Shown here piece after piece: positions 1 through 64,000 of a stretch of 64,000 nt of DNA. The DNA lies in NCBI GenBank assembly GCA_003157745.1, contig PMKM01000242.1, positions 67,375 through 131,374 of the forward strand. The letters run 5' to 3'. A program made the translations under genes and the position numbers. How positions within the stretch are numbered: position 1 is the stretch's first letter; every line of letters starts with the position of its first letter. This stretch comes from Bryobacterales bacterium (GTDB taxonomy: Bacteria > Acidobacteriota > Terriglobia > Bryobacterales > Bryobacteraceae). A model generated the notes under the pieces. It was not told the DNA's origin. It saw only the letters and a program-made list of their open reading frames with translations, and made no database searches.

Positions 1-2472
1 GGCAACTACGACGCCGTGATCGTGTCCCACCGCTCATTCGAACTGCTGCCGGTCTCCGATGAGCACCTCAACCGCTTCGTCGATAAGCAGCTCGCCGAAC
101 TCGACACCGAGATCAGCGAAGCGAAGGACTCGCCCGGCGACAGCCGCCGCATCGTCAAGGAACTGGAGAAAGCCAAGAAGCGCCTGGCCGTCCGGCTGAA
201 GAAGCGCGCCAATACCGATGCGAAAGACAAGACGCTCACCTTCGAGGAACTGGGCGTCGATCAGCTCTTCGTGGACGAAGCCGACCTCTACAAAAACCTG
301 GGCTATGCGACGAAGATGACCCGCATCGCCGGGCTGCCGAACTCCGACAGCAATCGCGCATTCGACATGTTCCTCAAGACCCGCTATCTCCAGGAGCGCA
401 GCGGGGGGCGCGGCGTTGTGTTCGCCACCGGCACGCCAATCTCGAACACGCTGGCCGAGATGTACACTATGCTTCGCTTCCTCGCGCCGGACATGCTGGC
501 CGAACGCAAGGTGGAACACTTCGATTCCTGGGCGGCGAACTTCGCCGAGTCCGTCACCTCGCTCGAACTCGCGCCGGACGGCGCTGGCTACCGCATGCAC
601 ACGCGGTTCGCCAAGTTCATCAACCTGCCCGAACTGCTGACCGTCTTCCGCAGCGTCGGTGACGTGCAGACGGCCGACATGCTCAAACTGCCGCGCCCGG
701 AATTGGAGAACGGCAAGCCGACTATCGTGGCTGCACCCGCCAGCCACGAGTTGAAGGCGTTCATCGCGACACTTACGGAGCGCGCTGAGAAGCTGAAGAA
801 AGAGCGTGTCGATCCGTCCGTGGACAACATGCTCAAGATCACTGGTGAGGGCCGGAAAGCCGCGCTCGACATGCGCCTGGTCGATCCCTACGCCGTCCTC
901 ACTACCGAAACCAAGATCGACTTGGCGGTCTCGCGCATATTCGGCGTCTGGCAGAGCACCAAGGACAAGCGGTCCACCCAACTCGTCTTCAGCGATCTTT
1001 CGACGCCCGATCCCGAGCGGTTCAACGTCTACGACGAGATCCGCTCGAAGCTCGTCAAGGCCGGTGTTCCTGCCGGAGAGATTGCCTTCATCCATGACGC
1101 AACTACCGATGCCGCGAAGAAGTTGCTCTTCGACGCCGTAAACGCCGGCCGCGTGCGCGTGCTGATCGGTTCGACGGAGAAGATGGGTGCCGGTACGAAC
1201 GTCCAACGCCGCCTCGTAGCTCTCCATCACCTGGACGCTCCATGGCGGCCCCGCGACATCGAACAGCGCGAAGGCCGCATTCTCCGGCAGGGTAACACCA
1301 ACAGCGCCGTCCAGATCTACCGTTACGTCACGGAGGGCTCCTTCGACGCCTACATGTGGCAGACGCTCGAAACCAAGGCCCGATTCATCCACCAGGTGAT
1401 GCGGGGAGAAACCTCGGTCCGCGCCGCCGAGGATCTCGAAGGCGGCGCGCTCACCTACGCCGAGATCAAGGCCATCGCCTCCGGCAATCCGGCAGTGGTT
1501 GAGAAGATCAAGATCGACACGGAGATCCGGAAGCTCGACCAACTGCGGACGGTTCACGCCAACGAGCAGCGCCGCATCCGCTGGGAGCTTCGCGACCTCC
1601 CGCGCCAGATCACCGAGGCAAAGGAGCAACTCGCGCAGTTCGAAGCCGACATCACCCGCCGCAATGCGAACGACCCCGGCGAGTTCATCATGACCGTTGG
1701 CAAGCGCACCTTCTCTGGGAAGGGCGCTCGTGAAGACGCCGCCAACGCATTGACCGCGGCAGTTCTCTCCTGGGGTAACGACCAAGCTCTGGAACCCCGT
1801 GCCTCCTTTCGCGGCTTCGAGATTCTGAGCCGCGGCAAGGGTGCTGGTGATTCACGCGTCCCGGACATCTTCGCGCGAGGCGCCGCAACGTACTCCGCAA
1901 ATCTGAACGCAACCAACCCCGTCGGCACCATCCAGAGCATCGAACATGCTCTGCGTAATATCGACAAACTTGTTGTGGACCAGGGTGCCCGCATCGCGCG
2001 CACAGAGAAGGCGCTCGGCGATTACCAGTCCCAGGTAGATCGCCCATTCGAACACGAGGAGCGCCTTCAACAACTGCTTGCCCGCCAAGCCGAGATCAAT
2101 GCGTTATTGGATCTCGACAAGGGCGACCAGCAGGGAATACCTCAGGAAGAAGCGGCGGCCGAACGACAGACTCCCTCAGCATCGGACAGTCGCGCGCATG
2201 TAGCCAAGGTAGCAGCGGAACAAATGCGTGCCTCGGACACCGCCATTCGGGAACTGCCGATCACCGAGCGTCCCGTACCTGCGAATGGGCAAATCACTGG
2301 CAAGGTCGTCGCCTTGGATGACGCCCACATTGCCTTTGCCACAGCGCCCAATAGCTTTGTCGTCGTCCATGCTGAATCGCTGGGCAAGAATGTGCAAGTC
2401 GGCGAGAGGCTTTCTGTCCGCTTCTCCCAAGGGCGTGCGACCGTCGATGCTGGCCGCAGTCGAGGCCGCTAA
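1..2472 (+). CDS. SF2 helicase, C-terminal ~820 aa of a larger protein whose 5' end lies left of the window. It is probably the giant methylase/helicase type found on conjugative elements.
   Basis: The frame-1 ORF is open to position 1. Helicase motifs seen: FVDEADLYKN (II), ATGTPISN (III), GSTEKMGAGTNVQ (V), HLDAPWRPRDIEQREGRILRQGN (VI). The link to a conjugative-element methylase-helicase fusion is inference from context. Confidence 0.8.
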   Translation, partial: GNYDAVIVSHRSFELLPVSDEHLNRFVDKQLAELDTEISEAKDSPGDSRRIVKELEKAKKRLAVRLKKRANTDAKDKTLTFEELGVDQLFVDEADLYKNLGYATKMTRIAGLPNSDSNRAFDMFLKTRYLQERSGGRGVVFATGTPISNTLAEMYTMLRFLAPDMLAERKVEHFDSWAANFAESVTSLELAPDGAGYRMHTRFAKFINLPELLTVFRSVGDVQTADMLKLPRPELENGKPTIVAAPASHELKAFIATLTERAEKLKKERVDPSVDNMLKITGEGRKAALDMRLVDPYAVLTTETKIDLAVSRIFGVWQSTKDKRSTQLVFSDLSTPDPERFNVYDEIRSKLVKAGVPAGEIAFIHDATTDAAKKLLFDAVNAGRVRVLIGSTEKMGAGTNVQRRLVALHHLDAPWRPRDIEQREGRILRQGNTNSAVQIYRYVTEGSFDAYMWQTLETKARFIHQVMRGETSVRAAEDLEGGALTYAEIKAIASGNPAVVEKIKIDTEIRKLDQLRTVHANEQRRIRWELRDLPRQITEAKEQLAQFEADITRRNANDPGEFIMTVGKRTFSGKGAREDAANALTAAVLSWGNDQALEPRASFRGFEILSRGKGAGDSRVPDIFARGAATYSANLNATNPVGTIQSIEHALRNIDKLVVDQGARIARTEKALGDYQSQVDRPFEHEERLQQLLARQAEINALLDLDKGDQQGIPQEEAAAERQTPSASDSRAHVAKVAAEQMRASDTAIRELPITERPVPANGQITGKVVALDDAHIAFATAPNSFVVVHAESLGKNVQVGERLSVRFSQGRATVDAGRSRGR

Positions 2473-2493
2473 CCAGCGCGACCCGCGTCGGGA

Positions 2494-5400
2494 TTAGTCG
2501 GCGCGCCTGTTGACGTTCAACTCGACGAGAGGCCGACGACTCATGCGAAGAAGCACGCTTTGGAACCAACCCAGAAAGAGGCTCGCGCCCAAAAACAGGG
2601 CGAAGAGCACGACTCCCACTTGTACGGCCTCGGGTGCGGCGGCGAAGGCCTCGGCCGGGACCGTGAAGATCCGGAACGGCCGGCGTCGGGACTTCTGCGA
2701 AGACGCTGGCTGGGCGGCAGATGGCTGGCGCACTGGCTTTTGCAGAGCGCGGTCGAACCTGGCCTGGAACTCGCGAGCGGCGCTCGCCTCACCGTCTTGG
2801 CGGGCCTGCGTCGCCACGTAGCGCTGCAGGGCGCGATTGCCGCAGGTGTTGGCGGAGCAGCCGACGCCGCTCTTGAGGACGCTCTGCATATACTCGCGGA
2901 CCAGAACCTGGCGTTCAGCAGAGGTGAAACGGTAGCTGCCCTGCCGGTCGACTTCGAGGAGGCGGGCAAGCAGGTATTGCCGGGCGTGCGGGTTCTCTTT
3001 GTTGAAGAACTCCTTGAGGCCGAGGTTGTTGCGGTCCCGGACGTAGACGTCGTAGTTCTCCTGCCAGATGGAGCCGTCCACCTTCTCCGGCGTCGTCGCC
3101 TGCCAGCCGTAGATGTTTTCCATGTGGTCGGCCATCTCGCGGGCGCCTGCGTAGCCGGAGCGCTGCATCTCGCGAATCCACTTGGGATTCCATACTCGCC
3201 CTCGCAGTTCGGCGGAGAGCGTCTGGCGGAAGTCCTCCAGGCGCTCCTTGCCAGCGCGGCGCAGGTTGGCGACGTAGAGTTCCGGGGCCTTGCCGCCGTT
3301 CACGCTCTTTGTGGCCGCGTTGAGACCGCCGGCGAAGTCGAAGAAGTCGTCGTTATCGAGCACGCCATAGAGGTTTGTGGCGCGCGAGTGCACGATGGCC
3401 TGGTTGCCTTCGAGTTGCGTGGCGAGCGCGTGCGGCGCTGTTTCTCCCCAGCCCTCGGCCGTATAGGCGTGGTTGTTGTGGCGAAGATAGGCCTCGGCCA
3501 CCGCGCCCGGCTTCTGTGCGTCCTTGCTCTGCTTGGCGAGGTTGGCGACACCCCCGCCGTAGTCACCAGGCGCTGGGCCGAAGACTCGCGCCGTCGCTGA
3601 CCAGACCGCCTGTTCCTCGGTGAGGCCGTGCTTTCGTAGCTCTTCAATCGCCCGCTTTGTGTTGCGGCTGAGGACGTTGTCGCCGGCTTGCTGAACCAGG
3701 CGCGAAGCGCGGTCGAGCAGGAGTGCTTTGTCCGGAAAGCCGTCGCGGTAGATGCCAGCAATCGTGATAACGACATCCACGCGCGGGCGGCCCAGTTCGG
3801 CCTCCGGGATGAGGCGAAGGTCATCGACTACGCCCCGCGCATTCCAGCGCGGCTCCACACCCATCAGTTGCAGGGCCTGGCATTCGAGCGCACCCTGGTG
3901 ACGGATGGTCTCGCCGTACCACAGCACCATGCTGATCTTCTTCGCATCTTCGCCGGTCTGCTGGCGGACCCGTGCGAGCAGATCATCCGCCAGCTTGCGC
4001 CCGAGAGCGCACGCGGCCTTGGTCGGGATGAGCGACGGGTCGAAGTCGTGCAGGTCTCTTCCGCTCGGCAGGGACGCGGGCGAGCGGAGCGGATCGCCCG
4101 AAGGGCCGCTTGGCAGATACTCGCCACGCAGAACCTGGACGGTTGAGTCCAGTTCCCTCGCGGGCGACTCCCGCAGGTTTTCCAGCCATGCCCGTCCGGC
4201 CTCGAGTTGCGCGGTGAACTTCGGATCTGCGATCGGCATGCGACCATCCGCGAGCGCCGAGGCCCACTCCGCATAGGGCGCATCGGGCAGGCCGATACCG
4301 CTCCGCAGGAACTCGGTCAGAGCCTCGATCTGCGATTCCGCACGAGGCATGGCGCCGAACGTATGCACGCCGAGCGGAATGGCGGACGACTCGGCCTCAT
4401 CCAGGTATTCGGAAACCCTCTCGTCCCAGCCGGGCTTGTCGAGATCGATTCCCAACTGCGCGTCCAGTTTCAGGCGGCGGATCTCGGCGCGCGCTGCGGC
4501 TTCGTACTGCGCGGCCAGTTCCGGCGCCTCCGCTTTGGTCTTCGCGTATTGCTCCAGGGCTTCGCGCAATGGCCGCAATTCCTGCTGTGCGCCTCCGGGC
4601 GCAAGCAGTGGCGTCAGATGGCTGAGGATCGTTGCCGAACCTCGCCGTCGTGCGGTCATGGACTCGCCACCGCCATCGATGATGTAGACGTAGGGCAGCG
4701 GGACATCACCGAGGATGGCCTCCGCGGCATCGGTACCCGCCTGGCCGGTGTTTTTGCCCGGCAGGAACTCATGCGTCCCATGGCGTCCGATGTGAACGAT
4801 GGCGTCGGCGCGAAACTGTTCGCGCAACCAGAGATAGGCTGCCACGTAAGAATGCGGCGGCGGCAGCGTGGTGTCGTGCTGCGACTCCGCAGCCTTCGCA
4901 AAGCTCGAACGCAACGGCTGCGGACCGAGGAACACGTTTCCCAGTCGCACGCCCGGCACGACGAAGAATGGCTTGCCGTCGCGCGAGCGGATCGTCATGA
5001 GCGTGCTCTTCTCGGGCGGCCCCCAGGCGCGCTCCACGGCGCGGCGGAACTCCTCCGGCAGTTGCTTGGCCCACTGGCGGTACTGCGCCATCGAAACCAA
5101 CGTGATCTGGCCGGATTTGACCATCGACTCCAGTTCTCCTGGCGCCCACTCTTCGATATTCCGCCCCGAGCGTTGCAGCATCTGCAACAGCGCAGACTGG
5201 TCCGGAGCGTTCGCGCCGGTGCGGTAGCCCTCGGCTTCGAGGCGATGCACAATGGCGGCCAGCGTACCCGGCACGTTCAGATAGCTGGCCGAGATGTTCC
5301 CCTTGCCCGGCGGGTTGTTGTAGTAGAGGAGCGCGACGTGCTTCTCCAGGTTGGGCGTTTTGCGTAGTTGAATCCAGCGCGCGACGCGGGCCACAGCGCG

Positions 5401-6390
5401 CTCGATTCGCTCGTCGATGGGGACGCTGACGACCGTCTTCCCATCCGCGCTTCGCTCGGTTGCGGCGAAGGTGATCGGCTCGGTTGCGCCCGCTCGCTCC
5501 GGTGCGGAGACCTGCAGCGCCAGTTGATCCGTACGCACGCCGTGCGGCGACGCCAGCCATTCGGCGCGCGTCTGCTTCGTTGTCATGAGGTCAACGACGT
5601 GTACATTCAGACGCGCGAGGAACTCCGCATCATCGGGCTTCGCGAACCCGAGGTTCAGCGCGAACAGTGCGTCCACGGCTGCGCCCGACGGGCCGGTAAG
5701 CAATGGTTCGCAAAGAGTCGGTGGCCAGCCGAAGACGGCAACCGCGCCCAAGCCGTGCTTCTCCAGCGCGGCAATGAGCGCGTCGATATGCGCCATGTCA
5801 TGGTTCTTGAGGTTGGTGTGGTAGAAGAGAATGCCGACACGCGGTGCGCCCTTCGGCACCAGGTTCTGCGCGTCGTACCATCCCGTGTACGCTTCGAGAG
5901 ACGCAAACGGCGCAGGGGCGCGGGGATGGTAGATGCCGGTCACGATTTGGCGTTCGGGCGCCTCCATCGCCACGCCGGAGAGAAACGCCAGCAGCCGCGC
6001 CATGTTCTCGGCTCCGCCGTAGTTCCAATACTCGACGGCCGCTTGCAGGCGCGCGCTATCCTGCTTGAGCCCCCAGTGCCGCTCCGCGCTCTCGGGCCAG
6101 TGGCCCAGCACCTTCACGCCGCGGGCGATGAGCGGTCGCATGCGCGGCGCCAGTGCGCGCGCCTCTTCGGAGTGCATGCTGTAGGCGAAGACAACGTCGG
6201 CCTGGTCGAGGTCCGCGGGCGGTGCTGTGGCGTCGCCGTAGGAGAGGACGATCTTGTCGCGACCCCAGCGCGCTTCAAAGACCTTCAGCGCTTCCGGCAG
6301 CGTCTGGCTCAGACGCGTCAGGATCACGATGCGCACGGGGGCCGCCTGCAACGAGCAGGCGGCCAGAATCAGCAGGAGCAATCTCCGCAT
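2494..6390 (-). CDS. CobN/Mg-chelatase-family large subunit-like protein, exported, with a C-terminal membrane anchor (HmuS-like context)
   Basis: 1298 aa. CobN/ChlH-type motifs are present: HIGRHGTHEFLPGK, YVYIIDGGGES, LWYGETIRHQG. The N-terminus MRRLLLLILAACSLQAAP looks like a signal peptide, and the C-terminal VGVVLFALFLGASLFLGWF looks like a TM helix. The ATG at 6390 abuts the stop of the upstream receptor gene. Confidence 0.85.
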   Translation of the reverse strand: MRRLLLLILAACSLQAAPVRIVILTRLSQTLPEALKVFEARWGRDKIVLSYGDATAPPADLDQADVVFAYSMHSEEARALAPRMRPLIARGVKVLGHWPESAERHWGLKQDSARLQAAVEYWNYGGAENMARLLAFLSGVAMEAPERQIVTGIYHPRAPAPFASLEAYTGWYDAQNLVPKGAPRVGILFYHTNLKNHDMAHIDALIAALEKHGLGAVAVFGWPPTLCEPLLTGPSGAAVDALFALNLGFAKPDDAEFLARLNVHVVDLMTTKQTRAEWLASPHGVRTDQLALQVSAPERAGATEPITFAATERSADGKTVVSVPIDERIERAVARVARWIQLRKTPNLEKHVALLYYNNPPGKGNISASYLNVPGTLAAIVHRLEAEGYRTGANAPDQSALLQMLQRSGRNIEEWAPGELESMVKSGQITLVSMAQYRQWAKQLPEEFRRAVERAWGPPEKSTLMTIRSRDGKPFFVVPGVRLGNVFLGPQPLRSSFAKAAESQHDTTLPPPHSYVAAYLWLREQFRADAIVHIGRHGTHEFLPGKNTGQAGTDAAEAILGDVPLPYVYIIDGGGESMTARRRGSATILSHLTPLLAPGGAQQELRPLREALEQYAKTKAEAPELAAQYEAAARAEIRRLKLDAQLGIDLDKPGWDERVSEYLDEAESSAIPLGVHTFGAMPRAESQIEALTEFLRSGIGLPDAPYAEWASALADGRMPIADPKFTAQLEAGRAWLENLRESPARELDSTVQVLRGEYLPSGPSGDPLRSPASLPSGRDLHDFDPSLIPTKAACALGRKLADDLLARVRQQTGEDAKKISMVLWYGETIRHQGALECQALQLMGVEPRWNARGVVDDLRLIPEAELGRPRVDVVITIAGIYRDGFPDKALLLDRASRLVQQAGDNVLSRNTKRAIEELRKHGLTEEQAVWSATARVFGPAPGDYGGGVANLAKQSKDAQKPGAVAEAYLRHNNHAYTAEGWGETAPHALATQLEGNQAIVHSRATNLYGVLDNDDFFDFAGGLNAATKSVNGGKAPELYVANLRRAGKERLEDFRQTLSAELRGRVWNPKWIREMQRSGYAGAREMADHMENIYGWQATTPEKVDGSIWQENYDVYVRDRNNLGLKEFFNKENPHARQYLLARLLEVDRQGSYRFTSAERQVLVREYMQSVLKSGVGCSANTCGNRALQRYVATQARQDGEASAAREFQARFDRALQKPVRQPSAAQPASSQKSRRRPFRIFTVPAEAFAAAPEAVQVGVVLFALFLGASLFLGWFQSVLLRMSRRPLVELNVNRRAD

Positions 6391-8655
6391 TTAGAGGCGG
6401 ATCCTCAGCCGCACAGAAGCGAGTCTGCCGGGCGAGGGATAGTAGCTGTAGTAAACGCGATTGAGTAAGTTCTCCGCGCTGGCTTCTACCGTCAGGTGTC
6501 GCCCCACGGGAACGCTCAGGCCGGCATCGAGTGAGAAGAACGGATCATAGGCGCCATAGACGCCCTTGGTCGTATCGGTGTTTAGGTCCGCGCTGAACAT
6601 GCGCGAGACGTAGCGGCCGGTCAGTGAGCCGCTGGCCTTGTGGAAGAACGCAAATAAAGAACCGCTCGTCACGTGGGCCGGCACGAACGGGACGCGTTTG
6701 CCCACGGTGTCCGGCACCGCCGGATTCTTGGTGATCTTCGCGTCGTTCCAGGTGTAGCTGGAGACGGCATAGAGCCACGTGCGCAGCGGCACGCGGGCGC
6801 TGGCTTCCAAGCCGTTGGTGCGTCCCTCGCCCGCGTTGATGACGGGCCGGTAGTTGCCCGTCGCGTCCACGCTGTAGTCGGTCGTGCGGTAAATCAGATT
6901 CGAGGTTCTGTTTTGAAAGAACGCCGCATCGACTTCCAATCGCTTCGCCCAGCGCCGGCTCACACCAGCCTCGAAGGCCAGCAGCCGTTCCGGCTGCAGA
7001 TTGGGATTGGCGGCGTAGATGATGCCGGACGAACTCTTCCAGGTGCGGTACAGATCGTAAACCGTCGGACTGCGGAACGCGTTGCCCACGCTGCCGCGAA
7101 ACGCCAGGCCAAGCGGACCGCTCCAAAGCGCGGCGGCTTTGGCCGAACCGCTGTGGTTGGAACGGCTGTTCACGTCGGTGGCGGAAGCGCCCGTGCCGTA
7201 GCCGCCGTCGTAGGTTTTCCAGTAGTCGTAGCGCGCGCCGCCGGTCAGGCTGAGCCGTTCCGCGATGCGCCATTGGTCCTGAATGTAGGCACCTTCGTTG
7301 AACGCCTGGCCTTGAGAAGCACCGGTGACGACAGCCGAGTCCTGCCGCCGCGTCCAATTCGGTACTGTCGTTTCCTGAAGCTTGCTCTGGTCCTGCCGCA
7401 AATCCGTTCCGAACGTTATGTGGTGCCGGGAGGTCGCACGCTGCGAGTATTGCGCATTGCCGAACCACGATTCGTAGGGCCGGTCGCTGATCACGCCAGT
7501 TCCGCTCGTGATGGTCGCGCCGGTGCCGGGCGTGGAGTAGTAATTCAGCGGCGAACGTGTCCGCCCGCCGCCTACCTGCAGGATGCCGCCGTTGGCGAAC
7601 TCGTGATGGATTCGCCCGGAGAGCATCCAATAGGTCGTCTTGCCATCGCCGGGCAGGAAGAGGCTCGGCGTCACGCTGAAACGCCGCAGGCTGCCGTTCC
7701 AGTTGAACGAGGCCGTTCCGGAATCGAAGGGCGCGCCGGCGGCCGTCTGCAAGAAACTCTGGTATCCGTCGTAGCCATAGCCCGACCATTGCCGCTGGAA
7801 TTGCAGGTAGGCTACCGTGTGCCGGCCGAACGTGTAGTCGCCTCGGGCGCGCACGCTGTGCTGATTCCACCAGTTGTCTCCGGCCTGGCCCAGGATGAAT
7901 GTCCGAGTGCCGGTCGTGGTGAGCGTCGGGATCGCGCCCGTCACCGCCGTGCCGCCCGAAGCCGCAGTGCCTGCGCTGGTCACGTACTGAGACGGGAATC
8001 CGCCAGTCTGCATCCGGTCGTAAGCAAGGCTGAGGCCCAGGCGGTCGCCGAAACGGTCCGCGATGCGGCCTCCGTAGCGCGTCGTGTCCTGATTGCCAAA
8101 CTGCCCGTAGATCTCCGCCTGGCGCTTCGTCACTGGCTTGGTGAGGATGTTGACCACGCCGCCCATGGCGTTTCCACCGTACAGGGACGAGAAGCTGCCA
8201 CGCACGACTTCGACCCGCTCGACCTCCTGAATCGGGAGCGTGGTCCAGTTCACCTGGCCGGTATAGGAATCGTTCACCGGCTGCCCGTCCACCAGGACCA
8301 GAACTCGGGACTGCGCCGACCCGCGCCCGGAGAAGCCGCGCATGCCGATGCCGGCGTTGGTGTCCTGGGCGCCCTTGCCACGAAACGCCAGAATCCCCGG
8401 CGCTGTGTTGATCGCCTGGTCCAACAACTGAACCTGTCGCGCGGTGATTTCCTCGCTGGTTGCCGAGGAGACGGAGACGGGTGCTTTCTCCGTTTCTAAT
8501 TCTCCACGTGTGGCGGTTACGGTGATGCTCTGTTTCAGAACGAACGGCGACGCCTGGTCAGGCGGCGGCTTGGGCTGCGTCTTCTGCGCAGTGCCGGCTT
8601 CTGGTTCCTGTGCCAGCAAGGGAGCAACGATGAGAAGGAGTATGAGTTTGCGCAT
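6391..8655 (-). CDS. TonB-dependent outer-membrane receptor
   Basis: Signal peptide MRKLILLLIVAPLLAQEP. Plug-domain motifs: ITVTATRGE, VLVDGQPVND, RVEVVRGSFSSLYGGNAMGGVVNILTK. A long beta-barrel-type Y/G/S/T-rich body follows. The start is taken at the internal ATG (8655) rather than the ORF limit 8721. Confidence 0.9.
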   Translation of the reverse strand: MRKLILLLIVAPLLAQEPEAGTAQKTQPKPPPDQASPFVLKQSITVTATRGELETEKAPVSVSSATSEEITARQVQLLDQAINTAPGILAFRGKGAQDTNAGIGMRGFSGRGSAQSRVLVLVDGQPVNDSYTGQVNWTTLPIQEVERVEVVRGSFSSLYGGNAMGGVVNILTKPVTKRQAEIYGQFGNQDTTRYGGRIADRFGDRLGLSLAYDRMQTGGFPSQYVTSAGTAASGGTAVTGAIPTLTTTGTRTFILGQAGDNWWNQHSVRARGDYTFGRHTVAYLQFQRQWSGYGYDGYQSFLQTAAGAPFDSGTASFNWNGSLRRFSVTPSLFLPGDGKTTYWMLSGRIHHEFANGGILQVGGGRTRSPLNYYSTPGTGATITSGTGVISDRPYESWFGNAQYSQRATSRHHITFGTDLRQDQSKLQETTVPNWTRRQDSAVVTGASQGQAFNEGAYIQDQWRIAERLSLTGGARYDYWKTYDGGYGTGASATDVNSRSNHSGSAKAAALWSGPLGLAFRGSVGNAFRSPTVYDLYRTWKSSSGIIYAANPNLQPERLLAFEAGVSRRWAKRLEVDAAFFQNRTSNLIYRTTDYSVDATGNYRPVINAGEGRTNGLEASARVPLRTWLYAVSSYTWNDAKITKNPAVPDTVGKRVPFVPAHVTSGSLFAFFHKASGSLTGRYVSRMFSADLNTDTTKGVYGAYDPFFSLDAGLSVPVGRHLTVEASAENLLNRVYYSYYPSPGRLASVRLRIRL

Positions 8656-8792
8656 GGTCTCGCCGAGCTTGGCAAATCGCTCGTAAGTTGCAGCGTAGCA
8701 CCAATTGGAAAATCGTAGCAAGCAACCCTCGGGAGCCAGGACTTGTGTCCGGGCTTGCCAGCCCAGGATGTCGGCGAATGTCTATGCGGCCG

Positions 8793-10217
8793 TCATCTGC
8801 TTCGCTTCTGTTCACTGCGGGTGTGCCGGCTCAGAGGCGTCTCTGTGCGGATCTGGGCCACGGTGGATGAATACTTCCCAAGCCAGCCGGACCAGGGCCC
8901 TCCGGCCTGCGCTGGGAGGCCCGATCCCGCCGCGATGTGGTCGCGAAGACGGCTCCTGTTCTTGAGGAGTCGGTCCGCGTCGCCCATGTCGGTCGTCTCG
9001 ACAACTGGACGCCCGTCGTCGCCGAACATGCGCTGAAAGCGCACGAACGAGTTGGCTCGAAGCTTTCCCTGGCTCCGCGCGGCGGCTATCTCAGGCGTGT
9101 GATAGATGAAGTGGACCTGAGCGTCGGTCCCCTCCAGCAGCATGTATTGGCGGCCGGAATCCTCTTCGCCGTGGGTCAGCACCCGCCCTTCAATCACCGA
9201 TAGCTTCCGCGGGTTTGTGACCACCAAGGGAAGACGGTCGTCTGAAAGAAGCGCCCCGTGTGCCTGAAGGATTCGCTGACGATCCTGCGCCTGTTGCATG
9301 GCCCGGAGAACGGCGGCGAAGTCGCGACGGATTTGCCATTCGTCGCCGCTGACAGGCTCCGCCAGGCCCATCTTGTGAAGCTGAACCAGCCTGGCACGGA
9401 CGTGCTGTTCCTGCGCCTGGATTGCCGACGGGGCATTCCGGCTGATAGCGTTAACCATGATCGAAAAGGTGCCTCCAGTGGCCCCCACATCCGTGGACTG
9501 GCCTACCCTGCCGATCAGACGGTCCAGCGAAGTGAGCCGTTGTTCGGCCACCTCTCGCCTCTCGGCTTCAATCGCGTCCCGTTCGGTGCGATATCCAAGT
9601 TGCGCCGTACAAAGATCCTCCGCTGCGTTACGGATGCCCACCTTGATGTACTCGCGATCCAGGCGCAGTTCGCGACCATCGGCCTTTCCACGAAGGGCCA
9701 CATGAACATGCGGATGCTCTGTGTTGAAGTGCGCCACCGCGCACCACTCCAGTTTCCGCGAGAGTTCGGTCTCCATCCTGCGCATCGTCTCGCGTGTCAG
9801 CCGGGTCAGGTCCACGCGGTCCCCGAACTCCGGTGACAGGATCAACTTGAACACCCGCTCGTCACCCGCAGACTGCCACTCGTCGAGCCGGTCGGCAACG
9901 TCAACGGTCTCCTCTGTTGCGGTGAACCCCGGCTCCACTTCGGGCGTCCGGACTGCACTGTCACGAGATATGTACTTACCGTGCGCCCTCCACTGGCCGC
10001 CGATCCGATTCGGGGAGTAGGTCACCCGAACGGCGCAACGCTGGCGGCGCGGCCTTGGCGACCGCACGCCCCGAACCGCGCCCGCAGCAAGGCGGCGCGA
10101 CATTCGCGAGTAGTGCATCACCTTCTTGAAGGCCGACGACCACGCGGGTCCGCCGCCTCCCCGTCGAACCCTCGGCTTAGGCGGCCGAAGCCTGAACTCG
10201 CGTTCATCGCTTGCCAT
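8793..10217 (-). CDS. Conjugative relaxase (MobA/VirD2-type nuclease domain with a long C-terminal extension)
   Basis: Histidine-triad motif AHFNTEHPHVHVALRG. It overlaps the upstream RHH gene by 14 nt and lies next to the oriT-like repeat region and the traK/L-like genes. Confidence 0.85.
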   Translation of the reverse strand: MASDEREFRLRPPKPRVRRGGGGPAWSSAFKKVMHYSRMSRRLAAGAVRGVRSPRPRRQRCAVRVTYSPNRIGGQWRAHGKYISRDSAVRTPEVEPGFTATEETVDVADRLDEWQSAGDERVFKLILSPEFGDRVDLTRLTRETMRRMETELSRKLEWCAVAHFNTEHPHVHVALRGKADGRELRLDREYIKVGIRNAAEDLCTAQLGYRTERDAIEAERREVAEQRLTSLDRLIGRVGQSTDVGATGGTFSIMVNAISRNAPSAIQAQEQHVRARLVQLHKMGLAEPVSGDEWQIRRDFAAVLRAMQQAQDRQRILQAHGALLSDDRLPLVVTNPRKLSVIEGRVLTHGEEDSGRQYMLLEGTDAQVHFIYHTPEIAAARSQGKLRANSFVRFQRMFGDDGRPVVETTDMGDADRLLKNRSRLRDHIAAGSGLPAQAGGPWSGWLGKYSSTVAQIRTETPLSRHTRSEQKRSR

Positions 10218-10617
10218 GTTCGGAAAGCTCCGCGAACGCCTTGCCGGCCTCGCCGCTCAAACCGCTGCCGACGCTCTTCAGGAAGCGGTCGTACCGGAGC
10301 CGAGCGCGCGCGATGGCCTGCTGGTAGGCGTCGCCCGTCGGTTCCGGAACACAGGTCAATACGGTCTTCGCCAGCGCATCAACGAAGGCGAACAGCGCCT
10401 GTTGCCCGGTCGCCAGACGCTGGATCTCCGTCAGTGCCCGGTCAAAACTAGCCGCTATCCGATCCTCGGCGGCTGTGCTGTCTCCGCCTCTTCGGCGCAG
10501 TTCGTTCTCGATGGCCGCTCGGATAAACGCGCTGTCCGAACCAAAGCCTGCCTCGTGCGCTGCCTTGGCAATTCGCTTGTCCAGTTCGCTGCTGCACCGG
10601 ATCGTGCGTGGTCTCAT
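10204..10617 (-). CDS. Ribbon-helix-helix relaxosome accessory protein (TraJ/MobC-like)
   Basis: RHH-like segment IRCSSELDKRIAKAAHEAGFGSDSAFIRAAIENEL. The ATG at 10617 is preceded by AAGGAGG on the coding strand. It lies immediately upstream of, and overlaps, the relaxase gene. Confidence 0.7.
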   Translation of the reverse strand: MRPRTIRCSSELDKRIAKAAHEAGFGSDSAFIRAAIENELRRRGGDSTAAEDRIAASFDRALTEIQRLATGQQALFAFVDALAKTVLTCVPEPTGDAYQQAIARARLRYDRFLKSVGSGLSGEAGKAFAELSEHGKR

Positions 10618-10668
10618 GCGGGTGTGCCTCCTTATGGGAAAGGCCCCGGGGAGCGCCGATTGAGACAC

Positions 10669-10971
10669 AGAAAGTGCCCGTATTCGCGCGTCGTACTCGT
10701 CTCACGCCAGCGCATACCCGCCAAGCCACTCGCACCAAACCAGATAGGTCCGGAACCACAACCACGCGTACGCTCCCCTTTATGTTCCACTACCCATGTT
10801 TTGGGCTGGTTGGAGTGACCTGAATGTTGCAAACTGTTGCAATCTGTTGCACCCCCCGCGATCCGGCCCGTTCTCCGGCCTTTTCTGTTGCAAACGGTAA
10901 ACAAACTGTTGCAATCAGTTGCACCGCTGTCTCAAATCGCCGTTCTCCCGCCCTTTCCCTGTGAGGACGGA
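10669..10971. promoter_or_regulatory. Putative oriT plus divergent promoter region between the relaxase operon and the traK-L-M-like leader operon
   Basis: This is a 300-bp non-coding gap between divergent transfer operons, as in IncP oriT. It contains two ~70-bp direct repeat units with phased GTTGCA(A/C) motifs, and a GCGATCCGGCCC element resembling the MOBP nick core ATCCTG. Confidence 0.55.
10826..10924. repeat. Six GTTGCA(A/C) motifs in two triplets
   Basis: Read directly: first triplet at 10826, 10836 and 10846, exactly 10 bp apart; second triplet at 10887, 10908 and 10918. Each triplet is followed by CGTTCTCC(G/C)GCC(T/C)TTTC. Confidence 0.8.
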
Positions 10972-11400
10972 ATGAGCACTGACGGAAAGGGCCGACCGGC
11001 AAAGTCGCTTCCAAACCTGGGATCGCTGCCAGCCAATCCGCCGACGACAAGCACGGGGAAAGTCGCCTGGGCCTGGCCGAAGATCTCGGCGGCTCTTCAT
11101 GCGGGCTGGCGTATGCACGATGTTTGGTCGGCCCTGCGGGCGGACGGCTTCGACATCCCCTACAAGCAGTTCCGGGTCTACGTGTCGCGGCTTCGTCGGC
11201 GCTTCGCACAGGCTCCGCCCCCGCCTGTGGCCACCGGGCCAGCGCCGGAGCCGTCACCGGCAGCCCCGGACACTCCGGCGAAACCGGCGGCGCCGTCGGC
11301 CACCGACCCCTACGCCGGCATCCGAGAGCAACGAAAGTTGAAACGGCAGGGCGGGTTCGAATACGACCCGTTCTCCACAGATAAGGACCTACTGAAATGA
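10972..11400 (+). CDS. traK: TraK-family oriT-binding protein-like
   Basis: The ATG at 10972 is preceded by GAGGA. The segment WPKISAALHAGWRMHDVWSALRADGFDIPYKQFRVYVSRLRRRF resembles the conserved core of plasmid TraK-family proteins as I recall them. It is the first gene of the leader operon next to oriT. Confidence 0.55.
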   Translation: MSTDGKGRPAKSLPNLGSLPANPPTTSTGKVAWAWPKISAALHAGWRMHDVWSALRADGFDIPYKQFRVYVSRLRRRFAQAPPPPVATGPAPEPSPAAPDTPAKPAAPSATDPYAGIREQRKLKRQGGFEYDPFSTDKDLLK

Positions 11401-12164
11401 AAGGAAAGCGAATGAACACTACCGAAACAGCCAAAGACAACAGCGGCGTCCACTTCGTCCTTCAGGGCAAGGGCGGCGTCGGAAAGAGCTTCATCTCCGC
11501 CATTCTGGCCCAATACTTCCGGAGCACCGGCCGCCCGGTCTACTGCTTCGACACCGACCCGGTCAACGCCACCTTCGCCCAGTACGACGGCCTTGAAGCC
11601 GAGCACATCAACGTCCTGAAGCGCGGCGTCATCAACGAAAAGCAGTTCGACACCCTGGTGGAATTCCTCTGCACCAGGCCCGGCGTCTGCGTCGTCGATA
11701 CCGGCGCGACCACGTTCGTGCCGCTCTGGAACTACATGCTCGAAAACGAAATCGTCGGATTCCTCGCCGCCCGCAACCGCCGCCCCTTCATTCACTCGGT
11801 GGTCACCGGCGGCCAGGCCATGAGCGACACCCTCAACGGTTTCGCCAAGGTCGCGGCCACCAGCGGGGAAAAGAACATCGTCGTCTGGCTCAACGAGTAC
11901 TTCGGCGAGATCCAGGGCAAGGACGGCCGCGGCTTCGAAGAGTTGAAGGTCGCCCAGGAGCAGGCCGAGCGCGTCCTCGGCACCGTCACCATCCGCGAGC
12001 GCAACCACCACACCTTCGGCGACGACGTGAAAGAGATGCTCCAGCGCCGCCTGACCTTCGACGCGGCCATTCAGAGCGAGCAGTTCTCGCTGGTTTCCAA
12101 GCAGCGCCTAGCCATCGTCCGACGCGACCTCTTCGACCAATTGAACACCCTGGCCATCGTATAG
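11397..12164 (+). CDS. traL: ParA/MinD-like P-loop ATPase (IncP TraL-like)
   Basis: Deviant Walker A VLQGKGGVGKSF. ATGA overlap with the preceding gene. Its position after the traK-like gene matches the IncP traK-traL-traM order. Confidence 0.7.
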   Translation: MKGKRMNTTETAKDNSGVHFVLQGKGGVGKSFISAILAQYFRSTGRPVYCFDTDPVNATFAQYDGLEAEHINVLKRGVINEKQFDTLVEFLCTRPGVCVVDTGATTFVPLWNYMLENEIVGFLAARNRRPFIHSVVTGGQAMSDTLNGFAKVAATSGEKNIVVWLNEYFGEIQGKDGRGFEELKVAQEQAERVLGTVTIRERNHHTFGDDVKEMLQRRLTFDAAIQSEQFSLVSKQRLAIVRRDLFDQLNTLAIV

Positions 12165-12166
12165 CT

Positions 12167-12541
12167 ATGCCTGAGATACCCGACATCGACCGGCTCATCG
12201 CCGAAGTCGCCGCGCGCCACGGCATCCTCCTGAAAAAGGACGATGCCGCGTTCGCGCTGGTGACGCTAAATCAACTCGTTCTTGAGGCGGCACTCAGTAG
12301 ACTAATTGCGGAGACTCAGAGGGCTACTGCGGACTTTGAATGTGCCATGGATCGCGTCCAAACTAGAGCAGGAGCGGCGATGGCGAACGACGCTCGCCGC
12401 TTAGTCGCCGAGATAGCGACCGGGGCCATGGGGCACGTGAGCATAGGGCCAACTCTGACTCGAGGCGGAGCAACGTGGGGTCTAGTTGTCCCATTCGTCG
12501 CTGGCGTAGCCGCGGGCCTCATCATCTCGTTGCTGTTGTGA
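12167..12541 (+). CDS. Small protein with a C-terminal TM helix (positional TraM equivalent)
   Basis: It starts 2 nt after the traL-like stop. The C-terminal WGLVVPFVAGVAAGLIISLLL is hydrophobic. No motif was recognised; the assignment is positional only. Confidence 0.45.
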   Translation: MPEIPDIDRLIAEVAARHGILLKKDDAAFALVTLNQLVLEAALSRLIAETQRATADFECAMDRVQTRAGAAMANDARRLVAEIATGAMGHVSIGPTLTRGGATWGLVVPFVAGVAAGLIISLLL

Positions 12542-13018
12542 CACGACCATTCGGTCCAGCGCTCACCAGCACCAGGAAGCTGTTTGGGGCGGGGCCGTTC
12601 TGTGCCGATCTCTGATTACTCGGGTTGATTGGGGGCTGACCTTTGGGGAAACGGAATGGAAGTCGGGCGCTTCGTGGGCAATGCCCAAATTCACCATTGT
12701 GTGCCGGGTGGCGGATCGTCATCATTCGACCGTGGTGGCCGAGTTTCAACTGGAAGTGTCTCTTATAGGTCCACTTGCGATAGCCGTACCCGGCTGGCTG
12801 GTGCTACCGGCTGAAACACTTTGTCCGGCCCGGGGGCAGAATGGAGGAATCTGCGCGTATGGCCGTCCCGCACCACGCTTCTCGACTCGTCGTCGCGAGA
12901 TTATTGCTGACAAACCACCGAACTGCGAATGTGAACGCGGGGGCCGGCGGAACGAGTTTGACGACGCGCTCGTAGTGTGCTGTGCTCATCTTGTATTATA
13001 TGCAGGGCGAGGTAAGTC

Positions 13019-14515
13019 ATGAGATCGGTCAAATCCACGTTCTCGATTCTGTGCAGCGTGTATTGCGTCTTGTGTACGCATCCCGTACGCAGTGAGGTGA
13101 CAACGACCGTTCTTGGGAGCGTTACCGATGCGGAGTGCGGGACCGGACCAATCGCTGGCGCGATAGTCGAACTAGATGGTGCGGTGCGAGCGGTAGCCAA
13201 CAGCGAGGGGAAGTACATCCTGACGCAGCCACGCCCCACAGTGGTGCTTGGCTTGCCACCGGGGCAGCACGTGCTTATGGTGGCTGTTGAGGACTTTCGA
13301 TCCAAGGTTGTCCGCTTTTCCATGAGTAGCTTGGAGCCTGATGGGATGCCGATCCGAGTCGATATAGGGCTTTGGCGGCGGTCCGGTGCGCCTTGCGCGG
13401 CCGCTAGGCCGCATCCGACCATTGATGCGGCGGACGGAGCGGCCGGGCTCGTGGTGGACGATGACCGCGACGGCATTGACGACTATGTGGAACAGTGGCT
13501 GGGCGAGCGGTTTGCGCCGATTGTGTATCACGGCGAGAGCGAGCGGAACTTCCCAGCGAGTGTTGACTGGTTCCTGTCGAAGACGAGAATGTTTACTTAC
13601 GACGACGCTTGTGAACCCGATGAGAAGCACGAAGTTCCGGGTCCGCTAACCCAGGGAAGGCTGACTGGCCGTTCATTTCGAGCAACCTGTCAAGGGACCA
13701 GTACAATCACTTCCGACAGCACTCGAAGCCGCTGCAAACAGGCTACATTTTTTCTTTCCGACCTAGCGAAACCCGACCAGGCCGGATTGCGCAACAAGCC
13801 CGCAGAATGGGTGACCTATTTGCATGCTTACCCAAACTCGCTCGGCGGGGTTACTTTGCAGTATTGGCGCTTCTATGCGCAGGATGACGATCAGCGCCAT
13901 CTGATACATGCGCGGGTTGGGCCGTTCGAGATGGAGCTAATTCCGGGACACGGGGGCGACTGGGAAGGAGCGATGGTACATCTGAACGGGTTGCTTCTCC
14001 CGGCAAGCGTCGACCGACTTGGGCACGCAACTATAGACGCCGTGGCGGTCACCTGGGTCCAGGGCCAGCATCCGATCATCTGGTCGGAGGAGGGAGGGCA
14101 TACGAGCGATCCGAACCAACTAGACATGATTTCAAGTCGATTCATCGAACAACAGACTTGGAGCGGCGGAACAGTGACGCTACCGGACGGCTCTTCTGCT
14201 GGTTACAGCGGCGGGTTGCGAAACGTCGGCGAACGATCGCACCCGCTGGCAGGGCAGCAGTTCATTCGATATTCGGGACTGTGGGGCAGTCCCGGCGACT
14301 GGTTCGTAACTTCAGGATACTGGGGTCCAGCCTTCAACGAAACGGGATCAGTATGTGAGGACGGCGTCACACCCGCATACAAGAGCGGAGTGCCGGACTG
14401 CAGTCCGGTACCGGTGGGTTGCGGGCGAATTTTTCACACCGCGTGGTGCAAGAGCATGGACTTCACTCAAATGGACCGCGATCGGGAATGCACGGCCTCG
14501 GACCAATCGCGCTGA
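13019..14515 (+). CDS. Secreted protein with an N-terminal carboxypeptidase-regulatory-like beta domain and a C-terminal Vps62/DUF946-like domain
   Basis: Signal-like N-terminus MRSVKSTFSILCSVYCVLC. VLGSVTDAECGTGPIAGAIVELDG...NSEGKYIL is typical of CarboxypepD_reg domains. TLQYWRFYAQDD...GHGGDWEGAMVHLN resembles the Vps62-family signature (YWFFY...H.GDWEH). GAGGT RBS upstream. GC looks lower by eye. Confidence 0.55.
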   Translation: MRSVKSTFSILCSVYCVLCTHPVRSEVTTTVLGSVTDAECGTGPIAGAIVELDGAVRAVANSEGKYILTQPRPTVVLGLPPGQHVLMVAVEDFRSKVVRFSMSSLEPDGMPIRVDIGLWRRSGAPCAAARPHPTIDAADGAAGLVVDDDRDGIDDYVEQWLGERFAPIVYHGESERNFPASVDWFLSKTRMFTYDDACEPDEKHEVPGPLTQGRLTGRSFRATCQGTSTITSDSTRSRCKQATFFLSDLAKPDQAGLRNKPAEWVTYLHAYPNSLGGVTLQYWRFYAQDDDQRHLIHARVGPFEMELIPGHGGDWEGAMVHLNGLLLPASVDRLGHATIDAVAVTWVQGQHPIIWSEEGGHTSDPNQLDMISSRFIEQQTWSGGTVTLPDGSSAGYSGGLRNVGERSHPLAGQQFIRYSGLWGSPGDWFVTSGYWGPAFNETGSVCEDGVTPAYKSGVPDCSPVPVGCGRIFHTAWCKSMDFTQMDRDRECTASDQSR

Positions 14516-14729
14516 GTTGATGAGCCGAGTCCCATACCACAGCGGCGCAGATGGGTGTGGGCAGACGAGAAAGATAATCGACTCTGAAAATGGTATATAC
14601 TTTTACGGGTATGGAAGCCCCAGCTTTCATCCGTAGGTGAAGGGTGAAGCACGCTTCCCGGGCCCTTTCTAAGGTGTAGTGACTGCGTACTCCGGTGGAA
14701 CACATTCATGAGAGGAGAAGTGTAACTAG

Positions 14730-15176
14730 ATGCCGAATATTGCCCAAATACTGGCGATGCCCGCGGCACCAGGAGACTGGTGGGATGAAGAAAAGATCGC
14801 CACAATCAACGTTACCGTCTTCACCGAGGACGATGATAAGGATGATGGGGAGAACGTCACCCTTAGCGTACTCTATGGCCCATTCGTCTCGAAGGTGGAC
14901 CTGGGCACAGGCCGAATCCCGGATCAAGATACTCGTACCGTTTCGATTCCATTGACGCCTCACCCGCCGCTCTCCGCCAAGTTTTCGCTGAGAGTGTTTA
15001 AGAGTCCGAAGGGGTCGCCAACCGGATGTCAGTGGAACGCGGCGTTTGATATGAGCGGCGTGACCGAATCCGGGGCGAGCGTTAACATCTCTGGCCGCAC
15101 AAGGAAGTTCGAGATAGGTGACGGGCACTCGTACGACTTCATGGCAATCCAAGACGCCCATGCACCTAACACATAG
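14730..15176 (+). CDS. Hypothetical protein (148 aa, acidic N-terminus, beta-rich)
   Basis: The ATG is preceded by AGAGGAGAAG. Same strand and the same lower-GC patch as the preceding gene. No motif recognised. Confidence 0.4.
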   Translation: MPNIAQILAMPAAPGDWWDEEKIATINVTVFTEDDDKDDGENVTLSVLYGPFVSKVDLGTGRIPDQDTRTVSIPLTPHPPLSAKFSLRVFKSPKGSPTGCQWNAAFDMSGVTESGASVNISGRTRKFEIGDGHSYDFMAIQDAHAPNT

Positions 15177-15494
15177 TGCCGACATCACCGCGATCACCGG
15201 GGCTGGAATGCATCATGCTACGACGTGCGCGCGACGAGGACCGACACAGTGGAGGGTGGTGTAGCGCAAGTACGTCGTGAATTGGCCGGGGGCTCCTGCT
15301 CCCGGCCTAGACGTGTTCTGTGCACGGTGGGGCTGTTTTGAAATCAGTATATACTTCCTTGCTTCGACGCTTGGCGTGGTAACGCGGCGATCTTGGTTAA
15401 CAGGGATTGGCTTTTCGGAATTTCTGCCGCTTGCCCGAGGCTTTCTATGTTCGGGAACGTATTGCGGATGAGGCTGCCCACCGCTTGTGTGCCG

Positions 15495-16406
15495 TCATCG
15501 GCCAAGCGATGAGCGACTCCGGAGCAACTGGGTTGCTTTCCTCATAGTCCTCTCCAGATAGTCGACCTGACGATGCGGCGACCCCTTGTGCGATAGGTCG
15601 CGGCTCTTGAGTGCCGCTAGAACATCTGCGTCTGCTGCTCCGTGTGACAGCGCGTAGATGGCGTAGGCCAAGTCGATTCGTGTGCCATCCCCGGCATAAA
15701 CAGGATTGTGTCGGAACGAATCGATTGACTTCTTCGCTGATCGCCGTACCGAGGAAACCTGTGGCGTTCGCAGTTCGCGGGCGTTTGCAGCTCGATCAAG
15801 CTCTTCGTGGATTGCGGTGAGAAATCTGCCGGACTCCTGGTAGCGGGCTCCACTCGCCTCGATCATCCGCACGAATGGGAATCGCCCATCGGCGCCCTGA
15901 TATTTCAATTTCCGATTGGTGAACCCCGCCAGACGACCGAAGTGCCGCCAGTCGGCGGCCTTCCTGTCGCCTTCGAATCGCTCCGCCAGTGCACGCGCCG
16001 CGGCCGTACCGACGTCCTTCGGTAGTCGCTCCGGGTGCTTCAGCCAGGCCTGGTAGTTGCCCGGTGAGGTCTCGACGACGAGCGCGGGCTGATAGCCTTC
16101 ACGCTTCATCCGCTCGACTGCATCGGCCTTCAGATCGTCGATGAGGGTCAAATTGTGCTCCCCCTGCGGCCGGATGTAGATGTTCCGGCCTTGGGCATTC
16201 TGGAGCCGCAACCATGGAATCGAGCGCATGAGGCCGGCGACATCCCAGGTTCGGGGGAGCATCGGCGGACCATCGCCCTCGGCGGCGTCCATGCGAAATA
16301 GTCCGAGCTCGAAGACCTCGCCACCCATGGCTTCTACCTGGGCCCTCACGATTTGTGTGGTGATTTCCAACGATGAGCGCGCGTTTCCGGTTCGTGAATC
16401 TGGCAT
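15495..16406 (-). CDS. RepB-type (RSF1010-like) DNA primase domain protein
   Basis: GRNIYIRPQGEHNLTLIDDL...GYQPALVVETSPGNYQAWLKH matches the plasmid RepB primase catalytic-core pattern as I recall it. ATG start at 16406. Confidence 0.7.
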   Translation of the reverse strand: MPDSRTGNARSSLEITTQIVRAQVEAMGGEVFELGLFRMDAAEGDGPPMLPRTWDVAGLMRSIPWLRLQNAQGRNIYIRPQGEHNLTLIDDLKADAVERMKREGYQPALVVETSPGNYQAWLKHPERLPKDVGTAAARALAERFEGDRKAADWRHFGRLAGFTNRKLKYQGADGRFPFVRMIEASGARYQESGRFLTAIHEELDRAANARELRTPQVSSVRRSAKKSIDSFRHNPVYAGDGTRIDLAYAIYALSHGAADADVLAALKSRDLSHKGSPHRQVDYLERTMRKATQLLRSRSSLGR

Positions 16407-16520
16407 TCCGTGGGAAAGGGCGGGTAGAAAGCCATTTGAGACAGGTTATGGTACTGAAGGTACTGGTACTGTTTTGTATCATGTACCTTAGGCCGCCTTC
16501 ACGGGCTCGGCTGCTCGCTC

Positions 16521-19103
16521 ATGTCGCTCTATTCGCGCTCGTTGTTGCTGATTCTCATTGCAGCCTGCCGCCTCCTGGGCGGCGAAGCCCCCCTAGGGGC
16601 GGACGCCCTGCGTTCCGGAGAGCGGCTCGGCTATTTGCGGAACTGGAACGCCGCCCGGCCGTTCTACGCGGAAGCCGAGCGTCAGTTCGAAGCTGCTGGC
16701 GACCGCCGCAACGCTCTCTTCGCCGGTATCAGTCGCCTCCGCGGCGACCTCGATTCCCGGTCGTACCTCCAGACATCGGCGCACCTGGCCGAGCTTTTGG
16801 ATCAGCCGCTGCTGCAATCCGATCTCGCGCTCCGTCTGCGTTGCCTTGCTGTGAAGGGCGACGTAGACCTCGAACTCGACACAGATTTGGCTCGGCGGGA
16901 TTGGTCAGAGGCCAAGACCGTCGCGGAGAAGTTGAACGAGCCCGCCTGGGTGAACCGGGCGAACGCAGAGTTGGCCATCACCGGCTTCCTGGCTGGCGAC
17001 GTCAAGGGTGCCGCCATCGGCATGGCAGAAGCAATCCAGAAGGCGAAGGAACTGAACGACCAGGGATCGCTGGTCCGCTATGAGGCCCTCGTCGGGCACG
17101 GCCTAGTGCAGTGGAAGATGTACGACAAGGCGCTAAAGTTCTTCGACGATGCCCTTGCCATTGCGCAGAAGAATCCGGATATTCAGCGTCCGCTGCTGGT
17201 CTACTCGGGGAAGATCGACGCTCTGATTGCGTTGGGACGGGCGGCGGAGGCACAGAAACTCCTCGAAACGGCGTTGGACGGTGCCCGCGCGAACTCCGCA
17301 AAGGGTTATGAAGCTGAACTGCATCTGCGCGCGGCGCTGCTCAAATGGAAGCAGGGCGAGCGGCGACAAGCTATCTCCGAACTGAACGGCGCGATTCAGA
17401 TTGCGGACTCCATCGGCGCTATCCGGATTGCCGGGCAATGCTCCTTCCAACTGGCCCAGTATTTCGAGGCGTCCGGCAACCTGCCAGCCGCCAGCAGCGC
17501 AATCCGCCGTACCATCGCCACCGGCAGGAAAGCGGGCGACCGCCTCTTGCTACCGGCCGCCCTGGCGGAGGCTGGACGCATTGAGATCGCGCTCGGGAGA
17601 CTCCCCGCAGCCGACAGCTACTTCGAAGAAGCCGCCGCCATCGCGAACGGAATCATCGCCTCCGCCCCGACGATCACGTCAAAAGACCAGTTCATCGCCT
17701 CTCTCGATAACCTCTACCTCGATCACTTCCGCCTTCACGTCCGGCGGCACGATATCGCTGGGGCCTTCCGGGTTCTGGAAGAGGCGCGGGGGCGAGCCGT
17801 CGCCGACGCCCTTCGCAACGGCAGCGCGGACGCGCGTCCATTGACTGCCCGCCTGACGCCCAATGAAAAACGGGTCTCGCAGCTCCAACTGGCCCTCCTC
17901 CGAACCACGGCCAAGGCCGAGCGGCAGCGGCTGCTTTCGTCGCTCGAACGCTCCGAAGAGGAGTTGTTTCCGGCGTTGGTGTCACCTCGCGGCGGCGCAA
18001 CGCCAACCGAGCCGGTCGATATCGCCACGTTGCGGAACAACCTTCCACCCGGACACGTCCTGGTCGAATACCAGCTCGCCGAACCGTGGTCCCATTGCCT
18101 CGTCATTACGAGAGATCGTGCCTATGCAAAGCAGATTCCCGGCGCGGCGGAATTGACCCGAACCGTTGAAAAGCACCTGAAGGCCATCGAGCAGCGCGCC
18201 GATTTCGGAGAATCGGGTCGAGCGCTATTCGAGGTGCTCCTGCCAAGCGAGGCGCGCACGGCCGCCAACCTGATCGTCGTTCCCGATGGCGCGCTGTACG
18301 GGTTGCCATTCGAAACGCTTATCGACGCCGCTGGCAAGGCCTTCATCGACAAGCACACCGTCTGGTACGAGCCTTCCGCCACTGTCCAGTACCTGCTGGC
18401 ACGCCGCCATCCCCAGCCTCCTCCCACCCTGCCTTTGCTCGCGGTCGCTGCGGGTACAGACGGTTTGGGCACGCCGACCAGCCCGGTGCGGCGCAACATG
18501 TTCGACGTTCGCGGCACGTCCTTGCCAGCGCTTCCCGCAGCCAACGGCGAAGCCAGACTGGTCGGCGAGGCGATGGGGCCGCAGAGCGTGGTCATCACCG
18601 GCCGGGCGGCCACGGAGTCGGCTATCAAGAAGCAGCCGCTCGCGCGCTACCGCGTCCTTCACTTCGCAGTCCACGGGCTTGCCGCACCCGATCACCCGGA
18701 ACGGGCCGGGCTCGTCTTTTTCCCGGATGAAGCCGCCGCTGAGGACGGACTTTGGCAACTTCGCGACATCGCCCGCAGCAGGCTCTCCGCCGATCTCGTC
18801 ACGCTCTCTGCCTGCCGCGCCGGTAGCGGCAAGGTGCTCGGAACCGCCGGCACAGTGAGCCTTGTGACGGCCTTCCTGGCCGCCGGCGCGCGGTCGGTCG
18901 TCGCGAATCTGTGGGACTCCGACGACACCTTCACCAAAGCCCTAATGGGCAGTTTCTACCGCCACCTGGCCCAGAACATGCCCGCCGCCGAAGCCCTCCG
19001 GCAGGCGAAACTGGAAATGCGCGCGCGATACGGTGCAGAGGCGCCTCCTTACCTGTGGGCGGGTTTCACGCTCACCGGCATCAACGGACCGATACATCCA
19101 TGA
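16521..19103 (+). CDS. Exported TPR-repeat / CHAT-domain (caspase-fold) protease
   Basis: N-terminal signal-like MSLYSRSLLLILIAACRLLGG. About 450 aa of TPR-like helical repeats. C-terminal CHAT dyad context: VLHFAVHG (His718 codon 18672-18674) and TLSACRAG (Cys765 codon 18813-18815). Confidence 0.85.
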   Translation: MSLYSRSLLLILIAACRLLGGEAPLGADALRSGERLGYLRNWNAARPFYAEAERQFEAAGDRRNALFAGISRLRGDLDSRSYLQTSAHLAELLDQPLLQSDLALRLRCLAVKGDVDLELDTDLARRDWSEAKTVAEKLNEPAWVNRANAELAITGFLAGDVKGAAIGMAEAIQKAKELNDQGSLVRYEALVGHGLVQWKMYDKALKFFDDALAIAQKNPDIQRPLLVYSGKIDALIALGRAAEAQKLLETALDGARANSAKGYEAELHLRAALLKWKQGERRQAISELNGAIQIADSIGAIRIAGQCSFQLAQYFEASGNLPAASSAIRRTIATGRKAGDRLLLPAALAEAGRIEIALGRLPAADSYFEEAAAIANGIIASAPTITSKDQFIASLDNLYLDHFRLHVRRHDIAGAFRVLEEARGRAVADALRNGSADARPLTARLTPNEKRVSQLQLALLRTTAKAERQRLLSSLERSEEELFPALVSPRGGATPTEPVDIATLRNNLPPGHVLVEYQLAEPWSHCLVITRDRAYAKQIPGAAELTRTVEKHLKAIEQRADFGESGRALFEVLLPSEARTAANLIVVPDGALYGLPFETLIDAAGKAFIDKHTVWYEPSATVQYLLARRHPQPPPTLPLLAVAAGTDGLGTPTSPVRRNMFDVRGTSLPALPAANGEARLVGEAMGPQSVVITGRAATESAIKKQPLARYRVLHFAVHGLAAPDHPERAGLVFFPDEAAAEDGLWQLRDIARSRLSADLVTLSACRAGSGKVLGTAGTVSLVTAFLAAGARSVVANLWDSDDTFTKALMGSFYRHLAQNMPAAEALRQAKLEMRARYGAEAPPYLWAGFTLTGINGPIHP

Positions 19104-20353
19104 CCAGCGCACCTTTCAACCAAGAGATACGCGAGAAGGTCTTCTCCAAAGTTGTCGAGACCGTGGCGGAGAAGCTGTACGACCCCGCCTTGAACGGCGT
19201 CGATTGGCCCAAGATCACTGAGGAACGCAGCACGGGGATCGTGTCCAGCGAATCGACCGAACAGTTCGAGCGCCGGATGAACGAACTGATTCGCGAGTTG
19301 CGCGTAAGCCACGCTGGCTTCTTTCACGAGAGCCAGCCGCGCGCGACGGCCAAGGTCTCCATTGGTGCGACGTTCAACAACGAAAGCGACCGCTGGGTAT
19401 TCCAGGATGTCCATGCCGGTGGCCCGGCGCACGCCGCCGGGCTCGTCCCCGGCAACATCCTGCTGGCGGTTGCGGGCAAAGACGCCGCGCCGCCGGAGAT
19501 CCCGTCCTTCGCCATGGGCGAATCGGTGGCTCTCGATGTGGAACGTGCTAACGGCGCCCGCGAGCGGGTTCAGATCCTCATCCCGGTGGCCAAGAACAAG
19601 AAGCATCCAGTGGTCAGCCTCGACCCGCCAAGCTGGAAGCGGCTTGCCGACGGCATCGGATATCTGAAAATCGCGCTGTTTCCCGGCATTGTGGGAATCG
19701 ACGTGGCGCGCGACATCGACCGCGCCGTCTGCGAACTCGACTGCGAAAGGCTGGTCATCGACCTGCGCGGCAACGCCGGTGGCGGTATGGGGAGCCTTCG
19801 CGTGATGAGCTACCTCACCCCGGATCGGCTGCCTGTAGGCTACAGCGTCACCCGCAAGGATTTGGACCGTCCTGGCTTCCGTAAGGATCGCCTTCCAACC
19901 TTCGAGCGGATTCCGGATCTCAAACTGGGGCTGCTGCCTCTTATGATCCGGTTCGCGATCCGCGGGCGGTCGGTAGCCGTGTTTACCGAGGCGAAGGGCG
20001 CACAGCGCTTCCATGGTCGCGTGGCGATTCTGGTCAACGAACATACGGCCAGTTCGAGCGAGATGGTCACGGCGTTTGCATCGGAAAACGGGCTGGCCAC
20101 AGTGGTTGGCAGCCGCACCGCCGGCCGACTGCTCGGCAGCGATTCGTTCCGCGTGGGCTATGGATACCGTCTAGCGCTGCCGGTCGTGGAATACCGGACC
20201 TGGCGGGACGTCCGGCTGGAGAAAAACGGCGTGGCGCCCGACATCGAGGCACCATTTGACGCGAAAGCCCAACGCGAAGGAGTGGATACTCAGTTGGACG
20301 CGGCCATCGCGGCGGTGCAGGCTGGAGCCGCTCAGCGGATCGCGACGGGGTAA
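19100..20353 (+). CDS. S41-family (C-terminal-processing type) peptidase with a PDZ domain; no signal peptide
   Basis: The ATGA overlap with the CHAT gene stop indicates translational coupling. PDZ-like GGPAHAAGLVPGNILLAVAG. S41 motifs DLRGNAGGG and VNEHTASSSEMV (Ser codons 20051-20059). Confidence 0.8.
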   Translation: MTSAPFNQEIREKVFSKVVETVAEKLYDPALNGVDWPKITEERSTGIVSSESTEQFERRMNELIRELRVSHAGFFHESQPRATAKVSIGATFNNESDRWVFQDVHAGGPAHAAGLVPGNILLAVAGKDAAPPEIPSFAMGESVALDVERANGARERVQILIPVAKNKKHPVVSLDPPSWKRLADGIGYLKIALFPGIVGIDVARDIDRAVCELDCERLVIDLRGNAGGGMGSLRVMSYLTPDRLPVGYSVTRKDLDRPGFRKDRLPTFERIPDLKLGLLPLMIRFAIRGRSVAVFTEAKGAQRFHGRVAILVNEHTASSSEMVTAFASENGLATVVGSRTAGRLLGSDSFRVGYGYRLALPVVEYRTWRDVRLEKNGVAPDIEAPFDAKAQREGVDTQLDAAIAAVQAGAAQRIATG

Positions 20354-21018
20354 GTCCGCCAACTCCCGTCCGGGCCATGCACGCCTAGGACGTACGAACC
20401 TGCGGCGAGACGGGAAAAGTCGAAGGCGACCGAAAGGGTGGCCACGTGATCCGCGAACGCCGTGGAAGCCGTGTTCGTCATCACCGCGTGAAGCTCGCTG
20501 TCCATGACCCGAACTTCGTACTTGCCCTCGTCCGATCCCACAGGCAACGAAAGCACCAGCCGGACCGCCTTGCGATCCAGCGTGGCGGCCAATGGCTTGG
20601 ATTGCGGCGCAGCCTCGACCTCGCTGCGCGCCGGGCCGAACGGCCGAAGGTCCACGTTAATGACCGCCGCAACGGTGGTCGGAGGTGCCGGAAGCCGCGT
20701 GCCGCCGGTCCAGAACACGACGCCGCCGATTCCTGCCACCATGACAACCGACGCCAGCACCAACCGGTTCCGCCGAACCAGGCGTTTTCTGGCGGCCATC
20801 GCGACCTGCCGGAGTTCCAGAAACTCCTTGAAACAGGGGGAACAGTGGGAAACGTGCTCCCATGGCTCGTCCTGGATTGGTCTCAGCCGGGCCGCAACCT
20901 CCCGAACGACGTGCTCGCCGGGACACCCCTTACGTTCAGGATTTGGGTAGCTCTTCAGGACCGCCTGCTGTAGCAGGTCCTGGATTTCGTTCGAAAGATC
21001 CTCGGGCGTCTCGGGCAT
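20332..21018 (-). CDS. Zinc-binding anti-sigma-factor-like (ZAS, HxxxCxxC) single-pass membrane protein
   Basis: H55-VSH-C59-SP-C62 fits the ZAS motif. One TM helix (LVLASVVMVAGIGGVVFW) and a ~125-aa beta-rich extracytoplasmic tail. Its 3' end overlaps the convergent S41 gene by 22 nt. Confidence 0.6.
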   Translation of the reverse strand: MPETPEDLSNEIQDLLQQAVLKSYPNPERKGCPGEHVVREVAARLRPIQDEPWEHVSHCSPCFKEFLELRQVAMAARKRLVRRNRLVLASVVMVAGIGGVVFWTGGTRLPAPPTTVAAVINVDLRPFGPARSEVEAAPQSKPLAATLDRKAVRLVLSLPVGSDEGKYEVRVMDSELHAVMTNTASTAFADHVATLSVAFDFSRLAAGSYVLGVHGPDGSWRTYPVAIR

Positions 21019-21174
21019 CGGCTCACGCTATTATGGCATCCAGACAGCGTCGGCGGCGACGCCATATCGACCTTAGATCTCCTATGAGCACTCCGACCCG
21101 CCCGTGGGTTGGATCAGGACTCCGTCCCGGCGCAAGATGTCGTTTACTTTTCAGTCGGCCCAGGGTGTGCGAGA

Positions 21175-24100
21175 CTATGCCGACGCTTGCCGATGCCGCA
21201 ACAACTCGGCCTGGATTGCCTCTGCCTCAACCCGCAGTGCAGCAGCCTTGTCGGGTTGGCCCATCGCTTCGAAGATGATCGCTTGGTTGTGAAGGCTGTT
21301 TCGCAGCACGCTGGGCAGGGGAAGGTCGCGACAGATGGCTTCCTGCCGCTGGGCCAATCCGAGTGCTTCCTGCAATTGGCCTCGAGCATAAAGGATACCG
21401 GCTTGGTCGCCATAAGTCCGCGCCATCCCCTCGCGGTTGCCCAACTCTTCACAGATTCTCTCCTTGCGGAGCAGCAACGTCATGGCGTCATCGAGTTGCC
21501 CCGCAGTCTGGAGGATGGTGGCCTTGTTACCGCAAATCTTCTGCAACCCGTCTCTATCTCCCAAGTCCTCACAGATCTTTTCCTCAGCGTTGTAGAGAGC
21601 CATCGCCTCCCCAAGGTGCCCGCTGTCTACAAGGATCCCGGCCATTCCGCCGTAGCATCTTCCCAAAGCTGCTGGGTCACCCAGCTTTTCGCTGATCTCG
21701 CCTTGTCGCTGAAGGAGCCTCATCGCGTCCGCGAACTGGCCCAGTTCTCGTAAAATTCCAGCCTGGTTGCCGTAACTGTTGGCCAAGCCGTGAGGGTTGC
21801 CGAGTTCCTCATAGATTTTCTCCTGGCGCTGGAACAGCGTCATGGCTGCTTTCGATTGGCCCCAGTCTCTAAGGATCAGGCCCTGATTGCCGTAGCTGGC
21901 TGCCAGATTCGCTTGGTCGCCCAACTCTTCGCAGATCTTCTCTTGCCGTTGCAGTAGTTCCAGTGCCTCGGTGTATTGACCCCATTCGCGAAGGATCGTA
22001 GCCTGATTGCAGTAGCTCCCTTGGAGCCTCGCAGGGTCGCCGAGTTCCTCGCAGATTTTCTCCTGCCGCTTCAGTAGGCTCATAGCCTCCTTAAGCTGTC
22101 CCCACCGGATGAGAATGAGTGCTTGGTTGCCGTAGCTCGACATCAAGCTTCGACGGTCTCCTCGGTCGGTGCAGATTTTCTCTTCTCGACGGTGCAGTGC
22201 CATGGCTTCTTTCAGTTGGCCCCACATTTGGAGGATCAGGGCTTGGTTGCCGTAGCTCGACGCCAGGCCGTCCTGGTCGCCCAATTCCCCGCAGATCTCT
22301 TCCTGGCGATGCAGCAGTTCCATAGCCTCCTTGAGATGCTCCCCGCCCATCAGGAGCAGTATTCCAGCCCGAGTGCCGTAGCTACTCGCCAAGCCGGCGC
22401 GGTCATTCAACTCTTCGCAGATCTTCTCCCCACGCTGGAGCAGCGCCACGGCTTCTGTCAGTCGGTGGCGGTCTATGAGAATCAAAGCTTGATTAAGGTA
22501 GCTCAGTGCCAAACGCTGCCGGTCGCCCAGCTCCTCGCAGGTCTCTTCCTGGCGGTGAAGAAGGTCCATGGCCTCACTCAATTGGCCCCATGACTTTAGA
22601 ATCAAAGCCTGATTGCCATAGCTTGATGCCAGGCTAGCGCGGTCCCCTAACTCTTCGCAGATCTTTGCCCCGCGCTGGAGGAGGACCATTGCCTCCTTGA
22701 GTTGGCCCCGCGCCTTGAGGATCAGCGCCTGGTTACCGTAGCTAGACGCCAGCCCGGAACGGTCACCCAACTCCTCGTAGATCTTCTCCTGTTGGTGCAG
22801 CAACGCCATGGCTTCGCCTAACCGGTCCCAACCCAGGAGGATGCTTGCTTGGTTGCCATAGCTTGCTGCGAGTCCGGAGCGATCGCCAATCTCCTCTCGG
22901 ATCTTGTCCCCAAGCTGATGCAGTTCCATAGCATCCTTAAGACGCCCCCAGGTCTCTAAAATGAGGGCTTGGCTGCCGTAGCTCGATGCCATGCCGGCGC
23001 GGTCACCCAGCTCCTCACAGATTTGCTGTTCGCGCTGAAGGAGGTTCATTGCCTCTCGCAGCTGGCCCCAGGCCTTAAGGATTAGTGCTTGGCTGCCGTA
23101 GCTCTGCGCCAGATAAGCCCTGTCGCCTAAATCCTCCAAGATCTCTTCCTCGCGTTTGAGAAATGTTAGTGCTTCACTGAGACGTCCCCATTCTTTGAGG
23201 ATGATGGCTTGATTGCGGTAGCTAGATGCCGTGCCTACCGAATCGCCCAATTCTTTGTAGATCGCCTCTTCTCGCTGGTGCAGGGTCATCGCCTCTTGTA
23301 ATTGCCCCTGTTGCAAGAGAATGATGCCTTGAAAACCGTAGCTCCTCGCGAGAAGCTCGCGGTTGCCTGTTTCCTCGCAAATCTTCTGTTGGCGCTGGAC
23401 CAGCGTCATTGCCTCATTGAGCCGGCCCCAAACTTGAAGGACCATGGCCTGGTTGCCGTAGCTCGCGGCCACCTGTTCGCGGTGGCCTGATTTCTCGAAT
23501 ACGGCTTCGGCCACCTGCATCACCTGAATGGCATCTGCGAGGCGCCCACGACGGTGAAGCAAGCAAAAGCCATCAGATGCCAGGTGGTTGAACATTGTGA
23601 GTCGTTCGGGAGGGGGTGGTGTTCCGCATTGGGTCCACTCGATGGCCGACCGCCAGTCGGCCAAATCGTCCTCACACTCGCGCCAACGCTCCTCCCACGC
23701 CTGAAAACTCCGTTCGATCGCTTTGGCGTGGCAGTCTTGCATAGTCGAGTCCTGGCCTGCTTCCGCACGGACTAAAGAGTGTAGACGGTAACGGCCTTTC
23801 TCGCGGTCAAGCACTTCGACAAGGGAGCGCGAATATAGGTCCTGCAAGTGATCGAGCGCGGTCCTTTCATCCATTCCGGCAACTTCCGCAGCTAGACTAA
23901 GCCGAAAGCCAGACGCCGCGCAAATCGCCATCGCGTCCAGGAGTCTGCGAGAATCCGGCCCCACGCTTGTGATTGCGGTACTCAGCAGTCTGCCGACGTC
24001 TAGATCGCCATGAGCAAGTTTGTTCAGGTTTGTTTCTTTGAGCAGGCGGTCCAGGCTGAAGCGTAAGTCATTCTTTAGCAGGCCCGCGGCTACAGCTACA

Positions 24101-25323
24101 GCGATTGGGAGGTGCCCAAGCGACTCCGAGAGCCTTAGATAATCGGATTCGCGCCGCGTTACTTCCGTCGGACCGAGATGTGCCCGGAGCAAATCGAGGC
24201 ACTCTCCGGATGTGAAGACACCAAACTCCGGCGGTCGAAATCGCGTTAAGAACGGCAGACCCGATAGGCGAGTGGTGATCAGAACCGAGCAACGCCCGCC
24301 AGGTATGAGTGCTGCAAAATCGTTTGATTCGACGCTGTCCAGGACGAGAAGGTAATGTCTAGCCTTGCAACGGAGACCAAGCTCGCGTAGCTGAACGTCT
24401 ATTGGTATGCTCGTTTCGATCCCGAGTTGGGCCGACAGCCCGGATACCGCAGACGACAGCTTCAGTCCTGCGCAGTTGAGCCAGTAAACACCTTCGAAGT
24501 CAGGCTTAAAGCGGTGCGCGAATGCGACCACAAGGCTCGTCTTGCCTAAGCCAGGCATTCCAATTACCGGCACAACCGCGCCGGGCTCGGCCAGTCGTCC
24601 ACGGAGAGCTTCGAGAGCGTTTGTCCGTCCGACGAACCAGTCCGGTTCGCTCGGCGCGAAGAAGGCCGGGTCGATAAGAGCTGGTTGTTGTGGCATAAGC
24701 TCGCGAAGCTCCTTCAATACAATGCCGAGCTTGATGTAAAGGGCGGCCACGGTTTGCACGTTAAAAATGTCACGCAGCTCAGGCACGGACTTCAATTGAT
24801 CGGCGAAATAGCGGCTGATCTGCTTGAACCAGTCTTCGGAGAGCGCGCTCGTCACCGATTGTGGAGGTGGGCCGAGCTTCGCTTCGACCCACTCGCTCAC
24901 GAGCATCGTAGCGAGCGATTCGCGAAGACGGGCTACAGCCGCGGTTGCAGCCGACTCTTGGACGTCCGGTTCCACCACGAGAGACGGCTCCCAGTCGCCG
25001 AGTGGCAGCGGCGGTACGTAGAGCTTGTCCTTCAGTTTCTCTCTTTCTACGCCTAGCCATTTCAGCGCACTCTTCAGCCACTCGACCGTGTCGGCCGCAG
25101 TTAAGCTGGAGCCAGCATCGTGCCGCGGTCGGTCGAGCAGATCCTTGGTGGCGGCAAGATACGCCTCCCGCAAAGCCCGCTGAAGATGATGATTGGCCGG
25201 CTGGCCCTCGCCGCGTATCCAGTCCCGAATCTTAGGTGCGGCCTTGCACGCAACGGCGTACGTGGCATTTCCTATTGGCCCGCTGACGGCGGCGGAACCT
25301 ATGAAGAACGTGATGGGATCCAT
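21175..25323 (-). CDS. STAND NTPase: unassigned N-terminal ~220-aa domain, NB-ARC-like P-loop module, and about 19 tandem 40-aa TPR repeats
   Basis: Walker A GMPGLGKT (24541-24561). Walker B-like YLLVLDSVE. The C-terminal repeat consensus is SYGNQALILKaWGQLkEAMxLLqRQEkICEELGDRxGLA. The start is either the ATG at 25323 (MDPITFF) or the TTG at 25341. Confidence 0.85.
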   Translation of the reverse strand: MDPITFFIGSAAVSGPIGNATYAVACKAAPKIRDWIRGEGQPANHHLQRALREAYLAATKDLLDRPRHDAGSSLTAADTVEWLKSALKWLGVEREKLKDKLYVPPLPLGDWEPSLVVEPDVQESAATAAVARLRESLATMLVSEWVEAKLGPPPQSVTSALSEDWFKQISRYFADQLKSVPELRDIFNVQTVAALYIKLGIVLKELRELMPQQPALIDPAFFAPSEPDWFVGRTNALEALRGRLAEPGAVVPVIGMPGLGKTSLVVAFAHRFKPDFEGVYWLNCAGLKLSSAVSGLSAQLGIETSIPIDVQLRELGLRCKARHYLLVLDSVESNDFAALIPGGRCSVLITTRLSGLPFLTRFRPPEFGVFTSGECLDLLRAHLGPTEVTRRESDYLRLSESLGHLPIAVAVAAGLLKNDLRFSLDRLLKETNLNKLAHGDLDVGRLLSTAITSVGPDSRRLLDAMAICAASGFRLSLAAEVAGMDERTALDHLQDLYSRSLVEVLDREKGRYRLHSLVRAEAGQDSTMQDCHAKAIERSFQAWEERWRECEDDLADWRSAIEWTQCGTPPPPERLTMFNHLASDGFCLLHRRGRLADAIQVMQVAEAVFEKSGHREQVAASYGNQAMVLQVWGRLNEAMTLVQRQQKICEETGNRELLARSYGFQGIILLQQGQLQEAMTLHQREEAIYKELGDSVGTASSYRNQAIILKEWGRLSEALTFLKREEEILEDLGDRAYLAQSYGSQALILKAWGQLREAMNLLQREQQICEELGDRAGMASSYGSQALILETWGRLKDAMELHQLGDKIREEIGDRSGLAASYGNQASILLGWDRLGEAMALLHQQEKIYEELGDRSGLASSYGNQALILKARGQLKEAMVLLQRGAKICEELGDRASLASSYGNQALILKSWGQLSEAMDLLHRQEETCEELGDRQRLALSYLNQALILIDRHRLTEAVALLQRGEKICEELNDRAGLASSYGTRAGILLLMGGEHLKEAMELLHRQEEICGELGDQDGLASSYGNQALILQMWGQLKEAMALHRREEKICTDRGDRRSLMSSYGNQALILIRWGQLKEAMSLLKRQEKICEELGDPARLQGSYCNQATILREWGQYTEALELLQRQEKICEELGDQANLAASYGNQGLILRDWGQSKAAMTLFQRQEKIYEELGNPHGLANSYGNQAGILRELGQFADAMRLLQRQGEISEKLGDPAALGRCYGGMAGILVDSGHLGEAMALYNAEEKICEDLGDRDGLQKICGNKATILQTAGQLDDAMTLLLRKERICEELGNREGMARTYGDQAGILYARGQLQEALGLAQRQEAICRDLPLPSVLRNSLHNQAIIFEAMGQPDKAAALRVEAEAIQAELLRHRQASA
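21228..23505 (-). repeat. About 19 tandem 120-bp coding repeats (the TPR array of the STAND gene)
   Basis: Exact 120-bp periodicity is visible. For example, gcttggttgccgtagctcga occurs at 22121 and again at 22241, with related strings at 22861, 22981 and 23101. Confidence 0.85.
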
Positions 25324-25641
25324 GGCGATGCGATCGATCAAGTATATCTTGACTCACGCTGCCAAACAGTACTGGAATTCGACGACAGAAATTCGACCTG
25401 GTGCCGCCGGGTATGTAGCCGCAACGCGCCCTTCCGCAATGGAGCAACTACCACATGGCCCCTTTCCGCTAACATCCCAGAGAAGGCCAGTCAGTTCGAT
25501 TCCTCTAATCGAGTATTGGGAACACGGCTCCCCTCGCTCTCCGGCAGACGGTTCGTTTCGAACCTTCTCAATCACCAGCAGCTTACGCGGGTGCTAGTCC
25601 TGCGTCAGCACCACTGCGAGGAAAACTGGACTGAATAGTCG

Positions 25642-26238
25642 CTACCGCAGCTTCAGATCTTCCAACGCCTTGTTGAACCACCGCCAGAAGCGCCTCGTGA
25701 CCGCTTTTGGGTTCTGGTCAACGCGCTCCCCGATCTCTATCCATGGAATGCCATAGAGCCACATGTCAAGCGAGTCGTTGACATCTGGCACGTCGTGCTC
25801 GTCGAAGTACTCGCGCAACAGTCGGCGATACTCCTCGGCCTCCGCCTCCGTCTGAACGTCAGAGGCTGAACGCAGTTTCCGCACCAGACTGGCGAGCAGG
25901 GCTTGTTCGCGGCGCCGGGCGTTTCGCCCGCCGTCACGGAGATCTAGTGCCGCCCATTGGGCATAGGACCAAATCCGGGAACTGGGATTGCGCCCAAGTT
26001 CGTCTCCGTGGCTGCCCCAGACAGCGTGGACGGACTTCTCCGCCACCTCTGAGACACACCAGACGTCCTTGAGAACCCTCCTGGAGAGAGCGCGCAGCGG
26101 ATCGGCAATTGGGACTACAGCTTCAAGCCAACCGCGATTGATAGGCAGACCGTTACGGTCCGTGTCATTGATGCAAATCGGGATGACAAGGGCATCCCGG
26201 AGTGGGTCGTAGTCGAAAGGGATGGTGACGATAGCCAT
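25642..26238 (-). CDS. Hypothetical protein with a C-terminal sigma-70 region-4-like HTH
   Basis: ATG at 26238. The C-terminal GIPWIEIGERVDQNPKAVTRRFWRWFNKALEDL resembles region 4.2 of ECF sigma factors. The N-terminal 130 aa are unassigned and no region 2 was recognised. Confidence 0.45.
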   Translation of the reverse strand: MAIVTIPFDYDPLRDALVIPICINDTDRNGLPINRGWLEAVVPIADPLRALSRRVLKDVWCVSEVAEKSVHAVWGSHGDELGRNPSSRIWSYAQWAALDLRDGGRNARRREQALLASLVRKLRSASDVQTEAEAEEYRRLLREYFDEHDVPDVNDSLDMWLYGIPWIEIGERVDQNPKAVTRRFWRWFNKALEDLKLR

Positions 26239-26367
26239 GCTTCATTTCCAAAGCAAAGTTTTTTTGGCCGCGATTGTCTCAATTTGCGCATCGCACGCCC
26301 TTTCCTGTACGGGACGACCGAGTCCTATACGTTGATTAGCAATATACCACGGACGGCGATTAGACCA

Positions 26368-27396
26368 ATGCCCACTTTAGTAATGGTCGGGGACGAACAG
26401 AGACAGCGCTTTGAAGCGAAGCTGCGCCGGGAATTGGGCGAGACCGTACTTAACTTACTTAATGACCGACGGACCGAGGATATTCTCCTCAATCCTGATT
26501 CCGTCCTGTGGTCCAAGAGGATGGGCGAAGGCTTCGCCCCTGTCGGCAAGATCCCGCCGGCACAAGCGGTCAGTGCGATGAACACCATCGCCGCCTGGAA
26601 AGGCACGGTCATGAATCATGACCGGCCGATCCTGGAGACCGAATTGCCGCTCGATGGCAGCCGATTCGAAGGCATCATTTCGCCTGTCGTGCAGCAGCCG
26701 ATTTTCGCGATTCGTCTGCGTCCGCGTCGAATATTCACGCTCGACGAGTACGAGCTGAGTAGCATTCTCACCCACAAGGCCGACCCGCTAAACCGCCTCC
26801 GAGGTAAGGACCGCTTCCGTGAGTCGCTCGAAGGACTCACTCACGCTGAGATCATCCGCGCCGCTGTGCGGGCAAAGAAGAACATCCTGGTGGTGGGCTC
26901 GACCGGCTCCGGCAAGACCACGCTGGTGAACGCCATCCTCGACGCACAGGCGCAGATCGCGCCCAATGACCGCGTGATCTCCATTGAAGACACCACAGAG
27001 CTGCAATGCGCGGTGAAGAACTGCGTCGATCTCCGTGCGGTGGGTGCAGTCACCATGATGGACTGCCTGCGCGCCTGCATGCGTCTGAAGCCCACGCGTA
27101 TCGTGGTCGGCGAAGTCCGCGGCGCGGAAGCACACACCATGCTCAAGGCGTGGAACACTGGGCACCCTGGCGGCGCTGCAACAGTCCACGCCAACGACGC
27201 GCTCAGCGGGCTGATCCGCCTCGAAAGCCTTGTGGCCGAAGCCACCGCCGCGCCGCAACAGAGTCTCATCGCCGAAGCCATCGACCTGGTCATCTTCGTC
27301 GATGAAGAACCGGACCTGGCCGCCGGCCGCAAGGTCCGCGAGTTAGCCCTCGTCACCGGATACCGCGACGGGCGGTACGAAGTCGAGTATGTCTGA
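26368..27396 (+). CDS. trbB: P-type conjugative transfer ATPase TrbB (VirB11 family)
   Basis: Walker A GSTGSGKTT. RIVVGEVRGAEAHTMLKAWNTGHPGG is the VirB11 His-box region. First gene of the trb operon. The ATG at 26368 is preferred over the TTG at 26284. Confidence 0.9.
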   Translation: MPTLVMVGDEQRQRFEAKLRRELGETVLNLLNDRRTEDILLNPDSVLWSKRMGEGFAPVGKIPPAQAVSAMNTIAAWKGTVMNHDRPILETELPLDGSRFEGIISPVVQQPIFAIRLRPRRIFTLDEYELSSILTHKADPLNRLRGKDRFRESLEGLTHAEIIRAAVRAKKNILVVGSTGSGKTTLVNAILDAQAQIAPNDRVISIEDTTELQCAVKNCVDLRAVGAVTMMDCLRACMRLKPTRIVVGEVRGAEAHTMLKAWNTGHPGGAATVHANDALSGLIRLESLVAEATAAPQQSLIAEAIDLVIFVDEEPDLAAGRKVRELALVTGYRDGRYEVEYV

Positions 27397-27418
27397 ACCA
27401 ACCTTCAGGAGGTTATTG

Positions 27419-27757
27419 ATGCACTTCACTCAAACGATCCGCCGCGCAGGACGCGGCATCAACCATCACGCGCTCATGGCCCTGGTGCTCGGGTTCTGCG
27501 CGCAACTCCACGCTTCGTCGTCGGGCACGCTTCCGTGGGAGAAGCCGATGACGACCATAGCCACCTCGCTTACCGGCCCGGTGGCCTATGCGATCGGGCT
27601 GATCGGCATCGCGATTGCCGGCGGCACGATGCTCTGGGGTGGTGAACTCACCGAGTTCGGCCGGCGCGCCTGCATGATCGGCCTGGTCGTGTCGGTGTTG
27701 GTATTCGCCGCGCCAATGTTATCCAGCGCGTTCGGCGTCTCGGCGGCGGTGGTGTAA
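27419..27757 (+). CDS. trbC: TrbC/VirB2 pilin precursor
   Basis: The ATG at 27419 lies 6 nt after AGGAGG. It has a long leader and two hydrophobic helices (GPVAYAIGLIGIAIAGG, CMIGLVVSVLVFAAPML). Positioned after trbB. Confidence 0.85.
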   Translation: MHFTQTIRRAGRGINHHALMALVLGFCAQLHASSSGTLPWEKPMTTIATSLTGPVAYAIGLIGIAIAGGTMLWGGELTEFGRRACMIGLVVSVLVFAAPMLSSAFGVSAAVV

Positions 27758-27760
27758 GGT

Positions 27761-28081
27761 ATGGACTCCGCGAACAGGCCAAGAGAAGTTGCCATCCACC
27801 AGTCCGTCAATCGGCCGAACCTGGTCCTCGGCGGCGACCGCGAGCTCGTGCTCGTCACGATTATGGTCAGCGTCAGCCTGGGATTCAGTCTGGCCACCTG
27901 GTGGGGCATTGGCTTGAGCGTGGTGTTCTGGGTGGCAGCGATGGCGGCCTTGCAGCGCATGGGCAAGGCCGACCCGCTCCTCCGGCACGCCTACCTGCGC
28001 CACGTGGGCTACCGCAACTTCTATCCGGCGAAGAGCGGGCTGCACTCGCAGACGCTTCCCACGCCGCTCAATTGGAGGTGA
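27761..28081 (+). CDS. trbD: TrbD (VirB3 family)
   Basis: About 106 aa with a central TM hairpin; RPNLVLGGDRELV is typical of VirB3/TrbD. Positioned between trbC and trbE. Confidence 0.85.
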   Translation: MDSANRPREVAIHQSVNRPNLVLGGDRELVLVTIMVSVSLGFSLATWWGIGLSVVFWVAAMAALQRMGKADPLLRHAYLRHVGYRNFYPAKSGLHSQTLPTPLNWR

Positions 28082-28083
28082 CG

Positions 28084-30516
28084 ATGCAGATTACGGAACA
28101 TCGCAGTCGTGCCCGCGGCTTGGCCGATCTGCTGCTATACGACGCGCTGGTCGAAGACGGCATCCTGCTGCAACAGGACGGATCCTTGCTGGCCGCCTGG
28201 TCGTATCGCGGTCCCGACACGATGTCGTCCTCGGCCGCTGAGATGGCGGCACTCAGTGCGCGCCTGAACAGCGTGCTGCGTCTCGGCAGCGGTTGGATGG
28301 TGCAGTGTGATGCCATCCGGTCGCAAGCGCCCGGCTATCCCGATCCCGGCGCCTTTCCGGACCTGGTCACGCGAGTCATCGACGACGAACGTCGCCAGCA
28401 GTTCACCGCCGAAGGCTCCCACTACGAGAGCGAGTATTTCCTCAGCCTCACCTACCTGCCGCCGGTAGAGGCAGAAGAGAAGCTCAAGGGCTGGATGTTC
28501 GAGGGCAACGCGCACCATGCGGAGGCGGCCCAACTCATCCTTGACCGCTTCCGCGCCCGGCTGGAAGCCTTCGAGAACATCTTCGGTCAGATCTTCCGGG
28601 TCGAGCGGCTCCGGCTCGGCGGCGGCGACCAAGATCCGCTTCTTCGATACATTCACCGCTGCCTCACCGGCAACGACCATCCGATCCTTCTCCCGCAGAT
28701 CCCCGCCCACCTCAACGACCTGCTTGCCTCCGAAGATTTCTGCGGCGGCATCGAGCCGCGAATCGGCCGCAAGCATATCCACATGATCGCGATTGACGGC
28801 CTGCCCCGCAGCAGTTCGCCCGGCCTGCTCCGCGAGCTCGATTCCATTCCCATTGAATATCGCTGGAACACGCGCGCCCTGCTCATCGATCCCGAAGAGG
28901 CACGGGCTCTGCTCGACAACACGCGGCGGAAGTGGCGCTCGAAGATCCGCGGCTGGAAGGACCAGATCTTCCACACGCAATCCGGCCCGGTGAACATGTT
29001 CGCCCAGGAGATGGCGGCCGATGCGGAGACTGCCATGGGCGTCGCCAGCGCGGGCGATGTCCAGTTCGCAGAGTATTCTTCGAACCTCGTCCTTCTCGAT
29101 GAGGACCGCGCTCGCCTCCAGGAGAGCACGCGCCTGGTGATGAAGACCATCCAGAACCTGGGCTTTGCGTGCCGTCTGGAGACCATCAACGCGATTGAGG
29201 CCTGGCGCGGCAGTCTCCCCGGCGATGGCTACCGCAACGTGCGCCGCACGCTTCTGCACACGCTGAACCTGGCGGACCTTCTTCCAACCAGTTCCGTCTG
29301 GGCTGGCCAGCGTGAGAATCCATCGAGCCTGATGCCGAAGCACAGCGCGCCGCTACTGTACGCCGCCACGTCGGGCGCCACGCCGTTCCGCTTCAACCTC
29401 CACGTTTCGGACCTCGGCCACACGCTGGTCTGCGGCCCATCTGGTGCGGGAAAGTCGACGCTGCTCGGTTTGCTCGCTGCGCAGTGGTTCCGCTACGACC
29501 GCGCCCAGGTCTTCGCGTTCGACAAGGGCTACTCGCTTTACGTCCTCAACAAAGCGTCTGGCGGTGAGTTCTACGACCTGGCCGGACCGAAGACACACCT
29601 AGCGTTCTGCCCGCTCCGCGAACTGGACGACGATTCGGACGTCACCTGGGCGGTCGGCTGGCTAGAGGCGCTCTGCGTTCTCAACAACCTTAAGGTGACA
29701 CCGAAGCACCGCAACGCACTCACCGAGGCCGTCCTGCAACTCCGCCTCTCGCCCTCGCGCACCCTGACCGAACTCAGCGCGAACGTGCAGGACATGGAGG
29801 TCCGCGACGCCCTCCAGCACTACACGCTCGCCGGGCCGCTCGGCTCGCTGCTCGATGCTGACGAAGATCTCCTCGGTGACGGGCGATTCCTGACATTCGA
29901 AACGGAGCACCTGCTTCAACTCGACGACAAGAGCGTGCTGCCGGTGCTGCTCTACCTTTTCCGCCGTATCGAAAAGCGCCTAGATGGCTCACCCACGCTG
30001 GTGCTGCTCGACGAAGCCTGGGTCTACCTTCGTCACGGCCTGTTCCGCGAACGGATGCGCGATTGGCTCAAGACGCTGCGCCGCATGAACGGTGTCGTCG
30101 TCATGGCCACCCAGCAACTCAGCGACGTCTGCAATTCCGAAATCGCCGACGTGATCCTAGAGAACTGCCCGACGAAGATCCTGCTGCCGAACGCCGAAGC
30201 TCAGACGCCGAACTCGAAGGCATTCTATGACCGTGTCGGCCTCAATGACACCGAGTTGAGCCTGCTGCAAACGGCCGTGCCGAAGCAGCACTACTACGTT
30301 CTCTCCCCCTTGGGGCGGCGGTTGATCTCGCTCGGACTTGGCAAGGTCACGCTGTCCTTTGTCGGCGTCAACGGCACTGAAGAGCGGCGCGGCTTCGACG
30401 AAGTCGCTGCCACCTCGCCCGACTGCTGGCGTTCCGAATGGTTGCGATTCCGTGGCCTGGAGAAGTGGGCCGCGTATCTCGAAGAAATGGAGGCTTCCTC
30501 ATGCGTAAACGTCTGA
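28084..30516 (+). CDS. trbE: TrbE (VirB4 ATPase)
   Basis: Walker A GPSGAGKST and Walker B LVLLDEAW. About 810 aa from the ATG at 28084, which lies 2 nt after the trbD stop. Confidence 0.9.
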   Translation: MQITEHRSRARGLADLLLYDALVEDGILLQQDGSLLAAWSYRGPDTMSSSAAEMAALSARLNSVLRLGSGWMVQCDAIRSQAPGYPDPGAFPDLVTRVIDDERRQQFTAEGSHYESEYFLSLTYLPPVEAEEKLKGWMFEGNAHHAEAAQLILDRFRARLEAFENIFGQIFRVERLRLGGGDQDPLLRYIHRCLTGNDHPILLPQIPAHLNDLLASEDFCGGIEPRIGRKHIHMIAIDGLPRSSSPGLLRELDSIPIEYRWNTRALLIDPEEARALLDNTRRKWRSKIRGWKDQIFHTQSGPVNMFAQEMAADAETAMGVASAGDVQFAEYSSNLVLLDEDRARLQESTRLVMKTIQNLGFACRLETINAIEAWRGSLPGDGYRNVRRTLLHTLNLADLLPTSSVWAGQRENPSSLMPKHSAPLLYAATSGATPFRFNLHVSDLGHTLVCGPSGAGKSTLLGLLAAQWFRYDRAQVFAFDKGYSLYVLNKASGGEFYDLAGPKTHLAFCPLRELDDDSDVTWAVGWLEALCVLNNLKVTPKHRNALTEAVLQLRLSPSRTLTELSANVQDMEVRDALQHYTLAGPLGSLLDADEDLLGDGRFLTFETEHLLQLDDKSVLPVLLYLFRRIEKRLDGSPTLVLLDEAWVYLRHGLFRERMRDWLKTLRRMNGVVVMATQQLSDVCNSEIADVILENCPTKILLPNAEAQTPNSKAFYDRVGLNDTELSLLQTAVPKQHYYVLSPLGRRLISLGLGKVTLSFVGVNGTEERRGFDEVAATSPDCWRSEWLRFRGLEKWAAYLEEMEASSCVNV

Positions 30517-31217
30517 TTGCCGTCGCCGTGCTCGTTGGGATGGCGGGCACGCTCACGCCCGTTGCTCAGGCTGGCGCGTTCGCGACGGAGGTGACTCAAC
30601 TACTGAACCACGCTCAACTCGTCATGCAGTACATCCGGCAGGGCGAGCAACTGGTCAACGAAGTCAAGATGTACGAGAACATGCTCCGGAACACAAAGCA
30701 GCTCTCGGGGCAGACCTTTGGCGCGATTCAGTCCGACATCAGCGCCCTTGCCAACATCGTGCAAGGTGGCATGGCGCTTTCGTACTCGCTCGCGAACCTC
30801 GATGGCGAGTTTCGCGCCCGCTATCCCAACTACGGCTACTCGGCCAACACCTACTACAAGGACTACGCCAAGTGGTCGCAGACCTCGATGGACACCACGC
30901 TCGGGACGCTGCGCGCCGCTGGCTTGCAGGGACAGCAGCTTCAGAGCGAACAGACGGTGCTGGCCAGCCTGCGCACGATGTCGCAGACCTCAGACGGGCA
31001 GATGCAGGCGTTGCAAGTAGTCAGCCAGATTGCCGAACAGCAAGTCCAACAGCTCATGAAGCTGCGGGAGCTGATGATGGCCGACATGTCGAGCAAGCAG
31101 GCGTACCAGGCGACGACAATTCAACGGCAGTCGGCGAGCGAAGCGGCAACCCAGCGGTTCTTCACCTGGACGCCCGAGAAGTCGGACGGGAAGACCTACC
31201 AGTCGGGGTGGAAATGA
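30501..31217 (+). CDS. trbJ: TrbJ (VirB5 family)
   Basis: Signal peptide MRKRLIAVAVLVGMAGTLTPVAQA. Helical, Q-rich body. Positioned after trbE, which it overlaps. Confidence 0.8.
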   Translation: MRKRLIAVAVLVGMAGTLTPVAQAGAFATEVTQLLNHAQLVMQYIRQGEQLVNEVKMYENMLRNTKQLSGQTFGAIQSDISALANIVQGGMALSYSLANLDGEFRARYPNYGYSANTYYKDYAKWSQTSMDTTLGTLRAAGLQGQQLQSEQTVLASLRTMSQTSDGQMQALQVVSQIAEQQVQQLMKLRELMMADMSSKQAYQATTIQRQSASEAATQRFFTWTPEKSDGKTYQSGWK

Positions 31218-31552
31218 GGGCCATGATGCGACTTCTTCTTGCGGTGACCTTGATCGCGCTGGCGGGTTGCTCCGTTCGCGAGCGGCCCAGCGCCATCGTC
31301 CAGCGTGCGGAAGCGGCTGGCTCGGGCAGGCTGGACTCGGCGTCGTCTCTCGCGATGCAGTCCTGGCTCGAACGCCATCGGGATGTCGCGGCAGAGTTGG
31401 ATCGTATGTGCGCGCCGGTTCGCGAGAAGGCCCAGGCGGAGTGGCAAGACACGACCGAAGGCCGCGTTTGTGCCGCTTCGCGCAATGTCGTGATGACCAC
31501 GTTCAAGCGCCTCGAAGGCGATCACAAGACCTACGGCGCGGGGTGGAAATAG
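31214..31552 (+). CDS. Small lipoprotein in the trbK position (possible entry exclusion protein)
   Basis: ATGA overlap with trbJ. Lipobox LIALAGC. 112 aa, located between trbJ and trbL. Confidence 0.6.
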   Translation: MRAMMRLLLAVTLIALAGCSVRERPSAIVQRAEAAGSGRLDSASSLAMQSWLERHRDVAAELDRMCAPVREKAQAEWQDTTEGRVCAASRNVVMTTFKRLEGDHKTYGAGWK

Positions 31553-31553
31553 C

Positions 31554-32783
31554 ATGGCGAAGCGACCGTCAGTGCTCCGGGCCGGCTTCTTCTTGCTGCT
31601 GATGGCGGGTTGCGCGCTCGCGCAGACGGCCACCGCCCCGAGCCAGATCCTCGACCAATACCGTGACCAGCGCATCACCTGGTTCACGAACGTCTGGCCC
31701 TACGCCAACACGCTGTTCGGCTTGCTCGCCGTAATCGAGTTTGCCTGGAGCGCGGCCGTGATGCTGCTCGAAAAGTCGGACATGCAGTCCTGGACCGCCG
31801 CGCTGGTGCGCAAGATCATGTGGCTCGGCGCGTTCTACACGCTGTTGGTTTATGGGCGGTGGTGGGTCCCGGCCATCGTGAACAGTTTCGAGCAGATCGG
31901 CCAGACCGCCTCCGGCACTGGCCCGATGTCGCCCACCGATGTCTTCCTGCGCGGGCTGAACATTGGCGGCGCCATGATGGACGCCGCCAGTTCCTCGGCG
32001 TTCTTCACCAATACCGGCGCCTGCCTGGCGCTGGTTTTCGCCGCGGCAATCACCGTCCTCTCCTTCATCGCGATCACCATCCAGTTCATCGTGGCGATGG
32101 TTGAGAGCTATATCGTCGTGGCGGCCGGCATCATCTTCCTCGGCTTCGGCGGCTCGCGCTGGACCGCGCCCTACGTGGAGCGCTACATCGGCCTCGGCGT
32201 CTCCACCGGCGTCAAGATCATGCTGCTCTACCTGCTGATGGGCACCGGGATGAACGTGTCCCTTGGGTGGATCGATGCCGCGACGGCAATCGGCACATCC
32301 TCGAAACCTGCCATGAACGCTTTCGAGATCATGGGGGCCTCGCTCATCTTCATGATGCTCTGCTGGCAGATTCCGAAGCTGTTCGCAGCGGTTCTCGGAG
32401 GCTCTCCCGCATTGTCAGGCGGCGATCTTGCCGCGATTGGAGGGACTCTGGCAACTGGCGCGATGCTGGCTGGCACCGCAGGCCTCGGCGGTGCCGCGGT
32501 TGCTGGTGGTGCCGGAGCTGGGGCAGGAGCGAGTGCCGGTGCGGGTGGCAGCTCCGGCGCTGGGATGGCGACCGGGGCGGGCGCAAGCGTTGCTCCTCCT
32601 TCAGCGCCCTCGACGGCGACGGTCGGGGCAAGCACTTCTTCCCAGCCCGACCCGCCCAGCCGGAGTTCGGTCGCGCCAGTAATGGACGCGGCGCGAACCA
32701 TGCGGGGCATGGGCAACATGGTCCCCTCTGACGCGGCCCCGCACACGCCGCCGCCACGCATGAACATCGATCACCAGGAATAG
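31554..32783 (+). CDS. trbL: TrbL (VirB6 family) polytopic membrane protein
   Basis: Multiple TM helices and a Gly/Ala-rich C-terminal tail. Conserved position in the operon. Confidence 0.85.
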   Translation: MAKRPSVLRAGFFLLLMAGCALAQTATAPSQILDQYRDQRITWFTNVWPYANTLFGLLAVIEFAWSAAVMLLEKSDMQSWTAALVRKIMWLGAFYTLLVYGRWWVPAIVNSFEQIGQTASGTGPMSPTDVFLRGLNIGGAMMDAASSSAFFTNTGACLALVFAAAITVLSFIAITIQFIVAMVESYIVVAAGIIFLGFGGSRWTAPYVERYIGLGVSTGVKIMLLYLLMGTGMNVSLGWIDAATAIGTSSKPAMNAFEIMGASLIFMMLCWQIPKLFAAVLGGSPALSGGDLAAIGGTLATGAMLAGTAGLGGAAVAGGAGAGAGASAGAGGSSGAGMATGAGASVAPPSAPSTATVGASTSSQPDPPSRSSVAPVMDAARTMRGMGNMVPSDAAPHTPPPRMNIDHQE

Positions 32784-32794
32784 GAGAAACGGCG

Positions 32795-33460
32795 TTGAGT
32801 TCACCGGACACGAAACTATACAACCCCTACCTCGCGGCCCGCCGCGATTGGGACGAACGCTACGGCAATCTCATCTCCCGCGCGAAGAACTGGCGACTCA
32901 TGGCGCTCGTCAGCGGCGTGGTGGCGTTGGCAGCGGTCATTGGGATGGCCGTCCTTGCTACGCGCTCGCGTATCATTCCCTTCGTCGTCGCCATCGATTC
33001 ACTCGGCCGACCGGTTGCCACCGGCGTCGCCGAACAGGCATCCAGCGCGGATGATCGTCTGAAGCGGGCGACCGTTCTGAGTTGGGTTGAAGACTTGCGT
33101 ACCGTCACCACCGACGGCATCGCGCAACGGCGTTCGATTGACCGCGTCTACGCGCACATTGCGAACGGCAGCCAGGCGCAGCCGTTCGTCACCGAGTTCT
33201 ACCGGAACGATCCGCCGCAGAAACGCGCCCAGACCGAGACCACCAGCGTCGATGTGAAGTCCGTTCTGCCCACCAGTGACCGGACCGTCGAAGTCGAGTG
33301 GATCGAAACGACGCGCGACCTCTACGGGACCGTGAAGACAGAAGAGCGCTGGAAGGGATCGTTCACGATTGCCGTCAGCCCGCCCAGCGATGAGCGCTTG
33401 GCGCGCGTGAACCCGCTTGGTGTTTATGTGACGAATGCCAGTTGGACCAGAGTGCTTTAG
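32795..33460 (+). CDS. trbF: TrbF (VirB8 family)
   Basis: NPYLAARRDWDERYG is the typical TrbF N-terminus, followed by one TM helix. The TTG start is preceded by AGGAGA. Confidence 0.85.
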   Translation: MSSPDTKLYNPYLAARRDWDERYGNLISRAKNWRLMALVSGVVALAAVIGMAVLATRSRIIPFVVAIDSLGRPVATGVAEQASSADDRLKRATVLSWVEDLRTVTTDGIAQRRSIDRVYAHIANGSQAQPFVTEFYRNDPPQKRAQTETTSVDVKSVLPTSDRTVEVEWIETTRDLYGTVKTEERWKGSFTIAVSPPSDERLARVNPLGVYVTNASWTRVL

Positions 33461-33477
33461 GAACGGGAGACACAGCT

Positions 33478-34485
33478 GTGCGACATCATCGATTTATCAT
33501 CGGAACTCTTGCGCTGGCCAGCCTGGCGATGGCGCAGACGAAGCCTAAGGGCCAGTCTTCGGGCTCGGTCCTCGACAAGTACGATTTCGGCGAGCAGGTG
33601 CGCGTTCTGGAGGGTGCGCAACCCGCTACGCCAGGCCCAGCCCCTGCGAAGCGCGTCCCGATTGCCCGCGCGGCAGAGAAGCCGGTTGAGGTGAAGGCAG
33701 ACGTGCCGCTCACTCCGACTGCCGAAGAGGCCGTCCGCGTGAGCGCCCAGTGGATGACGTCAAAGAATCCGCCAGCCGCCGGCCCGGACGGAAAGGTCCT
33801 GTACTCGTATGGTGCAGGCCTTCCGACCGTCGTCTGTGCGCCGCTGCGGGTCTGCATCATCGAACTTCAGCCCGGTGAGAAGCTGATGGGCGAGCCGCAG
33901 ATCGGCGATTCAGTCCGCTGGAACCTCGCGCCGGCATCCTACGGCAAGGCCGATGACCTAACCTCAGTGATCGTGCTCAAGCCGCAGTCCTCGGGCCTCG
34001 ATACCAACCTACTCATCACAACGGACCGCCGCGCCTATTACCTGCGCTTGATCTCGAAGCCTGAAGAATACGTCGCGCGAGTGGCGTTCGCGTACCCCGA
34101 TGGTGACGACCGCAAGTGGCGTGAGCACCTGGCGCAGCAACGCGAGGAACAGAAGGTCGCCGACCGCAATAGTCAGTTGACTCCCGCGGCCATCGCCATC
34201 GGGAACCTCTGCTTCGACTACTCCCTCAAAGGCGGAGATGAGAACGTTCGCCCGTTGCGCGTCTTCGACGACGGCGCGAAAACCTACATCCAAATGCCTG
34301 CCGGTGTGCAGAACCGCGAGGCCCCCGCACTGGTGGTCGTCGGCGCGGACGGAAAGAGCGAGATGCTCAACTACCGTGTGAAAGACCAGCTCTACATCGC
34401 GGACCGCCTCTTCGATCATGCCCAGCTCATTCTCGGCACCGGCAAGAAGGCCCAGAAAGTGGAGATCACCCGTGAGCGAAAGTAA
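33478..34485 (+). CDS. trbG: TrbG (VirB9 family)
   Basis: Signal peptide (GTG start after GGGAGA). RVFDDGAKTYIQMP matches the TrbG/VirB9 C-terminal signature. Confidence 0.85.
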   Translation: MRHHRFIIGTLALASLAMAQTKPKGQSSGSVLDKYDFGEQVRVLEGAQPATPGPAPAKRVPIARAAEKPVEVKADVPLTPTAEEAVRVSAQWMTSKNPPAAGPDGKVLYSYGAGLPTVVCAPLRVCIIELQPGEKLMGEPQIGDSVRWNLAPASYGKADDLTSVIVLKPQSSGLDTNLLITTDRRAYYLRLISKPEEYVARVAFAYPDGDDRKWREHLAQQREEQKVADRNSQLTPAAIAIGNLCFDYSLKGGDENVRPLRVFDDGAKTYIQMPAGVQNREAPALVVVGADGKSEMLNYRVKDQLYIADRLFDHAQLILGTGKKAQKVEITRERK

Positions 34486-35797
34486 ACCCATCGAATCGCC
34501 TGCCGGGCTCGACGTGAACCCGAAACCGCCAAATCCGATCCGCGTGAGCAAGCGGGCGGGCGCTTTCGCTCTTGTCATCGTGATGCTCATCCTCGGCGCG
34601 TTCGCCTTCGGTGGCTATCGCCGTCAGCAGATCCAGCAGGCCAAAGCGGCGGACCTCGGGAACAAGGGCGTAGCACCTGCCACATTGGCGGGCTCGGAAG
34701 TCGCCAAAGACATTCCCTCGGGTAGCGTGCCACTCGCGAAGCCCGCCGCGTCTGACCTGGTCGCGCCCGAGGACGTGAAGGCTTCGAACAACACGACACC
34801 GCCTCCGGCCACGACGCCTGTTGTGGTTCGGCAGTACCCACCGCAACCCGCGATGCCGCAGTACGAAGCTCCGCGGACTCCGTCGCCCGAAGAGCAGGAG
34901 CACGCCGCGGCCTACTCCCGAGAGCAACAGGCTCGCATGGCTCCTACCTCAGCTCGCCAAAACAGCGTCTCCGGTTGGACGCCGGACGTGTCTGTCCCCA
35001 CAGCGCGGCCGACCGCAGAGTCAACGCCCAACCTCGCCTCGCTCGTAAACTCCATAGCAGGAGGCCAATCACAGAACGGCGGCCGGCAGCCTTCCGAGTA
35101 CGACGAACAGAACATGCAATCGCGTAAGGACGCGTTCCTCGCCAACAACCGAACCGCATCTTCCGGTGACTACTTGCGCTCGACCCGCACCGCCCCGCTT
35201 TCCCAATTCGAAATCAAAGCGGGCTGGGAAATCCCGGCCGTCCTGGAGCAGGCTATCAACTCCGATCTGCCCGGCGAGCTGAAGGCACTCGTCATGTCGA
35301 ACGTCTACGACACCGCCACCGGCCGTTATCTCCTCATCCCGCAAGGTTCGCGTCTGGTCGGCATCTACGATTCGCACGTCGGCTACGGCCAGGATGGCGT
35401 TCAGGTCGTCTGGAATCGCATCATCTACCCCGACGCCTCCACGCTCGACCTCGACGGCATGATGGGCCTCGATTCTCACGGCAACGCCGGGCTGCGGTAT
35501 CAGGTCGATCACCACTACAAGCGCCTGATCGGCTTCGCGGTGCTGACCAGCATGTTCACTGCGGCATACGAAATCTCGCAGAACCGCCGTCAATCAGTCC
35601 TGACGACTCCCAGCACCGGCCAGACCGCAAGCGCCGCTGTCGGGCAGGAGATGTCCCAACTCGGCTCGCAGATCACGCGCCGCAATCTCAACGTACAGCC
35701 GACCATCAAAATCCCAGTCGGCTACAAGTTCAACGTCCGCGTCAACCGCGACATCTTGTTCGAGGCGCCGTATGCGCCGATGAGGGCCGCCCGCTGA
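34472..35797 (+). CDS. trbI: TrbI (VirB10 family)
   Basis: The N-terminal TM helix is followed by a Pro-rich linker. The C-terminal segment VVWNRIIYPDASTLDLDGMMGLDSHGNAGL is VirB10-like. The GTG start overlaps the end of trbG. Confidence 0.85.
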   Translation: MSESKPIESPAGLDVNPKPPNPIRVSKRAGAFALVIVMLILGAFAFGGYRRQQIQQAKAADLGNKGVAPATLAGSEVAKDIPSGSVPLAKPAASDLVAPEDVKASNNTTPPPATTPVVVRQYPPQPAMPQYEAPRTPSPEEQEHAAAYSREQQARMAPTSARQNSVSGWTPDVSVPTARPTAESTPNLASLVNSIAGGQSQNGGRQPSEYDEQNMQSRKDAFLANNRTASSGDYLRSTRTAPLSQFEIKAGWEIPAVLEQAINSDLPGELKALVMSNVYDTATGRYLLIPQGSRLVGIYDSHVGYGQDGVQVVWNRIIYPDASTLDLDGMMGLDSHGNAGLRYQVDHHYKRLIGFAVLTSMFTAAYEISQNRRQSVLTTPSTGQTASAAVGQEMSQLGSQITRRNLNVQPTIKIPVGYKFNVRVNRDILFEAPYAPMRAAR

Positions 35798-35819
35798 CGG
35801 CTCGTTTTGAGGAACCCTT

Positions 35820-36026
35820 ATGACTGAACTGGCCGCACGTCGGGAGATCCTAACCCTTCATGAGGTCGCCGAGATCCTCCGCTGCTCGAAAACCCACGTA
35901 TCCAACGTGATCAACGGCAAGGTTGCCGGAGTGCCGAGGCTGACGCATCTGGCGATGGGCCGCCGCAAGCTCATCCGCCGCGCCTGGCTCGATCAATGGA
36001 TGGAAGCGAATAAATCGCAATGTTAG
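35820..36026 (+). CDS. Excisionase/AlpA-like HTH DNA-binding protein
   Basis: 68 aa. LTLHEVAEILRCSKTHVSNVI is HTH_17-type. GAGGA RBS. It lies directly upstream of the integrase gene. Confidence 0.7.
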   Translation: MTELAARREILTLHEVAEILRCSKTHVSNVINGKVAGVPRLTHLAMGRRKLIRRAWLDQWMEANKSQC

Positions 36027-36079
36027 CATCGGAACTATGCCAGTCATCGCCGCTGGAGGCGCAGGAAAGCGAGAAACAA

Positions 36080-37183
36080 ATGCGTCGAAGGCGGTTCCAG
36101 CGTGGCTCTCTGCGGCCACGGAAACGCGAAGGGAGAGTGTATTGGTACGCGCAGTGGCGGGAGCATGGCGACCCGAAGTCCAAGGAGTTGGGACTTTGCT
36201 CGACCCTCTCCCGTGCTGAGGCGGAGACGATGCTTGCCGCTATTCTCCAACCGATCAATGAGGGCATCGGCAAGCCACAGAAGCCGGTTTGGACGTTCAA
36301 AGGGTTCATCGATTCGGTGTACCTTCCAGTCTTCCGAGGCAAATGGAAGGCATCGACCGCGATGACCGAAGAGAACCGGGTTCGAGTTCACCTGGTCAAA
36401 GGCCTGGGTTCCACGCTAATGGCCAAGATAGAAAGGGAGGACCTGCAGAAGTTCTTGAACAAGAAAGCTAGGTCGATAGCGAAGGGCGGTATGGACCAGT
36501 TACGTTTCCGGTTGCGTTCGATCTTCGCGCTCGCCGTCAGCGAAGGCGTTGTGGACCGGAACCCGGCGACATCGCTCTACACTCCGCGGGACTGCAAGAA
36601 GACCGGGGAGAAGCGCATCCTCACACCGGAGCAGATTGGCACGCTCATGGGTGCTCTCGAAATGAGGGAGCGGCTCATCGTGCAGTTCGCAACCTACGAA
36701 GGGATGCGGCCAGGCGAAATCCTCGGCCTGCAGATGGGCGATGTAGATGGCAACTCGGTCTGGGTTCGCCGGCGGCTGTACAAGGGCAACATCGACGTGC
36801 CCAAAACACGCCGCTCCGAGCGCCAGGTGGCGCTATCGGACTCAACCACAGCGCTGCTGCACGAGTGGCTTGGGCTCATCGGGGACATCAGCCCGGAGAC
36901 GTGGCTGTTTCCTTCGGAGACGTTCAAGTCGCCGATCCGGCGGGACAACATCTGGCGGCGGTGTATGCTCGCGAAGCTCCGCAAGGTGAAGCTGGAGTGG
37001 GCGACGTTCCAGGTGATGCGCCGAACCTTTGCTACGAACTCGAAGAAGGCCGGCGTGGACGCTCATACGCGATCGGCGCAGATGGGCAACACCGTCGATG
37101 TCAACGAGAACGAATACGCGGTCAGCACGTTCGAAGATCGGCTGGCTGCGGTTCGCAAGGTGGAAGCCACTGTCATTCAGTGA
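36080..37183 (+). CDS. Tyrosine site-specific integrase
   Basis: The N-terminal RRRFQRGSLRPRKREGRVYWYAQW is an arm-binding type segment. The catalytic region contains GMRPGEILGL, HEWL and FQVMRRTFATN. It lies next to the tRNA fragment. Confidence 0.9.
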   Translation: MRRRRFQRGSLRPRKREGRVYWYAQWREHGDPKSKELGLCSTLSRAEAETMLAAILQPINEGIGKPQKPVWTFKGFIDSVYLPVFRGKWKASTAMTEENRVRVHLVKGLGSTLMAKIEREDLQKFLNKKARSIAKGGMDQLRFRLRSIFALAVSEGVVDRNPATSLYTPRDCKKTGEKRILTPEQIGTLMGALEMRERLIVQFATYEGMRPGEILGLQMGDVDGNSVWVRRRLYKGNIDVPKTRRSERQVALSDSTTALLHEWLGLIGDISPETWLFPSETFKSPIRRDNIWRRCMLAKLRKVKLEWATFQVMRRTFATNSKKAGVDAHTRSAQMGNTVDVNENEYAVSTFEDRLAAVRKVEATVIQ

Positions 37184-37353
37184 CAGTGCCGGGGAGCGCT
37201 CGATGTCAGAGGCTCTTCGCGACAAGGGAAACGCGAGGGATTTCGAAAGACGGTCGGAGGTCGCAGTGGGAACTCTGATCGGGGCTTGGGAAGCTTAACG
37301 CAGTAAACGCAGTAATGACTGATTTCGTGATTGGCTGTAAGTTATTGAAAAGA

Positions 37354-37399
37354 TGGAGCGGGAGACCGGATTCGAACCGGCGACGTCCAGCTTGGGAAG
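37354..37399 (-). other. 3' 46 nt of a tRNA-Gly(CCC) gene (anticodon loop through CCA) with no 5' half: the att junction of the conjugative element
   Basis: The minus strand reads CTTCCCAAGCTGGACGTCGCCGGTTCGAATCCGGTCTCCCGCTCCA. This gives the anticodon loop TTCCCAA, the 3' anticodon stem, the T arm GCCGG-TTCGAAT-CCGGT, the acceptor 3' strand and CCA. The upstream sequence has no GCGGGAG acceptor strand and no D arm. Confidence 0.75.
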
Positions 37400-37732
37400 T
37401 TGAGCGACACTTTAATATCAGTTATTTAGAGAGCGCAGGTGTTGGTTTGGAGAGTACCGAGACACCTGGAAAATCAGCGGTGAACCGCGAGCGCCCTCTT
37501 AATGGAGTGCAATTGGAGTGCACCGGCCAAAAACAGCCAGGGAACCCAGTTCACTAACAACCCCCACAGACAATTGGTAGGGTTATTCGCCCTGCGCATC
37601 CGCCGAGTTGGCTGGATGCCGCCAGAGGGCAGATTGTGTCTTCCATCACCCCCGCCCTCCTTCTTGCACTTCGTGACCGAAGACAACAATGGCCTGCGCG
37701 CCAACGCAGGCTATTTACCCTAGGGGTGAAAA

Positions 37733-39817
37733 TTGAATTCTCTCAACGGCAGTATACACCACCTCGGCCTTCAAACAAAGGACGGAAATGCAGTCGTCGC
37801 CTGTGCGCTTGACCGAGTAGATGAGAGTGTCCGGCGCGTGCAGAGTGGCCCCGGCGCGCTCGTCGGTGCGGACCTGACTGCGGCCGACTATCGCGCACTG
37901 GAGACGCGTTGGATCGATCGCGCGACCGCAGAGAGTGCGCAACTTCGGCGGGTGGATTCCTCGACCGGCGGCGAGATTGTCGGCCGGAGAAACGGCGACT
38001 ACGCCGGCATTCTCATCCCGTATTTTCATCCTGGGTCTGCGAGCGTCCGGGAGTATCGTCTCCGCCGTGACCACCCCGAGATGGAATATGACACCGCGGG
38101 ACAGCTCAAGCCGCGTCAGAAATACCTCGGCCCGCCGGGTCGTTCGAATATGTTGTACTTCGCACAGGGAACGGCCCCGTCGATGCTGCGCGACGCCGAT
38201 CTGCCAGTTGTCATCGCCGAGGGCGAGTTCAAGACGCTCGCTCTCTGGCGTCTGGCCCATCACAACACGCCAGCATCACCGAGCTTCCTGCCGATCGGCG
38301 TTTCCGGTGTGTACAACTGGCGCGGCACAATCGGCAAGACTGTTGGACCGGAAGGGAATCGCCTGGACGTCAAGGGCGCCATCCCTGACCTCGATTGGGT
38401 CACCTGGTCTGGCCGCCGGGTGATCATCGCCTACGATGCCGACGCAGTTGCCAAAGAGTCTGTTCGCATCGCTCGATCGCAGTTGGCTGCGCACCTGCGC
38501 GGGCGCGGCGGCTTTGTGGGATTTCTCGAATGGGATGTCACAAAAGGCAAGGGCATCGACGATCATCTCGCCGCTGTCGGACCGGAGACCGTGTTCGACG
38601 CGATCAACCACGTCAACTATGCCGCGAACGCTTGGAGAAAGGATTTGCTGCGTGCAAAACCGCCTATGAACAGCACTGAAGGTCGTATTTTGCCAGTCCT
38701 GGCGAACGCCATCGCCGCCTTTCGGCACGCGCCGGAATGGGGCGGCGTGCTCGCTTTCAACGAATTCGGATTCGGGACGGTTGTTCTGAAACCCGCGCCC
38801 TGGGGTGTCGTGACCAACGGCGAATGGACCGATCATGAAGACCGCCTCGCGACGGAATGGTTACAGCGACAAGGAATCCTTGTCTCCGTCGATGTGGCCG
38901 GGCAAGCCGTGCAGACTGCGGCAAGAGATCATCCATTCCATCCGGTCAGAACGTACCTGCAGAGCCTTCGATGGGACGGCGTTCGGCGAGTTGACGGTTG
39001 GCTCTCGACGTACCTAGGCGCCGACGACACAAAATACTCGCGCGCCGTGGGCTCACGCTGGCTGGTCTCCGCCGTGGCCCGCATCTTCCGGCCGGGCGCG
39101 AAGGCGGACTGTTGCCTGATTCTGGAAGGGCCGCAAGGCATTCGGAAATCGACGGCCTTGCGTACGCTTGCCGGCGAGTACTTCACCGACGAACTCGCCG
39201 ACCTTGGTAGCAAGGATGCAGCGATGCAAACGCGTGGCGTCTGGATCATTGAGCTTTCGGAGCTCGACAGCCTCAGCCATTCCGAAGTCGCCCGTATCAA
39301 GGCGTTCATGAGCCGGACGACAGATCGCTTCCGCCCGCCCTACGGAATGCGCCTGGTGGAATCGCCGCGGCAGTGCGTCTTTGCCGGCACGGTCAATCAC
39401 AGCACATACCTCCGCGATGAGACCGGCGGCCGGCGGTTCTGGCCGATCACCTGTGGCCGGATCGAGATTGAAGCTCTTGCGCGCGATCGCGACCAGTTGT
39501 GGGCGGAGGCGAAGGAGCGATTCGACTCCGGAGCCGTCTGGTGGTTGGAAACGGTGGAATTGGTCCGGATGGCCTCGGATCAGCAGATTGACAGGTACGA
39601 GGGCGACCCCTGGGAAGAAGTTATCGCACCGTGGCTGGAGCACCGGCCCAGTGCCTCGATCAGCGAGATTCTTGAAAAGTGCCTCCAGAAGGCACAGGCG
39701 CTGTGGACACAAACTGACAAGAACCGAGCCGCCCGCTGCCTTCGTGCTCTGGGGTGGGACCGATACCGCGAGCGGCACGGGCCGCACCTGGAATGGCGTT
39801 ACCGCAAGTGTGAGTGA
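37733..39817 (+). CDS. Primase-helicase-like replication protein: N-terminal Toprim-like region plus a C-terminal VirE/VapE P-loop domain
   Basis: The acidic Toprim-like segments are LPVVIAEGEFKTLAL and RRVIIAYDADAV. The VirE-type core is DCCLILEGPQGIRKSTALRTLAG...IIELSELDS...FMSRTTDRFRPPYG...CVFAGTVN...GGRRFWPI. The start is uncertain (TTG at 37733). Confidence 0.8.
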   Translation: MNSLNGSIHHLGLQTKDGNAVVACALDRVDESVRRVQSGPGALVGADLTAADYRALETRWIDRATAESAQLRRVDSSTGGEIVGRRNGDYAGILIPYFHPGSASVREYRLRRDHPEMEYDTAGQLKPRQKYLGPPGRSNMLYFAQGTAPSMLRDADLPVVIAEGEFKTLALWRLAHHNTPASPSFLPIGVSGVYNWRGTIGKTVGPEGNRLDVKGAIPDLDWVTWSGRRVIIAYDADAVAKESVRIARSQLAAHLRGRGGFVGFLEWDVTKGKGIDDHLAAVGPETVFDAINHVNYAANAWRKDLLRAKPPMNSTEGRILPVLANAIAAFRHAPEWGGVLAFNEFGFGTVVLKPAPWGVVTNGEWTDHEDRLATEWLQRQGILVSVDVAGQAVQTAARDHPFHPVRTYLQSLRWDGVRRVDGWLSTYLGADDTKYSRAVGSRWLVSAVARIFRPGAKADCCLILEGPQGIRKSTALRTLAGEYFTDELADLGSKDAAMQTRGVWIIELSELDSLSHSEVARIKAFMSRTTDRFRPPYGMRLVESPRQCVFAGTVNHSTYLRDETGGRRFWPITCGRIEIEALARDRDQLWAEAKERFDSGAVWWLETVELVRMASDQQIDRYEGDPWEEVIAPWLEHRPSASISEILEKCLQKAQALWTQTDKNRAARCLRALGWDRYRERHGPHLEWRYRKCE

Positions 39818-39819
39818 CC

Positions 39820-40050
39820 AGTGTGTTCCCGGTCCGTTCCCAGTATGTTCCCAGTCGCCGACGCTGGAAACCGCGCTGTTGTGCCGGTGTTCCCAGTGTT
39901 CCATGTTGTGAGTTAAACCCCATATATCGACCAGATGCTGGCACGACCCGTTCCTAATAGAACAACAACAGGGAACAAAGGAACACTGGGAACACTGTAT
40001 AGAATCAGAACCTTGGCGGTGGAACGCAATGGGAACTGCTCTGGGAACAG
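39820..40050. repeat. Iteron field of at least 10 GTTCCC/GGGAAC motifs, including a perfect 16-bp inverted repeat; candidate replication origin
   Basis: TGTTCCC-type motifs occur at 39824, 39835, 39846, 39888 and 39897. GGGAAC-type motifs occur at 39971, 39988, 40031 and 40043. GTGTTCCCAGTGTTCC (39887-39902) is the exact reverse complement of GGAACACTGGGAACAC (39980-39995). An AT-rich spacer separates the two arms. Confidence 0.65.
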
Positions 40051-40297
40051 GCGATGGTACGGCACTTACTTCATCGCGACGAACGTGACGCCCGGAACGG
40101 CGCAGGCCTATAACATCCAGTCGACGTTCTCCGATACCACGCCGCTGCTGTACATCCAGAACAACGACTCGAAAGCCAACCCTCAGTTGCTCGACAAGGA
40201 GATGGAGTACCTGGCAAGCAGGAGCGCAGCAGACTCGGTAGATCCGTAGGACGCGAAGGCCGGTTGATTCCCGACTTGGCGGAACCGGATGTGGTTA

Positions 40298-40804
40298 TCA
40301 CACCACCACCCTCAGCTTGATTCCGTCGTTCGGCGCGCTCACGAGGTCCTGCTTGGTGCCCAGGTACCGCTCCGTCGTCTGGACTGAAGCGTGGCCCAGG
40401 AGCAACTGGATTTGTTACAACTCGCCGCCGGCGGCGCGGCAGAGCTTCGCGGCGGTCCTTCGACAATCATGGGGGGCGATACCGGGGACGCCGGCTGCGG
40501 TGGCGTACGGCCGGAGCAGTTGCCAGACGACTTTCTCGGAAAGACGCTCGCCCACGGTCTGGTCGCCGCGATTCACGGGCCGGAATACGTATCCGGCGGT
40601 CACTTTGGCCAGGGCGCTCCAGGCGTCAATCGCCACCTTCACCCAGACCGGCATCGGCACGGAGCAGACAAGGCCGTTCAGCAGTACTTGGCGAAGCGCC
40701 AGTATCCGAATGTAGTTGCTCTTTGCATGGAGCGCCCACGCAACAACGTGGGCGCTTGGCCGACCCGAACCATTGTTCCTGGACTTCTGGTGCTCGCAAA
40801 CCAT
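40298..40804 (-). pseudogene. Tyrosine recombinase remnant: 5'-truncated, with an internal deletion and an in-frame TAA
   Basis: The catalytic C-terminus reads HDCRRTAAKLCRAAGGEL-[TAA at 40415-40417]-QIQLLLGHASVQTTERYLG, continuous in one frame. The expected N-terminal two-thirds are missing. Confidence 0.7.
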
Positions 40805-41054
40805 GCGCTCGCGAATCGAGCCGATGAAAAAGGTCGCCCGGATGTTGCGCAGGCACCGCCCGCTACTAATGAACTATTTCAAGGCAAGAAAGCAGTTTTC
40901 CAGCGGTGTGGTCGAGGGGCTGAACAACAAAGCCAAAGTGACCTTGAGAAGATCGTATGGCTTTCGTACCTTCCGCGTCCTGGAACTCGCGCTCTATCAC
41001 ACCCTTGGCAAACTACCAGAGCCGGAGCTCACCCACGAATTCTTCTTACGAGCC
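40760..41054 (+). mobile_element. ISL3-family transposase 3' fragment with its terminal inverted repeat
   Basis: WCSQTMRSRIEPMKKVARMLRRHRPLLMNYFKA...VVEGLNNKAKVTLRRSYGFRTF...LYHTLGKLPEPELTHEF is an ISL3 C-terminus. The end sequence GAATTCTTCTTACGAGCC is the reverse complement of the IR-like GGCTCGTAAGAAGAATTC. No N-terminal part is present. Confidence 0.65.
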
Positions 41055-41461
41055 TCCAGAATTGGGACTCGTACACAGCCAATGCGGACCGCCGATGGCT
41101 GCAACAACTGGTCGAGGCGTTACTCACGACTGACGGGAGCTAACGGCGCAGCGGGACGCAAGGGAGGCGGCGCCGGAAAGCCGAGAAATTGAGTGGCGAC
41201 CCGCGGCGGGGCCCACCAACGAACATGCCGCGCGGCCGAATCCACCACACAGTGCCCCGGGCGCGGCGGGCCTAGAATTGCCCCGAATGCCGCTGCGCCA
41301 CCCGCGCCCCGTGAGCACCCTGGCCCCCACCAAACCAGCAACAAGAGCTAGACTAGTCGAGACAATGGTTTCGCCATTTTGGTTCGCCAAGTTCTGTTCG
41401 ACGGGAATTACGATCCAGTGGAGACTTATTGAACGTTGATCCGCAGGCGACGCGGCCTCCC

Positions 41462-42286
41462 ATGAAAATCAGCTGCCTTACCGTCACGCAGATCAGTCGA
41501 ATCGCGATGCTGAGAAGATGCCTCTCATCCTATGCTTATCAAACTATCGACGTCTCATCGCGGGAGTTGTTGCTGCTTCATCATGACGGACCTCACGCGA
41601 CGAGTGCCTTCCAAAGGCTCGCAACAGACCTAAACATCGAGGCTAGAGTGATCGAAGTCCCTCGTGCACCCCTCGGTCGGTTACGAAATCTGAGTATTGA
41701 GCACGCTCGCGGGGAGTTATTATGCCAGTGGGATGATGATGATTTCTATCATCCAGACCGACTCTTAACTCAAAGTTCGCCTTTTGATGCCATCGGCTGT
41801 GTCGCCACCTCGCTAGATAGCCAATTCTTTTGGTTTCGGGATGCCAATGATCTCTACATTCGGCGAGGCGGCAAGGAGGGCATTCACGGGACCGTAATGT
41901 TCCGCAATGGCATAGGGCTTAAGTACGATGAGGTAATGACCAAAGGGGAAGATTCGCGATTCATGCAGGACTTGCTCAAGCACGGAAACGCAAGCGTCGT
42001 TCGTATTGACAACCGTCCTGAACTTTATGTCCGAACCTACCACGGCCTGAATACGTGGGATCTTGGTCACCACCGCAGCCACACACGACAGGCTCTCAGC
42101 GCAGACTGGCTAATTCACAATGAAACGAAGGTTCGTGATTGGATCAGAACGCTTGGATTCCCAAGGGTGAAGGTTCGCGACCCCCAGCGAATAGCGTTCA
42201 CGGTTGAACCAGAGGGAGACAACGAGAGCGCTAAGAGCGTTGAACCACTAGCAAAGTTCGACGTGCCTCCTGGACCAATATTGTGA
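41462..42286 (+). CDS. Glycosyltransferase family 2-like
   Basis: MKISCLTVT...RIAMLRRCLSSYAYQT and QWDDDDFYHPDRL (DxD region) fit the GT2 pattern. Lower-GC region. Confidence 0.7.
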   Translation: MKISCLTVTQISRIAMLRRCLSSYAYQTIDVSSRELLLLHHDGPHATSAFQRLATDLNIEARVIEVPRAPLGRLRNLSIEHARGELLCQWDDDDFYHPDRLLTQSSPFDAIGCVATSLDSQFFWFRDANDLYIRRGGKEGIHGTVMFRNGIGLKYDEVMTKGEDSRFMQDLLKHGNASVVRIDNRPELYVRTYHGLNTWDLGHHRSHTRQALSADWLIHNETKVRDWIRTLGFPRVKVRDPQRIAFTVEPEGDNESAKSVEPLAKFDVPPGPIL

Positions 42287-43077
42287 TGGATCTATGCACG
42301 CTCTGGGTTGGCGGCCCACTGAGCAATCTCGAGACCTGTTGCCTCAACTCAGCCATGCGAGCGGGTCACGTCGTCAACGTCTACACATACGACGGTGTAC
42401 CAAATCCTCCGCACGGCGCTCTCATTAGGAGTGCCCGTGATGTACTTCCCGAAAGTCGGATGATACGATTTCGGGGTAACGGCAGCTTTGCTCTGGGTTC
42501 TGATCTCTTCCGATATGAGTTGTTGAAACGACGACTTGGCTGTTGGATCGACGCCGATGTGTTCTTCTTAAAAGCCTTGGCTCTTGACAGCCAGTGTCTG
42601 TTTGGGTGGGAGGACGAACGATCAATAAACTCCGCAGTCTTGTATCTTGAGCACGATTCACAGATCCTCGCGGACCTGCTGACGTTCGCCTACTCCAACC
42701 CTATGATCCCTCCATGGTGGTCTGCCGAGGAACAGAGCAAACAGAAAGGCCTTGCTGATGAAGGCAACTCTCTTTCTATGGAACGTTTGCAATGGGGCAT
42801 CATCGGGCCCAAAGCTTTGACTCACTACGCAAGACAACATGGTCTTGCCTCTCTAGCAAAACCCATTGAAGCATTTTATCCCCTGCACTGGACCGAAGCA
42901 CGCCGCTCCTTTGACCCTGCATTCAATCTCTTCGAGCGCTTCTCCCATAATACCTGCGCGGTCCATTTGTGGAATCATCTCATTCAAGACCTCAAAGTTC
43001 TGGCGCCACCTCCCGGGTCGTTCCTATCGCATGTCTACGGTTCTAATAACATTCAGCTTGCCGGGGGCCCTCGGTGA
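42286..43077 (+). CDS. Glycosyltransferase with a DXD sugar-binding region (GT32-like)
   Basis: LWVGGPLS...SDLFRYELLKRRLGCWIDADVFFLK fits the GT32 (Gly_transf_sug) pattern. The start overlaps the stop of the preceding gene. Confidence 0.65.
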   Translation: MDLCTLWVGGPLSNLETCCLNSAMRAGHVVNVYTYDGVPNPPHGALIRSARDVLPESRMIRFRGNGSFALGSDLFRYELLKRRLGCWIDADVFFLKALALDSQCLFGWEDERSINSAVLYLEHDSQILADLLTFAYSNPMIPPWWSAEEQSKQKGLADEGNSLSMERLQWGIIGPKALTHYARQHGLASLAKPIEAFYPLHWTEARRSFDPAFNLFERFSHNTCAVHLWNHLIQDLKVLAPPPGSFLSHVYGSNNIQLAGGPR

Positions 43078-43634
43078 AGACCATTCTCGTCGGCAACGGC
43101 CCTTCCCTAGTCGGTGCCAAGCGCGGCAGTCTGATCGATTCCTTTGCGCGTATCGCGAGGTTCAACAACTTCAGGATCAACGGATTTGAAGAAGACGTCG
43201 GTCGGAGAACTGATTTGTGGCTAACCCACGAAGGCTATTTAACGGAAGAGTTAAGTTGGTCCCAATCCTTCTCCCAGCCAGAGACGTGGGTACTGGCTCC
43301 GGACCTTCCCCGAAGACGAGCGCGTATGTTGGCGTCCGCACGCGCCAGTCTACCCTGTGTACACCTCGTTTCCCTGGTTGAGGCGAGGTGCATTAGCAGT
43401 GCATGGGATGCCACTGCCGCCCCCCAGAGTCCTGATTATGTATGGCCGTCTACGGGAATCATGGCAATTCTCCTATTTAAACCGTGCGTCATAATCGGTT
43501 TCGATCACTTCATGACATCAAGCCAACACTATTGGTCCAAGACCATCAGTGTTGACACCTATCACTCACGAGAACGTGAACGCGATATAGTGGAAGCGCT
43601 AACGCAAAGCAGAGATGTCATCCGTCTTGGCTAG
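43074..43634 (+). CDS. Sialyltransferase-motif protein (GT29-like L and S motifs)
   Basis: ILVGNGPSL...GSLIDSFARIARFNNF resembles sialyl motif L. WPSTGIMAILLFKPCVIIGFDHF resembles sialyl motif S (PSTG...C..V..YGF). GTGA overlap with the preceding gene. Confidence 0.5.
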   Translation: MKTILVGNGPSLVGAKRGSLIDSFARIARFNNFRINGFEEDVGRRTDLWLTHEGYLTEELSWSQSFSQPETWVLAPDLPRRRARMLASARASLPCVHLVSLVEARCISSAWDATAAPQSPDYVWPSTGIMAILLFKPCVIIGFDHFMTSSQHYWSKTISVDTYHSRERERDIVEALTQSRDVIRLG

Positions 43635-43677
43635 CTTAGCTCGCTAAGCCAGGTCCCACCACATCATGGCTGTTGCC

Positions 43678-44688
43678 TCACGACTCCCCAAGCCAGTAGC
43701 GCACGCCCAATTGTCCACATCGAGTGACCTTGGCATTGTCCTCCTTTGGAGTGTTCGGATGACATAAGACGAGCTCATCGGGATCGAAAGGCACCCAAGC
43801 ATGTCTCCAAAACGTGTTGTGTGGGAGAGCGAACAGGAACAACCTGTGCCGGCCCGTGCGTCCGAGTATTGGGATAGTTGCCGCGAGTTTAAAGAACTCC
43901 TTCGCCTGCTCTCGGGCGAAGTCACCCTCGCTGCTTTCGTCGTAGCCAGCCGGAAGCATCCAGCATGTACCACAATCGAGGAGCGCAAGGTTGAGCGCTA
44001 CCTGGTCGGACTGTACTGTTCGATGGATCCGGATGCAATCATCAATCAGAGCAATTGACCTCCTGCTTGAACGGAAGAAGGCAAACCCGCTGCACGCCGC
44101 AAAACTCCAGCGCCTGGCAATGGCCGCAGGATAATAGAAGACTCTTTGAAAAGCGACATCGGCGCCGGGCGTTATGCTGGCCCTCGGATCTTGCAACCAT
44201 GTCGCGTCGGCATCTGAGAGAAATACGTCCACCCCCATACGGAGGATGGCGGAGACCACCGGAAATTTCAGAGCGGTCATTGCAAGACCCCGCCGTGTAA
44301 ACCCAACCTGGCTCAGGTAGCGACTTTGCGCTGAGCCCTCGGGAATGCGTGCCAGAATGCATGACACTCCGACGGCCGACAATCGCGCTTCAGTCTCACT
44401 ATCTCCAGCAACAACAATATAGTTATTCCAACCGATCCGATGCATTGCCGTGACCCAATTCAAGCCTATTTGCAAATACTCTCTCGACACATAGGTAACC
44501 GCAATTGTGCCGCCGTGAACGCGGCGCATTACGAGAGTAGCGAGTTGGTCCGTGTCAACAACGGAGTCTAAGTCATAGAGAGGTGTCTTCTCAAGTTCGA
44601 AGCCATCGTCCCAACCCGCCCCGAGCATAACACGCTCGCGGAGGGCTTTTATGTCAGTATTGCTGCGGTTGCGTCGAAACGCTCTCAT
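43678..44688 (-). CDS. Nucleotide-diphospho-sugar transferase family protein
   Basis: IAVTYVSREYLQIGLNWV...NYIVVAGDSE...DVFLSDADATWLQDP fits the Nucleotid_trans-type GT-A pattern. Confidence 0.55.
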   Translation of the reverse strand: MRAFRRNRSNTDIKALRERVMLGAGWDDGFELEKTPLYDLDSVVDTDQLATLVMRRVHGGTIAVTYVSREYLQIGLNWVTAMHRIGWNNYIVVAGDSETEARLSAVGVSCILARIPEGSAQSRYLSQVGFTRRGLAMTALKFPVVSAILRMGVDVFLSDADATWLQDPRASITPGADVAFQRVFYYPAAIARRWSFAACSGFAFFRSSRRSIALIDDCIRIHRTVQSDQVALNLALLDCGTCWMLPAGYDESSEGDFAREQAKEFFKLAATIPILGRTGRHRLFLFALPHNTFWRHAWVPFDPDELVLCHPNTPKEDNAKVTRCGQLGVRYWLGES

Positions 44689-44726
44689 TGTTCATGCCTA
44701 CTCTCGGGCGGGTTCGAGTGGGTAGC

Positions 44727-45503
44727 TTAGCACCATTCTGTAATGTCCTGGCCAAGGAGTGTGAACAAAGACTCATTAACGGGTCGATATAGGACGGAGA
44801 GCAGCTCCCGAGCCTCAACCGAGATCACTGGACCAGGCCTGCCAACGAAATGTTCGTCGAAGGGCCCGTCGAACGGCGGCAGACCCAAAAAGTCAAACAT
44901 CTTATTGTATTCAACCACCTTGTTCGCAATGATCCGCTCCGCGATGCCGACGTATACCTGGGGTTTTGGAAACAGGCGGTACAGGTGGGTCAACTGCTCA
45001 TAGTAGAATCCTTTGAGCAAGTAACCCTCGCGCCAACATGTAAAGGCGCTGTCTGCGAGGCTATAAAAGCGGTTGCGATATTCGGAGTCGTTGAGGTCGC
45101 GTAGCTCCTGTTCAATGGCCGTTTCGAAGGGACGTGTTTCATCCCGCTTTGAAAGAGTTGCCATCTTCCATTGAGAGAATGCTCGTCGCACCGGGCAACG
45201 TAGGAGGACAATCAGGCGCGCATCTGGAACCGTGCTGTAAATCCGCGAATGACATATTAGACGATGGAACAGTTCCGCTGTCTTCTCTCCTTGCACATGC
45301 GAGGTAAAAGGAAAGTGACTGAAATACCACGCGGCTCCTCGATCCCAGTGCTGATTGAAGAATTCAATTTCTCGTTGCCCATATTCGGTGGTTCCAGTAA
45401 AGACTCGAATGTTTGGGTGGCGGTCCAGGTTGTGTGCGGCGGAGGTGGTTCCGCATTTCTGCGCGCCTATGATCAGAAAGTCCAGCATGTTACGGTGCCC
45501 CAT
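44727..45503 (-). CDS. Sulfotransferase
   Basis: The 5'-PSB loop FLIIGAQKCGTTS and the downstream LIVLLRCPVRRAFS (3'-PB region) are typical of PAPS-dependent sulfotransferases. Confidence 0.75.
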   Translation of the reverse strand: MGHRNMLDFLIIGAQKCGTTSAAHNLDRHPNIRVFTGTTEYGQREIEFFNQHWDRGAAWYFSHFPFTSHVQGEKTAELFHRLICHSRIYSTVPDARLIVLLRCPVRRAFSQWKMATLSKRDETRPFETAIEQELRDLNDSEYRNRFYSLADSAFTCWREGYLLKGFYYEQLTHLYRLFPKPQVYVGIAERIIANKVVEYNKMFDFLGLPPFDGPFDEHFVGRPGPVISVEARELLSVLYRPVNESLFTLLGQDITEWC

Positions 45504-45536
45504 TCGGCCAGGACCAGCAACCGCGGTGTCTATGCC

Positions 45537-46370
45537 TCATGGTGCATACCGACGGAACTCTTCCAAGAAGAGCCCCGAGTAAGTGTGGTGCCACGGCTTT
45601 TCTTCCGAAGAGAAATGTACAAGTGAAGGAGCCGCGAGCGCCCGTCGGTAGTCCTCTGCCGACAAAATGCTGTCGTCCCACTGCCTGAAGCTAGAAAAGT
45701 GGCTGGTCATGACGTTCCAGTGCGCCGGCAGCGGCGCCCACTGATTGCGGAGGATCACGTTCAGACCGTCTTGATCCCACCACAGTACGTCGTCCCGATA
45801 CGCTCGAAGATAATCAAGCGTTTTGCGGGACACCTCAGCCTTGCGCCATTTATCAAGATCTATCACCATTACACCTGCGTTGAATGTTGGTAGATCGCCA
45901 GAGAGTCCCAGTTTGGCATAAGATGGAATTCCCCGGGGAGCGGCAAACGTAGCCGACAGCCTTGACGCATGGCGGACCGCGCCGACGAGGCGGTCTCCGA
46001 GATCGACGTCCCAAAGGCCGGTGATTGGGGCGAGCACGATGGTGTCCGCATCGAGGTAGATTACCTTACTAATGTCTGGCAATACCGATTCCAGCAGGAG
46101 CCGATAGTAGGTCGTCAGAGAAATATGATGGCTCACTTTTAGGTCGGCCACAGAGCTTTGCGCAACTAGGAGCTGTGTCACATTCAGCGGCGCCCCGGCA
46201 CACGCTCGGTGTACTATGTTAAGCGTGTCGTTCGTCAATCCATTCGATAGTATGAACACATCTACGCGTACACCATCGGACAAACTCCCGGCCAAAGAGC
46301 GCAGCATAGCAGCCAGAGCCATCGCGTAGTTGTCGTCGGCTGCCGTAGCTATGGCCACTTTAGAAGTCAT
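45537..46370 (-). CDS. Glycosyltransferase family 8
   Basis: VAIATAADDNYAMALAAMLRSL, YLDADTIVL (DxD), FNAGVMVIDL, and WDQDGLN. The start at 46370 forms an ATGA overlap with the upstream gene. Confidence 0.8.
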   Translation of the reverse strand: MTSKVAIATAADDNYAMALAAMLRSLAGSLSDGVRVDVFILSNGLTNDTLNIVHRACAGAPLNVTQLLVAQSSVADLKVSHHISLTTYYRLLLESVLPDISKVIYLDADTIVLAPITGLWDVDLGDRLVGAVRHASRLSATFAAPRGIPSYAKLGLSGDLPTFNAGVMVIDLDKWRKAEVSRKTLDYLRAYRDDVLWWDQDGLNVILRNQWAPLPAHWNVMTSHFSSFRQWDDSILSAEDYRRALAAPSLVHFSSEEKPWHHTYSGLFLEEFRRYAP

Positions 46371-47161
46371 GACTGTGTTGTCTCGTTCTCCACAAAATAG
46401 TCTTTCGCCTGATCCGGCGTTGAGATTGTGTCGCCGTTGACGGCCATCGCGAACTCCAAGTGGTGTTTTAGTTTCACATGTAGCCCAGTAACGATTGAGG
46501 GCCATTTGCGAATTCTAGTGGCTAAGACATTGAACTTTCTTGGAAGAAAATCGATCTGGACCCCGCAATCATCCAGTGCCGCGAGCAGTGCAGGCTGCTC
46601 AAAATACTCCTCGTGATGACCGATCGTTGAACAATACAGCGCAAGTGCCCTATCGAGCCACCGTCGGTGACTCTGCCGGTTCAGAATTAGCAGGCCACTA
46701 TTGAGCCAGTTAGAACAGGATCGAGTAACGTTGGTAAAGGCGATGATCTTCGCACAATAATCTGCGCGCTGAACACCCTGTTCCTGACACGAGAAGGCAG
46801 ATCCTGGACGGCCTATAAACTCTGGGGACGAAAAGTCATAGTCCTGCTTGGGATAGTGGATGTCCAGCGTGAAGTCCCGACAGGCTACTAGATTGCTTCT
46901 CCCGGCGAAGACTGATGGGCGCCATGAGTTCAGGCATATCCAGTCGGCGTCAAAATAGAGAACATCGGAATGGTCGAAATAGTCAAAGAGCGCGAGCCGG
47001 AGTGCAGCAGGGTGTCTAAGTCCGCTTCGAGAGAAGTGAGTGTGATCGAGAACGTGGCACTTGAGGCCAGTGTGCTCCTCAACGCAGGTCGCTGCTAGAG
47101 TTGCTAGCTTAGCGTAGGGATAGCCGACACCGATAGTTACGCCGATCATGGGACCCGTCAT
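46367..47161 (-). CDS. Putative GT-A fold glycosyltransferase (distant GT8-like)
   Basis: VLYFDADWICL (DxD), NSGLLILNR, and EQPALLAAL are in GT8-like order. ATGA overlaps on both sides. Confidence 0.5.
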   Translation of the reverse strand: MTGPMIGVTIGVGYPYAKLATLAATCVEEHTGLKCHVLDHTHFSRSGLRHPAALRLALFDYFDHSDVLYFDADWICLNSWRPSVFAGRSNLVACRDFTLDIHYPKQDYDFSSPEFIGRPGSAFSCQEQGVQRADYCAKIIAFTNVTRSCSNWLNSGLLILNRQSHRRWLDRALALYCSTIGHHEEYFEQPALLAALDDCGVQIDFLPRKFNVLATRIRKWPSIVTGLHVKLKHHLEFAMAVNGDTISTPDQAKDYFVENETTQS

Positions 47162-47796
47162 AACAGCGAGATATGATTCCGTTGTGCCAGATATTGAAAG
47201 AAGATCCGTTCAGAAGGCCATGGATGGCCGTGCCAGCCTGTCCAGGAGAACCCGACGGCTGTCTTCTGATACGCCGAATAACATGCTGAGGAGAGGACGT
47301 ACTTGGTGATTAGGTAACCGTTACTTGGCAGTACGCAGTGATGGGGCCATGTCTCTGGCAGCAAATCATCGCAGTGACGCGGGTCAAAGGTCAGAATGTC
47401 GGGCTCAGTAAAGTCTTTGAGAACGGAAGACATGAAGGCCGTAATGGCGGCAAGTCGCTCGGTATAGTCGGGTATGCGGTGTCGGGACGCAATTATTGCT
47501 GGGACGGCAGGAATTGGAAACCATATGCGTGTATTCCCCTGTTCCAACTCAGTGATCGTCGGCAAGGGACTCTCCGACAGGAGTTTGTGGTCTGAGGCGA
47601 AGTGATGCAGCAGCCAAGGATGGCTCGCGATTACCCACACGTCCATACGTGAGCCTGTTCGTGCTCCGAGGTTATTTAGGTGGTTGAATCTGATTACGAG
47701 TGAGGTAGAATCGACGAGACGATCATAGTTTACGGCAACGGGTGCATTCCCTACGATGGCCAACGAGAGTGGTAGTGTCGAAAGCGATTCCGCCAT
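47158..47796 (-). CDS. Second sialyltransferase-motif protein (paralogue-like of 43074-43634)
   Basis: From the internal ATG: LAIVGNAPVAVNYDRLVDSTSLVIRFNHL (motif L-like) and VLPSNGYLITKYVL (motif S-like). First gene of a five-gene overlapping minus-strand operon. Confidence 0.45.
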   Translation of the reverse strand: MAESLSTLPLSLAIVGNAPVAVNYDRLVDSTSLVIRFNHLNNLGARTGSRMDVWVIASHPWLLHHFASDHKLLSESPLPTITELEQGNTRIWFPIPAVPAIIASRHRIPDYTERLAAITAFMSSVLKDFTEPDILTFDPRHCDDLLPETWPHHCVLPSNGYLITKYVLSSACYSAYQKTAVGFSWTGWHGHPWPSERIFFQYLAQRNHISLL

Positions 47797-48683
47797 TGGG
47801 CCCGTTTCTTCAAAATGAAATGCACATCGACTAGCCGCACGCCAGTGTTGGTTTCCGCCAACGATGGCCATACAGAAAGGCCGGCGAAGCCCATCCGCCG
47901 CAGTGCACCGTCGGCTTGCGAGCTTCTGACACTGTAACACGGGACCGAATCCGGTAGAAGCCGCTTGCGGAAGGCAGTGGGGATGCGAAACCACCCATCC
48001 CGCCGTTCCGCCCTGCCAATGTGAAGCGCGCCTGAGTAGCGCAGCAATCCACCAGGGTGCTCAGGCACTCGCAGGTGTATTAATCTGCTGGAGGGCCGCT
48101 CTGATCGCCGGCGGCGGGCAGGTCGTAGAGGTTCGAAACGCGTCCACGACGGGGAGCCACCATTTCGTTTTCCTAAATTCCAGCCTTGTTTCAGTTGACG
48201 GCATAGCTTTGCGCGAGGCCGCGCATATCCCTCACATTCTTTGACCTCTACGACTTCCGGGCCGCTCTCGGTTTCAATGCTGTCCGACCGGAGGTGTGCT
48301 CGAAATGCCGCTGTATCGCCTTGGGACCCCGCCTTTCGCCTGCGAATTCTCTGTCTTCTCCTGTTGACGGGTCGCTCATGTTGACGGGTGTCCAGGCCGG
48401 GGTCTGCCCTGAACACGATTCGAACTGCACGGTTGACGGCCCCATTTCGAACTCGTGGTTGACAGCCTTGTCAAGGCCGCCGCCGGACGAAGAGTGGACG
48501 TTTTTCGGCTCTGCGGCTGGACCGCGCTGCGGCGGCCTTGACTGGCCAATCGGCTTTGGAGTGGAACGCGGTGCTGTTGGTGCGGCGCAAGAGGAAGCGC
48601 CGCCGCTGGTGCGCTCGTTCCAATAGAATGGGGTTTCCGCTCTGGGATGCGTTTTGCTCGTATGGAGCGGAATAGGACTGCCA

Positions 48684-49128
48684 TTGAGAATCTATCTCGA
48701 CGCCTGCTGCCTGAACCGTTTGACCGACGATCAGAGCCAAGCCCGAATTCGACAGGAAGCGGAGGCGGTTGAGAGAATCCTTCGCTTGGTACGGACGGGG
48801 CAGGCGACGTGTGTCAGTAGCACGGCCGTCGAGATCGAGATAAGCCGTAATCCAGACGAGAACCGGCGCCATGACGTTACCGCGCTGCTGGCTTTCGCAA
48901 TCGAGGTTGTTGCCGCAACGGGGCACTGCTGCCGAACGCGGCGCACACCTTACGAAGCTCGGATTCGGCGCGTTTGATGCTTTGCACTTGGCGTGCGCGG
49001 AACTCGGGCGTGCCGACGTGTTTCTGACGACCGACGATGACTTGCTTCGACGGGCGGGCCAGTTCGAGAACGAACTTCGCGTTCGCGTCCAAAACCCGGT
49101 ATCCTGGCATCAGGAGACAGGGCGATGA
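48684..49128 (+). pseudogene. PIN-domain toxin gene interrupted by a +1 frameshift in a G4 run
   Basis: RIYLDACCLNRLTDD (first PIN acidic residue) reads in frame 3 up to ...[20 protein letters not shown]...[13 protein letters not shown] continues in frame 1. The frames meet at GGGG (48920-48923), and removing one G restores a ~147-aa ORF. Confidence 0.65.
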
Positions 49129-49340
49129 CACCTCTCGACACGATGAGCGACGAAGCCTTCGAGCGGCGCGCATTGGCCGTCCCCCAGCGTGAACTTGGCC
49201 TGGATGGCCTTGCACGATTTCTCCGCCTCTATCGGTCTGGCTCCGGCGACTACACGCGCGACCGTCACCGCTGGCTCGAAGGAGCCACACTGCAAGAGAT
49301 CGTCGCCGAAGTCGAAGGGCGCGACAAGCCGGCTGCCTAG
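49125..49340 (+). CDS. Small (71 aa) partner protein, translationally coupled to the PIN gene
   Basis: ATGA overlap with the PIN stop. [21 protein letters not shown] resembles small proteins I recall seeing beside PIN genes. Function unverified. Confidence 0.45.
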
Positions 49341-49793
49341 CGGTATTCAAGTCTCACCTGTCCCGAAACGCTTCATGTTGGATTGCCGCAGTTGTTGAGT
49401 GCTCGCGTGCCGCCGAAGCCGCTGCGGGTGGAGCGACGAGCCGCTGCGGACACTGGACGATGGTTTCGGCACCTCCGAAGCAGCTTTCGATGAGATCCTT
49501 GAGGTGCGCGGCAATTACCGACATAGCGATGATCGGTACGACGCCACGGGTGCGGCAACGTGCCTGTGGTTGCCAATGGCTGGTAACGCCAATTGATCGG
49601 GGCTGACGCGAGCTGGCGGATCGGATACTCTCCCAGCCACTTCAAGCGCTAGCATCAACACTCTGGGTTCCACTTTTGGGGAACGCTTCCAGAACACGAT
49701 TTCGACGGGGACCGAGTTTTTGCGGGCGACAGGGAGTGCTCCCGCCCCGATCACGCCTCTACGCGCCTGGCTCGTTGCCGCTGGACGTGCCCC

Positions 49794-50177
49794 CTAGAAG
49801 GGCGGCACGTCCATGGGCTCCGCCTCCTGCGGAACGGCTTCGGTCTGCTGCTTGGCGCGGTCGAGCTTGAGGATCGACTTGGTCCGGATCTCGACGATGC
49901 GATGCTTTGCGCCGTCCTTCTCGTACTCGCGGCTTCGCAACTCGCCTTCCACCTGAAGGTGCGCGCCCTTCTTGATGTCTGCCGCGAAGGCCGCGAACTT
50001 GGCGCCCCAGACGATGCAGCGGTGCCACTCGGTGCGCGACTGCCATTCGCCAGCGCGATCCTTCCAGGAATCCTTGGTCGCCAGCGAGAGGACCGTGTAA
50101 GGAATCTCATTCTTCGTAACTCGCTTCTCCGCGTTTTTGCCGAGAAAGCCGATGAGAGTGACTCTGTTTTGGAACAT
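49794..50177 (-). CDS. ssb: Single-stranded DNA-binding protein
   Basis: MFQNRVTLIGFLGKNAE...TEWHRCIVWG...GAHLQVEGELRSREYE is an OB-fold SSB pattern. The tail ends in MDVPPF. GGAGA RBS before the ATG at 50177. Confidence 0.85.
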   Translation of the reverse strand: MFQNRVTLIGFLGKNAEKRVTKNEIPYTVLSLATKDSWKDRAGEWQSRTEWHRCIVWGAKFAAFAADIKKGAHLQVEGELRSREYEKDGAKHRIVEIRTKSILKLDRAKQQTEAVPQEAEPMDVPPF

Positions 50178-50862
50178 GGTGTTTCTCCGTTTCTGCCCCG
50201 TTCGCTCGGGGCACACATCCCGGAGGGCGCGAGTGCGCGCTGCTCCCAAGGCAAGGGCTGCATTTCTTGGAAGGGGACCCAAACTCGCTTTGGGGAAGGA
50301 GTCCGGAAAAAGCAGAAGCCCGCAGTCCGCCGGGCGCAGCTACAGCGCCGAAGCGGTGCCTGAGCGAAAAGGGGTGAACGGGAAACACCCCCCGGAACAG
50401 AGTCTCAATGGCCGATCACGCGGGACGCCCGAGAAGCAGGCGTGACGACCGTTTCCTGAGGAACACTCGCCGGTCAATTCCTGGACGGGGTGCGGGGAGC
50501 GCGCAGTTGCCGGAAAACTGCGGAATGGGCTGGGGCCTACTCGCGGAACGTGCGGCGGTTACGAGGTGGCGCGTCATTTGGAAGGCGTGGAGCCGCGAGA
50601 CTGGATGAGGACGCGCCCCTACCGCTGCCGTCGTCACAGGTGAGTGTCGCTGTTTGGTCAGGGCGAACCGCTAGCCTCCAGAATTGGAACTCCGCGGCAG
50701 CAACCCGCCTATCGAAACGCTGACTGAGGGCGATTTCGCCCAGGAGCCGATACGCGTCGGCGGTTTCGGCAACGTACTAAGCGCCGTCCGTGAAGAGCAC
50801 CTTGCGGTTGATGGCGTGCCGGTGCCATCCATCTATCTGATTGAAAACGCAATTTATTATTG

Positions 50863-50889
50863 TTGCAGGGTGTCGGTTTTTGGTATACT
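50863..50889 (+). promoter_or_regulatory. Possible sigma-70-type promoter of the abiE operon
   Basis: TTGCAG (50863-50868), 15-nt spacer, TGgTATACT extended -10 (50881-50889), about 30 nt upstream of the abiEi ATG. Host promoter rules are unknown. Confidence 0.3.
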
Positions 50890-50920
50890 ATGAATGTCGG
50901 GTTTTTGCAAGGGCAGGACC

Positions 50921-51337
50921 ATGCGTCAACAGAGGACATTGCGCGAAAGGATCGAGGAGCGGATCGCACGGAAGCGGCGCGACGACGTGTTCCTTCCCCG
51001 TGAATTCCGGGATCTCGGCGGCGAGGATCAGGTGCTGCGGGTGCTGCGGGGTCTGGTCCGTGAAAGGCGCCTGGTGCGGCTCGGCTACGGCGTCTATGGC
51101 CGTGCCATCGTTTCGCGTCTCACGGGAGAGCCTCTCCTTTACAGCCCGAACGGGTTTCTCGGCGCTGCACGACAAGCCCTCACCAAGCTTGGCGTGAGCT
51201 GGGAACCGACCGAAGCGGAGCGGGCCTATAACGAAGGCCGCTCAACCCAGGTGCCGGTGAATCCGGTCGTGCGGGTGCGGGGACGCTTCTCGCGGCAGCT
51301 CCGTGACGGCACACTGGAGCTGGTGCTTGAGCGATAA
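50921..51337 (+). CDS. abiEi: AbiEi-family antitoxin/transcriptional regulator (type IV TA)
   Basis: The N-terminal wHTH-like segment is VFLPREFRDLGGEDQVLRVLRGLVRERRLVRLGYGVYGR. It overlaps the downstream AbiEii gene. Confidence 0.7.
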   Translation: MRQQRTLRERIEERIARKRRDDVFLPREFRDLGGEDQVLRVLRGLVRERRLVRLGYGVYGRAIVSRLTGEPLLYSPNGFLGAARQALTKLGVSWEPTEAERAYNEGRSTQVPVNPVVRVRGRFSRQLRDGTLELVLER

Positions 51338-52247
51338 ACCTTCACTTCAGGATCTGCTCGAAGTCCAAAGGCACTTTGGGCTGCCGAGCCCGGCGCTGGT
51401 CGAAAAGGACTGGTACGTCGTCAAAGCACTCGGCGCCATCATCGCCGCCGACACGGCGCCGTTCCGGCTGGTGTTCGGCGGGGGCACGGCTCTAAGCCGC
51501 GCGCATCGCCTGATCCGGAGGATGTCGGAGGACATCGATCTCAAGATCGTATCGGCGAGCCCGGCGACACGCCCGGCGCTCCGTCGTCTCCGTGACACGC
51601 TTACCGATGCCCTCCACGAGGCCGGGTTTCAGTTTGACCCGGAAAATCCCGAGCATCGGGAATCCGGCAATGCGAGCCGCTACACCCTCTACCGTCTGCC
51701 CTATGCCTCGATTGCGGCCGGGCAGGGGATCTTGCGGCCGGAGATTCAGATCGAGACAGCCGTCTGGCCGCTGCGCCTTCCACCGGTCGAGCGGCCGGTG
51801 ATATCTTTTGTGGCGGAGGCCTTCAACCGTCCGCCGGAGGTTCCGGCGATCTGCTGCGTGGCGCTCACTGAAACCGTCGCGGAGAAATTCGTGGCGCTCA
51901 CGAGACGGGCAGGGGCCGAGATCGCGGAAGCGGGCGGACCGCGTGATTCAACGCTTGTGCGCCATATATACGATCTGCACGTCATCCGCGCGCATTACGT
52001 TGCTGCCGAGGTCGCGGCACTCGCGCGAACCATCATGCTGGCTGACGCCAAAGCCTACGGCCATCAGTTCCCCGCCTACCGCGACGACCCGGTAGCCGAG
52101 ACAGTACGAGCGGTCGAAGGTCTCAGGAAAGACCCGGACTTCGCTGATCGCTACACCGCGTTCCGTCGGGACATGGTCTACGGTGAGAGCCCGGAATTCG
52201 AGACGGCGATGGCCACGATCACGGCCCTGGCGGGCCGGCTGAGATGA
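51303..52247 (+). CDS. abiEii: AbiEii/AbiGii-family nucleotidyltransferase toxin (DUF1814)
   Basis: EKDWYVVKAL...LVFGGGTALSRAH..IRRMSEDIDLKIV is the DUF1814 NTase signature. The start is uncertain (GTG 51303 or TTG 51327). Confidence 0.8.
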   Translation: MTAHWSWCLSDKPSLQDLLEVQRHFGLPSPALVEKDWYVVKALGAIIAADTAPFRLVFGGGTALSRAHRLIRRMSEDIDLKIVSASPATRPALRRLRDTLTDALHEAGFQFDPENPEHRESGNASRYTLYRLPYASIAAGQGILRPEIQIETAVWPLRLPPVERPVISFVAEAFNRPPEVPAICCVALTETVAEKFVALTRRAGAEIAEAGGPRDSTLVRHIYDLHVIRAHYVAAEVAALARTIMLADAKAYGHQFPAYRDDPVAETVRAVEGLRKDPDFADRYTAFRRDMVYGESPEFETAMATITALAGRLR

Positions 52248-52498
52248 GCGCGGCGGTAAGGTTAACAAATCGCAGGTCATTTGCGGCCGGGCCGCTGTGT
52301 TCTATGATAGTGCTCGAACACGACAATGAAATGGTGGCAAAACCAATCGTGACACACCGGCGTTGCAAGAGTGTATTATTGTCCTCCCTGAACGGCGCAC
52401 TTGCAGAGTTTCCTGAAACGGTCCGCGCTTGCACGTCGCTACAAAGCGCAGTCGCCGGCGTAGGAAAATGGGTCAGAAGCGTTATTAGTTGAAGGGTA

Positions 52499-53836
52499 AT
52501 GCAGGTGATGCTGCCATTCTTGACCGCATACGATCAGGTAGGAGGAAGTTCGGGCAGCATCGACCCGCTCGGGGCGCTTCAGACTTACGGTACACTCGCG
52601 GACTTGCTACTGCCGGGAGTGACTACCATCACCACGCGTTCACGCTATCTTTCCATGGTGTGCGCTGCGCTCGCCAATGCCGAAAAGTGGAGACCTTTTC
52701 TTCCGGGCGCTTCGGGTCTTGCTCAGCGACGAAAATCGGTAGAGCCCTTTGAACGGTTATGGGCACTAGCCTGCGTCGCGGCTCGAACATCTGGTCACGA
52801 AGGCGCGGCCGAGGGTCTGCGGGGCATCACCTACGCCGAGAAAAGCTATCAGAGCTTTGCGAGCAGTGGCAAGAAAGTGAACTGCGACTTTCCGTTGCTG
52901 AAATACCAATCTCGTACTGGTGCGGTCGGCACTTATTGGACCGCATTGGTCGGGGGACAGCTCGTACACGCCGATTCGGGATCGTTGGCCGACGAAGGGC
53001 ATGAACTAGCGAAATGCTTCCCTGAATTACCTCTGGAGAGCAAAGACAGAGGGAGGTTCGCCGATCCAGAAAGTGCCCATCGTGTCTCGCTCTCGCTAGA
53101 GGATCTGGCCGCTTGGGGTGAGAAGTGCCACTTGCAGGCAGCGGGGGGCAAGGAACGTGAGCGGCTGGGAGAAGCGCTGACAGCCGATGATCGCCGCGAA
53201 TGCGTAAGCCACGCGCTCTTAAGGATGGTAGGTGATATCCCGGATGTCTGGGAAACCGGTGATCTGAAGCGCCTGCGTAAGATTCTGGCAACCGTGCCAC
53301 GTGCCGTCGAGCGTGGTCTTCCCGTCGTGATCGACGCCATCGTGGTGACAGAACAATTCCACGAAGCGGTCTTGGCAGCGTTCGACACACTTCTGTGGTG
53401 GGGGACTCAGAATTCAGCCAAGCCCATCGCGGATCTGGTCACCGACCACGATTTCAAGAAGGCCGCCGACCGCTGCCGGGAGACGGCCACCAACCTGAGG
53501 AAATTTCGCGAGGAGTGCGAAAAGCTCGATGTGCGCAATTCGATCGAGGCTCTGGCCGGATTCTGCTTACAGGTGGACCACAGCCGGTCCGAGCGCGAAC
53601 TTGTGGATACGCTGCTGGATCGCCATCATCGTGTTCAATCGGGCAAATTGGACGGGGGAATGCCGAAGCAGGACTGGATCGGGTGTGACAGTACCATGCT
53701 ATTGCGACCGTCGCCCCGTTTCCAACGAAATGAGCGGCCAAGCCGCGCCGCGGGCATGTCACTAACGCACCCGTATCGGGTGGAGCCGTTTGTAGACATG
53801 CTCCGCGAGAACGGGGTGATCCCTGAAAGTAGCTGA
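52499..53836 (+). CDS. Hypothetical protein (445 aa), first gene of a three-gene operon with the PLD and SNF2 genes
   Basis: ATG after GAAGGG. A conserved-looking N-terminus reads IDPLGALQTYGTLADLLLPGVTTITTRSRYLSM. No catalytic motif was recognised. It ends 20 nt before the PLD gene. Confidence 0.7.
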   Translation: MQVMLPFLTAYDQVGGSSGSIDPLGALQTYGTLADLLLPGVTTITTRSRYLSMVCAALANAEKWRPFLPGASGLAQRRKSVEPFERLWALACVAARTSGHEGAAEGLRGITYAEKSYQSFASSGKKVNCDFPLLKYQSRTGAVGTYWTALVGGQLVHADSGSLADEGHELAKCFPELPLESKDRGRFADPESAHRVSLSLEDLAAWGEKCHLQAAGGKERERLGEALTADDRRECVSHALLRMVGDIPDVWETGDLKRLRKILATVPRAVERGLPVVIDAIVVTEQFHEAVLAAFDTLLWWGTQNSAKPIADLVTDHDFKKAADRCRETATNLRKFREECEKLDVRNSIEALAGFCLQVDHSRSERELVDTLLDRHHRVQSGKLDGGMPKQDWIGCDSTMLLRPSPRFQRNERPSRAAGMSLTHPYRVEPFVDMLRENGVIPESS

Positions 53837-53856
53837 AGAGAAGTACTGGATAATGC

Positions 53857-56022
53857 ATGGAACGAAGCTGCCGCCTCCTCGACCATTACTTGCCACCGGG
53901 CGAGGGGTTCGTCCTCGAATCACTCGTTGCGACAACGTACCAGGTCGATTTCGAGTTCTTTGAAGAAGAACTCTTGGCCACTGCGCTTGGTGTTCGGTCA
54001 CCCGTGTGTCGGCTGAAGGCGTTTCGGTCGGAATTAGAGCGAAAGCTTCAAAAGACAGAAGTGTCTGTCCTGTATGACCTTGGAGGCTGTAACCGGCTGG
54101 CTCGTCTATCCCCTCGGATCGACGCCGTCCCTGTGGTTTCCCGCAAGTTGCACTCCAAAATCTCGCTACTGATGTGGATTCGTGAAGACCGTACCGGTGA
54201 CGCGGCACCGGATCGACGAATGCGGCTGATCGTCGGATCGGCCAATCTGACTCGACATGGGTTCCGCCAAAACTATGAGTGCGTCGTGTCCGTGGACTAT
54301 GGCGGACGAATTTCGCCGCCCCGTAACCTTCTGACGACAGCTATCCAATTCGTTCAGCAGATGGGCGCCGAGTCAAACGCTCCACAACTTTCTCGCCAGC
54401 TTGCCACGCTTGCCGTCCAGGCCGCTCTTCTTCCGCAAGGAACCGTCGGGCCTGACGATGCGGTTGCGCTGGTCGCCGCAGACGAAGTCGTTCCGGCCAT
54501 CCGCAACTTGTGGGCTGCGGTGTCGCACGAAACTCCGGAGACGGTGATGGTTGTTTCACCGTTCTGGACCGAAGGCAGTACGGCCCCCGAAGCGCTGTTT
54601 CGCTTGTTTCAACAGCTTGGTACGCCGGCCAATTTGGAGCTGGTTTGTTGCGGCCAGAGGTCGGCGGACGGCCAGTCCTGGCTCCCGGTATTCGACAGCA
54701 GTCTAGCGGTGGATCTAAAGAAGCGGGTCAGCAGCCGACTTTTTTTGCGACCAGCACTACCGGACGCCAGCGTCCAGCATTCGGTGGCCGCGACCAATGA
54801 CATTGGTGACGAACTGGAGGAGAAGGAATTCGCCGCTCGGCTCGGAACCGCAAACGGCAATAATACGGAAGTCCAGCGCTCACTGCACGCGAAGATGCTT
54901 ATCGTGGATGGCAGGGCCGGAAGCATTCTTTACGCGGGGTCGTCGAATTGCACGCGCCGAGGCCTCGGGCTCGGCGGGCCTTCGAACTTTGAAGCAGGAT
55001 TCGTTTACCGCCTCACGCCACGTCAAAGGAAGCAGGTTTCTGATTTGTTGGCATTTGCTGGCCCCGCAACCGAAGTTCACGCCGACGTTGCACCATTAAC
55101 TGTTAAACCTCCCTCCGACGAAGAGACGACGTTCGTTCCGAGGTTTCTATCGGAGGTCGTTGCCTCGGGAACGGTGATCAGAGTCCACTTTCGAGAAACG
55201 GTTCCGACGGATCTCGTCTTACTGATGCCAATCCCCGCGCGGATGGATGAGGCCGGATACTGGCTCGTTTACCGAGCAGATGCACACGGCCAGCCTTCGG
55301 CTGAAGATGTTTCGGTAAATCTCGCGGCGTGCGAAAGATGCGATGAACACCTAAATGCACTTCCGGCCGACCCTTCTGGCCAGGAGATTCTGCCACATGT
55401 TTTTGTTGAGGTTCGTTGGGAGGGTCACGCGGCAGATTTTCCTGTTCGTTTTGACGACAAGACCCGTCTGCCTCTTCTTCTTGTCGGACGTAAACCCACC
55501 GAAGGAGAACTGATTGAATATTTCTTGTACGGCACCGAGCCTGACGCATGGCAGGAAGGAAGCGGTTCACCTGGAGAGGATTCCAAGAGACCGACGACCG
55601 ATGCGCCCATTGATACGAGGCGCATCTTGGCGTACTTCATTCGCCGGTTTGTGCAGGCGATCCCAGGCATTGAAGCTGAAATTCGACGTGCTGGCTACTC
55701 GCGCGCGTCGCTCGACGCAGCATTACGTGGTCCCACGAGCCCACTGGAGCTAGCGGAACGTGCCTATGCGAGTCTTGCGCGGGCCGCAACACCAGACCAG
55801 CCGGCAAAGACCCCGACGGCTGTCGGGTTCCAGTTGGTGGAGATACTCGCAGCGCTGCTCCGGTGCCGTTCTCTTGTCACCGAGTTTGAGTTATTGGACT
55901 GTTTCGAGCCTGTGATTGCGAGTTGCAGGAAGATGTTGGACACCTTGGCATCGGAGCAGCCAACACTACAGCAGGAGGGGTTTCGCTTTTACCAGCAACG
56001 AATCCTGGGAGACGCGAAATGA
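53857..56022 (+). CDS. Phospholipase-D-superfamily (double HKD) protein with a ~350-aa unassigned C-terminal region
   Basis: The first HKD motif is LHSKISLLMW...LIVGSANLTRHG (His codon 54151-54153). The second is LHAKMLIVDG...LYAGSSNCTRRG (His codon 54886-54888). Confidence 0.85.
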   Translation: MERSCRLLDHYLPPGEGFVLESLVATTYQVDFEFFEEELLATALGVRSPVCRLKAFRSELERKLQKTEVSVLYDLGGCNRLARLSPRIDAVPVVSRKLHSKISLLMWIREDRTGDAAPDRRMRLIVGSANLTRHGFRQNYECVVSVDYGGRISPPRNLLTTAIQFVQQMGAESNAPQLSRQLATLAVQAALLPQGTVGPDDAVALVAADEVVPAIRNLWAAVSHETPETVMVVSPFWTEGSTAPEALFRLFQQLGTPANLELVCCGQRSADGQSWLPVFDSSLAVDLKKRVSSRLFLRPALPDASVQHSVAATNDIGDELEEKEFAARLGTANGNNTEVQRSLHAKMLIVDGRAGSILYAGSSNCTRRGLGLGGPSNFEAGFVYRLTPRQRKQVSDLLAFAGPATEVHADVAPLTVKPPSDEETTFVPRFLSEVVASGTVIRVHFRETVPTDLVLLMPIPARMDEAGYWLVYRADAHGQPSAEDVSVNLAACERCDEHLNALPADPSGQEILPHVFVEVRWEGHAADFPVRFDDKTRLPLLLVGRKPTEGELIEYFLYGTEPDAWQEGSGSPGEDSKRPTTDAPIDTRRILAYFIRRFVQAIPGIEAEIRRAGYSRASLDAALRGPTSPLELAERAYASLARAATPDQPAKTPTAVGFQLVEILAALLRCRSLVTEFELLDCFEPVIASCRKMLDTLASEQPTLQQEGFRFYQQRILGDAK

Positions 56023-59000
56023 GGATCTCCCCGGAAATCGATCTCGGCCGTTCGCTACGCCAGGTGTTTGGCAACAAGGTGGATTTCACTGCCCAAATCG
56101 AGAATGACTGCGCGCGGCAGTCGGAGACGACAAGCGCTATCCTTCGCCGGTTCGTCGGCGCCAAGGAGTCTGAACGACGCGAGTTGGTGGTCTTGGCCGA
56201 CGAAGTGGGTCTGGGCAAGACCTACGTGGCGTTGGCGGTTGCCGTCTCTATACTGGACGCCATTCGGCGGGGAGAAACGCCGGATGGACTTCCTTCGAAC
56301 AAGCCGGTCGTACTTGTTTTGACTCCGACGAACGATGCCTTGTTCAACAAGTGGATGCGGGAGGCGGAAGCCTTCAAGAAGGATTGCGCCAGAACCGACG
56401 GGGGCTTGGAGTGGCTTCAAATTCGTAGCCCGATCGACAACCGCAGCAAATCCGGCAACGTGATAGACGTTTCTGCGCAAATACGTGATGCCAGTCGCAG
56501 TCACCCAATACTGCTCATTGCCAAACAAGGTGCTCTTGGCGCAGCCCTGCATGAGCGCGACTTGTGGCGCCGCCGCGGCCTAGCGGCCCTATTCGGTCAA
56601 TTTCGTACCTCAATTGAAACTCGTCGATATTGGTGCCGGAAGGGTCGTGTATTCGATAACTTTGGTATCCCTGAACTGAACGAATTGCTTGATCTTCGCA
56701 GTTCGGGGCATTTGTGGGAGGATTCGTTTTCCCCTGACTTGCAGCGAGCCTTTTCTCGCGCACTCCAGGTCAACTCTAACCTCGCCGGTCGCGCGGAGCA
56801 GGCACTGAGCGGCGCCGATGAAGAGAGCCTCTCGGGTGTCCTCGATGACTTGGCCCGTCACGCACTCGTGACTGATTGGCCATTATTCCCGCTAGTTATC
56901 ATCGACGAAATCCATGGACTAAAGAATCAGTACGTCCAGTCCAGACAGCATATTCAGAGACTGTTAACCGGGAGACTCTGCCGTTTGCTTGGCTTGTCAG
57001 CCACACCGTTCCAACTTCGACATGACGAACTCCTAAGCGTATTGAAGCTTCGATCCACCCTGGCGTTACCCAGCGAGCGGTCCGACGTTCTTGACCAAGC
57101 CGAGGCGACTCTCGGCGCCGCCATGAGCGCGGCGCGTGAGTCCGGTGAGATATTCCGTAGAAGATGGATAGGCCTCCGATGTTCCGATCAAGAAGTCGTC
57201 TCCGAAACGTGGAATGCCGTTATGAAAGCAGAGCGATCCGAGCGGCAGACGCGCGCTGCCCAAATCCGTCCGCCACGGGTTGCTCATGCCATCGCTGCGG
57301 CTCTGGATCTCGAACAACGTAATTCTGATCTGCGACGGCATCTGCGGCCCTTCGTTATCCGCCATCAGCATCTTCGCGGCTATCGTGAACACTTCGTTGG
57401 CAATCAAGCGGCACTAGCCGGCAACCATGGAAGCCGGAGCTTTAGCTGGTCTCCCGGAATGGAAGTGTCTGGCAACGATGAACTCGCGCAATATCTTATG
57501 ATGCGGGCCGTCGGACTGGCGAAGGAGGAGCGAGGGTTGCCCGGCCTCGGGGCCGAGCTAACGGGCAGTTACAGGCACCTAGTCGAGACGGCGGCCGTGT
57601 GGAAGAAGCTGGCGCAAGCCAGTAATCCACTGCTTCGAGAGTATCGAAAGATTCTCGAGGAAATGATCGGAAAACGGACGGAATCTCACGATCCTGACGA
57701 CGCACATCGCAAAGTCCAAACGACGGTGCATCGCGCCCTGGAATTCTTCAAGCGAGGTCAGAAGTCGTTGGTGTTTTGCGTCTACACAAAGACGGCCGAG
57801 GCCGTTCGGGACCAGCTTCAGAAGGCGATCGACAATTACCTCGCCGAGATCCGTGATGAGGTTTTTGGGGATGCTGCCGCATTCGACAATTTTCGGCGCC
57901 GTTTCTTTAATCGGCGCGAGGCCCTTTTCTCTCTGATTCAAGACCACCCGCTGCTCGGCGAGCTTCGCGGAGGCCGCGTCGGTGTCCGCTCGCAGGTCGC
58001 CTTGACGGTCGATCATCTCCGGCAGATTGGGGCGTTGATGGTGGACAAAGGGGAGTATGCCTATTCCGACAAGGCCGACCGCCGCCTCCTCATCGCGGCG
58101 ACGGAGCATGTCGCCGTGAAATCGTGGCGAGGTGACCCCGAGGGATTGAGATGGTTACGGGAAGAAGTCCTGCGAAATTGTCCAGAACTTGAAGACAGGA
58201 TGGCCGATCCGCGCTGGTTGGAAGCACGGGAACCGTTGTCAAGAAGTGAACGGGCAGGGCGCGCCAGGCGATTTTCAGATCCCGAGGCGAGCAAAGATTC
58301 CGCAGATCCATTGGAAGCCGAGGAAACCGACGCTCGTGCGGAGACGGGCCGGACCGAAGGCTCGGCAAAGAATGCTGTCGAATCTTGGGTGCGACGACTT
58401 CGTGAGGACGCGATTGGGGAGATCGTCGCTCCGTATTTTCGTCAGGGACTAATCGATGCCTCCGGGAGCCATCAGCCGCTCCTGGTTACGCATCATCAGG
58501 GGGCATTGGCAGAGTTTGATCTGGAGACGCGCGCGGTTGCGGGACAAGTGTTTCGCCGTATTCTCATGGCCGAGGAGTTTCTCCTGCGCTACCTGGCCGA
58601 TGTCGAAAAGGTGCAGACGGAGCGGTGGGCTGGCTACCTGTCGGACCGATACGTCAAGCCTCTCAAGGGCCATCTGGAATCGTTGCGTGATCGCGTTCAT
58701 GCCTATCTGGAGACTCTCGTTCGTGCGAAGAAGAACAACGCTTTGCTGGACGGATACCACAACGGGGCTGAAAACCGCAACGTTGTCCAGCTCGTAAGAG
58801 GTGATACTCAAAACCGAGACCGCTATTTTCTGGGGTTCAACACGCCGTACCGACCGGAGATTCTTGTTTCGACTTCGGTTGGGCAGGAAGGGATCGACCT
58901 GCACCGCGAGTGTCGACACATTATCCATCATGACCTATGTTGGAATCCTGCAACGATTGAGCAACGTACAGGACGGGTTGATCGGATTGGTAGCAAGGTT

Positions 59001-59333
59001 GAGCGTGAGCGCATGGGAGTGCCAGATGGGGAAGGACCAACACTTGAAGTAGCGATTCCCTACTTAGCGGCGACGTACGATGAACGAATGTTCGAGGAAC
59101 TCTATCGACGTGCGCAGCTATTTGAGGCGACGCTTGGAGGAGAAATGCGGGTGGAAGGTCGCATCGACCCGGAGCAGGCCGCTTCCGAACATCGGCAAAG
59201 GGAAATACTGGGAATCGGAACTGAGGACGAGGATATTGGCGAGGAAAACAGCGAAGCGGGGGTTGTCGATCTCCCGGCAGACATGATTGAGCAGCTTCGG
59301 GTTGATCTTTCGGTGTGGAAGGTGCCTGAATGA
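56019..59333 (+). CDS. SNF2-family helicase (1104 aa) with large insertions between the core motifs
   Basis: ATGA overlap with the PLD gene. The core motifs are: I, LADEVGLGKT (56208-56222 region); II, VIIDEIHGLKN (56904-56915); III, LGLSATPFQL; IV, LVFCVYTKT; V, VSTSVGQEGIDL; VI, QRTGRVDRIGS. Confidence 0.85.
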   Translation: MRISPEIDLGRSLRQVFGNKVDFTAQIENDCARQSETTSAILRRFVGAKESERRELVVLADEVGLGKTYVALAVAVSILDAIRRGETPDGLPSNKPVVLVLTPTNDALFNKWMREAEAFKKDCARTDGGLEWLQIRSPIDNRSKSGNVIDVSAQIRDASRSHPILLIAKQGALGAALHERDLWRRRGLAALFGQFRTSIETRRYWCRKGRVFDNFGIPELNELLDLRSSGHLWEDSFSPDLQRAFSRALQVNSNLAGRAEQALSGADEESLSGVLDDLARHALVTDWPLFPLVIIDEIHGLKNQYVQSRQHIQRLLTGRLCRLLGLSATPFQLRHDELLSVLKLRSTLALPSERSDVLDQAEATLGAAMSAARESGEIFRRRWIGLRCSDQEVVSETWNAVMKAERSERQTRAAQIRPPRVAHAIAAALDLEQRNSDLRRHLRPFVIRHQHLRGYREHFVGNQAALAGNHGSRSFSWSPGMEVSGNDELAQYLMMRAVGLAKEERGLPGLGAELTGSYRHLVETAAVWKKLAQASNPLLREYRKILEEMIGKRTESHDPDDAHRKVQTTVHRALEFFKRGQKSLVFCVYTKTAEAVRDQLQKAIDNYLAEIRDEVFGDAAAFDNFRRRFFNRREALFSLIQDHPLLGELRGGRVGVRSQVALTVDHLRQIGALMVDKGEYAYSDKADRRLLIAATEHVAVKSWRGDPEGLRWLREEVLRNCPELEDRMADPRWLEAREPLSRSERAGRARRFSDPEASKDSADPLEAEETDARAETGRTEGSAKNAVESWVRRLREDAIGEIVAPYFRQGLIDASGSHQPLLVTHHQGALAEFDLETRAVAGQVFRRILMAEEFLLRYLADVEKVQTERWAGYLSDRYVKPLKGHLESLRDRVHAYLETLVRAKKNNALLDGYHNGAENRNVVQLVRGDTQNRDRYFLGFNTPYRPEILVSTSVGQEGIDLHRECRHIIHHDLCWNPATIEQRTGRVDRIGSKVERERMGVPDGEGPTLEVAIPYLAATYDERMFEELYRRAQLFEATLGGEMRVEGRIDPEQAASEHRQREILGIGTEDEDIGEENSEAGVVDLPADMIEQLRVDLSVWKVPE

Positions 59334-59427
59334 GCCGGACATTGTCGACTGCCAGCCGGATTTGGGCGGGACATAGTGCAGACCACGAGCCTGGAGCCAG
59401 AGCCCTTACCCCCCTGAACCACTTCCT

Positions 59428-62400
59428 TCATGCGGGGGCGGGCATGCTGCCAACGGTCGCAGAGTTCGATGCCGTTGCTGCGCTGATCTCACGCCACTCG
59501 CGGAGCAGGGGAAAATAGAGTCCGGCACGTATGGGACGCTGTTCCCACTGGGCGAAGAGCCGCCGGTACCGTTCGAGTTGCTCACGGTAGCGCTCGCGCT
59601 CGTTGTCCAAAAACGCGTCGAGTCCGGCGCCTTCGTGGGAGCTCGTCTTGTAGTCGATGATCCAGCGCACGCCGTCCGGATCAACGAAGGTACGGTCGAT
59701 GCGGACGCTGACGGTTTCGCCGTCGAGCACGCCGCAGACGGGCAGTTCGCACGCAGCTTCGTGCACAGCGCCGCCGCCGAGGACCCACCTGCCGCGCTCT
59801 TCCGCGAGTGCCGAGGCCAGGGCCTCGCAGACGCGATTGGCGGCGCCCGCCACGGCGGCCTCAGGCACGCCCAGCGCCGACAATGCCGCGCCGTAGGCCG
59901 GCTTCATGGATTCGACGCGCGCGGCATTCCAACTTTCCAGCCCATCCTCGGCGATGCGCCGCATCATCTGGTGGACTACGGTGCCAGTGTGTCGCAGCGT
60001 GTCGCCCACCCAGCGGAAACTGACGGGCTCGAATGCGTCGGCTTCCCCGGTAGCGTCTCCTGCCGTCGCCACGGCCGCAGGCGGCGCAGGGCGCTGCCAA
60101 GCAAGGGTCAGCCGCTCGATCGTCTTCGGAACTCTCGCCGCAACTTCCACGTCCCCGTCGGCGGGAAATTCCAGGGCGGCCGCGACAGCAGCGAAGTCGG
60201 GCTCGGCCGCGGTCCACATCCGTCGCAGAAGCGACGCGGCATCGGGCGGCTTCGCGGTGACAATCCCATCGCTTATCTTGCATGTGGTGTGGCCCAGCAG
60301 GTGCAACTCGCTGCGCGCCCGGGTGGCCGCCACGTAAAGCATCCGGCCGGCTTCGAACTCCGCTTTGCGGGTGTCGATTCGCTTGAGGTAGTTGTAGGTG
60401 GCGTCCTCACCGGCGCCGGTGGCGGGAAGTGGGGCGAGCAGCAGATCCGGGTCGGCGCCTAAATGGGGACGCTCCTGCCACAGCATCAGCCGCGAGTCCT
60501 CATTACGCGGCTTCCGTCCCAGGCCAGGCAGGATGACGACTTCGAACTCCAGGCCCTTGGCCTGGTGCATGGTCATCACCTGCAGCGACTCGTCGGCGTC
60601 CGCATCGGGATGGGCGTAGAGTCTCTTGATTCCCTGCTCCAATTCGTCAACGTCGATCGCGCCGCCGCGATCAAGGCGTTCCAACAGGTCCAGGAAGGTC
60701 CCTGCGTCGGCGACGGCGCTAACGCCGGCCGCGCACGCCGGACCGCCGAGCCCGAGCCATGCTCCTTCCACCCATTGCCGCAGCGAAGCGCACCGGTGGG
60801 CGAAGGCGGAGTCGAGCACAGCGCGCACGCGCAGCAGATGATCGCGATCATCCGGATCGAGCGTCCGCACCAGGGACTCGTCGTGCACCAAGTCCCACAC
60901 CGCTGCGCCGCGCTTGCCGCCAGCGAGCTTGTGCAGCCCCGCGAGCGTGAGGCCGCACCACGGCGCGCGCAGAATGCCCAGCCACGCGACGCGGTCGGCG
61001 GGATGCAGCAAAGCGCGGGTCAGCGCCATCAGGTCCTGGATTAGCGGAACGCCAGAGAGCTCGTCGATTTCCACCGCACGGAATCGCAATCCCGCCCTGC
61101 CGAGCGCGCGCAGGATAGCGCGGAGATGGGTGCGGGCGCGGACCAGGATCGCCACCGCCTTGGCACCGCGGCCCTGCGCCGCGCGGACCAACTCGACCAC
61201 ATCCGCCGCCTCCCGCGCGTCGTCGCGCCCGACATAGGCATGAAGCGCGACAGCCGGGTTCAGCTTCAGGCCGCACACCGGGTCGGAGCGGCGGAACGGG
61301 ATGGCGCCAGTGGCGATGTCCTCGCCCACCGGCAGCACATCGGGAAACGTGGCGTTGACCCAGGTGACGATGCCTTCGTCGGAGCGGAAATTCGCGGACA
61401 GGCGCAATGGCTCCAGCGTGACGTCGCCGATGCCTTCATGGCAGGCCTTCAGAAATAGGCCCACCATCGCTTCGCGGAAGCGGTAGATGGACTGCATCGG
61501 GTCCCCGACGGCGAATACCGTGCGGCCGTCGCCTGGCTCCCACCCGGCTGTTAGCCGTTCGAGCAGCGTGTGCTGGCTCACCGAGGTGTCCTGGAACTCG
61601 TCCACGAGCAGGTGCCGGATCTGGTAGTCGAGCCTGAGGGCAAGCTCGGTCGGGTCGCCGTCTTCGCCGAGCGCACGCAGTGCGGCGAGAGAAACTTCGG
61701 CGTAATCGGCCACACCCACGCGACGGAACTCCACCTGCAACTCCGCCACTGCCACCGGCAGCACCTGGAGCAGCGCCTCTAACGCGCGCCACTGCGGTTC
61801 ATCGTAGCGGGCCGAGGGCAGGACCCGCAGTTCGGCTAATGCGAGGCGGAACTTTTCCTCCGCGGCCAAGTCGGCCAGCAGCACCACGCAACGATCCTTC
61901 ATCGGCTTGTTGGCCGGCGTAAAGCCCTGGTTCTTGTTGACTGTCCTGCGCCACTCATCTTTGCCGGTGAGCAGCATGTCCGCGATGGCGAGCCACGCGT
62001 CTATGCCGCCGTCGTCCGGAAGCGCGCCGATGCCCGCGCAAGCCGTGCCCGCATTGGCTCCGCCGAAAGCTGCTATCGAGACGATCTCGCCCATCAACGC
62101 CGGTGGCGTGGCCGCGCGTGCGAAAGCGACTCCATCGCGAATGGCGCGGTCGAGAGCGGCCTCCAACTGTGCACGCAGCGCCGCGGGATCTGGCGTTCCT
62201 ATCACGTGGCGCAGCCACTGGTCGCGCCGCTTCAGCATTTCGGCGATGAGTTTTCGCAGCGTCTGGAAATCGTTGTCGAGGTGCATCAGCAGCGCTTCCA
62301 CAGGTGCGCTCCACCGGTCTCCCTCCAGCAGTTCGATGGTGTGGCGCGCGGCCTCGGCGTAGAGGTCGCTCGCGTCCTCGACGATTTCCGGCGGCGCGCC

Positions 62401-62808
62401 GAGCCGCGACACCCACGGCATCTGCCGCGTGATGGACGTCGCGAGCGAGTCGATCGTGCGCACGCGCAGACGGGATGGGTTGCGGAACAGATCCCAGCCG
62501 AACGCTTTGTCGCGGTCGAGCACGGCCCGCGCCAGTTCCCATGTCAAGGCCGCATGATCCGCTTCCGGCCGCGGCCCGACTCCGTCGAGCAGGGCTTTCA
62601 GCATGCGCCGGTGCATCTCGCCGGCGGCTTTGCGCGTGAACGTGATCGCCACCACACTCTCGGGTTGCTCGACGCGTGCCAGCAGTGTGAGGTAGCGTTG
62701 GATCAGCAGTTCGGTCTTGCCGGATCCGGCCGGAGCCTGCACAATGAAGGAACGCTCCGGATCGAGCGCGCGTTTTCTCTGATCGGCATCCGGAATTGTG
62801 GCGGTCAT
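59428..62808 (-). CDS. addA: AddA-type helicase-nuclease (UvrD-like helicase plus a C-terminal PD-(D/E)XK nuclease)
   Basis: QAPAGSGKTELL (Walker A), LLVDEFQDTS, VMTMHQAKGLEF, YVAATRARS and the C-terminal nuclease motif IIDYKTS. The ATG at 62808 forms an ATGA overlap with the addB stop. Confidence 0.85.
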   Translation of the reverse strand: MTATIPDADQRKRALDPERSFIVQAPAGSGKTELLIQRYLTLLARVEQPESVVAITFTRKAAGEMHRRMLKALLDGVGPRPEADHAALTWELARAVLDRDKAFGWDLFRNPSRLRVRTIDSLATSITRQMPWVSRLGAPPEIVEDASDLYAEAARHTIELLEGDRWSAPVEALLMHLDNDFQTLRKLIAEMLKRRDQWLRHVIGTPDPAALRAQLEAALDRAIRDGVAFARAATPPALMGEIVSIAAFGGANAGTACAGIGALPDDGGIDAWLAIADMLLTGKDEWRRTVNKNQGFTPANKPMKDRCVVLLADLAAEEKFRLALAELRVLPSARYDEPQWRALEALLQVLPVAVAELQVEFRRVGVADYAEVSLAALRALGEDGDPTELALRLDYQIRHLLVDEFQDTSVSQHTLLERLTAGWEPGDGRTVFAVGDPMQSIYRFREAMVGLFLKACHEGIGDVTLEPLRLSANFRSDEGIVTWVNATFPDVLPVGEDIATGAIPFRRSDPVCGLKLNPAVALHAYVGRDDAREAADVVELVRAAQGRGAKAVAILVRARTHLRAILRALGRAGLRFRAVEIDELSGVPLIQDLMALTRALLHPADRVAWLGILRAPWCGLTLAGLHKLAGGKRGAAVWDLVHDESLVRTLDPDDRDHLLRVRAVLDSAFAHRCASLRQWVEGAWLGLGGPACAAGVSAVADAGTFLDLLERLDRGGAIDVDELEQGIKRLYAHPDADADESLQVMTMHQAKGLEFEVVILPGLGRKPRNEDSRLMLWQERPHLGADPDLLLAPLPATGAGEDATYNYLKRIDTRKAEFEAGRMLYVAATRARSELHLLGHTTCKISDGIVTAKPPDAASLLRRMWTAAEPDFAAVAAALEFPADGDVEVAARVPKTIERLTLAWQRPAPPAAVATAGDATGEADAFEPVSFRWVGDTLRHTGTVVHQMMRRIAEDGLESWNAARVESMKPAYGAALSALGVPEAAVAGAANRVCEALASALAEERGRWVLGGGAVHEAACELPVCGVLDGETVSVRIDRTFVDPDGVRWIIDYKTSSHEGAGLDAFLDNERERYREQLERYRRLFAQWEQRPIRAGLYFPLLREWREISAATASNSATVGSMPAPA

Positions 62809-64000
62809 TCGGCCCCCTCTTCGTCCTGTTCCTCGTCGCCCGTGGCGCGGCAAAGCACCGGCAGGTGGCAGTAGGTGCAACTCTGGTTCGGATCCTTGGG
62901 ATCGGGCTCGGCGTGCCCGGCGCGGAAATCGCTCGCGAGTTTTTCGAGCACCGTATTCCAGGCCTCCACCTGCGCGGCAAGGTCGGTGGCCTTCGCCCCC
63001 GAGATCGCATCCCCGGTATCCACCCAACCGAGGAACCGCGACTCGCCGGTCCGCAACTGAGCGAACAGAACGCCGGCGAGCGTTCCAGGATAGGTGGCGC
63101 AGTAGAGCGGCAGTTGCGGCTCTTTGGGACGCGCGGAATCCCAATCGCCGATGGTTGCCTTGCCGGTCTTGTAATCGATGATGATGTCGCGGCCATCGGG
63201 CAGCCGGTCGATGCGGTCGATCTTAACCTTGCACGGGATGCCGCCGAGTTCGACCAAGCGCTCGCCTTCCTGTTCCACCAGTTCGAACGGCGGGCGCTGC
63301 CTTTCGATCTCTAGCCATTCGGCGATCACGTTCTCCAGCCGCCGTCGCTCCAAGGCGGCAAAGCGCGACGGCAGCGCGGCGCCACGTTTGGCCTCCAGGG
63401 CAGCGACCGATTCCGCTACTGCCGTACGGATGACGTCCGGGATATCGGTGCGTTCACAGAGCGCCGCCTGCGACTTCACTTCGCGCCACACCCGCTCCAG
63501 CACACCGTGGACGAGCGTCCCGCGCTCCCGCGGCGCCAAGCCCGATTCCGGCTTCTCCATGGCTTCGACGTCGAGGCGCAGTTCGGCGAAGGCGCGGAAG
63601 GGGCACGCGGCCTGGTACTTGAAAACGTTGGCGCCACCGCGCTGGCGGGCGCCTTCGGGCAGCGGCGGAGCGGTTTCGTCCACTAACCGCTCGACCTCGC
63701 GAGACCGCTGCACCACGCTGGTGTAATCCTCGCCCTGCCACAACGCGAGGTCGGCGGCCGTAGCTTTCGATACGCGTAAAATCAGCGGGCTGGGGGCGAG
63801 GTCCCGCTCGCCGTCGCGGACGGGGTAGCTGAGCACGATATCTGCCGCGCTGGCGAGAAGGCGGTCGGTGATCAACATCGCAAAGGTAAGTTCGCGCTCC
63901 GGCGAGCAGCGCGGCAAACCGGCGGCGCGCTGCAGCCCCAGCGGCAGAAACGGGTTCGGTTTCGGCGCCCCCGGCCAAGCTTCGTCGTGCAGGCCGGACA
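62805..64000 (-). CDS. addB: AddB-type nuclease subunit, C-terminal part (5' end beyond the right window edge)
   Basis: The frame is open to position 64000 (checked codon by codon). The nuclease motif is IIIDYKTGK and the Cys cluster is CTYCHLPVLC. It lies directly upstream of addA. Confidence 0.75.
   Translation of the reverse strand, partial: SGLHDEAWPGAPKPNPFLPLGLQRAAGLPRCSPERELTFAMLITDRLLASAADIVLSYPVRDGERDLAPSPLILRVSKATAADLALWQGEDYTSVVQRSREVERLVDETAPPLPEGARQRGGANVFKYQAACPFRAFAELRLDVEAMEKPESGLAPRERGTLVHGVLERVWREVKSQAALCERTDIPDVIRTAVAESVAALEAKRGAALPSRFAALERRRLENVIAEWLEIERQRPPFELVEQEGERLVELGGIPCKVKIDRIDRLPDGRDIIIDYKTGKATIGDWDSARPKEPQLPLYCATYPGTLAGVLFAQLRTGESRFLGWVDTGDAISGAKATDLAAQVEAWNTVLEKLASDFRAGHAEPDPKDPNQSCTYCHLPVLCRATGDEEQDEEGAE

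What the first reader, a model, noticed from the sequence alone, without database searches (positions are those of the whole stretch)
52499..59333. Three-gene operon of an unassigned 445-aa protein, a double-HKD PLD protein and an SNF2 helicase with large insertions: candidate anti-phage/anti-plasmid system
**Seen in the sequence**
- The three co-directional genes are tightly coupled: a 20-nt gap, then an ATGA start/stop overlap at 56019-56022.
- By eye the patch is AT-richer than the flanking addA and abiE genes.
- It sits at the end of an island that also holds AbiE, a PIN gene and an orphan ssb.
- The PLD protein has two intact HKD motifs (His codons 54151 and 54886), followed by about 350 aa with no motif I recognise.
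- The helicase has all SNF2/SF2 motifs, but with about 230 aa inserted between motifs I and II and about 350 aa between motifs IV and V.
- The first protein has no recognisable catalytic motif.

**Established knowledge**
- PLD-nuclease plus helicase pairings recur in defence systems: DISARM (DrmC with DrmA/DrmD), Mokosh and Azaca.

**Inference**
- There is no methyltransferase, no DUF1998 protein and no RNA-helicase-type MkoA here, so it is neither DISARM nor Mokosh.
- The closest architecture I can recall is Azaca (ZacABC), but I cannot verify homology, gene order or sizes from memory.
- It is therefore either a divergent member of that family or an undescribed PLD/SNF2 system.
Basis: partly seen in the sequence, partly recalled or inferred. 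Interest (0 to 1): 0.8.

Follow-up and report, generated by a model that had tools for sequence, protein, structure and literature searches.

The report
Azaca-like PLD nuclease–helicase defence cassette
Three tightly linked genes (a helical protein of unknown fold, a phospholipase-D-type nuclease and an SNF2-type motor) form a mobile cassette that is an unnamed sister family of the Azaca and PDC-M27 anti-phage systems; it most likely cuts invading DNA, but nobody has tested it.

Summary
Three co-directional genes lie at 52508-59333, with a 20-nt gap and then an ATGA overlap. They are lower in GC than their flanks.

- **B** has two H-x-K...GSxN half-sites.
- **C** has all the SF2/SNF2 motifs, with long spacers between them.
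- **A** matches no Pfam family.

- The window proteins score 31/71/110 bits against PADLOC ZacA/B/C.
- They score 0/23/122 bits against PDC-M27A/B/C. Genuine PDC-M27 trios score 570-1290 bits.
- Pfam DUF6361, the ZacA domain, is sub-threshold in A.
- Profile-profile comparison still shows homology to PDC-M27: A over its full length, B over its double-PLD half, C over its C-terminal helicase lobe.

The trio is kept in the same order in every sufficiently long locus I examined. This covers a 55-87% identity clade spread over Planctomycetota, Acidobacteriota and Afipia, and a ~30-36% clade in several other phyla. Conservation starts exactly at A's ATG. Contexts vary: conjugative elements, plasmids, type I R-M, BREX, AbiE.

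A folds confidently into an all-helical structure with no PDB or viral analogue.

Verdict: a real, mobile, uncharacterised third branch of the Azaca/PDC-M27 superfamily. A defence function and an ATP-coupled PLD restriction mechanism are inferred, not shown.

The parts
52508..53836 (+). Gene A: 442-aa all-alpha protein. The ORF opens at 52499, but homologues start at 52508. Homologous over its full length to PDC-M27A, and shares only an N-terminal motif with ZacA/DUF6361. Proposed role: scaffold or sensor subunit.
   Evidence: start and conservation. (ZacA 31.5 bits over aa 17-64; DUF6361 13.8 bits, below the cut-off of 25). (hhalign against PDC-M27A: probability 93.3%, E 2.6e-7, 420 columns). 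(AlphaFold2 pLDDT 93.5, pTM 0.90, about 20 helices, residues 1-16 disordered). (no structural or sequence analogue in the PDB or BFVD).
53857..56022 (+). Gene B: 721-aa single-chain double-PLD nuclease. Modelled layout: PLD lobe 1 (aa 18-148), helical insert (156-222), PLD lobe 2 (229-400), a family-specific beta-rich domain (405-535) and a helical C-terminal domain (549-717).
   Evidence: PLDc_2, 43 bits. (ZacB 71 bits, aa 10-480). (invariant residues). (AlphaFold2 pLDDT 80, pTM 0.84). (Foldseek hits to PssA 3hsi, SauUSI 7clg and NgoAVII R 4rct, over the PLD part only). (hhalign against PDC-M27B: 97.8%, aa 24-389 only).
54151..54246 (+). PLD half-site 1: H99-x-K101 ... G127-S128-A-N130. The Asp of the HKD motif is absent.
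   Evidence: positions. (H99, K101, S128, N130 and E141 are invariant in 34 sequences).
54886..54948 (+). PLD half-site 2: H344-x-K346-x4-D351 ... G361-S362-S-N364.
   Evidence: (H344, K346, S362, N364 and E379 are invariant; D351 is present only in the close clade).
56019..59333 (+). Gene C: 1104-aa SNF2/SF2-type ATPase with long spacers between motifs I and II and between motifs IV and V. Its start codon overlaps the stop codon of B (ATGA).
   Evidence: Helicase_C 48.5 bits; ResIII, DEAD, SNF2-rel_dom. (PDC-M27C 122 bits, ZacC 110 bits). (motif map). (hhalign against PDC-M27C: 99.5%, E 2.7e-22, over aa 925-1039). (the only PDB sequence relative is RapA).
56199..56222 (+). Motif I / Walker A of C (DEVGLGKT, aa 61-68).
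   Evidence: Invariant across both clades.
56904..56915 (+). Motif II / Walker B of C (DEIH, aa 296-299).
   Evidence: D296, E297 and H299 are invariant.
58869..58997 (+). Motifs V-VI of C (STSVGQEGIDLHRECRH...EQRTGRVDRIGSK, aa 951-993). This is the signature shared with PDC-M27C and ZacC.
   Evidence: The best PADLOC stretches fall here.
52248..52507 (+). Non-conserved 260-nt spacer between abiEii and gene A. A GC hairpin with a T-rich tail lies at 52283-52295, just after the abiEii stop. This is the presumed promoter region of the trio, and conservation with other loci begins only at A's ATG.
   Evidence: sequence. (hairpin; no sigma-70 consensus promoter found). (upstream DNA and small upstream ORFs are not conserved between loci).

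Best explanation
The three genes form a self-contained, horizontally mobile cassette. It is a third, unnamed family within the Azaca (ZacABC) / PDC-M27 superfamily of nuclease-NTPase defence systems.

**Proposed mechanism (inferred)**
- A, B and C assemble into one complex.
- C is an SNF2-type ATPase. It binds and translocates on double-stranded DNA, or remodels it.
- B is a single-chain pseudo-dimeric phospholipase-D nuclease with one composite active site (H99/K101/N130 plus H344/K346/N364). It cuts DNA without metal through a phospho-histidine intermediate.
- A is a new all-helical fold with a conserved but flexible N-terminal tail. It acts as the scaffold or licensing (sensor) subunit.
- The cassette carries no methyltransferase. 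Self/non-self discrimination must therefore rest on a feature of the invader, such as hypermodified DNA as for BmAzaca and SauUSI, or on a replication or entry intermediate.

**Shown versus inferred**
- Shown: gene anatomy, intact catalytic motifs, homology to PDC-M27 and partial similarity to Zac models, conservation of the cassette, horizontal spread, and mobile-element or defence-island contexts.
- Inferred: complex formation, the DNA target, and the protective phenotype.
For: **Architecture and motifs**
- Gene order, coupling and motif positions are confirmed.
- The catalytic H/K/S/N/E residues in both PLD halves are invariant across 34 sequences.
- Walker A, DExH and motifs V-VI of C are invariant across both clades.

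**Family relations**
- The best PADLOC hits are ZacA, ZacB, ZacC and PDC-M27C.
- hhalign, A family against PDC-M27A: 93.3%, full length.
- hhalign, B against PDC-M27B: 97.8%.
- hhalign, C against PDC-M27C: 99.5%.

**Cassette behaviour**
- A-B-C occur in the same order in every sufficiently long locus from the genome collection, metagenome contigs and plasmids.
- Identities of the three proteins rise and fall together: 77/76/81% in L013, 57/55/54% in L022, and about 33/31/35% in the distant clade.
- Conservation starts exactly at A's ATG.

**Mobility**
- Copies 67-80% identical occur in Planctomycetota, Acidobacteriota and Afipia.
- GC is below the flanks in the window.
- The window carries a T4SS, integrase and primase module, plus SSB and AbiE.
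- L003 carries Tn7-like genes, SSB, ArdC and a T4SS.
- A copy lies on a Methylocystis plasmid.

**Defence neighbours**
- A type I R-M system lies directly upstream in L009.
- A reverse transcriptase and an SNF2 helicase flank L007.
- BrxC/D, PglW, NERD and Mrr occur among 94 flanking ORFs.
- A Macro-domain protein and an SMC-like ATPase flank L047.

**Structural and biochemical analogy**
- The PLD part of B resembles the nuclease domains of the restriction enzymes SauUSI and NgoAVII.
- BmAzaca needs all three proteins and the ZacC Walker A motif to cleave T4 DNA (bioRxiv 10.1101/2025.07.10.664194).

**Dispensability**
- Truncated remnants exist in L028, L030, L036, L025 and L038.
Against: - No member of this family has been tested.
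- PDC-M27 is itself only a candidate system.
- No ZacA sequence was available, so homology of A to ZacA rests on a 48-residue HMM match.
- Many flanking genes are ordinary metabolic genes. The neighbourhood evidence is anecdotal, not a statistical enrichment.
- In two unrelated genomes the cassette abuts addAB-type repair genes.
- No relatives were found on viral contigs, so there is no link to phages from that side.
- The C-terminal half of B and the spacers of C have no assignable function.
Confidence: 0.65

Rival explanations
1. It is simply Azaca: a highly divergent but genuine ZacABC system with the same biology, namely restriction of hypermodified T-even-like phage DNA.
For: - The three-gene order and domain content are the same.
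- ZacA, ZacB and ZacC are among the top PADLOC hits.
- The only Pfam signal in A is DUF6361, at the same N-terminal motif.
- 13 of 42 members of the A family hit ZacA.
Against: - The DUF6361 match is below the Pfam cut-off (13.8 bits against 25).
- None of the 42 family members reaches Pfam E<=1e-3.
- The ZacA match covers 12% of the profile.
- C scores slightly better against PDC-M27C than against ZacC.
- B's C-terminal 330 aa lie outside the aligned ZacB and PDC-M27B regions.
- Protein sizes differ from the ZacA/B/C profile lengths: 442/721/1104 aa against 396/586/1019 positions.
Confidence: 0.15
2. The cassette serves the mobile element, not the host. It is cargo of conjugative elements and plasmids that destroys competing plasmids or conjugative elements (anti-MGE or exclusion), or helps establishment after transfer. 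Anti-phage immunity is not its role.
For: - It lies in or next to conjugative elements in the window (T4SS, integrase, SSB).
- The same is true in L003 (Tn7-like genes, SSB x2, ArdC, T4SS).
- ArdC lies next to it in L005.
- A copy is plasmid-borne in Methylocystis.
- No copies were found on viral contigs.
Against: - Many copies have no element genes within 8-10 kb. They sit by R-M, BREX-type or metabolic genes instead.
- The mechanism would be the same nuclease-helicase action, so this is a difference of target, not of kind.
- Relatives (Azaca) protect against phage.
Confidence: 0.15
3. It is a DNA repair or recombination accessory module that works with AddAB/SbcCD, not an immune system.
For: - The trio is convergent with and immediately adjacent to addA-addB(-sbcC) in the window.
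- It is also adjacent to an AddAB-like pair in an Acidobacteriota genome whose AddA is only 27% identical.
- SNF2 ATPases and PLD nucleases can act in repair.
Against: - Only 2 of about 25 distinct loci show this adjacency.
- Flanks are otherwise unrelated.
- The cassette has moved between phyla and has lower GC than addA.
- Truncated remnants are found.
- The closest relatives are defence or candidate-defence systems.
Confidence: 0.04

Closest known systems
Azaca (ZacA/ZacB/ZacC; Millman et al. 2022, cited from my own knowledge; biochemistry in bioRxiv 10.1101/2025.07.10.664194)
   Same: - A three-gene operon in the same order: an unknown protein of about 400 aa, a PLD nuclease, and a large SF2/SNF2 helicase.
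- There is no methyltransferase.
- The N-terminal motif of A matches the ZacA/DUF6361 profile.
- ZacB aligns to aa 10-480 of B.
- ZacC is among the top hits for C.
   Different: - Scores are far below what members would give: 31/71/110 bits.
- DUF6361 is below the Pfam threshold in the window protein, and absent at E<=1e-3 in 42 family members.
- B carries an extra beta-rich domain and a helical C-terminal domain of about 330 aa.
- All three proteins are longer than the Zac profiles.
- Hosts are Planctomycetota, Acidobacteriota and Proteobacteria from the environment.
- No phenotype is known.
PDC-M27 (PADLOC-DB v2 phage-defence candidate, three genes A/B/C; for example Rhodoferax antarcticus plasmid NZ_CP019242 61.8-66.4 kb and Vibrio nigripulchritudo plasmid NZ_AP027051)
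   Same: - The architecture is the same.
- A is homologous over its full length (hhalign 93.3%, 420 columns).
- The double-PLD core of B is homologous (97.8%).
- The C-terminal lobe of C shares a specific signature, GFNTP..TSV.QEG..LH..CR, EQR.GRVDR, PYLA..DE (99.5%, 38% identity).
   Different: - HMM scores are 0/23/122 bits for the window, against 571-605/729-805/1206-1288 bits for true members.
- PDC-M27B is 640-670 aa and does not align to the C-terminal half of B.
- PDC-M27C is about 870 aa and lacks about 100 aa of the spacer between motifs I and II, among other segments.
- PDC-M27 itself has not been validated experimentally, as far as I could find.
SauUSI and NgoAVII (ATP-dependent restriction enzymes with a PLD nuclease)
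   Same: - The PLD nuclease fold is similar (Foldseek E 2e-4 and 1e-3).
- The logic is the same: PLD cleavage coupled to an NTPase or helicase, with no cognate methylase in the case of SauUSI, which is modification-dependent. That last point is from my own knowledge.
   Different: - SauUSI is one polypeptide, and NgoAVII is a two-protein system with a B3-like DNA-binding domain.
- Neither has an A-like subunit.
- Similarity is limited to the PLD domain.
DISARM (DrmC/DrmD) and Dpd (DpdE/DpdK)
   Same: Short motif-level matches of B to DrmC and DpdK, and of C to DrmD and DpdE.
   Different: - Scores are far below the NCBIfam cut-offs: 25 against 133, 73 against 610, 76 against 500.
- The cassette contains no DrmA/DrmB (DUF1998), no methyltransferase and no 7-deazaguanine genes.

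Membership tests
Azaca (ZacABC) | Three co-directional genes: a protein of unknown function of about 400 aa, then a PLD nuclease, then an SF2/SNF2 helicase. | tested here: met
   The ORF map and Pfam domains fit. The order is conserved in all long loci.
Azaca (ZacABC) | ZacA carries the DUF6361 domain (PF19888), as stated in bioRxiv 10.1101/2025.07.10.664194. | tested here: not met
   - Pfam gives E 0.029 and 13.8 bits, against a gathering score of 25. Only aa 23-55 align, to profile positions 32-64 of 388.
- None of 42 family members hits any Pfam family at 1e-3.
Azaca (ZacABC) | Full-length match of each protein to the ZacA, ZacB and ZacC HMMs. | tested here: not met
   - ZacA: 31.5 bits over 48 of 396 positions.
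- ZacB: 71 bits over positions 12-435 of 586.
- ZacC: 110 bits in 3 short stretches.
- The distant clade shows the same pattern.
- I did not have the thresholds used by PADLOC or DefenseFinder.
Azaca (ZacABC) | Protection against T-even phages, with all three proteins and the ZacC Walker A motif required for DNA cleavage. | not testable with these tools
   This needs experiments. The catalytic residues that would be required are intact.
PDC-M27 | Full-length match to the PDC-M27A, B and C HMMs. | tested here: not met
   - Window: no PDC-M27A hit, B 23 bits, C 122 bits.
- True members on the Rhodoferax and Vibrio plasmids: A 571-605, B 729-805, C 1206-1288 bits, end to end.
Azaca/PDC-M27 superfamily (as proposed here) | All three proteins are homologous to those of a named member. 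| tested here: met
   hhalign against PDC-M27:
- A: 93.3% probability over 420 columns.
- B: 97.8% over aa 24-389.
- C: 99.5% over aa 925-1039.

The C-terminal half of B and the middle of C are not covered.
DISARM | DrmA (helicase) plus DrmB (DUF1998) plus DrmC (PLD), with a methyltransferase and/or DrmD. | tested here: not met
   - Only sub-threshold DrmC and DrmD motif hits were found.
- No DUF1998 protein or methyltransferase lies in the cassette or its conserved boundaries.
Mokosh | An MkoA-type RNA helicase with a PLD nuclease. | tested here: not met
   There is no MkoA hit among the best PADLOC matches for C. C has SNF2-type motifs.

The most novel reading that the evidence does not exclude
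This is a distinct, experimentally untouched three-component immune system, a sister family to Azaca and PDC-M27. Its A subunit has a fold with no solved analogue and acts as the sensor that licenses a PLD-SNF2 restriction machine. The cassette spreads between phyla on conjugative elements, and could target incoming conjugative or hypermodified DNA by a recognition principle not yet described.
Probability: 0.4. Interest if true: 0.6.

Novelty: new variant of a known kind. Interest (0 to 1): 0.45.

Why it matters
**Annotation gap.** Azaca-type systems are among the least understood nuclease-helicase defences. The role of ZacA and the basis of target choice are both unknown. This family is not captured at full length by the PADLOC, Pfam or NCBIfam models I scanned. 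Every copy I saw is annotated 'hypothetical protein' or generically as a PLD-domain protein.

**Spread.** The family is widespread. The A profile finds 489 cluster representatives at E<=1e-3 and 116 at E<=1e-30. It occurs in soil and aquatic Planctomycetota, Acidobacteriota and Proteobacteria, whose immune repertoires are poorly charted.

**What it would enable.**
- Recognising the family would improve defence annotation in these phyla.
- It adds a third, divergent set of sequences. The invariant residues of the A subunit stand out across these: DPLG, R-x-R-Y, LRG, RHH-VQ-GK, HPYR.
- It offers a confidently modelled A protein for structural and mutational work on how this superfamily senses its target.

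**Limit.** It is an extension of a known architecture, not a new principle.

Tried and rejected
**Searches that gave nothing**
- I looked for genuine ZacA sequences for a direct profile-profile test. The supplements of the Azaca biochemistry preprint are not held. The E. coli defence-island paper's supplements do not mention Azaca. Millman 2022 is not in the library. The ZacA link therefore rests on HMM hits only.
- Foldseek of A against the PDB and BFVD gave no match at E<=1e-3, with best TM scores of 0.1-0.2.
- PDB sequence searches with the A and B profiles gave nothing. For C the only hit was RapA.
- I looked for island boundaries. There is no tRNA in the window and no convincing flanking direct repeats.
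- The consensus promoter scan found no site upstream of A, and terminator-like hits were at chance level.
- A viral-contig scan for close relatives of A found none.

**Ideas tested and rejected**
- A conserved fourth gene or leader upstream of A. Small ORFs of 76-82 aa are called upstream in several loci, but they are not homologous. The upstream DNA does not align either.
- Synteny by descent with addAB. The AddA proteins of the window and L001 are only 27% identical over 313 aa.
- Widespread pseudogenisation. The apparent frameshifts in L001, L003, L024 and L035 are in long-read MAGs, and the short-read copy L002 of the L001 locus is intact, so they are probably assembly errors. Only 5 loci are true truncations.

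**Technical limits**
I used the third protein search to obtain admissible ones.
- The mixed alignment A2 was too divergent for the locus finder.
Full report
**1. Observation**

- The A-B gap is 20 nt. The B stop and C start overlap as ATGA.
- All 18 aligned homologues of A begin at MLPFLTAYD, so the real start is probably the ATG at 52508, giving 442 aa.
- GC is 0.576 for the trio. It is 0.61-0.65 on the AbiE side and 0.67 in addA.
- In B, His99 and His344 are encoded at 54151 and 54886, as stated.
- Motif 1 of B reads HSKISLLM and has no Asp. The Asp of motif 2 is not conserved in distant relatives.
- The residues that never vary in 34 sequences are H99, K101, S128, N130, E141 and H344, K346, S362, N364, E379. 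These are the residues PLD nucleases need.
- C has GLGKT (aa 64-68), DEIH (296-299), SATP (327-330), motif IV near 583-590, GQEGIDL (955-961) and QRTGRVDR (982-989). That gives about 228 aa between motifs I and II and about 365 aa between IV and V.
- A matches nothing in Pfam or NCBIfam at E<=0.01.

**2. Surroundings in the window**

AbiEi (DUF6088) and AbiEii lie directly upstream. An SSB gene lies at 49794-50177 on the minus strand. I could not confirm a PIN gene in any ORF between 47.1 and 50.4 kb.

Further upstream the window carries a conjugative-element module:
- VirB11-like ATPase, TrbC, VirB3, VirB4, TrbL, VirB8, VirB9 and VirB10;
- an excisionase-like HTH protein and a tyrosine integrase;
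- a DUF3854/VapE primase and an ISL3 transposase fragment.

A low-GC block of glycosyl- and sulfotransferase genes follows it. Downstream, convergent with C, are addA, addB and sbcC at GC 0.67. The trio therefore sits at the far end of a large island of foreign DNA, next to core repair genes. I found no tRNA and no flanking repeats that would mark the island's ends.

**3. Comparison with known defence models**

| Window protein | Best PADLOC matches |
|---|---|
| A | ZacA, 31.5 bits, aa 17-64 only |
| B | ZacB, 71 bits, aa 10-480; PDC-M27B, 23 bits |
| C | PDC-M27C, 122 bits; ZacC, 110 bits; then DrmD, BrxH, DpdE |

- Pfam DUF6361, the domain that defines ZacA, scores 13.8 bits in A against a cut-off of 25.
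- NCBIfam hits to DrmC, DrmD, DpdE and DpdK are far below their cut-offs.
- For calibration I found genuine PDC-M27 trios on a Rhodoferax antarcticus plasmid and a Vibrio nigripulchritudo plasmid. They score 571-605, 729-805 and 1206-1288 bits end to end.
- The window trio is therefore a member of neither Azaca nor PDC-M27 by HMM criteria.

**4. Homology to PDC-M27 is nevertheless real**

- Profile-profile comparison aligns the A family with PDC-M27A over 420 columns (probability 93.3%, E 2.6e-7). The shared motifs are T-x-Y/F-D, DPLG, R-x-Y, LRG-I/V, Q-x3-G-x2-G-x-Y, H-x2-V, PW and a C-terminal aromatic motif.
- B aligns with PDC-M27B over the double-PLD module only, aa 24-389 (97.8%).
- C aligns with PDC-M27C most strongly over motifs V-VI and the following PYLA-x2-Y/F-DE segment (99.5%, 38% identity).
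- In the wider A family, 13 of 42 members weakly hit ZacA and 3 hit PDC-M27A. None hits any Pfam family.
- The simplest reading is one superfamily with at least three branches.

**5. The trio behaves as a unit**

- A profile of A finds 489 cluster representatives at E<=1e-3 among 1.84 billion proteins, and 116 at E<=1e-30.
- I examined 29 loci from species-representative genomes, several metagenome contigs and three plasmids. Every locus long enough has A, B and C in this order.
- Identities of the three proteins to the window rise and fall together: 77/76/81% in L013, 57/55/54% in L022, and about 33/31/35% in a distant clade. That clade is found in Vicinamibacterales, Alphaproteobacteria, Bradymonadia, Haliangium and other Proteobacteria.
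- Still deeper A subfamilies (P0162, P0227) are also followed by a 691-712 aa PLD protein and an 1144-1151 aa SNF2 protein.
- Upstream DNA does not align between loci. Conservation begins at ATG CTG CCA TTC. Small ORFs called upstream are unrelated to each other. The unit is exactly three genes, with no partner methyltransferase.

**6. The cassette is mobile and keeps defence or mobile-element company**

Copies 67-80% identical to the window occur in Gemmataceae, Pirellulales, Phycisphaeraceae, Acidobacteriaceae, Terriglobia and an Afipia MAG. That pattern fits recent horizontal transfer, not vertical descent.

The contexts differ from locus to locus:
- Tn7-like genes, two SSB genes, ArdC and a T4SS in L003;
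- ArdC in L005;
- an SNF2 helicase and a reverse transcriptase in L007;
- a complete type I R-M system directly upstream in L009;
- a Methylocystis plasmid copy beside QueC-like, XRE, Fic and methyltransferase genes;
- a Macro-domain protein and an SMC-like ATPase in L047.

A bulk scan of 94 flanking ORFs from 17 further loci found BrxC/D, DUF7008, PglW, NERD, Mrr, IS66 transposases, SNF2 helicases and a DACNG sensor. It also found plain metabolic enzymes. This is suggestive, but it is not a statistical enrichment.

Five loci hold truncated remnants. Other apparent frameshifts are in long-read MAGs, and the short-read copy of one of these loci is intact, so they are probably assembly errors. 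No close relative lies on IMG/VR viral contigs.

**7. Structures**

- **A**, modelled with a 42-sequence alignment, gives pLDDT 93.5 and pTM 0.90. It is a bundle of about 20 helices with a disordered N-terminal 16 residues. That tail nonetheless carries some of the family's most conserved residues.
- Foldseek finds nothing similar to A in the PDB or BFVD. Sequence profiles find nothing in the PDB either.
- **B** gives pLDDT 80 and pTM 0.84. The model has two PLD lobes separated by a helical insert, then a beta-rich domain (405-535) and a helical domain (549-717).
- Only the PLD part of B has analogues: phosphatidylserine synthase, and the nuclease domains of the restriction enzymes SauUSI and NgoAVII.

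**8. Mechanism**

The only biochemistry for this superfamily is on BmAzaca. All three proteins are needed, the nuclease site and the ZacC Walker A motif are essential, and glucosyl-hmC T4 DNA is preferred. By homology, and because the motifs are intact, I propose the following.
- A, B and C form a complex.
- C supplies ATP-driven DNA translocation or remodelling.
- B cuts through a single composite PLD site.
- A scaffolds or licenses the reaction, perhaps docking through its conserved tail.
- With no methylase in the unit, discrimination must come from the invader's DNA chemistry or state.

All of this is inference.

**9. Rivals**

- **Divergent true Azaca.** This would need genuine Zac sequences to settle.
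- **An anti-plasmid or element-serving role.** The ICE and plasmid contexts leave this open. It would differ in target, not in mechanism.
- **A repair role with AddAB.** This is suggested only by adjacency in two unrelated genomes, and it is outweighed by the cassette's mobility and variable flanks.

**10. Verdict**

This is a real, conserved, mobile three-gene cassette and a new variant (third branch) of the Azaca/PDC-M27 kind. It is worth experimental follow-up, mainly for the uncharacterised A subunit and for annotating defence in neglected phyla. It is not a new principle. Interest 0.45.

Noticed in passing
window 25000-41200: A conjugative-element module: VirB11-like ATPase, TrbC, VirB3, VirB4/TrbE, TrbL (31554-32783), VirB8, VirB9/CagX and VirB10/TrbI. 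It continues with an HTH_17 excisionase-like gene, a tyrosine integrase (about 36137-37183), a DUF3854/VapE-like primase and an ISL3 transposase fragment. The trio may be distal cargo of this element. The element's ends were not found.
   Followed up: partly
window 50894-52247: An AbiEi (DUF6088) / AbiEii toxin-antitoxin pair lies directly upstream of the trio, with overlapping genes. It is a separate, known abortive-infection system.
   Followed up: partly
window 49794-50177 (-): An isolated SSB gene (Pfam SSB, 85.6 bits). SSB genes and ArdC also sit beside the trio in L003 and L005. They may belong to a conjugative leading region.
   Followed up: partly
None of nine small ORFs tested here has a Pfam PIN match at E<=1. 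A 133/77-aa gene pair at about 48471-49110 (-) has the layout of a toxin-antitoxin pair but matches no family.
   Followed up: partly
window 41500-47500: A low-GC block (0.52-0.55) of glycosyltransferase (GT8, nucleotide-diphospho-sugar transferase) and sulfotransferase genes. It lies between the conjugative module and the SSB/AbiE/trio region. It is probably separate acquired cargo.
   Followed up: no
window 59428-64000 (-); L001 16990-21326: In the window the trio is convergent with addA-addB-sbcC. In an unrelated Acidobacteriota genome (L001/L017) it is also convergent with an AddA/AddB-like pair, whose AddA is only 27% identical. This could be coincidence, an insertion hot spot or a functional link. 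It is unresolved.
   Followed up: partly
L041 2811-8789 (Rhodoferax antarcticus plasmid NZ_CP019242); L042 2707-8753 (Vibrio nigripulchritudo plasmid NZ_AP027051): Genuine, full-length PDC-M27 A/B/C trios sit on plasmids, beside WYL/DUF2779 and Tn3 genes in one case and nucleotidyltransferase, SLATT and reverse-transcriptase genes in the other. They are annotated only as 'hypothetical', 'PLD-like' or 'DEAD/DEAH helicase'.
   Followed up: yes
L040 6882-10345 (Methylocystis sp. MJC1 plasmid NZ_CP107561, 123881-127344, continuing across the record start): A window-type trio on a plasmid, with C running across the origin of the circular record. Its neighbours include a QueC-like 7-cyano-7-deazaguanine synthase, an XRE regulator, a Fic protein and a methyltransferase.
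   Followed up: partly
window 52508-52573 (A residues 1-22): The N-terminal tail of A is predicted to be disordered (pLDDT below 50 for residues 1-16). Yet it holds some of the most conserved residues of the whole superfamily (F/L-T-x-Y-D ... S-I-D-P-L-G), and it is the only part matched by the ZacA and DUF6361 profiles. It may be a docking peptide.
   Followed up: no
L028, L030, L036, L025, L038: Truncated remnants of the cassette. L028 has A plus the first 150 aa of B. L030 has a deletion fusing B residue 153 to C residue 397. L036, L025 and L038 hold only an 80- or 137-aa N-terminal fragment of A, and L025 and L038 are two high-coverage contigs of one MAG.
   Followed up: partly
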